Below, piece by piece: positions 1 to 64,000 of a stretch of DNA of 64,000 nt. The position numbers and the translations under genes were made by a program. Position 1 is the stretch's first letter. Every line of letters starts with the position of its first letter. Below the pieces are notes generated by a model. It was not told where the DNA came from. It saw only the letters and a list, made by a program, of their open reading frames with translations, and ran no database searches. The stretch comes from Takakia lepidozioides (Eukaryota; Plantae; Bryophyta), in assembly GCA_030704615.1 (NCBI GenBank), contig CM060734.1:29140001-29204000 (forward strand), read 5' to 3'.

Positions 1-6
1 GATGAC

Positions 7-1401
7 ATGTATGGTATGGCGGAGTTGCCTACCATGGTTGCTCAGACTCCATTGTGGGGCACGAGCAAGGATTTGCAGCGGGATGCTGATCGACGGGTGC
101 AACAAGCCTGGGTGGAGGCTTTTGTACCGTCAGGAGGAGGAGAGTGTGGGATTGCACCAGGACCACCTCAATTGTCTCCATTGGACACCACACCTATTGT
201 GTGGCAGTCTCCGGATGAAGGCATTTGTCTTCTGGACTTGTTTTTGGCGGGATCAGCACCGGATTGGCTGCTGTGTTACAGGCAGGTGTACGAGTTCGGC
301 GTTACCTGTATGTGGAGAGGGATGAGACTGCACGACGTTTCACTTCGCCATGTTGCTCAGTTGGTGCAGCGGTACCCTGAGTTGTTGTCGGTGTCTGCAA
401 TTCGTGGATATCAGCAGGCCTTGCCAGCAGACATTTCGTTGCTGGGGGCGCAGGATTTGGAGCGGGTTGGCTCCATTGATCTGGTAGTGGCAGGTTGGCC
501 CTGCCAAGGGCATTCATCAGCCGGGCATGGCAATGGATTGCGAGACTCGAGGTCGGGTCTGTTTTGGGAGATGGTGCGGGTTTTGCGCCACTTGCAGCTT
601 CATCAAGCTGTATCTCCAGCATACATCTTGGAGAATGTGCCACTGATGGGCGATTCTCGGGCCAGGGTGATGGCCAGTGTGCATCAAGTCCGGTCGTGGC
701 TTGGGTCAGCAGTGTTGCTAGATGCAGCTACAGTGGGGTCACGGGCTCATCGTCCACGGCTATGGTGGACTAACATGATGCCACCCGCACTGCTCAAGCG
801 TGCATTTGATGGGGTGCAGCGGCCAGCACATCTCACAGTGGATAACATTCTGGACACAGGGAGGCAGTCTCAACGTGTGAGACACGATGACCGTTCGCCT
901 TTGGCAGTGGTCAACAAGGTGGGTCAACCACGAGCAGCATTACCTACACTGCTCAGCTTCCCAGGATCGCATGCTTTCCGGGATAGTGGACCTGGCCTCC
1001 TGTGGGATGCTCAGTTGCAGCAGTTAGTGGAGCCTAATGCTGACGAGCGTGAGCGGGCAATGGGTTTTACCACTGGTACCACGGCGGTGTCGTCTCTTTC
1101 TGAGGCATCACGTCGTCAAGTGTTGGGGCAAGCAATGGATCTCAATTGCTTGACCTGGATTATCAGCTTGGCTCTAGCTGAGCAACGCAGAGTGCGGAAT
1201 ACACTTCCCTCAATGGTCTCTCTGCCTACCGAGACGGTACAGGCAGTGAGTGGGGGCGAGCATGTGAGGACCACGGGGTGCATGCATCCATGGCACACGT
1301 GGGAGGTGCTCGAGGTTCAGAGGGAGTTGGCAGCCAAGGCGGCTGTGATGGATGAGGTTGGGGATTCTTCTCGGTTGAGGAGGTCCTCAAGGATGAGATG
1401 A
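7..1401 (+). CDS. DNMT3-like cytosine-5 methyltransferase domain within the retrotransposon pol (copy A)
   Basis: Motif IV DLVVAGWPCQGHS (catalytic PC), motif VI ENV, motif VIII AHRPRLWW, IX ERERAMGF, X LGQAM. Motif I (LLDLF-GGISTG) is displaced by a +2 T-run indel near 241-245 that is compensated near 335-345, judged against copy B. Confidence 0.9.
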   Translation: MYGMAELPTMVAQTPLWGTSKDLQRDADRRVQQAWVEAFVPSGGGECGIAPGPPQLSPLDTTPIVWQSPDEGICLLDLFLAGSAPDWLLCYRQVYEFGVTCMWRGMRLHDVSLRHVAQLVQRYPELLSVSAIRGYQQALPADISLLGAQDLERVGSIDLVVAGWPCQGHSSAGHGNGLRDSRSGLFWEMVRVLRHLQLHQAVSPAYILENVPLMGDSRARVMASVHQVRSWLGSAVLLDAATVGSRAHRPRLWWTNMMPPALLKRAFDGVQRPAHLTVDNILDTGRQSQRVRHDDRSPLAVVNKVGQPRAALPTLLSFPGSHAFRDSGPGLLWDAQLQQLVEPNADERERAMGFTTGTTAVSSLSEASRRQVLGQAMDLNCLTWIISLALAEQRRVRNTLPSMVSLPTETVQAVSGGEHVRTTGCMHPWHTWEVLEVQRELAAKAAVMDEVGDSSRLRRSSRMR

Positions 1402-1589
1402 TGGGGCAGGATGATGCCTTGTCATTGACTGAGCAGGTAGGGAGTACTGCTCAAGAGGTTGCAGCATAGCAACCACGGGACGCGTCCTCTACCTCTAAGC
1501 CCACTGGACTTAAGGTTGTAGTTACGGAGGACAATTGGGAGCCTGACATTGGACCCATTGTCACCGGAGGAGAGAGACGACGTATACGG

Positions 1590-2960
1590 CGGTTCCTGAG
1601 GGCTTACAGGAATTGCTTTGCCTTCAGTTTGAAGGACTTGGGAGCACTGAAGGGTCAAGAGATCCGTATTGAGTTGGCCACTGACACGCCAATCTTTCGG
1701 AGACCCTATAGATACAGTGACATGGAGAGTCTTTGATTCAGATGAGGACTCAAGATCTCTGGGAGGCAGGTTTGGTGGAGCTCTCTGGTGGAGAGTATGC
1801 TTCAGCCACAGTGATGCCAGCCAAGAAGGATGTCTATGGCAATTGGACGGAGACGTATGTGCGGTGATTACCGGCCTGTAAATCGTCAGACCAAGTCCGA
1901 TAAGTATGCCATGCCAACAACACCAGAGGAGATCTTTGATGCCATCGGGCATGCTAAGGGCTTTAGCACTTTGATTTACGATCCGATATCACCAGTTGCC
2001 AATCAAGGAGGCGGACAAGCAGAAGACGGCATTCTGGGGGATCAATGAGCACGGCAAGGATTGCCTATATCAGTGGCGGTTCTTACCATTTGGGCTTAAG
2101 AATGCTCCTGCAGAGTTCAGAGAGTCATGGATAGGATTCTAGCAGGGGTGGACTTTGCTCGGCTGCACATAGATGACATCATCATCTTTAGTGTTACGAT
2201 GGAGGAGCATGAGAGACACCTTCAGGTGGTATTGGAGCGCTGAGAGCGCACGGATTGAAGTTGCATCCGGGGAAGTGCAAGTTTTTCCACAACCAGATTG
2301 AGTATCTGGGTCACACATGATATCCTGGAGGATTGGGGGTACAGCAGACTAAGGTAGAGGCCCATTGCCACAATTCCACGCCCCACGATGTGAGCCGAGT
2401 TCGAGCTTTCATGGGGTTGGCAAACTATTATAGACGGTTTGTCAAGGGATTTAGTACCATTGCAAAGGCTCTAACCAAGCTGACCAAGGTGGACCAGGAG
2501 TGGCAGTGGGAAGATGAGCAGGAACGAGCTTTTCAAGAGCTCAAGGCGAGGTTGACCTCGGCGCCTATCTTTGAGACGACCTATCAGGGGGCGTCCCTTT
2601 CAGCTGCATACGGATTGGAGCATGCTGGGGCTTGGAGCGGTGCTCACACAGGTGGATGATGAGGGAAGAGAGTTTTGTGTTTACGCTAGCCGCTCGAACA
2701 ACGCTGCAGAGGCTAAGTACAGCTCATATGAGGGAGAGTGCTTAGCTGCAGTGTGGGCCGTGGCACACTTCAGTGCTATCTATACGACAATCTTTTCACC
2801 CTTGTCACGGATCACCAGCCACTCAAGTGGTTGATGGAGTCAGACAAGCTTAGGGAAGCTTGCACGGTGGGCACTTATACTCCAGGAGTATGACTTTCAG
2901 GTTGTGCATCGACCGGGTTTGGTCAATCGGATGCGGATGGATTGAGTCGCAATCCATGCA
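1590..2960 (+). pseudogene. Reverse transcriptase and RNase H of copy A (many frameshifts)
   Basis: RRMCGDYRPVN, PFGLKNAP, (Y)IDDIIIFS near 2168-2192, FMGLANYYRRFV, LHTDWS, YSSYEGECLAAVWAV, TDHQPL. Confidence 0.9.
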
Positions 2961-3307
2961 TGAGCCAGCAGGATGACACTGGAGCTCGGTGGCATGGTGA
3001 GACGGACGAGGAGATGGTGCCGGGATGGCACGCATCTGCATTTTTGTGTATCTTGGCATTGGGAGGTCAGATTGGACCTACAACAGGGATGACTGTAGAC
3101 GGAGTGTCTGAGGACCCTGAGGCTAGTGATGAGCTAGGTGGTGCCAGAGATATACATGAGGATTCGGCTGTGTTGGACTACCTCCGCACGGGAGACACGG
3201 CAGCCATTGTGACTGCCAGGAGAGGGATCGGATCCTGCAACGAGCCAAGAGGTTCAAGTGGGAGGGGATACACCTACTTCGAGTGTGGGAGGATGGTCGG
3301 GTGAGGA

Positions 3308-4380
3308 TTGTGCCTCACCCCACAGCGTGCACGGTTGCGGCATGCCCATGAGGAATTGGGGCATTTTGGAGTGCGACGCACTCACAGTTTACTGCAGGGG
3401 CAGTATTGGTGGCGTGGTATGCATACAGAGGTGCAACAGTTTGTGGCTAGTGCATGGTGTGACAGGGTGCGTGCTTCATTCAACGCCCCTACACCACAGT
3501 TGCATCCTTTACCTATCATGGGATTGGGCTACAGGTGGAGTCTTGACTTCGCAGGACCGTTGCCACTGACTATGCGCCACCACAGATATGTGTTGGTGAT
3601 GGTGGAGCACTTCTCCAAGTGGATTGAGTTGGTTCCATTGCCTGACAAGGCTAGTGAGGGGGCTGCGTATGCATTCTTGGATCGTGTGCTTAGCCGATTT
3701 GGTGCTCCAGCTGAGGTACTCACGGACCAAGGGAGAGAGTTCTTGGGGAGTTTCAGGCTTTGTGTGATAAAGCCTTGATAGACCACCGCACCACTTCTCG
3801 GGATCATCCTGAGGCCGATGGCTTAGCAGAGAGAGTTGTTCAGACGGTGAAGAGGGGGTTTGCGCAAGTATGGCTTGCAGAAGGGACACCTAGGAGATTG
3901 GGATCTTCAGGTTCCTTGGTTAGCCATGGGCTACAGGTTCAGCAAACAAGCATCACTTGCCTCCTTCTCACCATATTTCCTTCTCTTTGGCCGAGAGCCG
4001 GATTTGCCTGCAGCCATTCGTAGGGACACTGCTCAAGTCCTTAACCTTGACGATCCGGACGTTGGGTACGTGATGTGATCAGCGTGCAGAGTTGTTCAAG
4101 AAAGTCATGCCCATGGCTTTTGAGAACCTTGCCATTGCACAGCACCGTGATACGTTGAGGTATGCCACTATACGTGGTGGAGGATATCGTCCTGGGGTTC
4201 GGAGGTTTAGCCCTGGTGACTATGTTTATTTGCAGCAGACTGCTCCTACGACTCTGGATGTTACTGCAGGGCGTGTTATTCTGAGGGTTCGAGAGGTGTT
4301 GCCCTCAGGGGTCCTGATCTTAGAGGGTCGGGATGGCATGACTTGGAAAGACCATGTGCGTAATTGTGCGCCATGTCACC
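3308..4380 (+). pseudogene. Integrase of copy A (HHCC zinc domain, DDE core, C-terminal region), frameshifted
   Basis: HEELGHFGVRRT, WSLDFAGPL, VLTDQGREF, HPEADGLAER. Confidence 0.9.
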
Positions 4381-4582
4381 TTCCAATGTCGATGGCAGAG
4401 TTGACCCAAACTTGGCAGTGGTACCTGCAGGTTTGAGGTGCATGCTCTGTGGGTCTGCCAAAGGGGCAGCCACCATGCTGGTGTGTGATCGGTGCTCAAG
4501 GGGTTGGCATATGGGATGCTTGACACCACCTCTTGAGAAGGTGCCTGACGGAGATTGGTTGTGTCCACACTGCTTGGGATAG
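4364..4582 (+). CDS. PHD finger (C4HC3) at the integrase C-terminus
   Basis: CMLC...CDRCSRGWHMGCLTPPLEKVPDGDWLCPHC then stop. Joined to the integrase tail (HVRNCAPCHLP) by a single-base frameshift near 4380. Confidence 0.9.
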   Translation: MCAMSPSNVDGRVDPNLAVVPAGLRCMLCGSAKGAATMLVCDRCSRGWHMGCLTPPLEKVPDGDWLCPHCLG

Positions 4583-4841
4583 TGGCAGTGGACATGACTG
4601 GAGGCAGCTAACAAGACATGGGAGGCCAAGCTCATAGGAGTCAATACATAAGATCCCAAGCTCAAGTTCACGGGTTGCAAGACGGCGACTAACGATGGGG
4701 CAACTCTTGCACCCGGCCTCTTGATCTATCGAGTTTGAGTGTAGTAGGGATAGTGGTGGAGGACTTAGTGAGGCTATGGTCACTATCACATCTTGTGGCT
4801 ACCTGGACTTAGAGGGACCTAAGCACCAGCTAGGGGGCGAT

Positions 4842-5359
4842 TGTGTGGACTAGTGACTGCCATAGTGGGCAGCGTAGTGGCAGCCTAGTGACTGACTAGT
4901 TGTAGCCTAGTGGTTGGACTAGTGGCTGGACTGTGGTAGACTAGTGGTATACTAGTGTGTGGTGTGCACATGTGTTGTGTGGTTTTGGACAGCGATGTAG
5001 TTGTGTAGCGATATGTATGCGCACGACAGCTGTCAAGTTATTTTACCACTAGTGTGAAACTAGCTAGGAAATAGCTATCTTTTACATATTGACATTTGGG
5101 ATTGGCCCAAGTGTCAATCCAGGGGTCAAGGCAGATTTAGGCCCTGGAGTGGTTATCTTCACGGCAAGCGCGGGAGGCTCATCTTTCTCGAGTTGAGCCC
5201 TCACCGCGCCTAGCTATGGGCGCCGTAGTGTGGATTCCCCATGGCGTGGGGTGCACTTGGCTTGACTTGTATTTGAGTGATGAGGTTATATATGCATGAG
5301 TTTATGCTTCAGCTTTGTGAGCTCGCATGAGCTTGTGCTTGTATTCTTCTTCTTTATCA
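4842..5359 (+). repeat. 3' LTR of copy A (TG...CA), followed by a second partial copy of its first ~185 bp (5361-5544)
   Basis: Follows the PPT directly. Starts TGTGTGGACTAG, contains CTAGTGG microrepeats, ends TTTATCA at 5359. The same start recurs at 5361. Confidence 0.7.
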
Positions 5360-5544
5360 TTGTGTGGACTAGTGACTGCCATAGTGGGCAGCGTAGTGGC
5401 AGCCTAGTGACTGACTAGTTGTAGCCTAGTGGTTGGACTAGTGGCTGGACTAGTGGTAGACTAGTGGTATATGTGTGGTGTGCACATGTGTTGTGTGGTT
5501 TTGGACAGCGATGTAGTTGTGTAGCGATATGTATGCGCACGACA

Positions 5545-6760
5545 ACTATCTTAGCCAAGATAGTACATAGTATTTTGTTGGTAGTATCTGCCTGCCCATT
5601 ACCCTGTGGGTGATAAGTTGTACTCTTCCTATGCACAATCATGAACTCTTTAGTCAATAGTTCTATGGTCTCATTAATGAAGTGACTTCCCTAGTCACTG
5701 ATAAATTCCAGGGGACAGCCAAATCTGGTAAGTATGTTCTCATATAGGAACCTTGTTGTGGACTTAGTTGTGTTGTCCCTCAGAGCTTTAGCTTCCGCCC
5801 ACTTTGTAGTATAATCAGTGGCTATGATTATATACTTATTCTGTGTATTTCTGGCTGGTGGGTTAATTGGTCCAACAAAGTCTAGTCCCCATTTCTGAAA
5901 TGGTTCAGTAGGCTTCGTAGGATGCAAAGCCATCTTTCCATATCTTTACAATGGTCCTAGCCTCTGACACTCATTACAACTCTTGCAATACTTGTGTACA
6001 TCCTTGAACAATGTAGGCCACCAGTAACCTGCAAGTAATATCTTTCTACTGGTAGTCTCTTCTCCAAAATGACCTCCAGCCACTCCTTTATTCCTTCCTC
6101 CAAAACTTTATTTACTTCATGGTGGTACAAGCATCGTTTAAGTACTCCATCAAGTCCTAGCTTATACATTTTGCCCCCTATCATAGTGTAAGGTAAAGCC
6201 TTGATAGCTATTCCCTTCCTCTGCTCCTTCCCATAACTAGATGGGCACTGACCATGAGTAAGGTAATATCTGATTGGCCACTGCCAATCTAACCAATCAT
6301 CTGCACTTCCCTGCACCTCCACTGCAAATAAACTCGCATCAGGTAGTTGGTCGTCTACTCCGGTGGCGGGCTCTCCTGTTGATAGGCGTGACAAGTGATC
6401 TGCCAGATGCAAACGGGCCAGGCTTGTAAACAAATCATTGTCAATGCTTCTCTTTCATTTGTGCTATAGTTCTTCTCAGCACTGTTCATCAACCTGCTAG
6501 TATAATACACAGGTGAATCTATGTTTCCTGTAACATTTTGGGCTAATACTACCCCCAATGCTTCCTGAGGCATCACAATGAACATGAAACACTACATGCC
6601 CGTGAGGGTTAATCACCACAGGTGTAGTTGTTACTGATAGTGTAAGTTCCTCAAAAGCCTGTTGACATTCAGCTGTCCATGCAAACACTGCATCTTTCTT
6701 CAAAAGCTTGCTCAATGGTGCTGCTATCTGTGCATACCGTCTGACAAATCTTCTTTAATA
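5545..6760 (-). pseudogene. RNase H and integrase of the second Gypsy family (frameshifted, truncated at 5545)
   Basis: VHCDAS, NYSTNEREAL, HLADHLSRL, PFQKWGLDFVGPI, TDYTTKWAEA, TYHPQGNGQAD. Confidence 0.88.
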
Positions 6761-8521
6761 ACTGGTTTGTCCAAGGAATCTCCTTAGACTCTTAACATTT
6801 ACTGGTGATGGAGAGGCTTTAATGGCCTCTGTCTTTCTGGGATCCACAAGAAGTCCCCTCTTACACACAATGTGTCCCAAAAGTACCCTTGAATTCACAT
6901 AGAAAGTACATTTCTCTGGATTCAAGCCCAGACCTCTCATCCTGCATCTGGCCAAACATAACTCCAATTTATGCAAGTGCTCACTCTTAGAGCTGTATAC
7001 ACTGAAATCATCTAAGAACACATGCATGAAATCATCCAGATACTCATGGAAAGATTCACTTATCACTCTCTGAAAGGTTGCTGGTGCATTACAAAGTCCA
7101 AAAGGCATGACTTTGTATGCATAAACACCCCAGTCTGTGATGAAAGCTGTCTTTCCCTGGTCTTCTTCTGCCACTTGCACTTGGTTATAACCACTAAAGC
7201 CATCCATGAGTGAGTACATCTCATGGCCTGCCACAGTGTCCAGTACCGCTTCTATGAATGGCAAAGAGAAAGGATCTTTCTTTGTACAAGCGTTCAACTT
7301 CTTATAGTTCATACAAACTCTCAGTTTACCATTCTTCTTGGGAATTATCACAATGGGTGACAACCAAGTTGTATACTCTATCGGGTATATAAACTTAGCC
7401 TCAGCCAACTTCTTGATCTCTTCCCCAACCTTCTGTGCATAGTTGGGATTCATTCTGTACCTTGCCTGTTTGATTGGTACTGACCCTGGTTCCAATTCAA
7501 TCTTATGCTCACACATCTTAGGTGGTATCCCTTTCAAATCCTCATAGCTCCAAGCAAATACATCTCTGTATTTGATGAATAGACTCTTAGCTTCCTTAAA
7601 GAATTTTGGCTCCAAGTCAGCCCCTACTTTCACCATTCTCGGTTCCTCCTCAGTTCCCACATTCACTTCTCTCGCTTGCTCATCAGCTGTGATTGTCCAA
7701 CCAGTCACTACTTCATTCTGTAAACTCACAGTGGCTGGTTCTTCTAATATTTCCATTTCTTCATAGAAATGTGGTGGGTAACTGCTTGTTTCACCCTCAA
7801 TTGGTGTTGTTGTCACTACACCACAGTAGATACCTTTTAAACAACTTAGGCCCTCCATTTGCATTTCTGCAACCTGCTCCCACTCTGGGTGTGCAGCAAA
7901 CAGGGTAGCTTCCTGCTCCTCATCAAGTCCTCTCCTCCAGTGATACTCTCTGACTCCCCGAGGTCTTCTCGTAGCAGGTAGTCTATTAGATTTCTTTGTG
8001 GTGATTTGTATCTTGTGCTTCCCATCATGCACAGTTAGTAACTGGGAATTCCAGTCATGGAATACCCTGGCCTGTTTCAGCCATGGTCGACCCAGCAATA
8101 AGGAGTAAGCTTCCATGACATCATCCATTTTCAACACAGTCACTGTGATCTTAAAGATCATCTTTTGAATCTGTATCTTAACTCCTATTATCAAACCTAA
8201 TGGCTGAACACTTCTTTGATCTGCCATTGTTACTGTGAATGGGGCTGGTTTCATGTCACTTAAACCAAGCTTTTGCCTTAATTGGTCGGTTATGATATTC
8301 ACTCCAGAGCCTCCATCTATCAGTACATCAGTTAAGTCTGTGCTTCCAATTCTCAATTGGATTACTGGCATAGAATCATCAAAGTCCATGACTGTTTCTC
8401 GCCCTTTTGGCTTCACAGTATAGCTTGTTACCTTGCTGTTCAGATCTGTGTTCCCTGTCACATGAGCAATCTGATTACTTGCTTGATACAGCCTGTGCCT
8501 ACAATGAGGTGCCACAGCCAA
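6755..8521 (-). CDS. Aspartic protease and reverse transcriptase of the second Gypsy family
   Basis: 588-aa ORF with VLIDGGSGVN, LLLGRPWL, WLSPIVIIPKKNGKLRVC, DGFSGYNQ, MPFGLCNAPATFQR, VFLDDF. Confidence 0.93.
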   Translation of the reverse strand: MAVAPHCRHRLYQASNQIAHVTGNTDLNSKVTSYTVKPKGRETVMDFDDSMPVIQLRIGSTDLTDVLIDGGSGVNIITDQLRQKLGLSDMKPAPFTVTMADQRSVQPLGLIIGVKIQIQKMIFKITVTVLKMDDVMEAYSLLLGRPWLKQARVFHDWNSQLLTVHDGKHKIQITTKKSNRLPATRRPRGVREYHWRRGLDEEQEATLFAAHPEWEQVAEMQMEGLSCLKGIYCGVVTTTPIEGETSSYPPHFYEEMEILEEPATVSLQNEVVTGWTITADEQAREVNVGTEEEPRMVKVGADLEPKFFKEAKSLFIKYRDVFAWSYEDLKGIPPKMCEHKIELEPGSVPIKQARYRMNPNYAQKVGEEIKKLAEAKFIYPIEYTTWLSPIVIIPKKNGKLRVCMNYKKLNACTKKDPFSLPFIEAVLDTVAGHEMYSLMDGFSGYNQVQVAEEDQGKTAFITDWGVYAYKVMPFGLCNAPATFQRVISESFHEYLDDFMHVFLDDFSVYSSKSEHLHKLELCLARCRMRGLGLNPEKCTFYVNSRVLLGHIVCKRGLLVDPRKTEAIKASPSPVNVKSLRRFLGQTSY

Positions 8522-8647
8522 TAACTGTCCAATGGTAATCTCCGCCTTGGACTGGCATATTACTTCAGCCTGTGCCTACAATGAGGTGCCACAGCCAATA
8601 ACTGTCCAATGGTAATCTCCGCCTTGGACTGGCATATTACTTCAGCC
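8489..8647. repeat. 77-bp tandem duplication in pol, bounded by CAGCC microhomology
   Basis: GCCTGTGCCTACAATG...CATATTACTTCA at 8491 and again at 8568. It shifts the reading frame. Confidence 0.9.
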
Positions 8648-9012
8648 AAAGTCCCTTCATTACTCTGCACTTCTGCAGCTTTTTTCTTTCCCTCATCCTC
8701 ACTCTCTTCATCTTCTCTTCCAAAATCAGAGGAATCTGCCATATGGATATCAGTACTCTCCTGCATTTCCCTTATGGTATCTGCCACTTCCTTGTGCAGT
8801 TCCTTCTCATCTCTCCAAGCATCTTCATCTTCAAGCACATCATTGCCATCTTCATTATCATCAACTTTCTCATCTACTGGAGGTATTAGCTTAGCTTTGC
8901 TTCTGGTTACTATCATTGTACTTACTTCTGGTACAACACATGGCCTAATCATGTGAGCTGCCACCACTGGGCCCTCATTCACAGGAGCTCTCATCTCATT
9001 CTGGTGTTTGAT

Positions 9013-10928
9013 CTAGAATGGACAGGCTGCCTTACGATGTCCTGCCTTATTACAATAGTAACACAGTTCTTCCCCATTAGGTCCTCGCCCTTGGTCTGCT
9101 CTGGGATTGTTTCTATAATCTTGATTCCTTGGCTGGTAATTCCCCCTTGGATTACCCTGATAGTTACCTCTGGAATTTCCTTGGTAATTCCCTCTTGGAT
9201 TACCTCTCCCTTCCATGCCATTGTTATAACCACCAGGCCTACCATAGTGGTCCTGATCACTGTTTCTTCTTGGCTGGGGCTGCACTTGATGCACCCTTAC
9301 TTGCCTAGGTTCTCTAGCTGCCGTCCTTCTGTTGTAGTAACAATTCTCAGTAGAATGGTTATCCAATTTACAGATAGTACAGTGTTTCTCCTTCATGTGA
9401 CATTCAGTGGTGGTATGGCCTTCATTCTGGCATTTTGCACACCAAACACCATTCCTCCAATGTGTTGCAGCCTTTGTGGCATACTTCTTCAAGATTTCTT
9501 CTAATCTTCTCTCATAGTTATCCCTCTTCAACTTTTCCTTCTTTTTATTCTTCCTCTTGAGCTCTTGCTCTTCTTCTCATCATCCCTTTTATCTTTCCTG
9601 AGCATTCCCAATTGCTCAATTCTGTTAGCTGTTTCAAATGCTTCCTCCACCATATTATGGGGTAGCATATCCACTTTCTTTTGCAACTCTAGTCTTAGTC
9701 CACTCACAAACCAAGTCTTTTGTAATCCTGATGCTGGTACAGCAGCCAACTTTTTCATCATCAATTCCATCTTTTCCATGTACTCTTCAACAGTTTTATG
9801 CTTATTTTGCTTTAACTGTTGTAAACTTCCATACACTTCATCCTCAGTTTTACTTGTCCTGAACCTATTTCGGAATGTTGTACTTAAGCCATTCCAGGTT
9901 AGGAAATGATTATCAGGGAATCTTGCATACCATTCACTTGCTTTCTTTATAAGTGAACAAGGAAACAGTCTCATTTTGGCATCATCGCCATTCTCATTGT
10001 TCACAATACACATGTGCTCAAATTGGCTGATGTGTACATCAGGATCCCCTTTTCCTACATATATTGGAAAATGTGGTTTTGCCCGTGTTGGTTGTAACGC
10101 CATCTGTGGCTCTACCCCCTGCCCACTGACAAGTGCTGGCCCCCCTGCTGGTGCTGGTCCTTGAGGACCTGTTGTAGTTGTGGTGGAACTTCCACCAAGT
10201 GCTGGCCCCTAAGCACTCCCTGCTACTGGCCCCACTATATTCACAGTATTCCCAGCTCCAGTTGCACTACTTCCCACACTCATTGTCCCCCCAGAGCCAG
10301 CTCCAGGCTGCCCGCCTGATCCCCCTGAGCCGACACCTTCGTTGGCCTGTGATCCAAGTGCTCCACTTGATCCAGGTCCAACAGGTTGGGATGTCCTGGT
10401 TGTAGTCTCAACCTCAGCTGTTGGGTCTACCTCTTCATACTCTTCATCTTCCAATTTCTTCTCTCTGTTTTCATCTTCCAAGTTTTGCCCTTAGGTTTCT
10501 TCTTCTTCACTCATGTAACTCAATTGCAATGGTGTTGGAGAGTCTGAACTCTCCGTTGGCTCTGCCACATCCTCTCCTCCTTCTTCGTCTTCCGTTTCAG
10601 AAACTGGAGTTCCTACTTTTGGTGTTCCATGCCAACTCTTATAAAAGATTTCTGTCAAATCTTTTATCCAGGGATGTACCCCATATCTCTCCCCTCGTGG
10701 TTGATCTTCTTCCTGTACTAATTCTCTTAATCTTTCTTATAAAGGAGTAGCATCCAACTCTAGTTCTTCCGGTATGGGTGATGTATTCTTTGATCTTAAC
10801 GGTGTGAGAGGTCCAGATGATTCCCCTATGTCTATTCATCTCTCCCAAAGATATGGATAATTAGCTTTCAGATAACTTTATCTTTTTGCTGAATATCTCT
10901 GGAGTCTAGCTTCTCTTTCATCACTCAT
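9013..10928 (-). pseudogene. gag of the second Gypsy family (retrotrans_gag capsid and 3 zinc knuckles), interrupted by stops and frameshifts
   Basis: MSDEREARL start at 10928, DPDVHISQFEHMC...LFPCSL..KASEWY, knuckles CAKCQNEGHTTTEC, CTICKLDNHSTENC, CYYCNKAGHRKAAC. Confidence 0.88.
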
Positions 10929-10948
10929 GTCCCATGTCTTTCATATCT

Positions 10949-11644
10949 TTAATGAGACAATAACCAGAACTCTCGTCTGTAGTATCTCTCGTATATACCT
11001 GGGTTTCTTTCAAGCTTCAATGCACCCTTGGCTATACTAGAAGTCTCCGTTACCATATAACCATATGGCTAACAAGTCTGAAAAGCTGTTCTTGGTGTGA
11101 GTTTGATCCACAGAATATCCTTAGGAATCCAATTCTTTACCAGTACAAGCTCTTCATGCATATGAGTGTAAACATTCACTTTCCTTTCCTCCCAGCCTTC
11201 AAACTCTACTTGCTTAATGGATAGCAATGCTATCACATAAACCAATGTTGGTAACCAACGTGCTCTTCCTCTACATGCCACTTGATAAATCTTTATCACT
11301 CCTTTCTCCAGACCCCACTCAGGGTCAGCATCATGTACTCTCTTAAGAATGTTTTCTTTACAACCGTCTGGCAATTCCAAGAACCTTTGAAAGAATTGTT
11401 TGGACAATCTTTCCTTCTCAGTTCCACAGGGAATTTGATTCACATCAAATTCTTTAATTCTCCAACCACCATGATCCCACCAGATGCCTGTCACATCTGG
11501 TTGTTCATGACCCAGATCCCCAGTATGGTCGCCAAATGTCGAGCGGCTTTTACTCACCCATCCCTTCGCTATCCGAGGCGGAAACTCCAAGATAGAAGAG
11601 TTGGATATCTCTAAGCACTCAGCCCGCTCAGAACAATCAGTCAT
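10949..11644 (-). CDS. Extra ORF (ORF0, ~230 aa, unknown function) upstream of gag; one internal stop at 11069
   Basis: The same protein (MTDCS...EFWLL.H) is encoded at 25869-26564 on + in a second copy, with stops at different positions. Confidence 0.6.
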
Positions 11645-12159
11645 GACCTACAACTAGTGTATCATGGTTGTGCTTCCTATTTGTATTTCTTCTTGCCTTC
11701 ATGTTAGTCAATTACCTTACTGTGTATACTGAAGCATCAGATTGCTTCAGTATCTATCAAGCTCCAATCAATCAATCATTCATTCATTCCATAGCTTCTC
11801 TCATGTCTCTTTACACAGTATGACTGTATCGAATATGTATCAGATTAAGATTAATCAAGTATCAGGCCATTGCCATGGTGTCCCTAATCTACCCTACTGT
11901 TTGATTCTACAGCTTGCAGTAATTAAGCCTCAATCAAGTCATCATCTCCTCTTCACTGTTTCCGCTCTCCGTTTCGTCTCCTCTTCCCCTGACCAAGTCG
12001 CGCTCTCCAAGAAGTGATCCCCTTCCTGTTGCCGCCCTGCTTGATTTACCCGCAAGCTGTTCTTACTAACTAACTGTCACCCCTGAAGTAACATGTTCCC
12101 TCTGCAGATGTCGTTCCCACACAGTCATTCCCTGTCAATGATAACCGTTCCCTATGTAC

Positions 12160-12310
12160 GTTGTGACAGGTTGTGCCAAGCTGTGTTGAGCTGTCACTGT
12201 GCCGAACTGTGACTGGCTGTGTAAAGCTGTGTCGGGCTGTGTTAGACTGTGTCGGCTGTGATAGACTGTGACGGGCTGTGACTGACTGTGTCAAGCTGTG
12301 TCAGGCTGTC
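12160..12310 (-). repeat. ~10-bp CACAGNNNNN tandem repeats at the 5' (probable LTR) end of the second Gypsy family
   Basis: CTGTG recurs about every 10 bp here and as CACAG at 25161-25340 in the sister copy. Confidence 0.75.
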
Positions 12311-13488
12311 TAACCCCCCCTAAAGCCTGCGCCTGTCACCCCTAAGGCTTCTGTTGGTCTCAGTCCACCATACATAAGTCTGCGCAAAAATTAAGGGTAC
12401 CCCACAGATTCCGTAAAAACGTCTAAGTCCCAAACAGCCCTTTAACAGAGAGACGAAATCGCGTCTGACCACATGCCAAGATCTGGCCGCCCACATACGG
12501 GCATGAAATAAACTTACATACGTATTTGATATATAAACCGTAGCCCTGGACCCTAGGCCCTGGCCTAGGGTAATGAATCTTTTTGGAGCCTATCCTAGGC
12601 TAGAAAGATCCCTAGGCACAGGACATAATCTTTATCCAGAGTAAAGAATATTCTAGGAAACTACCTCGAGACATGGGAATCTTTCCTGAGGTCCAGGCAG
12701 CCTTGTATGCTTGGCCTTTTTGCTATTCCCTACTGGTAGATACTATATTATGTACCATATATAAAATACGTATGTCCTAGGGTTCGACCCTAAGACAAGC
12801 ACACCAACCATGTCTCAATACAAAAGAGTCTGCAGATTCGGAACCAGTATGGCTCTTTTGGTATTCCATAGCTGGTGTCTTCCATGGGCCAGATTTCATG
12901 CAATTGTCTGGAAGACCTTTAGTCAGTTTGGTTTTTGGCAGACTACACCCTAATTACACCTTCAAATCACTTCAACTAGGGTGACATTGTTTAGGATCAT
13001 AAACAATGTAGCTTCACAAGTAGCTCTGCTCTTTGTGCTGAAGGTTATCCCAGGCTCAATACACAAAGAAGCTAAGTTGCTTCGTCTCATCTCATGCCTC
13101 TGGAAATGGATGGTAAGGAGATCTTGGATCTTTGGTAAGTAGGACTGCAGGCCCTTGAGCCATGACTGTTCTTACTAGGATAACATCTAGTCTCTTGTTA
13201 TTATAGTCAATTGGTTCAGGAACTGCAAATTTGCTGAACACTGTTCATGGAGTTGAGGTTTTATGGGAGTTGCATTGCTAGGAATGAGATCCCCACAACA
13301 GTGCGCAATTTGTCAGGCAGATTAGTGTGGATAAGCTTAGGGAATGATTGCATCATATGCAAGCTTATATGGAGAGATGCCACAATTCAACTTTTGCCCA
13401 CAAAACTAGTGGTTTAAACTTTAGATTGTTCTAGTCTGTTTTTTGAGTAACATTATTTTCTGTGACTGTGACTGTATTTCTTTTGCAG

Positions 13489-14683
13489 CTTACGACAAAC
13501 TTTGTATGTATGGGATTCGAGTGCATGCTGCAATCGATGGTGGTAGAATGTCATGGACATCTAGTACATTCTGTACTGTATAGGTTATTACTGGGGTTGA
13601 TAGCATCAAGAGTGTATGTGCGCAGGTTATATGGAGGCAGTTACAAAGTATGGGATTCCGTTAAGAATCCGATCGGACTTTGCCTCGGAACACTCATTAA
13701 TCAGGGCTCATATTGAGGAGGCGCGACGTCACACTAGAAACCCATTTTTAACGGGATCCTCTGTACATAACCAGGTACTAATGAAGGTTCTTAGAAAACG
13801 ACAATGCAACCTGATGGATGCCTTGCTGCAAACTGTGTGTGGACTACAGGGGTGCCCACTGGCATAGAGATGGGGACAGAAAGAGGCGGTGAGATGGCAA
13901 TGGGAGAGAGAGGAAAAGAGAGGAAAAGATCCTACAAAAAACACATGAACATGCTTAATTCTTGGAGTGGTAGAGATATCAAACTCAAGAATGAGGAAAA
14001 TGCAACAATGTTTGGTATTCATGTGTGGTTATCTGTTATCCCCACAGAGAATTGAGCATTGGTGGAGAAATCTGTGGGAGCGCGTCGTGTTCTTTTATAA
14101 AAATGCTTTTCAGGCAATGGAGCGTGATGGGATACTGGATATAGCTGACCCATGGCAAAGGGAGTCTTTTTTGTTTGTGTACATTCCAATAATGCAAGTT
14201 GCTGTCAGTGAATATGTTAGTGTCTGGAATAATCACAGGGTGCGCCGGCTGAATGAGAATGGCCAATTCCGGCACTCTCATGTCCCTGCGAGGTATTTTA
14301 GAGAGTTTGAGCGTCTACATGGTTGGAGGTCTCACCTTCTGGAGGACCCCCATGGCCTGGTCCACCCCAGTGCCATCGGCACACAAGACCCTGGTCCACG
14401 GGGGCCACAACACTGGCGAGATACGAGACCCTTGCTTCCCGATCTTCCAACATCAGGGGCTGAACTGACAGCTAGTTTGGCTGAATTACGCGATCAAGCA
14501 TATGGGAGCCGGGTAGAGAGGCTACAGGACTCAGTGGCGCGCTTCACCTTTCATTACTATCTGTCACGTTATTGCCACCTGGCCATGTCACAATATGTTT
14601 ATATTGATCAGCTACAGCTAATTGACGACTCCAACGTGAGCCGGGAAGCTTTCCGATGCTTGGTTGATCTAGCCAATGCCTGA
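13489..14683 (+). pseudogene. IS3EU-like (IS3/IS481-related) DDE transposase, downstream exons
   Basis: YDKLCMYGIRVHAAIDG; EAVTKYGIPLRIRSDFASEH; GSSVHNQ | GT-AG intron 13775-14047 | RIEHWWRNL; WNNHRVR. Matches the 'HNQRIERLW...WNxH' integrase-core family. Confidence 0.8.
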
Positions 14684-16410
14684 TGACAATGCATGTGGTA
14701 GGTGCATATCCCATATCTCTTGATTCTTGCAGTCGGACCTCTGCTGCTTAGTTGATGCTTGAGTGAGTGCAAGACCAAGTACCTTGATTGGTAGGAGCCA
14801 GCCAGCAGAAATAGTTACAATCCACCTCATGGTTTCTTGTCTGATGTCAATTCCATCCCATAGTTAAGATCCGATGTATAGTAACTGGATTGAGCGCACG
14901 CCATGGCACTTCGGGCTGGATTGACATACCCTGGGCCTGAAACCCCCGACAAACTGGAGGAGGTCTTTCATGTGGCAGTAACTAAGCTCTCTTGTATCTT
15001 GCTGTTATGCTCGCTCACATTAATATCTCGTGAGCTGGGCTACACTGGGCGTGCTGTTTATGACCATTATACTTCCCATAACGATGTTAATTCCAACAGC
15101 CCTTGTACCCAAAATCAAATTCCTTTGAACCAGACTGTCGACTATTGTTCCATGACACTGCTGGCTCCTGGAGAGTCAGTAGGGATATATCATGGTGTAC
15201 ACAGGGAATGGGCAAGAGTACTTTTGATCCCAGTTCTCCTTACAGGCCATAGCAGTTTACATAAGTGTGGTGAGAAGTCTTTGCCTGTTATGCAGGGAAG
15301 GGAAACGAGAAGTTGACCATGACAGTGGCCATGCCACTTCTCTGGGGGGTACCCCTTGCAATTAACACCCGTCACTATGCCATCAGGTCGGGCGGTGGGA
15401 TTGTTGAGAAAACCTATAGGCAATGGGAGTTTTTGTGACTCCTTGCAAAGTTTGAATGTTGGCATTCATGATTGCCCCAGATTCAAGGTGTGGGCCATGA
15501 GATCATTGGTGGAGTATGGAGATAAGTTACTGCATGCAAACATAAAAATAGTGTGCTTGTAGTCAGTTTCTTGTACAGTTGTGAATTTGTGCTATAGGGT
15601 TAGTATCTGCAATTGCAGATTCTGTAATGAGCCAAATCGATTCCAGTATGGCATGTCTGTAAGATGCTATCTTTCAGCAGCTTTAATGTCGATTTAAATT
15701 ACCTTTAATGGTTTTGTAACTTCTCTGTTGGACATTTAGCTAATTTTGCTTAAGGGGAACATGCACCACTAGTAGTGTGAGATGCAAATGAAGGGTCGCG
15801 CTGTGGAATGGCAGTCCTTTCAGCAGCCACAATTGGGTAGGCAGTCAGGTGAGAGGGAAAAGAGGACACCTCAATCCATGTGTTGGTGTAGGTTAGTCAT
15901 TTTCTTGTGTAGACTACAGGGGCAACCCTGCTAATCAACAATTTGCCAGCAGGAAACTGCAGACTGAAATGATGTTCAAGACCTTCAGAATTTTTGTCAA
16001 ATTCCTAAAGCAGATGTATATATCAAAGCAACAGATGCGGCCAGGAAGTCCAATAGGTGGATTACCCCAAAAACTGCACAAACTTTCATTACATGATCAT
16101 GGCTTTCTGCACCTTGACCTGCAAGCTAGCAGTAATATTTGCTCTAATTCTTATTTGATCTAGCATGAGAAACCTCTCAAATGTGTATATCACAGCCCAA
16201 ATCACCACTTTGGGAAGTTGGTGAATAGTGGAGCTAATGTCAGCCTATACAAATATCAACATGAAATAAGTGGATTGAGTTCTCCAAATTCAGAGTTGCT
16301 TATAGCCTTGTGCTAATTCAAGTGGGATTTCCACACACGAACTTTTCTGACACTTTGCGATTGATATTTGGTTGTCACAACCATGACAAAGAAGTTGTGA
16401 ATAGACTCAC

Positions 16411-16860
16411 AATCTATGTGCCATAGTCCCATCGGCATCGTCACATTATACTGCGCCCGCACGAGTTGTCTCGCCCTCCGCCGTCTTGCACAATGGTAAG
16501 CTGAAATTATCCTAAGTGCAGCTGTAACTTTACGCTCAGGAATTCGAAGGTTGGCCATGGCGAGGGCTGACCGCACCTGCCGCATGCCCCAGTTCACACC
16601 ATTCTCATGAATCGGTAGTAACTCCTCAATCTTGTCACAAACCTCCGGCACTGACAATTTATGATGTACAGTGAAATTGTACCCTAGTTCCTTGCTCATA
16701 AACCTTTTTAGTTGCCACGTATCCTGAAAGGACAAGGCATCTGCAATTTCTTTGAAGCCCCCCCCCCCCCCCCCGGCGGAGCATCCCTTCCACATACTCC
16801 ACCATCGTCTCGCTCCATCTTAAGAGAACCAGATTGTCCCAATTTGCAATACACAAATAG
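16411..16860 (-). pseudogene. IS3EU-like transposase first exon (HTH region to first catalytic Asp), on the opposite strand
   Basis: WGMRQVRSAL...RIPERKVTAALRII...YNVTMPMGLWHID followed by donor GTGAG at 16410. Frameshift in the poly-C run at ~16757-16774. Confidence 0.75.
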
Positions 16861-19311
16861 CCTTTCAAACTGTAAAATCGGAGTGATGAGGTTGGTGTAT
16901 TGATGTATAGGGATAGACAGGAAATCTTTCGGACCGTCGCACGCGGGCTTCGAGAGCTCGGGCAAAATGGCAAGAGCCACGGAGGCCGGGAGAGAGACGA
17001 AATCGTGGCCCTCGAAATCCTACAGAAAATCTCGGCCGTTCATTTCTGGGCAGCTGCCCGAAAATGCTACCTTTTTGTTCCCAGACGTTCCCATTTGAGG
17101 GGGTCTGGCGGGACTGGACAGGGGTGCCGGTCCTGTCCCGGGGTCCAAGACTGTCCCGGGGTTCAGGCCAAAACAGTTACCCCAGGCCCAGGCCAAAACT
17201 GGATTTTTTAACTCAGTCCTGTACCGATGGCTTGGGCCTGCATTCATGGCCTTTTTGCTATTCCCTACATGGCGACCTAACGCGGCTCGTAGGACCTGGC
17301 TCCCTACTATATCCGGTAGCAGGGGCTCCTCTCGATGTCCGGTTTTTAGGGCAGCGAGCCAGTCAGTTTACCCTTGTCCACCGGATATAGCAGGGAGCCA
17401 GAGCCGCGTAGGTAGTTAAAATCTAGTAGGTCGTAGAATACCACATATAGCACCAATCCTCAAATCCAGTCGAAACACGCCACATCAGCGAGTCTGCTCT
17501 AAAAATCGGTTACGAAGAGGGATCTACGGCGGGCAAAGCGCGGTTGTCGTGGAGGAAAAGCGAGGGTTGAGAAGATGGGATACGCGCACTCACGGGAGTG
17601 TTGGTTGCATGGCCCTGTGCTTGCTGCTGTGTTTCCCTGAGCTGGATAGAGTGCGGAAGTCAATGGTGGAGCGTTTCCTCGCTTCTGGACAACTGCCATT
17701 TGACTCTTCTTGAGACTAACTTGAGGGGGGAAGCAGTAGTAGGCGTTGTAGCGTTTTTAAGGTCTCCGTCGTTGTGGTGCATCGTGTCCTAGACCTTCTT
17801 CGGGAGAGGTTTTAGCGTTCCAGGGCGCTCGTAACTCCGTCGCGGATAGCCGAGTCGGGAGACTTCGCACCTGTTTTGTGTGACGACTCCAGGGGACGTA
17901 GGAGGATTTGCTTTCGAGTTTGAGGAGTGGGAAGACCGGTATCTGAGACCGGCTAGAGATTCGAACGCGCCTTTGCCGTTTGGGATCCCTCGTGCGTAGG
18001 GAAGTGGTTTGCATACAGGATAGGACAGAGGAGCACTGTTGTGGATAATGTGGATCACTGACAGAGCGAGTTGACTTTTTCGGTAAGTCTGTATGTAGGT
18101 ACAACCTCTCTGTGTTTGTTTTTGTTGCTCTGTTGATGGAGTCTCTGGGATTGTGCGCCAATCTCCTGCCCTGTCTCCTACGAAATAGTCTACTCCACGG
18201 GGCACCTTTGATTTCTTACGCTATAATAAGTTTGTTTCAGGTGCCATTGCACGCCCATATGATAACTGTACCGAGTCGACTGAGTACGCATATCAAAGCT
18301 AGCTACTAGCGCAAGGCAGAGCTCATCCACCATTCCCTCTCCTTGTAGCATCCTTCGTCCTTAACAATTACAATCTAGAGCATTCGCTTTAGATGCTACT
18401 TCCTGAGAAGACTCAAACGGAATGGTCCTCTCTTACAATTCTTGAATCTGATGGCGTGGATGCTTTCCTGCTGTTGGAAGATATTGTCTGTGGTGGCATT
18501 GTTGTACTTCTATTATGTGTCCCATTCTCAGCGCGAATACCTTGACTTGACCTTTGGTCGGATTTTGCAGAGTGTTATTCATTTGCAACTGCGTTGTGCA
18601 AAAGCAAATTACGAGTTCAATACTGTGCTGAGGAATCAGGCATCCCTGTAAGATCCATGACCTTCTCAACCATGCGTCCAATGCATTGGAGATATGCATT
18701 GTTAACCAAAATTATTATGGCATTTTAGACCCGAATTGACCATGTTCACCTCAGGCACAATTGGGTACTTGGTTGTCACCCAAGACTTGAGATTGATTGT
18801 CACCCCAACAAGACACTACTTACCCTAGTTCCCTCATTTTCAGCCTCCATGCCCCAGTGTGCAGTTTGTGGTGCTACTGAAGGTGCCAAGCATATCAGAT
18901 TGCTAGGTGATATAGTTTTTGAGGAGAACAGCTGATGTGTAAGTGCGTAGAGGCTGCCCAAAGATTCATATAGATTCAAGCATTGGAAAGCAATGTACTC
19001 TGTCGTCCTTAAACATTGCAAGAAATGTTAACTCGTGATGCTGGTCAATGCAATGTCATGGGATGGATAGCTTTGTAGCAAGTGCAATATGATGAAAGAT
19101 TGGTTCTCCGGACATGTTGGACATAGTGCAGATGGAGATTTTTGAGGCTTCTCACAAGCTTTGATAGTAGAGAGATCAGACTTATGTCAATCGCACTGAA
19201 CATAGCAGATTATCATAAATGATATATTATAATTAGTTGAGAAGGAACCTCATAGCACTATTCACTTGCCTTTTGTACATTAAATGACACTATATACTTG
19301 TTGGTGCAGCA

Positions 19312-22300
19312 ATGCTGGGGGATTCACTAAGCACGCCAAGTCAGCATGGCTTGCAAGGAAGTGTGTCATCTCGGTCATCAGTGGTTCTTGCAGGGGGGCT
19401 GGTTACGGATGCGCCAGCAGCTTTTAGCAGGGTTGATGCTGTAGGATGTGGGGAATTGACTGATGTTTCCAGCATCAGTAACCTCTCTATAGCTGGCCTT
19501 ACACAAGCTGCTGCAGCCATGGTGATGCAGTCTCCTCATCCAGCTTGCTCTCGAGTGTTTGACAACTCTCCTGTCAGTGTTCTTGCAGGTGAGACGTCAT
19601 CATTGCTGTTGACCAAAGTACTCAGGTGGTTGGTTGGTGCACAAACACACACACAAGGAGCGAGAGATGCAACTATGAGAGGTGCTCGACATAAGTTTGT
19701 GCCCATAGTTCCTATGGGTTTGGCCTACAGGGAGACGCTCATTGTATCTGGACCCACAGTGGAAGTGTAACCCCTGTACATGGATGTGTGTCCTTTGTGT
19801 TCATATCATGAGACTTTGTGCTGGCATCGGATCCTTGTAAGGGACCTTTGCACCTATAGCTTAGCATGTTGAGTGGGTCAATCTTACAGTTGTTGACCCT
19901 TGCAGAGGTAGTTGACATCCTGAACTGAGGTTTGTGGAAATCTGCATATTCCAGAGTACTCATCGACAATTTGTTTTTTGACATTTTCATTACTGCAGCT
20001 ACCTGGAAGAAGAGTTCTGTTGATGTATTGAAGTGGTCAAACATTGGGCCTTCTTACATTAATATGCCACAGAACAAGCTTGTCAGTCTAGGTTATTTTG
20101 GTATAGATTGGTTGACACTTATTCCGCTGGGATCAGGGCCTGGAGTATTCACGCCTTCACCATCACCATCACCATCACCTATACCAACAGGGAACAGCAT
20201 AGTTGAAGGGAGAGATGCAGTCGCCAATTTGGATGCGTGCTTGAATGATGCCTCGTCACTTGACAGTGAGGCCGGCATTAGCCGTGTTGAACCTCCCCCT
20301 GCCACAGATGGGGCTATCTCATGCACAGGCCCTCCACCATTGCCTATTCGGACACGCCGAAAACCTCCACTCTCTGAGGAGTCCGGTGTAGCAGGCTGGC
20401 GCACTCGGTATTGGCGCCGAGAGGTGTGTTGCTTTAATATGGTTGACAGCTGATAAGTTTGTAGCCGTTGTTGGGAGGGGGACTCTTGTACGCATGATAC
20501 AGTGGGTGCATTGCACATGGCTTCCTTGCCTTCTGTAGCATTCTATGCTTCATGGTTTGCAATGTGACTGGCAACAAGTACTGTGCATATCGTCTCATTA
20601 GAAGTGGGTCATTGTCATTCTTACATGAGCAAACGGTCAGTGAGTGGCTGGTTCTTCAAGCAACTGGTCTTATTCTTTGGTAAGTATAGAGATTTGTGTT
20701 GGTGTTCCTTTCTCCAGTTTAAAGGTAAGAAAGCATGGTGGGTATGTGAAGGCTGAAAGAAGATGTAAGAGCAGCAGTGACAGCATAAATAGAGGAGAAG
20801 AAGAAGGAGAAGCAGAGGTGGAAGGGAAGGTGGAGATTTTCTTAGACAATGCCCTCACTGTTGCCGATTCTGAACCTGAGTCTCCGACAACACCTTGTTC
20901 CACTTCTAAACCACAAGTTTTGGAATGCCCAAGTACTCCCTTAATCAAGTATGAAGCTCCTCAAGTTCCTCAATTCTTCTGTATTTGTGTGATTCCCATG
21001 GTCCACAGATGAGAATGTTGGTCACAGATAGTTGTCCTCTTGCTCATCTTCCCATTTCTGTAAATCCATATTTGTGTCTGCTGTATGCTTGCTGAACCAA
21101 CAGGCCCTTTCCTGCAGTTCACTAGTCTCATCGGATTCACTTATCAGGGAAAAGGCCATATAGTGTTGCCTTTGGATTTCTGATATGCATCTTACTATTA
21201 TGGTGCATTGTTAGCTACAGGACCAGGGTGTCTCACTGAGGTCTATTATTAGTTTTCTTGAACAGCATTGTCAAATAAGCAAATAGCTCAAATCTGATTG
21301 GCACATGGCAATGGCTGCCTGTTGTCCATGTAGGTAGCTTCAGGAATCGGTAATCAGAACTCTAGCTTGTGGCTTAATGTGGTTATTTATTTGTGGATCG
21401 TAACCAGCAGGGAGAACCCTAAAGCTGACCTGATTGAAATTCTGAATCTGAAAGCCCATAGCAGAACCTTACGAGTGGAAATGTTCTAGGAAGACTGAGG
21501 TTTTATCGACTTACAATGCTGCCTATGTTGTACTAGGCAGTCTCACATTTATCAGGTTGTCTTCTCACATTGATTGGTAGCAGGAGCAAGGAGCTGTCGC
21601 GGCAAAGCAGCCTGAATGACACAAAGTTGCTGTTGACTACTCATCTCAAGAGGACAGCCAGCATTTTCATGTTTGACAAGCACTTTGAGTTCCTTCGTGA
21701 GATCGGGCGAGGCTCCTTTAGCACTGTGAGTTGCTATGCTGCAGCAGTATGAACCTTGGCCTGTGTCTGTCTCTGGCGTTTTGGCTGTTTTTTACTACGT
21801 GTGGCTTGGAATCAGTTTATTTCGAGCAGCACCATTATTTTCTTAAGTTGGTCTCATCTGTCTTCAGTATATTCTCACCAGTTTAGGGAGAGTTGTGAAC
21901 GAAGCTCAGAAATCTGGAGAATCATCTCTGTGAGGGGGAATTTACACCCAGCTGGAAATGACGCGTCAAAATTGCAAGGAGTGAATGTGAGAACAACTTC
22001 GTTGGCAGGTTTATGAAGCTCGAGACAGAAGAGTAGGCTCACTTTGTGCCGTAAAGATGAGCAAACGCCAGTTCCGAGGACGGGAGGACCGTGAGCGCTA
22101 CATGCATGAGATCCAGAGTGTAGCATGCCTGGCGGAGCATCCAAATGTGATTAAATATTTCAGGAGTTGGCAACAGGACTCCCACTTCTACATACAGATG
22201 GAGCTTTGTGAGGCTGGCAATCTGCGCACCCTCCTTGATTCCCTTAAGGAGCCACTTGTTGAAAATCAGGCATGTATATTATTATCATTGATTGAATTCT

Positions 22301-23471
22301 GCTTGGGCAAGTGTTATTGTGGACTGTTCTGCTTAGTCGTGGCTATTTGCTAGCACTACTATTAAGGCTTTATGGCCTTTGATCCACGGTGCTTGGATTG
22401 CATGGATATATGGTTTTCCTTGGTTATTTTCCTGGTCATTTTGATTCAAAGCGGCGCTTTCTATTGGAAGCTGTTGATGCTGCTGTAGTATAGACATCCA
22501 CATAAATATCTCATGTAACATCTCAGATCATGTTTTGTGTTAAGTTACCCTAAAACTCCTCATCTCCTACCTGGCCTTGGATGTGTGTTTTCTATCCCAT
22601 AGATTTTATGTCAAATCCAGCTTTTGAGGGATCAAATGTTGACCTGTGCCATTCCATAGGCAGTTGAGATGTATATCCTGCTATTGTTCATGAGAGGTTG
22701 AAGGGGAGTTTTGGATAGATCTTCCTTACCACTTTCCACTAGACCTGAAAGTTACTTGGTTTGATTGTGGAGAGAGCCCACAAAATTTCACGTTGTACAT
22801 GCCGATGTGATAAGTTGGATGTCAATTGTTGTAGGTCTGGACATACATAGAACAAGTGGCAGCGGGTCTAGAGCACATTCATTCCCAGGGTGTGCTTCAT
22901 CTGGACATCAAGCCTGAAAATATATTTGTAGACAGTCAAGGTTTGCTCCAGTTCTTCCAGTCCAACAGTCTGTCATTTTTTATTGGGCTCACAGGTACAA
23001 AAGTTCAGCTTTAAGCTCTTGTCGGCACTCTCAATTTCAGCTGTTTCAAAGCGTGGAACCTCTTTGAGTTTTTGGCTTCCCCTTTGTAATGTGAGATATA
23101 CAACAGTATTCCAGTCTTTGATATGTGTGGAACTGTTTCTTACAGGGGTCTTGAAGATAGGGGATTTTGGCTTGGCTGTTCCTTGGAAACTCTGGGAGTG
23201 GGAAGAAGGAGACGGAGGGTATGTAGCACCTGAGCTGTTGCAAGAGCAGGAACCTGGGCCTGAGGCTGACATGTACAGCTTTGGTGCCATGGTATATGAG
23301 TGGATGACAAATAGCAAACTGCCACGGTCTGGGTCTGCTAGAGAGGGTCAGATAGAGGTACCATCAAACAGGTCAATTACGCTTGGAAGCTTGGTGCGCT
23401 CTTTGTTGAATCCCAATCCTTCTAAGAGACCAAGTGCTACTAGAGTATTGGTATGGCGACAAGCGGCATAG
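19312..23471 (+). CDS. WEE1: Wee1/Myt1-family protein kinase (multi-exon host gene)
   Basis: Kinase exons ~21584-21725 (EIGRGSF), 22009-22269 (AVK, MELC), 22835-22940 (HLDIKPENIF) and 23146-23471 (KIGDFG, EEGDGGYVAPE) are phase-compatible. Probable N-terminal exons 19312-19588 and 19999-20423 splice in phase with each other; further exons and the true start are uncertain. Confidence 0.85.
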
Positions 23472-24317
23472 TATAGTCCTGCTCTGAGCTGTGAGGGGCT
23501 CGGTTTTTGTCAAGGTGTGTTTCAAGGATAGTTATGTCCCAAGCTGGGTCATGAGTGATACAACCAGTGCAACATCTGTCAAGTGCGTTCCTTTCACTGA
23601 CCAGGGCCTCAGTGAAACGAGTGAAGTGGATGTGAAATGGATGTAGCCAGTTGCCTGAAGAAAATGTTCCCAGTTGTGGCGCACAGTATTGTGGCAGTAA
23701 AACACAAGTTGCTTATGCTCTCAAGTTACTAATGTATAGTTTGAAGGGGTGTGGTGGTGGCTGTGATCGGGAGCAAAGGTACTTCCTGATTCTATATTTT
23801 CCAGGCAGTTTGTACAAATATATGCAAGCATTTTAATATAGATGATTGTGTTCAATTCTTCACCTCTGGATACTTGCAGATTCGAGTGTACTGTGGGATT
23901 GTGTTCTTCTGTGCGTAAAGCACTGCCAAAAAAATTTGTTTGTATTTATCGCGCCGTTAAAAAGCAGAATTCATCATCGGATGCATTCCGCTCCCTCAAG
24001 TGCATTCAGAAATGCAGAATGCACCGGCCATTAGATTTTTTTTTTTAAAATTGGCATTTCTTTATGCAGGGCAATGCCCCTCACTCAGGGCATTACCCTA
24101 TACATAATACTATAGCTTAGTTATGCAGAGATTTTACTCAAGTAAGTTGGGAGATTATAAATTGCAGGAACCAAACTGAAACCTGAAACCTGAAACCAGC
24201 CTATGCACTTTTTCTTTTTTTTTTTCCATTTTCAGGTGAAAGGGGAGGTAGCCCTTGATTAACTTGAATTATTGAAGGGAAAAAAGTTAAAACCCTTATA
24301 GGTGTGCACATTGAATA

Positions 24318-24700
24318 GTGGGTTTCAAACAAAGTCTGAACTATGACAAGATTGCAAAGTCTACACCCCTCAAGTGCCCAGTTTTTGAAACATTGAGGGG
24401 TGCTACTCTTTGGCACATCTGGAAGGCTAGATGCTCCTGGTCTCTACCCAGCGTCAACTCAACTGCCATAGCCACTCTAACTAAGATTTTCTTCGATCTT
24501 ACCGTAGCAGCTAAATTGGCTTGGGCAAAAGTGTGTGCAGGAATCGCCAAGCCCCAGAACGCCAGCTTGTCCTTTCCAGCAGATTTCAAGCCACCTGGGG
24601 AAGAGGTGACATCATATGCAATTGTGCAGGCCCTGACTCCTGTGAATGGCCAACCGATATCCCGCACCAATTGCAACAGCACAGATCCATCCTCTTCCGC
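24318..24700 (+). mobile_element. Degenerate LINE (L1-like) ORF2 C-terminal fragment
   Basis: ETLRGATLWHIWKARC resembles the W-x-I-W-x-x-R-(N/C) motif at the end of plant LINE ORF2. Confidence 0.5.
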
Positions 24701-24989
24701 TTCCCTTGAGTTCGAAAAATCCAAAGTGAACTGGAAGCATGTCAAGACTTCTACCAGGACAAACCTATTCTACAGATAGAAGCTCGGGCCAAGGTCTCTT
24801 CATGAATTCAGCTATTTCCTGTGTCAAGTCTCCCTAGCCCCTCTTTGATCAGATTTCATTGATTGCGCTAGGGATCGGTTTCTTCAGGGCCTCAATACCC
24901 TGGTATTTGGTTCATCCTCTGGACATAGAATATACGTTCTCTAAACACGTTCATAGTGTGTCATTAGTTGTCGGTATTGCAGCTGGTCA

Positions 24990-25160
24990 TGGTTCGTCGG
25001 ATCATCCGTCACGGAATGCCCTATGGAAATGATTTTGGTTCGCTCTGAGACTTGGCCACTATGTTCAATGTACCATGTAATAGACCCCAGAGTAATATGA
25101 GATCAATCGAAATTCGTTCAATGGGCCAACGGATGGTTGCCCATCCAAATGATTTTTCGT
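24990..25160. repeat. ~120-bp satellite monomers (same family as 27380-27910)
   Basis: GAGATCAATCGAAATTCGTTCAATGGGCCAACGGATGGTTGCCCATCCAAATGATTTT also recurs near 27640-27690 and 27760-27815. Confidence 0.8.
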
Positions 25161-27026
25161 CATAGCCTTACACAGTTAGACACAGCTTGTCACAGTCTTA
25201 CACAGCCTATCACAGCCTATCATAGTCTATCATAGCCCGACACAGCTTCATACAGCCAGTCACAGCCCGACACAGTCCGAAACAGCCAGTCACAGCTCGG
25301 CACAGTCACAGCCCGACACAGTTTGGCACAGCCTGTCGCAACATTCACAGGGAACGGTTATTATTGGCAGGGAATGACTGTGTGGGAACGACATCTGTAG
25401 AGGGAACGTGCATTCTGTCTTGAATGACAGTTAGTTAGTTAGGCGGTTAGAAGAGCTTGCAGGTAGAATAGGCAGAGTAGCAACAGAGGGGGACACTTCT
25501 TGGATCACGACTTGGTCATCAGGGAGAAAATGACGATCTTGAGCAGAGGGATGGAGAGCGCAGGGGAGGAAGAGACATGATCTGTTGATGCTTGATGAAT
25601 GCAAGCTGTAGAGTTGTACTGTAGAACAGATTAAATACACCATGGCTTCGGCCTGATACTTGATAGATATTAATCTGATACATACTTCATACTCACACTG
25701 TGTAGAGAGACCTGAGTGAAGCTGTGGAATGAATGGATGAGTGGATGGAACCTGGTAGATTGCTGAAGCAATCTGATATTTAATTAGAGACAGTAAGGTA
25801 ACTTGCTAACATGAATGCGAGAATGAATACAAAACGGAAGCACCCCCATGATACACTAGCTGTAGGTCATGACTGATTGTTCTAAGCGGGCTGAGTGCTT
25901 AGAGATTTCCAACTCTTCTATCTTGGAGTTCCCACCTCGGATAGCGAAGGGATGGGTGAGTAAAAGCCGCTCGACATTTGGTAACCATACTGGAGATCTG
26001 AGTCAAGAACAACCAGATGTGATAGGCATCTGGTGGGATCATGGTGGATGGAGAATGAAATAATTTGATGTGAATCAAATTCCCTGTGGAACTGAGAAAG
26101 AAAGATTGTCCAAACAATTCTTTCAGAGGTTCTTGGAATTGCCAGACGGTTGCAAATAAAACATTCTTAAGAGAGTGCATGATGCTGATCCTGAGTGGGG
26201 TCTGGAGAAAGGAGTGATAAAGATTTATCAACTGGCCTATAGAAGGAGAGCAAGTTGGTTACCAACGCTGGTTTATGTGATAGCATTGATATCCATTAAA
26301 CGAGTGGAGTTTGAAAGCTGGGAGGAACGGAAAGTGAATGTTTACACTCATATGCATGAAGAACTTGTACTAGTAAAGAATTGGATTCCTAAGGATATCC
26401 TGTGGATCAAACTTACACCAAGAACAACTTTTCAGACGTGCTTGCCATATGGTTATATGGTAACGGAGTCTTCTAGTATAGCCAAGGGTGCATTAAAGCT
26501 TGAAAGAAATCCAGGCATATACGAGAGATACTACAGAAGAGAGTTTTGGTTATTGCCTCATTAAAGATATGAAAGATATGGGACATGAGTGATGAAAGAG
26601 AAGCTAGACTCCACAGATATTCAGCAAAAAAAGAAAGTTATTTGAAAGCTAATTATCCATATCTTTGGGAGAGAGGAATAGACATAGGGGAATCATCTGG
26701 ACCTCTCACACCATTAAGACCAGAGAGTACATCACCCATACCGGAAGAACCAGAGTTGGATGCCACTCCTTCTTATTCTTTACAGAAAGATTAAGGGATT
26801 TGGTACAGGAAGAAGATCAGCCACGAGGGGAAAGATCTGAGGTACATCCCTGGATTAAAAATTTGACATAAATCTTTGATCAGAGTTGGCAAGGAACACC
26901 AAAAGCAGGAACTTCAGTTTCTGAAACATAAGACAAAGAAGGAGAGGATGATGTGGCAGAGCCAACGGAGAGTTCAAACTCTCCAACAGAGAGAAGAATT
27001 TGGAAGATGAAGAGTTTGAAGAAGTT
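25161..27026 (+). mobile_element. 5' fragment of the second Gypsy family (repeat leader, ORF0, start of gag)
   Basis: Colinear reverse complement of ~10430-12300. ORF0 25869-26564; gag start MSDEREARL at 26585. Confidence 0.88.
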
Positions 27027-28518
27027 TGAAGCCCATCTTTTGCCCGCATGTGCTTGAACATGTGCAGAGACACAACAGAAGAATAAATCATTTGCCTCCC
27101 CATCGACGCGCTCACCCCTCAAGCCATTCGAGAATTTAAATCAATTTTAAGCCAATGATTAGGTTTGCACTGCCTTTGATTGGGGGTTTCTGCCACGTAT
27201 CGATTTTGTTTTTGGCTCAATTTTGTTCTGCGGCTTCAAGCATCCCACCGCTACTCCCCCGCCAAAATTTGGACCAATAAAAAATGTTCTCTTCGCTCAC
27301 TATTGCAGAACTCTCTATGAAGAGTACATGAAGTAGAATACAAATCAAGTTTGGATTGCAAAACAGGGAAGAAAACTGTGGTTTTGGGTCCAAATGAATT
27401 TTGTTCGCTCCCAAATTTGGCACGCATGTTGCATATGGAATCATTACGCATACGGTTCAAAAACGGAATGAACCATGAGCACGCGAAACGCAGTCCAACA
27501 GGTCCCAGAGTAATAGAATATCCAACAGAATTCATGGCATCGGGTGAACGGATGGTTGCCTATCCAAATCATTTTTGTTTGCTTTCAAACTTTGCCAGTA
27601 CGTTCGGGACATCCTCTCACAGTCCCGGACTGATATGAGATCAATCGAAATTCATTCGATGGCTCAACGGATGGTTGGCCATCGAAATGATTTTGGTTCG
27701 CTTTGAGACTTGGCCAGTATGTTCAATGTGCCATCTAAGAGGTCCCAGAGTAATATGAGACAAAACGAAATTCGTTCGGTGGCCCAACGGATGGTTGCCC
27801 ATCCAAACGATTTTCGTTCGCTTCGAGACTTGGTCAGCATGTTCATCGTACCATCTGACAGGCCCCAGAGTAGTATGAGATCAATCGAAATTCATTCGAT
27901 GGGCCAATGAGGCGTTCACTTGTCATCCAGTTTTCGTTCATTGCGGAAAAAAAAAATCTAGCAATGCGTGCACGGCTATTGCACCCATTGAACGGATGTG
28001 GTTGAAGCCTATCTTTTGCCCGCATGTGCTTGAACATGTGCGGAGACACAACAGAAGAATAAATCATTTGCCTCCCCATCGACGCGCTCATCCCTCAAGC
28101 CATTCGAGAATTTAAATCAATTTTTAAGCCAATGATTAGGTTTGCACTGCCTTTGATTGGGGGTTTCTGCCACGTATCAATTTTGTTTTTGGCTCAATTT
28201 TGTTCTGCGGCTTCAAGCATCCCACCGCTACTCCCTCGCCAAAATTTGGACCAATAAAAATGTCCAAAAAAAAAAGTGTTCTCTTCGCTCACTATTGCAG
28301 AACTCTCTATGAAGAGTGCATGAAGTAGAACACAATCAAGTTTGGAGTGCAAAACAGGGAAGAAACTGTGGTTTTGGGTCCAAATGAATTTTGTTCGCTC
28401 CCAAATTTGGCACGCACGTTGCATATGGAGTCATTACGCATACGGTTCAGAAACGGAATGAACCATGAGCACGCGAAACGCAGTCCAACAGGTCCCAGAG
28501 TAATAGAATATCCAACGG
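27027..28518. repeat. ~976-bp tandem unit (about 1.5 copies) containing ~120-bp subrepeats
   Basis: TGAAGCC.ATCTTTTGCCCGCATGTGC begins at 27027 and 28003, with near identity over ~500 bp. AACGGATGGTTG recurs at ~27547, 27666, 27786. Confidence 0.9.
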
Positions 28519-28521
28519 AGG

Positions 28522-28835
28522 GAAACAGTTGGATTCAAGGTACATGACCTTGAGGCTGCAATAGAGGGCAAGAGGTTGACTCGAGAAGATACATCAGTTG
28601 AGCTCCAGGTACAGGACCTTGAGGCTGCAAATGAGGGCGAGAGGTCGACAGGAGGAGATACATCAGTTGGGCTCCAGTTACAGGACCTTGAGGCTGCAAA
28701 TGAGGGCGAGAGGTCGACAGGAGGAGATACATCAGTTGGGCTCTAGGTACAGGACCTTGAGGCTGAAAATGAGGGCAAGAGGTTGATAGGAGAAGAGTCC
28801 TCATGTGGACTCGAGTTACAGAGTCAAGAGGCTGA
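28522..28835 (+). repeat. 69-bp minisatellite (~4.5 units), readable as a 23-aa repeat
   Basis: Units start at 28539, 28608, 28677, 28746. One frame reads VQDLEAANEGERSTGGDTSVGLQ with a single CAG>TAG stop. Confidence 0.85.
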
Positions 28836-29074
28836 CCATCAAACAATTGTCAGTAAGAAACTTTGGCAGCATCGGTCACGGTAGATTTTTTCCTAAACAT
28901 TTGCACTAGGCGTTTGTTGCAGTTGATAGTAAAATTCTTGAGCAAAATATCAAGAATCACGTCGATTAGGTACCAGTTAATCTGAGCCGTAACTTCAGGG
29001 TGATATATGTACTGTTCATCTACGTGATGCGTCAGACTACCGGGAACATCAAGTGACAAAGTGGGTCCATCCAG

Positions 29075-30880
29075 ATGGCCCCTGCAAAGCTGTGAGGGGC
29101 GCTCAATGTCATGTTCCAGCTTGCCACTACCATTGGCATTCTCTGTGCAAATATCATAAATTATGGTACATCCAAGGCTGACTGGGGTTGGCGTCTCTCT
29201 CTTGGATTAGCCGCTGTTCCGGGCCTTTGTCTCGGAGGAGGGCTCTGCCCCGAGACCCCTAATAGCCTTATTGAACGAGGCCACCTGGCCCAAGGATGTG
29301 CCACGCTAGAGAAAATTCGTGGATCCAGAAATGTCAATGCGGAGTATGACGATCTGGTAGAGGCGAGCGAAATCGCAAACAAGGTGAGGTTTTATCCGCT
29401 CCCAGGTGTTTTTGCAATCTAGTTTCAAACGTCTAATTATGGCTGTTAGTTTGATGGTTTTGAGCAAGGCTAGCTACTGGTCAGGAAAGAAGGTGGAGGT
29501 TTCAAAGTACCTCAATTCCACAGGTCTGGGTAATCTGATCGAGAACTGGGAATAAGTCAAACATATAGATCATGATTCATAAATCATCATGAACTGAACA
29601 TGTTCTAGTGCTTGGAAGACCAAGGTTCCGAGTCCTTAATAAGCAACGGTAAATTTCAGCTAGAGCTCGAGAATGTTCGAGCTAGAGCTACGCAAGATAC
29701 GTGGGATAAATGATCATGATTATTGCTGTCCAGATTGGAACTTCACCTGCACACCCCTTCCAAAGTTCTGGAAAATGAAAATTTGCTCCAGGATCTCGTG
29801 CATTTACATACCTAGTGATCGAAAGACCAACACAACTAGTTGCAAGGAAGATACATCATTTTGAACAATTTTCTCAGCGTCGAATGAGACACAAGGAGTC
29901 TACTGCTCGAATCGAAGGTAATAACTACTCACCAGCTTGAACCACAATTCTCTTTACAGGTCCTGGAATTGAATGATTAATGATCGCGTCCACATTTCCC
30001 GTCGCGATTGTGCTCTTTACAGCCGTCAAGGCTGTGCTACCAAAAGCTGGGCCTCATTTTGCAGCATGGACTGTTAGTGATTCAAAATCTTGCAGACTTC
30101 GCCAATTACAGAAAGAAGGGGGGTACCAACGTGCAGCTTTGTCTGACCCATTGGTACTTTCCTACCTGCAGGTGAAGCACCCATTCCGCAACATTTTAAA
30201 GAGGAAAAACCGCCCTCAATTGGTGATGGCAGTAGTCATCCCAATTTTCCAGCAACTTACCGGAATCAATGCTATAATGTTCTACGCCCCCCTCCTCTTC
30301 AACACCCTTGGCTTCGGCCTAGATGCTTCCTTATATTCGGCAGTCATTACTGGCGCCGTGAACCTTGCAGCCACTTTTGTGTCTGTTTTCACGGTCGATC
30401 GCTGGGGACGAAGATTGTTGTTTCTGGAAGGTGGAGTCCAGATGTTCGTCTCTCAGGTTGGTAAATATCTTAGTTCTTGCGGGGTAGAATATGGTTTCAT
30501 TTTCCTCTTGAGCAAGTGGGTTCAGTCAATGTTACTTCCTCACATTGAAGTGAGTAAAACTTGGTGCTGAGGGTCATGAATGTTCTTCTTGTTGGGACTT
30601 CTCTCAAGTGGATAGATCTATGTCCAGAATAATGTACCGATACTCTGTATCGCTTAAATTGGAGTGCGACCAAGATTCACGTCTTCACCACAAAACAAGG
30701 TGGGGATGTGGGAGTGGAAAGAAGGAAAGCATTATAGAAGCCAGAGTACCATTGCGAATAGCTCACCCTGTATGGGACTAACGCTGGGTGTGGGCGTATT
30801 TGCAGATTATTATTGCGATCATTTTGGGACTGAAATTTGGAGGTGACAAGGTGTTGCCTGAATTCTTCTCAGAGCTGGGT
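29075..30880 (+). pseudogene. STP: Sugar transport protein (STP, MFS hexose transporter) fragment
   Basis: Exons 29075-29383 (FQLATTIGIL, WGWRLSLGLA, PETPNSLIERG), 30172-30456 ([22 protein letters not shown]) and 30806-~30880. In-frame TGA at 29093, small deletions, no N-terminal half, 3' end cut by Copia. Confidence 0.9.
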
Positions 30881-31620
30881 GTACCAGAAGTCATGATGAC
30901 TTAACTTCAGGATTTTCACAGGAGGAAAGACGATGAGTACTCTAGCATACAACTGTGCTAACTATATAGAAACAGAGACAAAGACAGGTTTCTGGAGAGA
31001 CACACTTTACTCCAGAGAGAGATTGAAAGAGATTTTTTCAATGGCCTGAAGTGCCTACTTAAATACACAAACCTCAACTTTAGATATTTCTATTCGAAGT
31101 CGTAGTGTTATTCCTATCTGCACTCCTCTACCTTTTCCTGTCTCTGTCATGACATGAATAGCAAAAGCATCTAACAATATCCAACTTGCTATTCAGGGAG
31201 CATCAGTAACATTGAAGGAAACAAACTCTCTAACACTCCCACTTTGTGAATCTTCATTGTTCACATAACCCTAGCTGTATTCTGCATTGTTCCAACTTCG
31301 GTCTTGGAACACCTTTCGTCAAAATGTCAGCTGTCAGCTCCTCTGTCGTACAATAATGAAAGACAATCTTTTGCGCAAGGACTTGATCCCTCACAAAATG
31401 ATGCTGAATATCAACATGCTTGGTTCGAGCATGAAAGACTGGGTTTTTAATCAAAGCAAGGCTACCTTGGTTATCGCTCTTGATCGGGGTTGCCTTCTCT
31501 TGGATGAAGTTCAGCTCATTCAAGAGCGTTCGCAACCACATCACCTCCTTTGCAGCTTGGGCAGCTGCCATGTATTCAACCTCTGTAGTAGACACAACAA
31601 CTGTAGGTTGCTTTTTACTA

Positions 31621-33464
31621 ACAAACATACCAACACCTTTTTTCCACCAGCTAGAACAGTTGCTAACCATAACTCATAAAATGAAGGCCACCATCCATTA
31701 CCCAGCTACACCCCTCCACACCCACACAACCACCACATTTCCCCGAATCAAAACAAACAAAGCCTGGGGCATGGCACAATCGCGCCCCCCCCCAGGTAAT
31801 ACCACACAACCCCTTCCCCAATCCCCTCAATATATCACAACAACACCACCCTCAAGTATCCCCCGGCAAACTCACACTACACTGATGGATCCCTCACCAA
31901 ACCTAATGCAAGATATGGAATTTATCACGCCGGCAGCGGTCGGGGTGTTGCCCTCCGGCTCCCTGGCCCTGCCACCATTCTAAGGGCTGAGCTCATGGCC
32001 ATCCACGACGCTCTCTCTCTACTTGCCGTCTTCCCCCCCCCCCCCCCCCATACTGTATCTTCACTGATAGCCTCACCTCTCTATTTCTTATTCGAAACCA
32101 CATCTCCCACCCTTCTTCCCATCATCATCACCCCGACCGCAACCTCGTTGCCGCCATTGTCCAAAAGGCCATCTCCAAAAACCATCCAGTCCATTTACTC
32201 AAAGTCCGCTCGCACACTGGCATTCATGGTAATGAGAAAGCAGATCTACTCGCTCAACTCGGCGCCTCTCAACCCATAATCGAACCCACACCCAACCCTA
32301 TCCACATCGCCCATACCCACCCCTTCTGGTTTATACACCCCGTCCCAGACCCCCCTGTACCCAGACCGGTCCAGAACCTTCTGACCACTCTAACTAGAGA
32401 AGCAAATAAACAAGCTGCAGCCTCCATCAGCCACACCAAAGTACACATCCAAAAGTGGACTCAATCAAATGTATTGCACCATAAACTCTCAAATCATTTC
32501 TGGCTAACCAAAACTACTACTGACGCACAAATCCGACAAACACTCAAATTCAGATACGCCCAATACATGGGTCACCAACGCAAACACATCTTTTGGCCGC
32601 ATATGTTCCCATCCCCATACTGCCCATTATGTTCAACCACTCACCAAGCTCGTGACACCTGGCCACATCTCCTCAGCCAATGTACGCACCCGATCATACA
32701 TGGCCTTCATATCACACGACACAATCAAGCAGTCTGACATCTCCATAAATTTTTCTAAATCGTGCTGAAACCAGATGGTTCTCGCTCATAAACGCTGGCA
32801 CCTACCAAGGTCGGCCACCCGACCACACTGTGCCATCCTGGCTGCTACCATGCATATGTACCCAATCACCATGCTCATGCCCTGCTAGGCTTTGCCCGGA
32901 CATACTCCTTGTATAAGGCCTACCCATTAACACCCTACCCCCCACCTTACCTTCCCCACAATTCACCATTCATTTCATTGAATTCACATTTTGCCAGGAT
33001 CGTTACCCCAATGACTCGATTTTAGAAAAACGTCAAAAATATGCCCCGTTTATCCTTGCAATCCGACGGTATGGTTGGAAAATTGGCCCATTAACCGTCA
33101 TCACCGCCGGTACTCGAGGCGGCATTCATAACGCCAGTATCAATGACATACATGATAACTTCAAAATTCCCACTCTTCCCATCCACAAATGCTTCAAAGC
33201 AATTCACCTCACGGCACTCCGTTCACTCACAGCTATTATCACCAACAAATGCCAACTGGAATCCGGCACTTCAAACGCACCCTAGGTCCCCCAAGGTACC
33301 CCTGGGTACCCAGGCGTACCATAGACTCCCCTACTTTCTCCGGTCACTTGGTGTCTTGCAGGACACCTTTCTTTTTATAGGGCCCACCCCCGAAAGGGGG
33401 CAGTAGCTGCAAGGCGAAAAGACTCTTAGTAAGGCGGCTTCGGCCGGAGTCTTCTCTCTCTCTC
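31621..33464 (+). mobile_element. 5'-truncated non-LTR retrotransposon with RNase H, zinc knuckle and restriction-like endonuclease (Dualen/RandI-like)
   Basis: 13-bp TSD TTGCTTTTTACTA at 31608-31620 and 33465-33477. RNaseH RAELMAIHDAL, IFTDS, KVRSHTGIHGNEKADLLA; CPLC...HLLSQC; RHNQAV; PDILL...FIEFTFC...KRQKY; 3' (TC)n tail. Confidence 0.85.
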
Positions 33465-35528
33465 TTGCTTTTTACTATTCCAGTTGATTGCGGCACTGCC
33501 CAAAGTAAAGGCATAACCTGTGGTGGACTTCCTACTATCCAAGTCCCCACCCCAATCTGAATCGCATTTGCTCCACCCTTAAACTGCAAAACCATCTGTT
33601 GAGTCCCCTTCAAATACCTGAAGATTCTCTTGATTGCTTTCCAATGAGCAATCCCCGGATTTGCCATAAACTGACTCACCATTCCAACTGCAATTGCTAT
33701 ATCTGGTCTAGTGCCTGTCATAGCATACATCAGACTGCCTTGTGTTTGAGCATACCCCTTAGCCACTAATTTGGCTTTCTACCTCTCCACTTCTCCTCCA
33801 GCATTTCGCTTGATGCAGAAGACCCACTTACAACCAATGGCTTATCTTCCAGGTGGTAAGGTAACCAACCTCCAAGTCTTGTTCTCCTCCAGGGACTTCA
33901 GCTCCTCCCTCATAGATGCTTCCCACTCTTTGGCTTGGTCTCCCATTCTTGCTTCCTTAACATTCTTGGGCTCCTCTATTTCCAAAATGTTGGTCGCTTC
34001 ATCCTCAACAAAGCTTCCAAAGATCTTTGTGGGTTTTCTGATTCGCTCACCTCGCCTTGGCTGCAACTCTGTCACTATAGGTTGAATGGATGGTAAGGGC
34101 TCCACTTCCACTTCTCCCACTGGCTCCACTTCTCCCACTGGTTCTTGTGCTTCCAAGGGATTCCAAATCTCTAATGGCAGCTCCTCCTCAAAGCTTGTTT
34201 CCAGAATCTGTTCATCAGTCTTTGGTACTTCTGTAGTTTTCTCCAATACCACTACATCCCGACTGGTGACCATCTTTCTCTTCTCAGGATCCCATAATTT
34301 GTAGTGTTTGCCATCCCCCGAGTACCCAACAAAAATGCATCTTACACTTTTCGGCTCAAGCTTGGACCTAGTCTCTTTAGGCTTGTGCACATAAGCTACA
34401 CTTCCAAAGACTCGCAAATGCTTAACTGATGGTTTTCTTCCAGACCATGCTTCCTCTGGTGTTGCCCCTATCACAGCCTTGGTGGGGCATCTATTCCTGA
34501 TGTAAGCAACTGTCACAACTGCTTCTGCCCAAAACATATATCCAAGACCCTCATGATGTAGCATACACCTAGCACTTTCAATCAGAGTTCTATTCATCCT
34601 CTCAGCAACCCCATTCTGTTGCGGAGTATATGCTGCAGTGAACTGTTGATGAATTCCCTCTTGCTTACAGTACTAACGAAAATTACCAAAAATGTATTCT
34701 CCTCCATTATCACTTCTGAGTTGCTTGAGCTTGCACTCACTTGAAGTTTCTACTCCCACCTTGAACTCCTTGAACTTACTTAGCACCTCACTTTTCTGCT
34801 TCAGAAAGTAGCACCATATCTTCCTAGTACAGTCATCAATGAATGTGACAAAATACTTACAACCTCCCAAAGAGCTGTTCTTCATGGGTCCACATATATC
34901 GGAGTGCACTAACTCCAAGGGCTTAGAAGCTCTGTTTGCTTCACCACTTGCAAAAGGAAGTCTCTTCTGCTTGCCAAGCAAGCAACCTTTGCAACACTGT
35001 AGATAGCTTCACATGGCCTAGCGTCCATTCCATCCACTAGATCAAGTTTTTGCATTTGCTGAAGTCCTGAAACACTAAGATGTCCCATTCTTTTGTGCCA
35101 AAGTGACACATCTTGCTTTTGGTCTCTTCCAAGATGAGCATATTCATCTGCCATCTCTGAGCTACAAAGCAATCTATACAGTCTACCATCCCTCGCAGCT
35201 TTTGCTATGATATTTCCATAATCATCTTTGATCCGACAATTTCGGCTACCAAACTCAACAAATAAGTTCTTGGCTGTAGCCTTACTGACTGAGAAAAGGT
35301 TCTTGGCCAAACCTGACACAAATAGCACATCATGCAGATGACCATTTTCTACCTTGTTATTGACTAACATGTCAATAACTATAGATCCTTTTCCCACAGC
35401 CTCTTGTATCGAATTATCTCCCAAGTAAATCCTAGTCTTAGGAATCTCCTTCAAATCTGAGAATAATTCTTTCTGAAAAGACATATGTTGTGACGCACCA
35501 GAGTCAACATACCAGCTCCCTGATTTTG

Positions 35529-38412
35529 GGGGATGCCTCCGCGTGAGCGCGGTCAAGCTCACGCCACGTCACCGGTTCTCGCCACATTGGCTCAAGGGTC
35601 CGACGCCACGTCAGCAGTCTTCGCCAGCGTGGTTGACGCCACGTCACGCCTCGCCATGTCATTTCCACGGGCGTACCTATGACCGCGGACAGAACAGGGA
35701 AAAAGGGGCCTATAGCCGCGGAATTGGTAGCCGTAGACAGTTTTTTTTTTTTTTTGCATTTGACATTCGGCATTTGGATGGATGTGATGATCGGTGCCGA
35801 TCATTACTTCTAGTTTTTTTTTTCTTTTTTTTTCTTTGCTTTTGATATTTTGCATTTGGGTGGATGTGATGATCGGTGCCGGCCATCACTTCTGTCGGTG
35901 CCGCCGATCTTTTTATTTTTATTTTTATTTTTTTTGGGACATTCGGCATTTGGGTGGATGTGATGGTCAGCACCGACCATCACTTCTGTCGGTGCCGCTG
36001 ATCATCACTTTCTGTTTTTTTTATATTTTTGTTCTTATTTAAATTTAAATTGGCTTTTGACATTCGGCATTTGGGCGGATGCGATGGTCGGTGCTGACCA
36101 TCACTTCTGCCAGTGCCGCCGATCATATATATATATATAATTTTATTTTTATTATTTTTGGACATTCGGCATTTGGGTGGATGCGATGGTCGGTGCCAAC
36201 AATCACTTCTGTCGATGCCGCCGATCATCACTTTCCGTTTTTTTTTTTTGTTTTTTTGTTTTTTGTTTTTCGACATTCGGCATTTGGGTGGATGTGATGA
36301 TCGGTGCCGACCATCACTTCAGTTACCGATCACCACTCTCCGTTGTTTTTTGTTTTTTTTTTTTTTTTTTTTTTTTTGGCTTTTGACATTCGGCATTTGG
36401 GTGGATGTGATGGTATCTGCCGACCATCACTTCTGTCAGTGCCGCCGATCTTTTTTTTTGGCTTTTGACATTCGGCATTTGGGCGGATGTGATGGTCGGT
36501 GCAGACCATCACTTCTGTCAATATCGCCAATCATCACTTTCTCTTTTATTTTTATTTATTTTTTGGCTTTTGACATTCGGCATTTGGGTGGATGTGATGG
36601 TCGGTGCCGACAATCACTTCTGTCGGTGCCACCGATCATCACTTTCCGATTATTTATTTATTTATTAAATAAATTTAAGGTGACTTTTGACATTTGGCAT
36701 TGGGGTGGATGCGATGGTCGGTGCCGACCATCACTTCTGTCGGTACTGCCGATCATCATTTCTGTTTTTTTTGTTTTTGTTGTATGCCCAGGGAATGCCA
36801 CTTGTTTCTAGAATTCCACATCTTGAAGGGGAGGAGAGATTCGGCTCTTGTAAGAGGAAATTGAACACCCCACCTGGCTCGGATTCCGATTCGCAAAGGG
36901 CAGACCGTGATAACTTCTCGAAGCCTCGTGTTCCCCTGCATGACATATCAATGTCCGGAACCTCCATTCTGGAAGAACCTCCGACACGACGGCAGGCTCT
37001 AGCATCAAACAGTGCCATTGAAAGTCCATACGGCTAACCAGAAGCCAAAAACCACAAGTTCTGGTTCTGCGCAGACGATTGTAGTAGATGTGTGCATGGA
37101 ACTGTATGTCCTTCCGTGGTGATGAAGCCAGCTTCTCCAACCGTTTGGCCCGTCAAGGTGGGAACACATCTCACGAGTCAGGAGATTGCAATGCAGGAGG
37201 AGGCAGACTTTTCCCTTGCGAGACAACCCCAACTGCATGCATGTGCTTCTACTTCTGCATCCTCTCGGGTCCCTCCGACAAATCCTCACTTGTGGCCAAC
37301 CAAACGAGATGGAAAGCTGGTTCGGCGTTTCCCTCCAACCGCTGAACACTTCGTCAAAGTGGAGTCCGCAAGAATGCTCCAAGCTCGTGTTGCAAGCACC
37401 ACGGAAGTGCCCAATCCAGGATATGGTCGGGTGTACACAATGATCACTTCGACATCTGTTGTTCATGACAGGGCCTACGACATCACGGTTTCCAATTTCC
37501 CCAATTGCACATGTCCCGATTTTGTGAATATGCTATCAACCAGTTTGGGCAAGAGAGGTAAATTCATACCCTACAAACATTTGTATTTCATATTTTTGAA
37601 GAGGATGGTTTGCGATCCCAAACGTGACAACTTCGTTCACCAGGCCACTCTGAGTTTCAACGAGGTCGATACTCTATTGCAGCGGGATACAACACATAGG
37701 TAGCATCTGCTATGCAATGTGGTATGTGGACGACCATGCTATGAAATGTGCAATTTGCAACATTGTCATGGAAATTCAATTCAAATCAAGTCGTTTGCAA
37801 CATCGTCGGCGGTGCAATGATATGACATCCCTTATCCCTCCATTATACTTCCAACTATACTGAGTGAGTCTGAGTGACAACTTTTAAAAGCACATGCATC
37901 ATTGCACATTTCGAAGTCTACATGTTTTCATGTCGCTATGCACTGCAATCATCTTTTGAAGATGATCATAACTCTCATTGTTATTTGGGGAGGCAGCAAG
38001 GTCTTCCCGTGGCAGCCTCTATGGCGCATACTTTGTGAGGATATTTTCTCGTCCTTGTAATTGTAAAAGTGAAACAAACATTTGTAATTGCACAATGTTG
38101 GATGCTACAATTGTAGGCCCCATGGTAGTCTTCATTGTATTCAGCCAAGGATTCCCTGCATTAATCCCATGGTCATAGGACCATCCTCGGTTATAGGCGG
38201 CGCATGTTCATGCTGACGTGATAGATGACGGCGCAGTGCCACATCAACATTTGTCGTCATATCAGCCTGCTGACATCATGCTCACGCCACGTCAACGTGG
38301 GTGCACGCTCACACCATGTCAGCTGGCGTGAGCATACACTCACGCCACGTCACTCCTGCGTGAGCGTACGCTCGCGCGTTCACGCGCAAGGCTCACGCCA
38401 TTGCGTCGTTGT
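35529..38412 (+). mobile_element. Internally deleted MULE-like DNA transposon with SWIM zinc-finger remnant
   Basis: TSD (C)TGATTTTG at 35520-35528 and 38413-38421 restores Copia ASKSGSWYVD. ORF 37092-37703 has CTCPDF...YKH and is homologous to 60227-60967. Subtermini are rich in GCCACGTCA. Confidence 0.85.
35762..36770. repeat. Array of ~10 hairpin-containing units separated by variable poly-T tracts
   Basis: Core GACATTCGGCATTTGGGTGGATGTGATGGTCGGTGCCGACCATCACTTCTG at ~35762, 35843, 35938, 36059, 36161, 36272, 36385, 36467, 36572, 36689. Confidence 0.92.
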
Positions 38413-38879
38413 CTGATTTTGAAGCTTCTGGACGTGAAACAAAAACATTCTCAAGTGTATGTGCTTGCCCCTTCTCTACGAACCTCTTTGGATGCGGGCA
38501 TTCTCATGCCCAATGGCCGGGCTCATGGCAATTGTTACAGTTGCCTCTCCGCTTGAACTTTTTCTACGGTTGTTGTTTTTTCTGTCCATATGACTCTTTG
38601 GGTTTCCCCTTCAGCTTCTGTACATAAAAAGTTTTTTCATCACTTGAAGATGTCCCTTCTGCATTCATCTTCATCTCCAACTCCTCATGCAGCAACCTCC
38701 CATTTACAAGTTCCAACGTCAGAGCATCTGTCCTAGTCTCTAGAGCAGTAATGAGGTTGTGATAGTTCTCTGGCAAGCTTAACAACAAAATCATTACTAA
38801 CATGCCATCACTCACTAACTCTCCCACTGCATCTAGCTGTAGTGACAATTCTCTAAGCTTATTGATGTGACTTGTCATG

Positions 38880-39178
38880 GCGTCTCATGACTGCATCTGT
38901 ATGTTCATCAGCTGTCTTAGAAGGTATAGTTTGTTTGCTGACCTTCCCTGGGCTTTGTCTGAGCCCCCTTGTTGCCTTGAGCACGTTAGGGGGTCTGTTG
39001 TTGTTGGCTAGGAACCCCACTTCTTTGTGTCTCCTTGCCAAACCCCAACATAACCACTCGCTCCTCCACCATGTTGAGCTCTATCCGCTCTGTTAACAAA
39101 AACACATTTGCTAGGGTGGGTTGGGCCACTTGTAGGAGAGTTGCATCCCGCACCTTTCTCCTCAGCTCCTTATCCAAT
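38880..39178 (-). mobile_element. gag fragment of the DNMT-carrying Gypsy family (third copy)
   Basis: DKELRRKVRDATLLQVAQPTLANVFLLTERIELNMVEERVV versus DKELKRRVRDATLLQAAQPTLADVFLLAERIELNMVEERVV at ~59400-59525. Confidence 0.85.
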
Positions 39179-39489
39179 AGTCTTTCTCTTTCTCGACATT
39201 CGCTAGGTTTTTCTTCGTAGCGTCGGCTCGTTCTTGCTCGGCATCAGAAGACAAACCAGAGAATTTGTCGTTGCTTCCAGATGCCATTCTTTGGGTGACG
39301 AATCTGGATCGTTCTTGAAAGACTTTGCAGAAAATTTTGGGTTGTACAATTTCCATAGAATTTGTTTGAAGCAACGTAATTACTACTTCCCAAACATATT
39401 ATCCTTGAAACAGTAGGAGTGCGTGCACCCAACCTGTACGGTGTAACGCGTGTAGGTACTATTCCGTCTTCCAGTTCACCTAATCCTCT

Positions 39490-40116
39490 CTCAATGATCT
39501 ACAAGTTGATCGTGAGGAGAGAGACAAGTGCACTTCCACAGGAGCAGTGCCTTCTAAATGGCCATACTTTTCGAACATGGAACAAATTTTTGCTACAAAT
39601 CCGAAAACAAGTGGTGTGCCAGGTGCTATTGACGATGGCGAGAGACTAAACACCAAGTGGACTATGCCATAAGCTTTCGAAGGGCATGTTGATGATAATG
39701 TTGTGCCAAACACTTCGAGGTACTGCACACAGGATGATGGAGGTAATCCGAGGTGCACACAGGATGATGGAATAAATATCGATGCAAATGTGGAATGCAT
39801 TAATTTGGAGGAGGCAAGTCCTGTCAATATTCCGACCACCCCTACCACCCCACGATCAGCAAGAGTTGCCCATGCCGGGGTGGTTGGTAAACCAAACAAC
39901 AAGACCAAAAAAAGAAGGCGGAGCTCCAGTGGCAGCCCCAATGCCGCAAAATCCCTTGCTGGTGCTATGGTCAAATTTGGTGAATTCTATCACAAAACAG
40001 AGGTGGAGAGGATGCGTCAAACTGCGGAAATGGAGAAATTCCGCCTTACCATGCAACTTGAAATGACAAAGGCTTTGGGTGGACAATCCTCTACACCTCC
40101 CGCTCCTCCTGAATAG
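39490..40116 (+). pseudogene. Harbinger Myb/SANT (trihelix-like) partner protein, frameshifted
   Basis: STGAVPSKWPYF...GVPGAIDDG, a basic KKRRR stretch and a C-terminal coiled coil KTEVERMRQTAEMEKFRL. Confidence 0.6.
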
Positions 40117-40833
40117 CCATAGGGCCTCCAAAGTAGTTTATTTGCTTGTGATTTAAAAGAGTGCATTGTTGCCTCTTCATTGTTCAACGGTCCTCACTAT
40201 TATGTGAAAGCAAATAAATGATTTCAATTTGCAACCACTTCTCTGTACAATCAGATCACACATTTGTACCAGAGTCGTTTAGAGTCATAATTATAATTCT
40301 TACAGTCCTTACAGTACTTATAGTCCTTATATTACTAGCAGTCCTTACAGTCATAGATGCAGAATCATTATGGTCCTTACAACCCTCCAATGTGTATGTT
40401 TAATTGGGTTGTGTATTCTCTTATGTTCATGCTTGAAGCCCTTTTGCTCTTATGTTTATGCTTGTAGTCCTCTTGCAATCATTAATCTTTATTATGCTCT
40501 TATGTCCTTATGCTCTTGTGTACCCTTATAGCCCGTCTTATGTTCATGCTTAATTATGCTTTCAGTCATTACAACACTTACAGCCTAGAGTTCAATTTAG
40601 AATTCATTACAATCCTCTTACATTAGAATATCCATGTTTACATGCTTACAATGATCATGTCTGTTCTTAGATTCCTCTTATGTACATGCTTACAATTATT
40701 ATAGACATGCCCTTGCAGTCCTCTTGCAATTCTATGTAACCACACCACATGAGATTGGCCATAATTGTGCACCAAATTTATTGCTGTGTGCATGTGCAAA
40801 TTTTGCACCATGCCTTGGTTACATTGGTTCATA

Positions 40834-41997
40834 TCATCTATTCTCTAACCATTGCTGGAACAATGCTTGTCGCATGGCAGTGCCTGCACGCTCCGCCCGT
40901 TTTTCCCCCATAACAATAGCAGGCGGAGGCACATTAGGATTGTTGTCATTGTTCAAAGGGTCATGTGGCAATTCTCCTCGCCACACCTCCCCATTATCGA
41001 TGCAAAAATTGTGCAATACGCAACATGCCACAATCGTTTGTGGTGCATATGGTATTGCAACGTTTAATTTCTGCAATATCCTCCACTTGTTTTTCAACAT
41101 GCCATAAGCATTCTCGATTTTAACCCTTCCTTTTCGTAGACATTTGTCATATGCATTCTGGTCACCTGTGCCAATGGCCCTTGTATGATGAGGTTTTTGA
41201 CACCACGTTCGAATTGGATATGCCGCATCCCCCACAAGAAAATGAGGCCATTCTGCGTCACCGGCTCTAAGGAGCGGTTCTTTTATGATTACTCCAGTTC
41301 TCAATTTTTGCCACAACGAACTGCATCTAAAATGTGTGGTATCATGCGTTCCACCCGGTCGATTCACACACACATCCAAAAAGCATCTGTTGTGGTCACA
41401 TACACCTTGCATCAATATAGAGAACCCGCCTTTATGACAAAAATAATCGGCGGGCACATACTTCACGTCTGGTTGTCGCCACAAAGGAATTTGGGATCCA
41501 TCAATTGCTCCCCACATATTACGAACTCCTGTTAAGTTCTCAAAACCTGCAATGATGTCCTCTAAATATTCTCTGGTAGGCAAAAATATGAATTGACGGT
41601 ACAAGTGTGTTGCAAGAACAACAGTAATAAGTTTTGTGTAATCAGTCACAGTTGATGGTCCTACACCCATAAGATTGGCCACTTTTCTCACTGGCAAGTT
41701 GTGTGCGAGTCTAATCAAAACAAGGGCTACTGCATGTTTAGGGTGAAGAGGGGTTCTCATGGTAGTGATTTGTTTTTCAATGAACGGTGTCAACAGGCTC
41801 ACCAATTTCAAGAAGTTGATATGAGTCATACGGTATTCTTTTTTCCACCGTGAATCGAGCATGCCATCTCCAAGCTTCTGGCCAAATTCGACAATGGATG
41901 GTCTCCCACAAAACATATTGTCTGGGTAGTTTCCACCAAGCTTTGTTGCATCTCCGTCTCTTCCAAAGTCTTGCAAGCCATGGCAGCAAATATACAA
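40834..41997 (-). CDS. Harbinger DDE transposase (DDE_Tnp_4/HARBI1-like)
   Basis: YRMTHINFLKL, GAIDGSQI, PGGTHD, LVGDAAYP, RVKIENAYGMLKNKWRIL, CCVLHNF. Confidence 0.93.
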   Translation of the reverse strand: MYICCHGLQDFGRDGDATKLGGNYPDNMFCGRPSIVEFGQKLGDGMLDSRWKKEYRMTHINFLKLVSLLTPFIEKQITTMRTPLHPKHAVALVLIRLAHNLPVRKVANLMGVGPSTVTDYTKLITVVLATHLYRQFIFLPTREYLEDIIAGFENLTGVRNMWGAIDGSQIPLWRQPDVKYVPADYFCHKGGFSILMQGVCDHNRCFLDVCVNRPGGTHDTTHFRCSSLWQKLRTGVIIKEPLLRAGDAEWPHFLVGDAAYPIRTWCQKPHHTRAIGTGDQNAYDKCLRKGRVKIENAYGMLKNKWRILQKLNVAIPYAPQTIVACCVLHNFCIDNGEVWRGELPHDPLNNDNNPNVPPPAIVMGEKRAERAGTAMRQALFQQWLENR

Positions 41998-43175
41998 AAT
42001 GTAAACAGAGTAAAAGAAGTAACCCCTCCAAGCTCATCCTCACCCACATCTGAGCCAAAGATTAACCAAAAAATCAAATAAATATGCATCATGTACACCT
42101 AGTACTAACTGTCATAAACAGCTTGTACACTTAGTACTCTCCAGTATAACTCTCATGAGCTTGTACTCCTAGTACTTGCATAACTCTCATAAGTGTATCA
42201 CATAGTACGAGCAGAGCTCTCACAAAAACAGAGGCAAAATCCCTTGCTTGGGCGTGGCTAAACTCAATGTTGCCTCACATGTGCATATCACGTGTGAACA
42301 TGTTGCACCGTCCCTCCCGTCCGTCCCCCTTCACGCGTGCGGAGGGCCCGCCACTATGGCTGGACGGGACGGACGGATTTACGTCGTGTGAACCTGCCTT
42401 CAATCAGCAATCCGACATGAACAAGTAGCTTCAATTGTCGTGCGCTGTCAAAAATGTCTGGCTTATATTGATCATCTGAACTCTGGTGCGCATACATGCA
42501 CTCAAATAAGCGACATCCTGCAATTGCATGTGAGGGTGGGATCATATCAGTTCTTCAGATTCCATTTTGAAATTGAGATCTATCATGTAGATAAGGGAAA
42601 AAAAGGGAAAGGGCACTTCATCAGTCGGTTATCCATTCAACTACCCAACTGTTCAAAACTGAGAGTTTCTATTTGTAGTTTTACTCTTTTGCCCCTCTTT
42701 CTTTTCTATATCGGAAGTCAAATATAAAGTTTGCAGATTTCTAGAGACTATTGCTCAACGCACAGCCCAGCAAGGGGCCAATGGACGGTTGAAGGCACAC
42801 GTTGAAGGATTGAACCCAGGATCACCAAGTAGTTTCACCAAGTTTCCAAACAAGGATTTTGTGTCTTCCTCAAAATGCAGTGTGTTTTGAGGTGCACGCC
42901 ACCATGGACATTGTGGAGTGTCCTGGGCCATCATCTTCCCTGCCCACACTGAACAAACCGACCAAAAAATTCTTCTCTAAGTTGTGCCTGCAGTTTGGAT
43001 TCACTAGCAGGAACCCAGTCACACTCAGGCTTGCCTTCTCTAAACTCACTGTGAGATACATTAGACAAAACTACTGCTGATCTCTTCCGAGTAGACTGCA
43101 TGTTTGAATTAGCCATCTCAAATAAGCCTCATGGAATAGCTTACGCCTCCATCCTACACTCATCTAACTCTGTGT

Positions 43176-46100
43176 TCACACCATCTGCAGCTTTAACACC
43201 GTACTTTTATGACAATCAAACTCCTGAGCATCGTTCGGACCATTCTCTCCTTCATCCTCCGACCTCCTTCCTTTCCAGCTGGTGCTCTCAGATTTTCCTT
43301 CTTCTCCACTGCTATCATCATGGTAGATGTCGCTGCTAATGCCCTGGGCCCCACCTGACAGTTGGTTCGTAATCTGCAAGGGTCCCTGCAGGATGGTCTA
43401 CCTGGTAAGCATACCGACTTTATCCAGACTAATCAATAATATGCATGCACTCAAAGGACCCAATCATTGACCCTAAAGGTTTCCTCATGAAAAGCAACAA
43501 ACCACAAGTCAATGGAAACTATGTTTCACTGAAGCAAATTGCATATTTAGAGTAAAACTCCAGACTTACATTTCAAGGGGGCCCATAAAAGAGGAAGATG
43601 AGACCACACAAAGTTCTTTACAATCTTGAAGGATATGCTAGTTCAAGTATAACCAAAATAAATCTAATAATTAAGTTCTAGTATTGACAATGACTCAAGT
43701 CAATCGATAATTGACAGTCGACGGCAATCTTGCAGTACATCACAAGCTTACTTGTGGGGAGCTCTGGGTCTGGGAGGCAGATTGTTGTGGTTCAAAGCAG
43801 GGAGGGTGGTGCATGTGGAGAGGACCTCCACTTTTCCCTTTGTTCACACCAGAGAAATACTCTTCAGGGAGAGAGGGTTGGCGATAGTGTGACTGTTGAG
43901 TGGGGGTGCTGGACGCGAAGTCATAAGGGCCCCCTGTAGATGGCTGAGTGGCTGCCACTGCAGCCTTCGCATACTGTGGTGGTACCCAAATCCCCCCTAG
44001 CACGACCAGCTGTGGTGTTAGCTGAGGTGCTCCTGTTTGTGGAGATAGGCTAAGTGGTCTTCGGGTGTGCAGCCGATATTTCTGCACAGCAGATAAGTCC
44101 ACTGCACATTGTTAGTCCTAATGAACAGCATAAGTGAACTGACATATAGAGAAGCCCTAAGTTGATTTGAAGTTGATACAGAAGAAAACAAAGTTATTGT
44201 CCTTGCATGGTGCCAGGTGTAGGAAACTGGGGCTGACAGAAACCTCTATGGTAACATCAGCAATTTGATATCTGTCACATGTGAGCATGGCCTAAATTGA
44301 GTGTTGGGACGGACTGTACTGTGGATGGAAGAAAGGAGTACCTGTAGATGGCTCTTGACTTCATCATTTGTAAGTCCATCAACCTTCATTAGTTCTCGAA
44401 TCTGCTTTGGTGTGGCAACTGAACAAAATAACACAGCAGTTCAATCATGATGCAGCAAAGGTATAGTACTACTAGCTAATTAATGTAGTCCACTCTGCAG
44501 AAGCATGGACAATACTATCCCCTCTGTGTGGATAAAACAACAACCACGAGGTTTCAAAGCTCTCCCACATAGCACCCCAGACTCGCACTTTTCTAGACAG
44601 GGAAATGATGCAGGCTGGAGGCTTGCAGCAATGATGAAGGTCACTTGCTTCTATTAGAGCATTGATTGTACCTTAAGTTTGCTTAACCCTTCTATAGCAT
44701 TCAGCTCCTTATAAATTAGGATTAAAACTGCCCCCTTACCTAACCGATACGATCCAAACAAGCTCACAGCATTGGAAGCCCTTCCAAACAGGAAAGATAA
44801 TGTAAGTGCATATTAAACTCCATCTGTAAATGGACCACTTGAAGGGACAAACACTTTGAAGGCAAAGAAAGGTTAACAACCTTGGGAGCCGCCAAGCTGC
44901 TGGAGAGCACTTACAAACCGGCCGTGAAGCTCAGGTGACCAACACCTGCATGAGAACATTACAATAACAACAATTTCTGAAAGTCAGGTGCAAGTGCACA
45001 GAGGGATTTATTTTTGAGTGGGAGGTCATCACACTAGGCACTACTTGGTCGGCCAGGTTCTAAAAAATGTTCACAAACTGGTGGGAGGACCCCGACTCTG
45101 ACAGCAAGCCTAGTTGTCCACATCACCTTACACTAAGTCAAAGCGTGCACCATCTTCACAAAGTTCTGAAGTCAGAAGACAATACCTTCGCGATTTGCGC
45201 TGTGATTGACTACAATTGGTACTCATTGCCCCAGACACTCCATTTGACGTTGGCCCCATATCCTTGCAGCCTAGTGCATCCAGCTCTTGTTCTGGTGTCC
45301 GTAAGTTTATGTCAATGCTTCCAACCTCTGATTCAGCTGCGCCAAAGACATGACCATTGGGGCTAGATACCCGTTCCACAGACAAGAGGCCACAGTCAGC
45401 CCCAGTACTCCCCATACCACCTGCAGGCTGTGCCATAAGGGGTGCAGTGGCTAGTGGCTCTCTTATGAATGGTTGGAAAGCCCCCACTGGTCGATGCCGT
45501 GGCCTTAGGAGAAGTTGTGAGGTAGTGATCGAGCTCTGTTCCTGCTCCGGTTGTGCAAGATCCGACAGTCTACGGACATCTTCCCGTGATGATTCCTTCT
45601 GTTTGGTCAAGCAACGAGGAGTCACAACCGAGAACATCTCTTCACAATATTTCCCACTTAGACCTACCTGACCATACATCTCTGCAAGTGAAACTCTGCC
45701 AAATTGCATACTTGCAGGGCGATGCTCAATAGTACTCCAAACGCTGTCGCTAGGCACATATGCAACTGACTGCAAATGATACATGACATATTCATGGCAC
45801 CCTACTAGTAGACAAGCTTAGCTTTTTGTATGAGGATCTTACACACCTTGTTTGAGAGGTCCGATTGTTTGGACTGTTGGGTCCAGAGTTGAGCTTCTGC
45901 GATCCAGGAAGGTCGTCCTTCATCAACCCCACTTTGGGCAGGCTGTTCCATTGGTTGATCTCCTTCATCATCGCCCACGTCTTCTCTATGGTGTCTTTCC
46001 CACCTCCTCTTCAAAGGCAAGAACTCCTCCAGCATCGGTCTCCCGTTTGGGCTCTCGGTATCACTCTCTCTCTCCTCCAAAGAATTGCAATGAAGCTGAA

Positions 46101-46629
46101 GGTGTTGTAATGCTGTGGGAGAGCTTGGCTGACAGTCTACAAGCTGCTCCTTGGACTTCTTAATGGCTGTGCAAAACAAGTTATAAAGTATTAGTTGCGG
46201 TGCCATAACTCGTCACTGAGATCATAATGGATACATTTGACCATACGGCATATGGTATAGAAACCAAGCTATGGCGAACCATTGAGATGCTCATGGTAAA
46301 GAGTAAAATTGGGCACTTCTCTCTCTCTATCTCCTTCTCTGTCCCCACAATACATCGTGCAAACTCCAGGGACAATCAATCCTTCTCAAAAATAGGGAGA
46401 TCTTCAACCCACCATCATCAAGTAGCTGCATGCAAAGGGGAAGCTCTCGCTTAAACGCTTCAATCTTGTGCCGTTCATCCTCAATTGCTCGTAAGTACTC
46501 CTCTACCTTTTGCATGTGCTCTAACAGGTTTCCCACAAAGGGTGGGCCAGTTTTGCACACGGTGGTTGTGGGTGAATTACTCCTAGGCACTTCAGTGTGG
46601 CCTAAGGTGAGGTCAGATGGTGAACCCAT
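43176..46629 (-). CDS. GARP G2-like MYB transcription factor of the HHO/NIGT1/HRS1 group (about 7 exons)
   Basis: N-terminal [47 protein letters not shown] domain RKSRR|[21 protein letters not shown]|[26 protein letters not shown]|KYRLH; [13 protein letters not shown]. Splice phase checked at the RKSRR|CWSPE junction; other exon borders approximate. Confidence 0.93.
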
Positions 46630-49600
46630 GGTCTCTTCATACACCAGCAGCACAAGAGTTTCTTGAACCTGACTGAAATCATGTGCAACTTAGTGTTATT
46701 CAGCTTGTCACCATTCCAAAGAAAAAAAATGTTGCGAATGAAATCCCTTTCAAAGCATGAATATAATCTAGAGTTCATGGTATGACATATGAAGCAGTGA
46801 ATCAATTGACCGCCAGAAACTGGACCTAGGCCATCTGATCTTCAGTCCAAAAATATGGACGAATTTTTCGAATTATTTGAGCCCACCCACCCTGGAGAAA
46901 TGAAATGGTGCTTTATAACGTCCGAGGGAAGCTCATAGAGCTTATGGGACAAAATAGAAGAAAACATGAGACCAAGAAACCCACAACGGTTGGTTTCACC
47001 TTCAAGTTAGATCAAACCTCACACCTATCAGTTTGGTAAACCATGTGACGCACTGGTTCAAACAAATTTTTAATCTGAGCCAAATGTTAAGGTTGGATTG
47101 CCCTGCTTATAAAATGCAGCACCTTTCAAGACATTGAACTATTGCTCAAGAACTACTGATGCCCACTGCTTTACAGCAAGCATAAAACAGTCGCGACCCT
47201 CCTTTTATGTAGAGGTCTGATTTGAGCTTTTCAACCGAATGACTTTTTGGACGACTTCATCCCCACGTATTTTGCGATTACTTCAAAAGTCAACCTGTAA
47301 CTGAGAAACACAGAGCCTTAACTGCCTTTGAGATCAACGCTGGTTTCAATCTCTGAATACTTTACAAACTGACAAAGCGGTCTCGCTTTAGTCTTTGACG
47401 CAGGGATCCAAATCAGAGAGATTGACAACTGTGGTGCCAGTCGAAATAACACCCAGAGGTAGACGTCATATTTGCGGACTTTTTGAAAGCTATGCCGTGG
47501 GTGCTTCTTTTGCAACAAGGTGGGGATGGAGAGTACATTATTCACTCCTTGACTGAACGCTGTTTCAAAAGTAAGGCTTGGACTAAACATTTGCAAGAGA
47601 AAGAGGACAAACGCTGACAAACAAACCAAGGTTGAAAGTGGAGACCGGCCGACGATATTGAGACATCCAACATCCATAAGAAAGGGAAAGATCATGCCCT
47701 CACTGAACTGCACGAATATCATCGCCTGGCCATGGACCCAGTAACACAGATAACACGTACAGCATGTGAGTGTTTAAAAGAGATATGTAGATACCTACGG
47801 ATGCGCGAGTATATTAAGCAGCTGGGCAGCTAAAAGGCGCATTTGCTACTCAATTGTGGCCTCGTTGATTTTCCCTCCCAACTGCAAACGAAACCTCGAG
47901 CAATCCGTCGTCGTGCGTCAGATGCACCGCCTGCATTTGCTCCTGATTATTGGAGCCTCAAATTCTTGATCACCAATTGGATGTGCTTGAACACACCCCC
48001 CCAAATTCTCATGCCACACTGTCGATCTACCTTTACAATCCACCAGGAAACGATAAAGCTCCTCCCCCTACGCCTTACTTTGCCTTCCGTTCTTCGTTCT
48101 TCTGGAAGGCTGTGCACCTATCCTCCAATGTGCGCGACTGTTGTCAGCCCGGTTGCTTGCATCCCAGTTACGAGACTGTAGAGGTGCCCTATATCCAGTT
48201 CGGATCAGAATCATGCCGGGCAGACCTGCGCTGCCACGATTCCATGAGGGATTTTAAATCCCGGCCGCTCTCTAGGGTTCCGTCTCCGGGATATCCAAAC
48301 CCCCATGCAGATCTCTCATCAAAACATGATTCAGGATCTAGCATCTCAGTATCACATCGCAGCCGCTCAAATAAAGATTCTGTTATCGGTAGCTTTGATG
48401 CCCAATATTGTAAAGAGACCATCGCGGAATGGTTTACAAGGCGTCTATTTTTTGAAAAAAGGATGTCGGACATAGGGTTCGCTACGATATGGGAACACTG
48501 GGCCAGTCTTCCCATTCTCGGACCCAAAAACATATAATATACCAAACGAATCCACCCATCCATATGTTATTGATTTATTTCAATAATTATAAAAAATATT
48601 TTCAAGAGTGCTCTTTGCTCTCCTGGCCGGTCAAACCTCTTTCACCATCACTTACAAGCTTGATTTTGTTGACCGCCCGGCAATGTCACTCCCCCATTAT
48701 ATCTCACCTCGGATCAAGTATATCTCTGTAGCACCTGCATATTCTTGTGCTCAACTCCGACGCCGGGTCATACCATATGCAGGTGTCTTTTTGTGGATGT
48801 TCCTTCTTCCTCCTCTTTCCTAGGGTGCATGTAGACAATTCAAACCGTGGCACGGCAACACTGGCAGCCTCTCATCAAAACTAACTCTCCAGACAAAGAC
48901 TTAAAACATGTGATTGGAACAAAGGAATATCTGAAGCAACAAGGTATCAAGCATTCCAGCATATATTCAGGGCATCTCTGCTCCCTTCCCGGTTAGGAAT
49001 TGCCTGACTAATGCGCCCCAAATTCCAGGTTTTCCAAGTACCCGGGCTTTTTGTGCATCCCACAAAAGATTACTAAATTGGGCTACTTGTACACGCCTTA
49101 TCTTCGTTCATTTGTTGTTGCCGGGCGCATTGCAAGGGCACCTTGACGGATAACACCCTTCCGGAGTTTAGCGTGAATCTACTTACACTGAGCCGGCTTC
49201 GAGTTTTCACCGCCCCAACGAATCCTCCAGACTACAATCCACGCATGCTGATGGCACTACATTACCTGTTGGTACCATGTCAGCTCAGCCAGAGCATGAG
49301 AAATAGCCGGCGGGAGCACAATTCGTGGTTATAGGGGTAATATGTTTGCAAACGGAAGTACAAGCCATAAGTGGACATAGGGTACTGATGCGTTAATAGG
49401 GTGAGTTATGGTATTTTAAACAGAGATAAACCTTTACTTAGAATTTTGGAAATGCGAAAAAGTTCATGGCTTCTTGAGGTTACTTTTCCCTCCTCTAATG
49501 CAATTGGCTCTCATTTTAAATTAATTGGGTCTTTAATGCGCTGGTGGGACCCGCTAATACTGGGCTGCGAGGGTCACCTGCAAGGCCAGGTACCCTGGCT

Positions 49601-51778
49601 TGTACCCGTCTCCAAAAAATAAAAATAAAATAAAAACCTTCATTGAGTTTTATGCACTTTCATTGACGGAAAATGAAAGTGAGAAAATCCATAAAATAGT
49701 TTCAGTTCATTCCAAATTTTCTTTTTTTTTCTGGATGAATATCTCATGCAAAGAAGTTAGATCGAAAATCCAGTTGTAAAGCACTACTCAAAAATTTTAC
49801 CCGGATTGCGAAAATGCCCGGGTCTGAGGGCTGTAATCCACCGCAGAAGCGTCGTGCATGATGCTTGGGGAGGTCGCACTTTTTACAAAGGGGAAGTTTC
49901 GAGCAGCCCTTCATGCTCTTGGAGGCCAATTTGCCCGCGGCCCTTCAAATCAGGGCTATTTGTACTGCAGAAAAAAGGAGTATTAACAGAGCGCCAAAGA
50001 AAAAACCTGCCCTAGGGGGTGGTTCCCCGCTATTTGAAGCCTTCACAATCCCTTAAGTGGTTATTTTTTCTCTTCATGCCCCCTCTCTCATTTTTTTTCT
50101 TTTTTCTCTTTTCTTTTTTCTTTTAAGGAAACTGAGGGGAGGAAGCCCTTGAGAGCTACATTGAAGGTTATTGAATGGAAAAAAATTAAAAACCCTTAGA
50201 GGCGCGAAGGCTGCCATGAGGCCTACACACACCGGAACCGGGAGACGGAGACCGTGACGGAAAGCCACAAGCAGTGAGAAACTCGAGAAGCATGTCTCCT
50301 TTTCCCAACAAAACAAAAACAAAAAACCCCATAGACCAGCTATCATTAGGTAATCCTTGATCCAAATAAATACGTTAAGTACTAAGTAATTATTGATGAA
50401 GGCTGTCAGAGGGCACACATAAACTTGGCCCTGCATTTCGACAGGTGGGGCCGCCCCACCCTAAGCACGCTTGGAACAGACAACAGACCCGGCTGACTAA
50501 CCCGCGCGTGGTTACCTTAACTACTACTATATGTATAATACCCTCCTGCGGCGTGCGATCCACGTGACCCCCTTCAATGAATCTGTAGAGCTCCAATCCC
50601 GATGTATCCCTGGGCCTCAACGTGGAATCTCCGTACATATGTATACGTCACGCGGGGATATACGATGGGATCTGGTATCTCTGCGGTTCCCCAGATTCTA
50701 GCCCCACGTGGCGCCCTTTTGGCCATCGACGGGCTATTTCTCCCACACCCCTCCCAACAAATTGGAGCTCATCAGAAATGTTTTATTGGCTTCTCCCGGT
50801 AGAGACCACGCATTGGTGCCAAAAATGAGTAAGATCCTGATATACCTCCACTAGATAATACCTACATGAAGCACATAATCCTCCCCCACTCAAATGCTAA
50901 CTCGAATGTACCTTGATTGGATAAGACCCATAAGTGAATGAATGAATGTTTAGGATGAATTACGATGGATGAGTGAATGAATGGATGAATGAATGTGCTC
51001 GAGTTTAGGGTTGTTAGGTCGCAGTGTTGCAGGGGCTGGGACTAAGTGTTTTTTGGGGTTTGCGTCTTCCTAGTGCCAAAGCACGGTAGATGGTCTTGTT
51101 GATCTGCAGGATGTGCATAGCTTGGGTGGACAGCCGCAATCGCAAGGTGTGGCTTTTCCTTAGTACGATGTGAAGAAGTTTGTCCATCTTGCAAAGGTGG
51201 GCTCTTGGCTCCTGTTAGTACCATGATTTGGCATTCTTCCTGATGTTTACAAGGTTCTTGGGAGAGTCGGGTTGGTCTAGCAGGTTGTGTTTCAATCTCT
51301 GCCCGCTCAGCTGCACCGTGGTGGTTCTCACAGACCAATCCGACATTACCTGACTACAGACACAAGCAGCACACACAAGAGGTGGTCAGTCAAATCCTCA
51401 ATGGATCATGACACAAGGTCAAGGACAATGTGGTGAGGGCACCTTCTTCTTCGACCTATTTCAGCCTGTACTGCCCTCTCATCAGACTTAGCCCTAAATT
51501 TGCAGCACGGAGCAGAGCTGGCATGAGTTTTGTAAAGATCCTTCACGATGGTGGGACAACCGCAATTGCAAGGTGAGGCTTTTCCTTAATGTAAGATTGG
51601 GGCGTTTGCTAGAACAAATGTAGGCTGTTATTGTCAGTTGCTAGCAGCAATGCAAGGACGTATGCATGATTTGTGCAGAGCATAGAGTTTGGGTCCAGAT
51701 TCATCCAAGAGGGCCGGATTTCAAGCTCAAGATTACCTATGATACCATGTGGATCCATTGCTGCAAAAAACCTACATG

Positions 51779-53529
51779 CACTACAGCAAATGGTGGGGGT
51801 TTGCGACACCAGCCCCGCCCCCATGCCCCGCGCGGCGCGAGCGTGCGACGCCAACCCACAGCACCTTTTTGCGACGTCGGGCCGTCGCAAACAGACCCCG
51901 CGGGTCGTCACCTAGCGCCGGGGCCAGGCGGCGATGCCCGGCCGTCACACGGGCGCATGAAGGGCAGAAGGCAGCCCTTTCTAGCGACGGCAAGCGTCGC
52001 AAGCGGAAAAATGCAACCTTTTCTTGCCCTTTTTTTCATCGCAGCCCTTTCTTGCGACGTCAGGCCGTCGCATGGTGGCATGAAGGGCAAAAGGCCCCTG
52101 CGACGGCCGGGCGTCGCAAACAGGGGCTGCCCTTTTCTTTCAAAACAAAAAAAAAAACAAGTCGCAGCCTGCGACGGCGGTCCGTCGCCGCTTGCGACCC
52201 CCGGCCTCACAAATCCAAAAGAATGTGACGCGTTGGTGTCGCAGGCAACGACAGCAGGGCTTTGTAGGTTTAGGTTTAGGGCCTTTGTGGGTTCTTAGTT
52301 TTTTTTTTGTTTTTTTTTCATATGGTACTAGGGTAGGGTGTTTGTTTTTCTTTATGGTGTAGCTTGTTGTTGTGGATCTTCTTGTAGATTGTGACATTCA
52401 TTTTGATAATTCTCTTGACACCACTTCTGTATGTGTTGCTCCAACATATTCATTGCTTCTGCCTTCTTTCTTGAAAGACTACCAGCCACAGCCATATTTG
52501 ATCAATCACATAACTAAGCTACAATATGCATGTGCATGTACAATCAATCGAAGGGATGGGTACAGTTCGGTGCGAGAATTATTATGTAGCTTTGATTACG
52601 TATCTAATCAACTTGAACATCATCATCCGGAGCTTCTTCATCCTCATCAAGTTGTAAATCTTCTTGGTCATCGGAGTTATCGTAATAAATGGCCCGGCCC
52701 TCAAAAGGCACCTCCGAATCATCCTCCACCTCGTTGTCAATGTCGTGCCTTCATCTCCTTGTCCAACATCCGTATCTTCTGGAGCTTCATCATATAGGGT
52801 CCGGGATGCATTCTCCGGGGCGTCATCATCCTTTTCTACCCCCTCTACCCAAGCTCCATCATCACCATCATTATGACTTGTCTCTCCTTCCACCGCAATT
52901 GCCTCACCCCATGGAGATCCGAGACCATGATAGATACGTCTTCCTCTTGGCTGAGCATACACAACCACCTTCCAATTTCCCCTTCTTGTTTTGTCATCGG
53001 AGAAGAAAATTTGTTCCATGTCTGAAGGCCATGAAAAAAGGCTCATTGGAGGGACGATGAGTAGGGTTGAGCCTATCTGCATTGACGCATATGAAACCAC
53101 AATCATCTTGCACTAGTGTTGCGGAGGGCCCCACAAGATGTGGCTGGAACCACCTTCCCTTGAAGAGAAGAGGCTGGTACCTTGTATACTGAAGTTGGAG
53201 TATGCTCTCAAGCTCTCCAATGTACTCAAGTTTGCTCATAGCAGGTCGTGTATTCTCCTTGCCCCCACGGAGTCTTGCCAATATGTGGCACACAAGCCAG
53301 AATCAAAGGTTGTTTTGCGCTTCATGTCAAGAGCACGAATGCGGAAATGACGACTGTCGTGCACCTAAGCATCGTGCCACAACATACATCGTTGTCCACC
53401 ACACAATCTAAGCACACGATCCTAGAAAGCTATACCACAATGATAAGAGATGAGAAATGAGAGAAGTAGAAGACAATGAAAGCTCTCAAAGCATAAAGCA
53501 ATCACATGAAGAACAAGCCCTAGTCCTTC
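51779..53529 (-). mobile_element. CACTA (En/Spm) transposon end with transposase C-terminal (DUF4216-like) remnant
   Basis: Terminus CACTACAGCAAA at 51779; many direct and inverted TGCGACG/CGTCGCA subterminal motifs to ~52250; YIGELESILQLQY...LFKGRWF...DDCGF...NEPFF...QIFFSDD...WKVV. Confidence 0.85.
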
Positions 53530-56500
53530 CAGCTCACATACACGTGCCCACACGTCCGGATCATCAAGGTTAAGAACTGTAGCAGCTTCTCTGCGAATGG
53601 ATGTAGGCAAATCCGACTCTCGGCCAAGAGAAGAAAGTATGGTGAGAAGGAGGCAAGTGATGCTTGCTTGCTTGCTGAACCTGTAGCCCATGGCTAAACC
53701 AGGGTAACTGAAGGTCCCAATCTCCTAGGTGTCCCTTCTGCAAGCCATACTTGCGCAAACCCCTCTTTATTGTCTGAACAACTCTCTCTGCCAAGCCATC
53801 GGCCTCAGGATGATCCCAAGAAGTGGTGCGGTGGTCTATCAAGGCCTTGTCACACAAAGCCTGAAATTCCCCCAAGAACTCTCTCCCTTGGTCCGTGAGT
53901 ACCTCAGCTGGAGCACCGAATCGGCTAAGCACACAATCCAAGAATGCATACGCAGCTCCCTCACTAGCCTTATCAGGCAATGGAACCAATTCAATCCACT
54001 TGGAGAAGTGCTCCACCATCACCAACACGTACTTGTTGTGGCGCATGGTCAGTGGCAACGGCCCTGCGAAGTCAAGACTCCACCTGTAGCCCAATCCCAT
54101 GATCGGAAGAGGGTGCAATTGTAGAGTAGGGGCGTTGAATGAAGCACGCACCCTGTCACTCACCATGCACCTAGTCACAAATTGTTGCACCTTTGTGTGC
54201 ATACCACGCCACCGATACTGCCCCTGCAGTAGACTATGAGTGCGTCGCACCCCAAAATGCCCCAACTCCTCATGGGCATTGCCGCACTAACCGTGCCCGC
54301 TGTGTTGGGTGAGGCACAATCCTCACTCAACCATCCTCCCACACTCGGAGCAGGTGTGTCCCCTCCCACTTGAACCTCTTGGCTCGTTGTAGGATCCAAT
54401 CCCTCTCATTGGCAGTCATAGTGGCTGTAGTGTCTCCAGTGCGGAGGTAGTCCAACACAACTGAATCCTCATGTAATCTTTGGCGCCACCTTGCTCATTG
54501 CTGGCCTCAGGGTCCTCAGACACTTGATCTACAGTCATCCCTGTTGCAGGTCCAACCTGGCCTTCCGCTGCCAGATACACAGAAATGCAGATGCATGCCA
54601 TCCGGGCACCATCTCCTCATCCGTCTCACCATGCCACCGAGCTCCAGTGTCATCCTGCTGGCTCGTGCATGGATTGCGACTCAACCCATCTGCTTTGCGA
54701 TTGACCAACCCGGTCGATGCACCACCTGAAAGTCATACTCTTGAAGGATGAGTGCCCACCATGCAAGCTTCCCCGTAAGCTTGTCTGATTCCATCAACCA
54801 CTTGAGTGGTTGGTGATCCGTGACAAGGGTGAAGAGATTGCCGTATAGATAGCACCTGAAGTGTGTCACGGCCCACACTGCAGCTAAGCATTCTCCCTCA
54901 TATGAGCTATACTTAGACTCTGCAACGTTGTTCGAGCGGCTAGCATAAGCCACTACGAACTCTCTTCCCTCATCATCCACCTGTGTGAGCACCGCTCCAA
55001 GCCCCAGCATGCTCCAATCTGTATGCAGCTGAAAAGGACGCCCCCTGATAGGTCGTCTCAAGATAGGCGCCGAGGTCAACCTCGCCTTGAGCTCTTGAAA
55101 AGCTTGTTCTTGCTCATCTTCCCACTGCCACTCCTGGTCCACCTTGGTCAGCTTGGTTAGAGCCTTTGCAATGGCACTAAATCCCTTAACAAACCGTCTA
55201 TAATAGTTTGCTAACCCCATGAAAGCTCGAACTCGGCTCACATCCGTGGGGCGTGGAACCTGTGCAATGGACTCTACCTTAGTCTGTTGTACCCCCAATC
55301 CTCCAGGATATATCATGTGACCCAAATACTCAATCTGGTTGTGGAAAAACTTGCACTTTCCCGGATGTAACTTCAATCCGTGCGCCCTCAAGCGCTCAAT
55401 ACCCCTGAAGGTGTCTCTCATGCTCTTCCACCGTAGCACTAAAGATGATGATGTCATCTATGTAGCACCGAGCAAACTCCACCCCTGCTAGAATCCTGTC
55501 CATGACTCTCTGAAACTCTGCCGGAGCGTTCTTAAGCCCAAATGGTAAGAACCGCCACTGGTATAGGCAATCCTTCCCGTGCTCATTGTTCCCCCAGAAT
55601 GCCGTCTTTGCTTATCCGCCTCCTTGATCAGCAACTAGTGATATCCGGATCGTAAATCCAACGTGCTAAGACCTTGGCATGCCCAATGGCATCAAAGATC
55701 TCCTCTGGTGTTGGCATGGCATACCTATCGGACTTGTTCTGACGATTTACAGGCCGGTAATCACCGCACATACGTCTCTCCGTCCAATTGCCAAGACATC
55801 CTTCTTGGCTGGCATCACTGTGGCTGAAGCATACTCTCCCCCAGATAGCTCCACCAAACCAGCCTCCCAAAGGTCCTGAGTTCTCATCTGAATCAAGGAC
55901 CTCTCCATGTCACTGTATCTATAGGGTCTCCGAAAGATTGGCGTGTCAGTAGCCAATTCAATGCGAATCTCTTGACCCTTCAGTGCTCCTAAGTCCTTCA
56001 AACTGAAGGCAAAGCAGTTCCTGTAAGCCCTCAAGAACCGCCGTATACGTCGTCTCTCTCCTCCGGTGACTATAGGTCCAACATCAGGCTCCCAGTTGTC
56101 CTCCGTGACTGCAACCTTGAGTCCAACAGGCTTAGAGGTAGAAGACGCGTCCCGTGGTGCTATGCTGCAACCTCTTGAGCAATGACCACTGCCTCCTCTG
56201 TCAGTGACAATGTCTCATCCTGCCCCATCATCCCATCCTTGAAGACCTCCTCAATCCGAGAAAAATCCCCAACCTGATCCATCACCGCCGCCTTGGCTGC
56301 CAACTCCTTCTGAACCTCGAGCACCTCCCACGTGTGCCATGGATGCGGCCTGCACCTCGTGGTCCTCACCTGCTCGCCCCCACTCGCTGCCTGTACCGTC
56401 TCGCTAGGCAGGGAGACCATGAAGGGAAGAGTACTCCGTACTCTGCGCTGCTCAGCCATAGCCAAGCTGATAATCCAGGTCAAGCAATTGAGATCCATTG

Positions 56501-59500
56501 CTTGCCCCAACACCTGACGATGTGATGCCTCAGAAAGAGATGGCACCGCCGTGGTACCTGTGGTAGAACCCATCGCCCGCTCGCGCTCGTCAGCATTGGG
56601 CTCCACTATTGTTGCAACTGGCTATCCCACAAGAGGCCAAGTCCACCATCCCGAAAAGCATGGGATCCTCGGAAGCTGAGCAGTGTAGGTAATGTTGCTC
56701 GTGGTTGACCCACCCTGTTGACCACTGCCAAAGGCGAACGGTCATCGTGTCTCACACGTTGAGACTGCCTCCCTGTGTCCAAAATACTATCCACTGTGAG
56801 GTGTGCTGGCCGCTGCACCCCATCAAATGCACGCTTGAGCAGTGCGGGTGGCATCAAGTTAGTCCACCATAGCCGTGGACGATGAGCCCATGACCCCACT
56901 ACAGCTGCATCCAGCAACACTGCTGATCCAAGCCACGACCGGACTTGATGCACACTGGCCATCACCCTGGCCCGAGAATCACCCATCAGTGGCACATTCT
57001 CCAAGATGTATGCTGGAGATACAGCTTGATGAAGCTGCAAGTGGCGCAAAATCCGCACCATCTCCCAAAACAGACCCGTCCTCGAGTCTCGCAATCCATT
57101 GCCATGCCCGGCTGATGAATGCCCTTGGCAGGGCCAACCTGCCACTACCAGATCAATGGAGCCAACCCGCTCCAAATCCTGCGCCGCGCCCCCAGCAACG
57201 AAATGTCGGCTGGCAAGGCTTGTTGGTATCCACGAACTGCAGACACTGACAACAAATCAGGGTACTGCTGTACCAACTGAGCAAAATGGCGCAGTGAGAT
57301 GCGTCGTGCAGTCTCATCCCTCTCCACATACAGGTAACGTCGAACTCGTACACCTGCCTGTAGTACTGCAGCCAATCCAGTGCTGATCCCGCCAAACAAG
57401 TCCAGAAGGCATATGCCTTCATCCGGGCACTGCCACACAAGAGGTGTGGTGTCCAATGGCGACAATTGAGGTGGTCCTGGTGCAATCACCGCACTCTCCT
57501 CTTCTCTTGACGGTACGAAGGCCTCTACCCAGGCTTGTTGTACCCGTTCATCAGCAGCCTGCTGCAAATCCTTGCTCGTACCCCATAATGGAGTGTGAGC
57601 AACCATGGCAGGCAACTCCGCCGTACCATGCATGTCATCCTGCTCTGCTGGAGGTGGCACATCCTCTGCATGGGCATTGCCTTCCAGCAACTCTCCAGGC
57701 CAACTAACTGCAGCTGTAAAGGCGGCTAGTATTGGCATCTTGCCCCGCTGGGCAGCCGCAATACCCCCAATGAATGTCACAGGGAGCTGTGCATGACGAC
57801 CATCCCCTGACTGCCATCTAGGCCTGTAGGATGCTGACTCCTCCCAAAAGTCCAGGGTGAAGCCCATGGGATATAACACTGCCCCACCAACAAGGACATT
57901 GTAAGAGACCGCGTCTGTCACAATGGCCTTGGCTCACATCACTGAGCCATCTACAGGATGATCTGGTTGTAGTCCAATGGCCAACTCACGCCGTGTCATG
58001 CCTCGAGCCTGCTCTGATCCTCCCAGAGATGTCTGTATCTGGAAAGGACAAGGCTCCATATCCGCCTCCATGAGGCCCAAACCTGCAATAGCAACTCTGC
58101 CCAACATCAGTGGCTAAGCTCCTGAGTCCAACAAGACCCGCAGTGGCCGGTACTTCTTGCCTGCCGGTCCACTCAAAGTGAAAATGCCTCCCTGATTGTC
58201 TAACAAGACAACTCCAGGTGTCACCATGGCGCGCTCAAAGGCTGGCCTAGCTGGCAGCTCCATCAACCTGGCAGCTGCAGCTTGCCATGGCGCAGCCGTG
58301 GCAGTCTTGACCCTCAAATCCGAGGATCCCTCTGCCACTACACCTTCCAGTAACTTCGCAGAAGATGAAGTGACCTCCCCACTCTCGCAGAGTGTTGTTG
58401 CTAGTCTGAACACTGCAGCTGGTCTTACCCCCGGCGTCGCAATCATGGTTGCCGAGAACAGTGGGGCTTGACACACAGAGGTGGCTGCCCCCAATAACAC
58501 ACCGGCTGCACTAGCCTTGGTAGCAGGTGTCAGTGCTACACGTGTAGCTCTCCCCAATGGCATAGTAACCTCCGCCTCGGTAACAGTCGGGCGAAAACTA
58601 GGTGCCATGGATGGCGTCGACACTGTCTCCGCCAATGTGAATGACTGAGGAAGCCTCGCCTGACGGCTTGCTTCCCCACGCTGTGGATCCAATTCCACCT
58701 CTGCACCTCGTGGCTCACGAACTCGTGCTGCTCCTCGAGTCACGGCTGCAGCAGACTCCACCTGCTCTAGTGGTAGTACTGCTCCGCACATGAATCCCAT
58801 GCCTCCCATATCTCCTCCCTCAGGAGCAGGAGGTGGACCATCCCGCCTGGGAGCCGGTACCACCTGAGCTGTAGCCATGGCAGCGAGCCTCTACTCTAGC
58901 TGCTGAAGCCGGTTGGCCAAGTCTTGGTCAACACCCTGACCTCCGCGTCCTTGGCCATGTTGAGCTTGCCCTTGGCCTGCACCTCGTGCCCGACCACCTC
59001 GTCCTCTCTGGGCTGGTCCACCTCGCCCCCAGCCACCATTGTTCCCTTGGAACTGGCCTGGGCGCAACTCAGGGTGCAAGTCATAACACTGGGCATCTCC
59101 ATGCCCATACTTGCCACAATGCCCACACTGCAACTGTGCAGGTTGTGCTTGTGCCGGCCTTCTACCACTCTCTGGGCAATCTCTCTTGACATGGGGTCCT
59201 CCACATGTCCAACATATCACCCTTGGTTGCTGTTGGCCTGCAAAAGATGCCACGGGCCTCTGCACCTGAGGTCCCCTATAAGCTCCATGGAACTTGGGTT
59301 GGGTAACCTTGCCCCCCTAACCACGCTGTTGGGCAGTCCCTTGTACCTGTTGGCTGGCAGCTGCACCTCGTGCAGGCATGTCCTTGCCAAATCCAATGGT
59401 AACAACTCGCTCCTCCACCATGTTGAGCTCAATCCGCTCAGCCAGCAGAAACACATCCGCTAATGTGGGTTGGGCCGCTTGTAACAGGGTTGCATCCCGC

Positions 59501-59569
59501 ACCCTTCTCTTGAGCTCCTTGTCCAAAATTCCATACCAGAACTGGACTGCCTGAGCTTCAGTAACCCAA
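53530..59569 (-). mobile_element. DNMT-carrying Ty3/Gypsy retrotransposon, copy B (both ends interrupted)
   Basis: gag with knuckles CWTCGGPHVKRDC and CGHCGKYGHGDAQC (58891-59265), protease VLLDSGA (~58120), DNMT (~56480-57420), RT (YIDD at ~55455), RNaseH, integrase (53570-54265). Confidence 0.93.
56470..57420 (-). pseudogene. DNMT3-like C5 methyltransferase domain, copy B (two small frameshifts)
   Basis: Motif I-II LLDLFGGISTGLAAVLQAGVRVRRYLYVE, IV GWPCQGHS, VI ENV, VIII HRPRLWW, IX ERERAMG, X LGQAM. Confidence 0.92.
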
Positions 59570-62500
59570 GCAACGACACTACCGCGTGAGCTTGGCGCGT
59601 GAGCGTGTGAGCGTACGCTCACACAATAATGACGTGGCGTGAGCCTACACTCACGCTGCTGACATGGCGCTGATGCTGACGTGGCGTGAGCCTGGTCCAG
59701 GTCATGCCACGTCACCACAAAGAAGGTGGGCCTATAACCGTGGAGCCCCCAACTGCTGATTTCACCACATGAAGGTGAAACGGATGAAGGGTTTTGGGCT
59801 TTCCTGGAATTCAACCTTCTGTTAACAGGAGCTTCATTTCGTAGAACTGAAATGAACCTCGTGTCGACACAAGGGGGATTTGGAGAACTTCAACAAAACC
59901 TCGTGTTAAGACGAGGTTGTTTTCCTGGAACAAAAATGAACTTCGTGTTGACACGATGTTGTTTTCTGAGAACTAAAATCATCCTTGTGTCAACATAAGG
60001 AGGATTTGGAGAACTTCAAGTAAACCTCGTGTTGAGACGAGGTTGATTTGATCATCTGTCTATCTGAAGGTAGTTTCTTGTGTTTGCTAATGAAAAGAGA
60101 ATGACAAACCAATGCGACAAATGCATTGACCCATGCATAGCAAAGATATTAGACGACATACATTGAGAGTCACTGGACTTGAACAGTCATTCCATTACAA
60201 GTTGTAGTCAAGGAAAACACAGATTTTTATGGGCTTGTATCCCGCTGTAGAAATGTGTTGACTTCGTTGAAACTCATAGTGGCTTGGTGAATGAAGAAGT
60301 CGCGCTTTGGATCACAAACCATCCTTCTCAAGAAGACGAAGTAAAGGTGTTTGCACGGTATGAACTTCCCTCTCTTTCCCAAACTACTTGAAAGCATACC
60401 AACAAAATCAGGACATGTACAATTGGGAAAATTGGAAACAGTGATTTCGTACGTCCTGTCCTGCAGCGCAGATGCGGATGAGATCATGGTGAAGACCCGA
60501 CCATACCCTGGATCAGGCACTTCCATTGTTCCCGCAACACGAGCGTGAAGCATTCTGGCGGACTCAATTTTGCCGTAGTGTTCTGCGGTTGGAGGGAATC
60601 GTCGAACCAGCTTCCCATTCCGTCTGGTTGGCCACAAGTGAGCGTCAGGCGGAGGTACCCGTGAACCGCTTCCACTTGAAGCACCTTCACGTGCAATGGA
60701 ATGTCTGGCTAGGGAGAAACCCGCCTCTTCCAGCATTGCGATCTCTCGGTGAGTGAGACCTGTGCCCATCTTCACAGGCCACACGGTTGGTGGAGTAGGC
60801 TTCCTTACCACGGAAGGCCTCACTGTACCATGCACACATCTCCCACAATCGTCAGTGCAGAACCAGAACTTGTGGTTCTTTGCCTCGCCTTGTCCGTAAG
60901 GGAGAAACAAACCCGTGAATGTAGGAGTGCAATGCGTTCTTTCCCTCTGGAGATTAATGATGTACATTTTTCATGATTGGTGGCCCTGATCGCCGCGCAT
61001 TTCACACGAGATCCAGCACTTGTGCGTTCTATATGCCAAACCTCGTCCAAGCCCATGGACTCGATTATATGCGGCACCACGTTCTGGTCTTCAACCATTG
61101 CAGTGACAATGCTTGATGCAGGGGTCCGGTCTGGGGCAGAGTAGCCCTCACCTGTGGATGTTCCGCAATTCCATCTCTGATCCAAGGGAACACGTGGCGT
61201 CGAGAAGTTCACCCTGTCCGCCCTATGGGAATCTGCATCCGATCCCGGAGGGGTGTCCAATTTCCGTTTGCAAGACCCGAATCTCTCTTCGCCTTCTAGA
61301 TGGGGAACTCTTCCCACGAGAGGGGTGCCATCTGCACATATGCTCACTGCCCGCGCTATTTTGCTGGGATCCCCTGATCTTCCAGCTGCCCGCAACATCA
61401 ACTCGCTCCTGTCCGGACCTTTGCCACCAAGGCCACCCCTCAAGAATGACCTATATCTGGTTTGCTGCTGCAGAGCACGAATGAGGTCATCGGCCGTCGC
61501 CGCATACAAATCTCTCCCTTTTTGCCGGATTGCTGCAACCAGGCATTGTGCACTGTCTCCGCAAGATTGCAAGAAGGCATGTCCGCCATCTCCTCAATGG
61601 ACATATGCTGCAAGGAAAAAAAAAAAAAACCGATATTAGGATTGGACCCTGAAAGATATATCCGAAGCACCCAAACGAAGGTGAATACAAACCACTCACC
61701 GTTGTCATGGCCGCTCCCCACTGTCGGTAACGGAAGTGCCAAAATGCGAACCAGTCTTGCAGTGCCCTCATGTTGTCCTCCGATGCCGCTCCAGATGAGT
61801 ACCACCAGGCACGAATTGTCTGGAACAATGTATTCGCTTCCCCCATAGTTTTGGCGTCTTTGTACTGGTTGCACAGTTGGCGATGCATAGTCTGCATATC
61901 TGGCTTGATGTATGTCTTTGTGTGTTTGTCCAGGGATTGTGTCCAATGGAAAAGACATGTACGTTCTCTTCCAGGCATTGGCACTTTTGGGTCTCCTGTC
62001 CTGAACACAATGCGGACAGCGTTGAAGTTAGCTTGAGCACTATCGGCCATGAAACCAACGAAATTGGGAGATGGGACCATAACTCGAATGAGAGCTTCCC
62101 ACATGAGCTGTTGTGAATCTGTGTCCTCTGACTGCATGTCACACACTGCAATTGTCATGACCCGCTGGTACACAGGGTCGTAAACATGACATGCCATTGT
62201 GGTCCAGTCTTTAACCCTCTTTGACATGATCGAACATAAGGAAGCAGTTGCCAAGATCGCCACCCTTCTGCATACGTTTAACCAGGCTGACCCCGCTGCC
62301 CTCACCTTTTGTGGACATTTTGAACAAGAACACTTTCCTGGCTCCTTGTCTCGGGAAAACGCTGTCTTGGATGTAGTCATACATGCTCCTTTTCTTCAAA
62401 TCCATAATATTGTCCATATAACCTCGGCTCCCAGAGCCCATTCTTAAAGCGTTCACCTGATTCCTAATGTTTGGAGAAGTCAAAGTTGAGAAATGGTCCA

Positions 62501-64000
62501 TAACAGTGTCCAAAGCCGATCCCTCCAGTATTCCTCCAACCGAATTTGATGCACACAGAATACGGCTTTCCAGAAAGGACTTGCTCACCCCCATGGCAAT
62601 TGCAGATGTGGTTCCAGTTGGATTGGTATCCAACTCTTGCCTTATCAGACGCGAGACTGTGTCAACGCTCTCCCTATAATCCCCCTTGGACACAGGGTGG
62701 TTGTGAAAACCGAAATGGACACAGGCTCTAGTCAGGGTTTTGAATCGATGCACCACATAATACATTCTGGCGCCACACAAAGCAAGGCAGCAAGGTGGTA
62801 CCCTACAGAACTTGCACACAAAAGTGTTACTGTATGGTGGTGTCACCCCAGGCTTGAATGGATTCTCACTGACACCATCCCATTCGCTTTGCTTTTACAC
62901 ACCTGACAATGCGAAGTGTCTGCATTTCATGTTCTCGCATTTCAGGTGCCCATTACAGACTGTTCGCCTGAATATGAGGTTGTCGTTGTTGTGAATATTG
63001 GAGGTTTTTGTGCGGCACCAAGGGTGCCCATCGTGCTTTTTGTCCATTCCTTCCAGGAGACTGGAAATGCCCCCCACGCGACCAGGAGGAGGTAGCTCGA
63101 AAACAGTATTACCATCAAAAGATTCCGGCAAGAATGCCACCCTTTGAATATTGAAAGTGCTCCAGTCTATCCCCCTCAACTCACTCTTGAATCCTGCCAT
63201 CCCACCCATGGCTTTCAGTTTAGGAATGACACTGGTGATCTCCTCCACATCTGCTTCTACATGTGGACATGGCTGATCCACGGGCGGTATTGCACATGTG
63301 TCATCGGAGGATGAGTCCGAAAGCTCAACTACAGTGTTAACGGTACTCGTCTCTTTCTTGACAACCACGGGTGTTTTCTCCTGGGCCACTGATGCTGCCG
63401 TGCCAGGAGTTACAAAAGATCCTGCAGACTATCTCAGAGGAGCACTGAGCACCCTGTATCTGCCTGGAGGCACTCTCCATTGTGTGGCTGGTGCAGTATG
63501 CGAAGGTTTCTGGAACACGTACTTGAGCAGTTTTCCATTGGCATCGTACACTTCCCTTTGAAGGAATAGAGTTCCATTTTCCAACCAAACTGCGTTGCGA
63601 GGACGTGTTCATGCACCAGCGCAAAACCATCATCTTCCACCTCGTAAGAAAATGGCACAGGTGGTCCTCACTGAAGAAGTCCGCGTCAAGGGAGCCCATG
63701 GCCTGGGAGGCCATATGTCGATGTTGCTTCAGAAAGTAGAGTTCACAGTCCGACGGTGCTTGTGAATGCAAATTGTGTGGGAGCGGATTTTTTGGCGTCC
63801 TCACAGAGAATTGCAGGTATCGCTCCGGCTTGCAGATCTCCTAACGCGGGTTTCCACTTCTGTGAAATGTCTCCCCATGCAAACCAAGCGCATGGTCACA
63901 GAGTGCCCAAATGCGGAGTCCATAATGTCAGCCCTAATCCTAGAATCCAACTGATTTTTCACAAGTGCCCCACCAGTGCATTCGTTGACAGATTGACTGA
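59570..64000 (-). mobile_element. MULE-like transposon encoding GCM-like zinc domain, DDE transposase and SWIM finger (continues beyond window; frameshifted)
   Basis: HDGHPWCRTKTSN...CNGHLKC; CKFC...C...HNHP; FDHVK...FMADSAQA...CLFHW (MULE CxxH); SWIM CTCPDF...CKH; GT-AG intron ~61609-61699. End GCAACGAC..GCGTGAGC resembles the end at 38390-38413. Confidence 0.8.
59855..60045. repeat. Five ~42-bp units each with a palindromic core
   Basis: Variants of AACCTCGTGTT(A/G)AGACGAGGTT at ~59855, 59897, 59939, 59981, 60023. Confidence 0.8.

Follow-up and report, generated by a model that had tools for sequence, protein, structure and literature searches.

A Ty3/gypsy-type moss retroelement with a DNMT3-like methyltransferase upstream of a conserved, probably leaky stop codon

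The role of retrotransposon-borne DNA methyltransferases (DNMTs) has been open since 2018. In the window (the whole stretch of 64,000 nucleotides that was analyzed), an earlier note had described an LTR retrotransposon at 53530–59569, with a DNMT3-like domain in pol, and a diverged second copy (copy 1) at the window start. The focal locus is a truncated, broken copy of a high-copy Ty3/gypsy-type moss retroelement. Its domains follow the order gag, zinc knuckles, protease (PR), DNMT, reverse transcriptase (RT), RNase H (RH), and integrase (IN) on the minus strand, which includes the Ty3/gypsy order Gag-PR-RT-RH-IN with a DDE integrase:

59422–59580, minus strand: C-terminal part of Gag (tblastn with Marchantia Mp4g09160, 74%); the element is 5' truncated in mid-gag at 59580
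59065–59214, minus strand: two CCHC-type zinc knuckles, nucleocapsid (tblastn 58%, translation)
57799–58212, minus strand: aspartic protease-like domain, interrupted by stops and frameshifts (tblastn with Mp4g09160, 56%)
56442–57417, minus strand: DNMT3-like C5 cytosine methyltransferase, spread over three frames in the assembly (PF00145; tblastn 67–80%; DNMT3A profile and fold matches)
56154–56162, minus strand: stop codon TAG (56162–56160) closing Gag-PR-DNMT, read as TAG CAC CAC, with one base fewer behind the stop than in copy 1
55320–56094, minus strand: reverse transcriptase (tblastn 52–81%; weak RVT_1 match)
54708–55079, minus strand: RNase H (PF17917, 120.9 bits; tblastn 85%)
53534–54274, minus strand: DDE integrase, zinc-binding and core parts (PF17921 and PF00665; match 54274–53660), with the C-terminus and PHD finger deleted
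53355–53533, minus strand: remnant of the right terminal repeat with terminus CACGACA at 53355 (alignment to the end of copy 1)

The Pfam scan of the window copies gave no match for Gag or protease, both of which were identified through Mp4g09160. The other matches of the focal copy were RT_RNaseH (120.9 bits), rve (53.3), and Integrase_H2C2 (40.6). Upstream of 59580 there is no further element match, and the sequence there resembles another repeat at 38277–38426. The focal copy and copy 1 are 91.4% identical over 4,127 columns (copy 1 positions 1–4078, plus strand; focal positions 57639–53534, minus strand). The alignment stops at 53534, and the focal copy is deleted from there to its right end, which at 53355 falls outside the interval first given for it. 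The remnant aligns to the end of copy 1 with a local score of 75 (maximum of 200 shuffles, 64), and the same variant right end is joined to the element in one contig of run X8 (loose end at 4837). Copy 1 and a further trace of the family comprise the following:

220–1191, plus strand: DNMT3-like domain of copy 1, a single open frame from 340 (PF00145; tblastn)
1467–1475, plus strand: stop (1467–1469) with TMV-type CAR-YYA signal, TAG CAA CCA, RT in frame
1536–4385, plus strand: RT, RNase H, and integrase (tblastn)
4439–4573, plus strand: PHD finger ending the integrase (tblastn 49%, translation)
4840–5544, plus strand: right end (B 4840–5028, GC, A 5031–5358, B 5359–5544)
39032–39182, minus strand: short gag fragment of the same family (83% to 59381–59531)

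Both window copies are broken and lack the left end. PF00628 (PHD) is present in intact relatives. The B repeats of copy 1 are 96% identical to each other, and its right-end junction, CACGACA-NN-TGTCA, is the same as in relatives. No LTR pair flanks the focal copy, nor were two full LTRs found around the coding region. Instead, the element ends are A-coding-B-A-B split repeats with TG..CA termini and 4-bp target duplications. The full arrangement is present in five relatives (L060, L069, L073, L075, and L082), the A pair in L032 and L085, and B-A-B in copy 1; target duplications were found in four of six relatives examined at both ends. The term LTR retrotransposon used in the earlier note is therefore not supported in its canonical sense. 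Membership in DIRS or Ngaro was considered and rejected, as no tyrosine recombinase was found and an rve integrase is present. The chromovirus clades of REXdb (Chlamyvir and Tcn1) are defined by RT phylogeny and a chromodomain; the integrase here terminates in a PHD finger.

The methyltransferase domain scores 49.6 bits with PF00145 (DNA_methylase; E 5.1e-13) in the focal copy and 49.2 bits (E 6.5e-13) in copy 1, both above the curated cut-off of 22 bits, and a C5 methyltransferase between protease and RT in both copies is thereby confirmed. Aligned to human DNMT3A, a profile of 45 family sequences forms three collinear blocks (motif I; IV–VIII; IX–X; E 8.6e-26); its matches to DRM-type entries reach 2e-14 at best, and that to M.HhaI 3e-8. 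In the PDB, sequence and fold comparisons both rank DNMT3A first. For the Calypogeia domain, which shares 75% identity with copy 1, the structural model (pLDDT 96.3) has as its best PDB match the DNMT3A-DNMT3L-DNA complex 6f57 (E 2.6e-19; TM 0.70/0.83). These collinear matches agree with the DNMT3-like, unpermuted motif order first proposed, and DRM identity, for which circularly permuted motifs are expected, was rejected. At least 90% of the 45 aligned sequences retain the cysteine of motif IV, the glutamate of motif VI, and the arginines of motif VIII. The domain is probably an active DNA methyltransferase. An IMG/VR search returned solely phage-type methyltransferases (30 loci, 31–51% over short stretches).

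The DNMT is under purifying selection, with dN/dS of 0.12–0.21. Between the window copies, dN/dS is 0.21 for DNMT, 0.08 for RT, 0.08 for RNase H, and 0.15 for integrase; between L055 and L056, it is 0.12 for DNMT and 0.11 for protease. The check proposed in the earlier note thus yielded ratios that are not near 1. Comparison of copy 1 with Sphagnum-type loci gave a DNMT dN of 0.2 with saturated synonymous sites, and decayed Sphagnum-type copies have dN/dS of 0.4–0.55 across all domains.

The host is a moss. Its kinase is 83% identical to that of Sphagnum, and the kinase tree supports the land-plant host assumed before; an algal host is ruled out by this tree. The family reaches a very high abundance, with 54,416 contigs from run X1 mapped onto 5 kb, and also occurs in Marchantia, Calypogeia, and Sphagnum. 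Its Marchantia members, including Mp4g09160, Mp8g17980, Mp6g11220, and others, are annotated as hypothetical genes. Closterium and Klebsormidium have the same domain order, and chlorophyte relatives have the DNMT domain between RNase H and integrase. The same DNMT position across mosses, liverworts, and algae bears out the view of a family feature, not a one-off capture. The separate RT and DNMT trees suggested in the earlier note split alike; the RT tree (FastTree) has two long outgroup branches, and both trees were built without host DNMT3 and the K. nitens protein (one partial protein, short in DNMT and lacking RT). A search of mostly open literature found no paper on the element in bryophytes or on the stop described below, and a search by six Marchantia gene ids likewise found none. 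Later papers, in their available text, say only "streptophytes"; their trees may include bryophyte sequences.

An in-frame stop with CAR-YYA directly behind it divides the coding region into Gag-PR-DNMT and RT-RH-IN-PHD. In the intact element L055, stops in the element frame occur only at 973, 5083, and 8227, and the one at 5083 (TAG CAG TTA) is at the DNMT/RT junction and is the sole stop within about 2,400 codons. The junction reads TAG CAG TTA in L056 as well, TAG CAA TCA in L088, and TAG CAA CCA in copy 1, so that the type I signal (UAG followed in frame by CAR YYA) is found in four elements. The second signal codon gives Leu, Ser, or Pro, yet YYA is kept, which points to an RNA signal. 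The signal of the Sphagnum type matches CAR YYA at five of six positions, and one base is missing in the focal copy. Among the 36 Sphagnum-type loci, 32 junctions were readable (23 TAG, 8 TAA, and 1 TAC). The stop is kept in 31 of these, and CAA CCC follows the junction codon in 30, whereas across 1,433 coding columns the share of stops peaks at 8/17. These loci are not independent (19 of 23 DNMT domains are non-redundant at 97.5%), and the survey covered the window copies and loci of relatives. L058, which also reads TAG CAA CCA in frame, is a decayed copy that ends before RT and was excluded from the support. Proteins of Marchantia, Calypogeia, and others terminate 71–142 residues past the DNMT, as judged from the protein sequences; several share the C-terminal residues of L088 at their end. 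Rfam gave nothing at gathering scores, and no structure common to the six loci examined emerged when the 100 nt downstream of the stop were folded (z −0.5 to −4.0). Stop-bearing clades number two. In a further clade, DNMT and RT share a single frame (the linker is fully open in 11 of 29), as they do in a Closterium protein, indicating that the stop is not needed for this element type. The earlier placement of the DNMT in pol requires revision: the domain is in the same frame as RT, as had been expected, but the conserved stop intervenes and assigns it to the Gag-PR product.

Ribosomes very probably pass this stop part of the time, judging from the signal behind it. Gag-PR-DNMT would then be made in excess over RT-RH-IN-PHD, and both synthesis and packaging of the methyltransferase would reach the capsid (Gag) level. 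The processing of Ty3/gypsy polyproteins implies that the element protease would release the DNMT and that the particle would package it. The packaged enzyme may methylate the cDNA of the element ahead of integration, and the PHD finger may direct integration through a histone mark. Copies methylated in this way would resemble silent chromatin of long standing; a haploid-dominant host would thereby suffer less damage, or the cDNA would go unnoticed by surveillance. Taken as a whole, this sequence from leaky stop to packaged enzyme to cDNA methylation is favored by a modest margin over even chance, and the same slight preference applies to own cDNA as the main substrate. The observed/expected CpG ratio of the two copies (0.50–0.55) is no lower than in other elements of the window (0.15–0.64), so their composition has no sign of self-methylation; neither CpG depletion nor C-to-T spectra can tell self-methylation from methylation by the host.

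Other explanations differ in how the stop is passed or in what the domain does. The stop may be real, with RT-RH-IN translated from a separate message (internal promoter or splicing) or by re-initiation, and the DNMT would still be at the Gag level. Plant Ogre elements provide precedent for such expression. Candida Tca2 is reported to have a promoter at the junction (PMC2194720), and in 30 of the 32 readable Sphagnum-type junctions an ATG follows the stop at a distance of two codons. However, copy 1, L055, L056, and L088 lack an ATG at this place, and they keep the frame and the full CAR-YYA across lineages with saturated synonymous sites, which makes this explanation unlikely. More plausible, though still clearly less probable than cDNA as the main target, is action in trans: the Gag-level enzyme may methylate resident copies or other host DNA in the nucleus, instead of or besides particle cDNA, leading to self-limiting silencing or competition with other elements. 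Surplus enzyme would leave particles, the family is abundant, and rate-limiting and host-methylome effects are discussed in de Mendoza et al. (PMC5890265), but the DNMT has no chromatin reader of its own, as the PHD finger sits on the integrase behind the stop.

Alternatively, the domain may be maintained for nucleic-acid binding or a structural role in the particle, or for RNA methylation, and not for methylation of DNA. A Gag-level dose fits this idea, and the K. nitens domain showed no activity in yeast (PMC5890265). Nevertheless, the residues for SAM binding and catalysis hardly vary among elements of streptophytes and chlorophytes, and the related SymbioDIRS-Dnmt3 domains methylate CG (PMC5890265); such a role is improbable. 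Finally, a host DNMT3 exon may have been captured and passively carried along as the element multiplied, without any function. This reading would be compatible with two broken window copies and with stops in 53 of 60 full-length DNMT domains from loci (most Sphagnum-type copies). The selection results already refute it, barring alignment artefacts; the shared position in mosses, liverworts, and algae, the congruent trees, and the intact L055 also argue against it, leaving it hardly any probability.

We may tentatively view the family as an ancient green-lineage clade of split-repeat, PHD-bearing Ty3/gypsy elements, in which DNMT3 predates land plants and occupies two polyprotein positions. Its bryophyte members may use the leaky stop to obtain capsid-level enzyme, hundreds per particle, that pre-silences cDNA, and the thousands of copies in mosses may contribute to the host methylome. 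From the stop placement, DNMT is predicted to match Gag in amount and RT/IN to reach a fraction of that level, a quantitative expectation that narrows down the mechanism. The Gypsy-DNMT3 type now extends to land plants, among them the genetically tractable model liverwort Marchantia, and L055 provides an intact element. Bryophyte DNMT3 counts and 5mC maps may include element-borne enzymes.

The closest known system is KnitGypsy-Dnmt3 of Klebsormidium nitens (de Mendoza et al., 2018; PMC5890265), which is described as sharing Ty3/gypsy domains, an unpermuted Dnmt3-type domain, DIRS-like split repeats, and purifying selection. The K. nitens protein KFL_008410050 has the order Gag-knuckle-PR-DNMT of the bryophyte element and aligns with Mp4g09160 across PR and the DNMT start (25% over 365 aa, E 3e-17). 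However, the algal DNMT is reported to share an ORF with RT and RNase H, whereas a conserved stop intervenes in the moss element, which resides in a land plant at very high copy number. The acquisition was placed in the K. nitens lineage, whereas relatives here span bryophytes, Closterium, and chlorophytes; the PHD finger present at the integrase end here is absent from the available text of that paper. Its authors proposed cDNA methylation and termed the lack of activity in yeast inconclusive. SymbioDIRS-Dnmt3 and SymbioLINE-Dnmt of Symbiodinium are likewise retroelement-borne cytosine methyltransferases, and the former has A-coding-B-A-B repeats and methylates CG in yeast (PMC5890265). These elements use tyrosine recombinase or LINE machinery, in contrast to the DDE integrase and 4-bp target duplications of the moss element. 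The EpiLTRs of Cymbomonas and Euglena (bioRxiv 10.64898/2026.05.21.726589) are also LTR-type, with a cytosine methyltransferase and a chromatin reader, but their DNMT is reported as sister to DNMT4, at the 3' end of pol, with DAM and a chromodomain, and their authors consider them distinct from streptophyte Gypsy-DNMT3. Host PpDNMT3a/b (PMC6453930) have an unpermuted DNMT3-type catalytic domain in bryophytes as well; host DNMT3 proteins are described as carrying DUF3444, for which the window frames scanned gave no Pfam match.

For the stop, readthrough in plants has been tested for the TMV signal, UAG followed by CAR YYA (PMC2754532), which has the same stop and hexanucleotide as the moss element. 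SIRE1 and RIRE2 have in-frame stops that set protein ratios (PMC2754532; PMC2194720), and a Gag to Pol ratio of about 20:1 is stated to be a requirement of retroelements (PMC2194720). The known stops are located at gag/pol, at pol/env, or within a viral replicase, whereas the stop here lies behind the protease and a captured enzyme.

The window holds two retroelement copies with a cytosine methyltransferase (DNMT) domain: the truncated focal copy on the minus strand and a relative, copy 1, on the plus strand. As the earlier note claimed, both are real and related. Positions 1–4078 (+) of copy 1 and 57639–53534 (−) of the focal copy are 91.4% alike (208 transitions, 65 transversions and 56 indels), and a Pfam search places PF00145 above its curated cut-off in each. 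Queries cut from the domains of database relatives give the focal order Gag (C-terminal part)-zinc knuckles-protease (PR)-DNMT-reverse transcriptase (RT)-RNase H (RH)-integrase (IN), which bears out the placement of DNMT between protease and RT; RNase H and integrase Pfam matches also lie downstream of PF00145. With the same queries, copy 1 extends past the integrase into a PHD finger. The focal 5′ end is broken off mid-gag at 59580, adjoining a SWIM-domain transposon region (PF04434), and the 3′ side skips from mid-integrase (53534) to a right-end remnant at 53355. Because its translated gag-protease part contains stop codons, the focal copy is dead. Other features in the window are as follows.

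5957–10208, minus: Ty3/gypsy element without DNMT (Retrotrans_gag, protease, RVT_1), CpG observed/expected 0.15
10742–11750 and 25763–26771: unclassified element, present twice in inverted orientation (1,009 nt, 92% alike), ORF without Pfam match
13949–14683, plus, and 16313–16819, minus: rva_4 integrase-core ORF (PF24764), unclassified element
29977–30570, plus: sugar transporter exon (PF00083)
31254–35568: Copia-like element, by translation
31800–33285: LINE-like fragment with RNase H, on the opposite strand inside the Copia-like element
39673–42033: DDE_Tnp_4 transposase plus facing ORF, presumably Harbinger-like
45805–46689, minus: transcription factor exons, no Pfam match, which we take to be likely HRS1/HHO-type
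59600–63428, minus: SWIM-domain transposon beside the focal copy's truncated 5′ end, presumably Mutator-like, with 42-nt tandem repeats at 59808–60049; second copy at 37026–37703 (plus) and 38277–38426

The closest solved structures to the window domain by sequence are DNMT3A, then DNMT3B/3C, then M.HhaI. In a 45-sequence profile, DNMT3A scores highest (E 8.6e-26 vs 2e-14 or weaker for DRM-type entries) and the motif blocks are collinear with it, in agreement with the claim of a DNMT3-like, unpermuted enzyme unlike DRM. In neither window copy can the full domain be read through in a single frame, so the model was built on its Calypogeia counterpart, which is 75% identical (pLDDT 96.3, pTM 0.93); all 32 Foldseek matches listed are DNMT3 structures (best 6f57, E 2.6e-19). 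The catalytic cysteine, motif VI glutamate and motif VIII arginines are retained in at least 90% of aligned rows. For the window pair (ungapped blocks of at least 45 nt, frame picked by best match to L055, an intact metagenome element), dN/dS is 0.21 for DNMT, 0.08 for RT, 0.08 for RNase H and 0.15 for integrase; between L055 and L056, another metagenome locus, it is 0.12 for DNMT and 0.11 for protease. The dN/dS comparison proposed in the earlier note thus puts DNMT well under 1. Decayed Sphagnum-type copies (metagenome loci closest to Sphagnum gene models) give 0.4–0.55 in every domain, DNMT being no worse than RNase H or integrase. Many window frameshifts are probably assembly errors, since the two window copies differ by 56 indels, 43 of them single-base, with one stop in about 960 compared codon pairs, against 1–4 indels in three decayed metagenome pairs.

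A seven-piece protein kinase gene (19312–23465, plus), presumably WEE1/Myt1-like, identifies the host as a land plant rather than an alga, because both its matches and its tree pair it with Sphagnum. Matched residues number 403 of 533 aligned for Sphagnum, 341/542 for Calypogeia and 225/312 for Physcomitrium, and the gene groups with Sphagnum (support 90/98, not starred) in a 14-row tree that includes no other early mosses. By this gene, an early-diverging moss is the most likely host. In the host's sequencing run (X1), 54,416 contigs, which is not a copy count, match positions 1000–6000 and cover all 30 bins, indicating a very abundant element family. A run from a second organism (X8) has one 5-kb contig reaching from DNMT to PHD.

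Searching with the DNMT domain yielded 73 proteins. Calypogeia fissa came first (75%), ahead of numerous Marchantia polymorpha gene models (62–74%) and Sphagnum (56%), with Closterium, Chromochloris and Monoraphidium after the bryophytes; 216 cluster representatives have E below 1e-30. Metagenome loci are the best 80 of 296 confirmed stretches, among which the L031–L074 types match Sphagnum gene models most closely. Two architectures emerge: PR-DNMT-RT, whose named members are streptophytes (K. nitens KFL_008410050 shares the protease-DNMT order), and RT-RH-DNMT-IN-PHD, whose named members are chlorophytes and whose five domains are all visible in 49 proteins. The latter is a large sister group (P0048, P0053, P0064, P0231; locus L108:7880-12430) with Chromochloris and Monoraphidium as named members. 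Separate FastTree trees, as the earlier note advised, keep the two apart for both RT-RH (79 rows; the second type a single clade, support 100) and DNMT (97 rows, support 98). The window element groups with the Calypogeia, Marchantia and Sphagnum-type members at 100/100 support. The domain is a family feature, as the earlier note held.

In copy 1, the DNMT frame terminates at TAG CAA CCA (1467–1475), and RT lies in the same frame beyond. The intact L055 has frame stops only at 973, 5083 and 8227, that at 5083 being TAG CAG TTA, 72 nt upstream of the RT match; the junctions of loci L056 and L088 read TAG CAG TTA and TAG CAA TCA. Among 36 Sphagnum-type loci the junction is readable in 32, with TAG or TAA in 31/32 and CAA CCC next in 30; the highest stop share at any coding column is 8/17. 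Database proteins of both stop-bearing clades terminate 71–142 residues past DNMT; the few exceptions are fragments or spliced gene models. CAR YYA is described as the hexanucleotide required for TMV readthrough, with 32% in a plant reporter (PMC2754532). Its calculated chance after a random stop is 1/512 at equal base frequencies, L055 and copy 1 have reached saturation at synonymous sites, and the junction flanks are unalignable; the TAG CAR YYA match across two distant clades is therefore best read as selection. The stop is not general to the element type, since a second, distant clade and the Closterium proteins P0266 and P0253 keep the DNMT-RT linker open. This clade (L067–L110, e.g., L075:5492-14816; same metagenome series; DNMT 35–42% to Marchantia) has PR-DNMT-RT in one frame without a stop, and has split repeats and 4-bp duplications like those described below; its linker is open in 11 of 29 loci, the remainder being broken at scattered positions. 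The tree is compatible with one or two origins of the stop.

A single RNA would yield mainly Gag-PR-DNMT, with the full polyprotein as a readthrough minority. The usual Gag:Pol ratio in retroelements is given as 20:1 (PMC2194720); this would be preserved for RT and integrase, with DNMT exempt. A high DNMT dose within the particle would suit a slow de novo methyltransferase with about 9 kb of new cDNA to mark. The main rival explanation is that DNMT acts in trans on host DNA; no sign of self-methylation was seen in the base composition of the copies.

Retroelement-borne DNMT3 is already known (PMC5890265), and passages of later papers mention streptophyte Gypsy-DNMT3 without naming bryophytes. 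No description was found in the literature searched of the element in land plants, of the chlorophyte RT-RH-DNMT-IN-PHD arrangement or of a stop between DNMT and RT. Among 38 loci of at least 9 kb, five (L060, L069, L073, L075, L082) have split ends in an A-coding-B-A-B repeat layout and two (L032, L085) have the A pair. The termini are TGTCATG..CACGACA; of six examined, four carry a 4-bp target duplication, and this pattern shows DDE-type integration. The inner B/A junction consists of the right end, two bases and the left end, likewise in copy 1 (5022–5035). Tandem element copies occur at L108:1-3381 and 6557-9940 (99.8%) and at L107:6-4036 and 6665-10745 (82%); the split-repeat layout might give rise to such head-to-tail arrays, or L108 might owe its array to assembly. 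The A-coding-B-A-B layout found here agrees with the repeat layout reported for KnitGypsy-Dnmt3 (PMC5890265).
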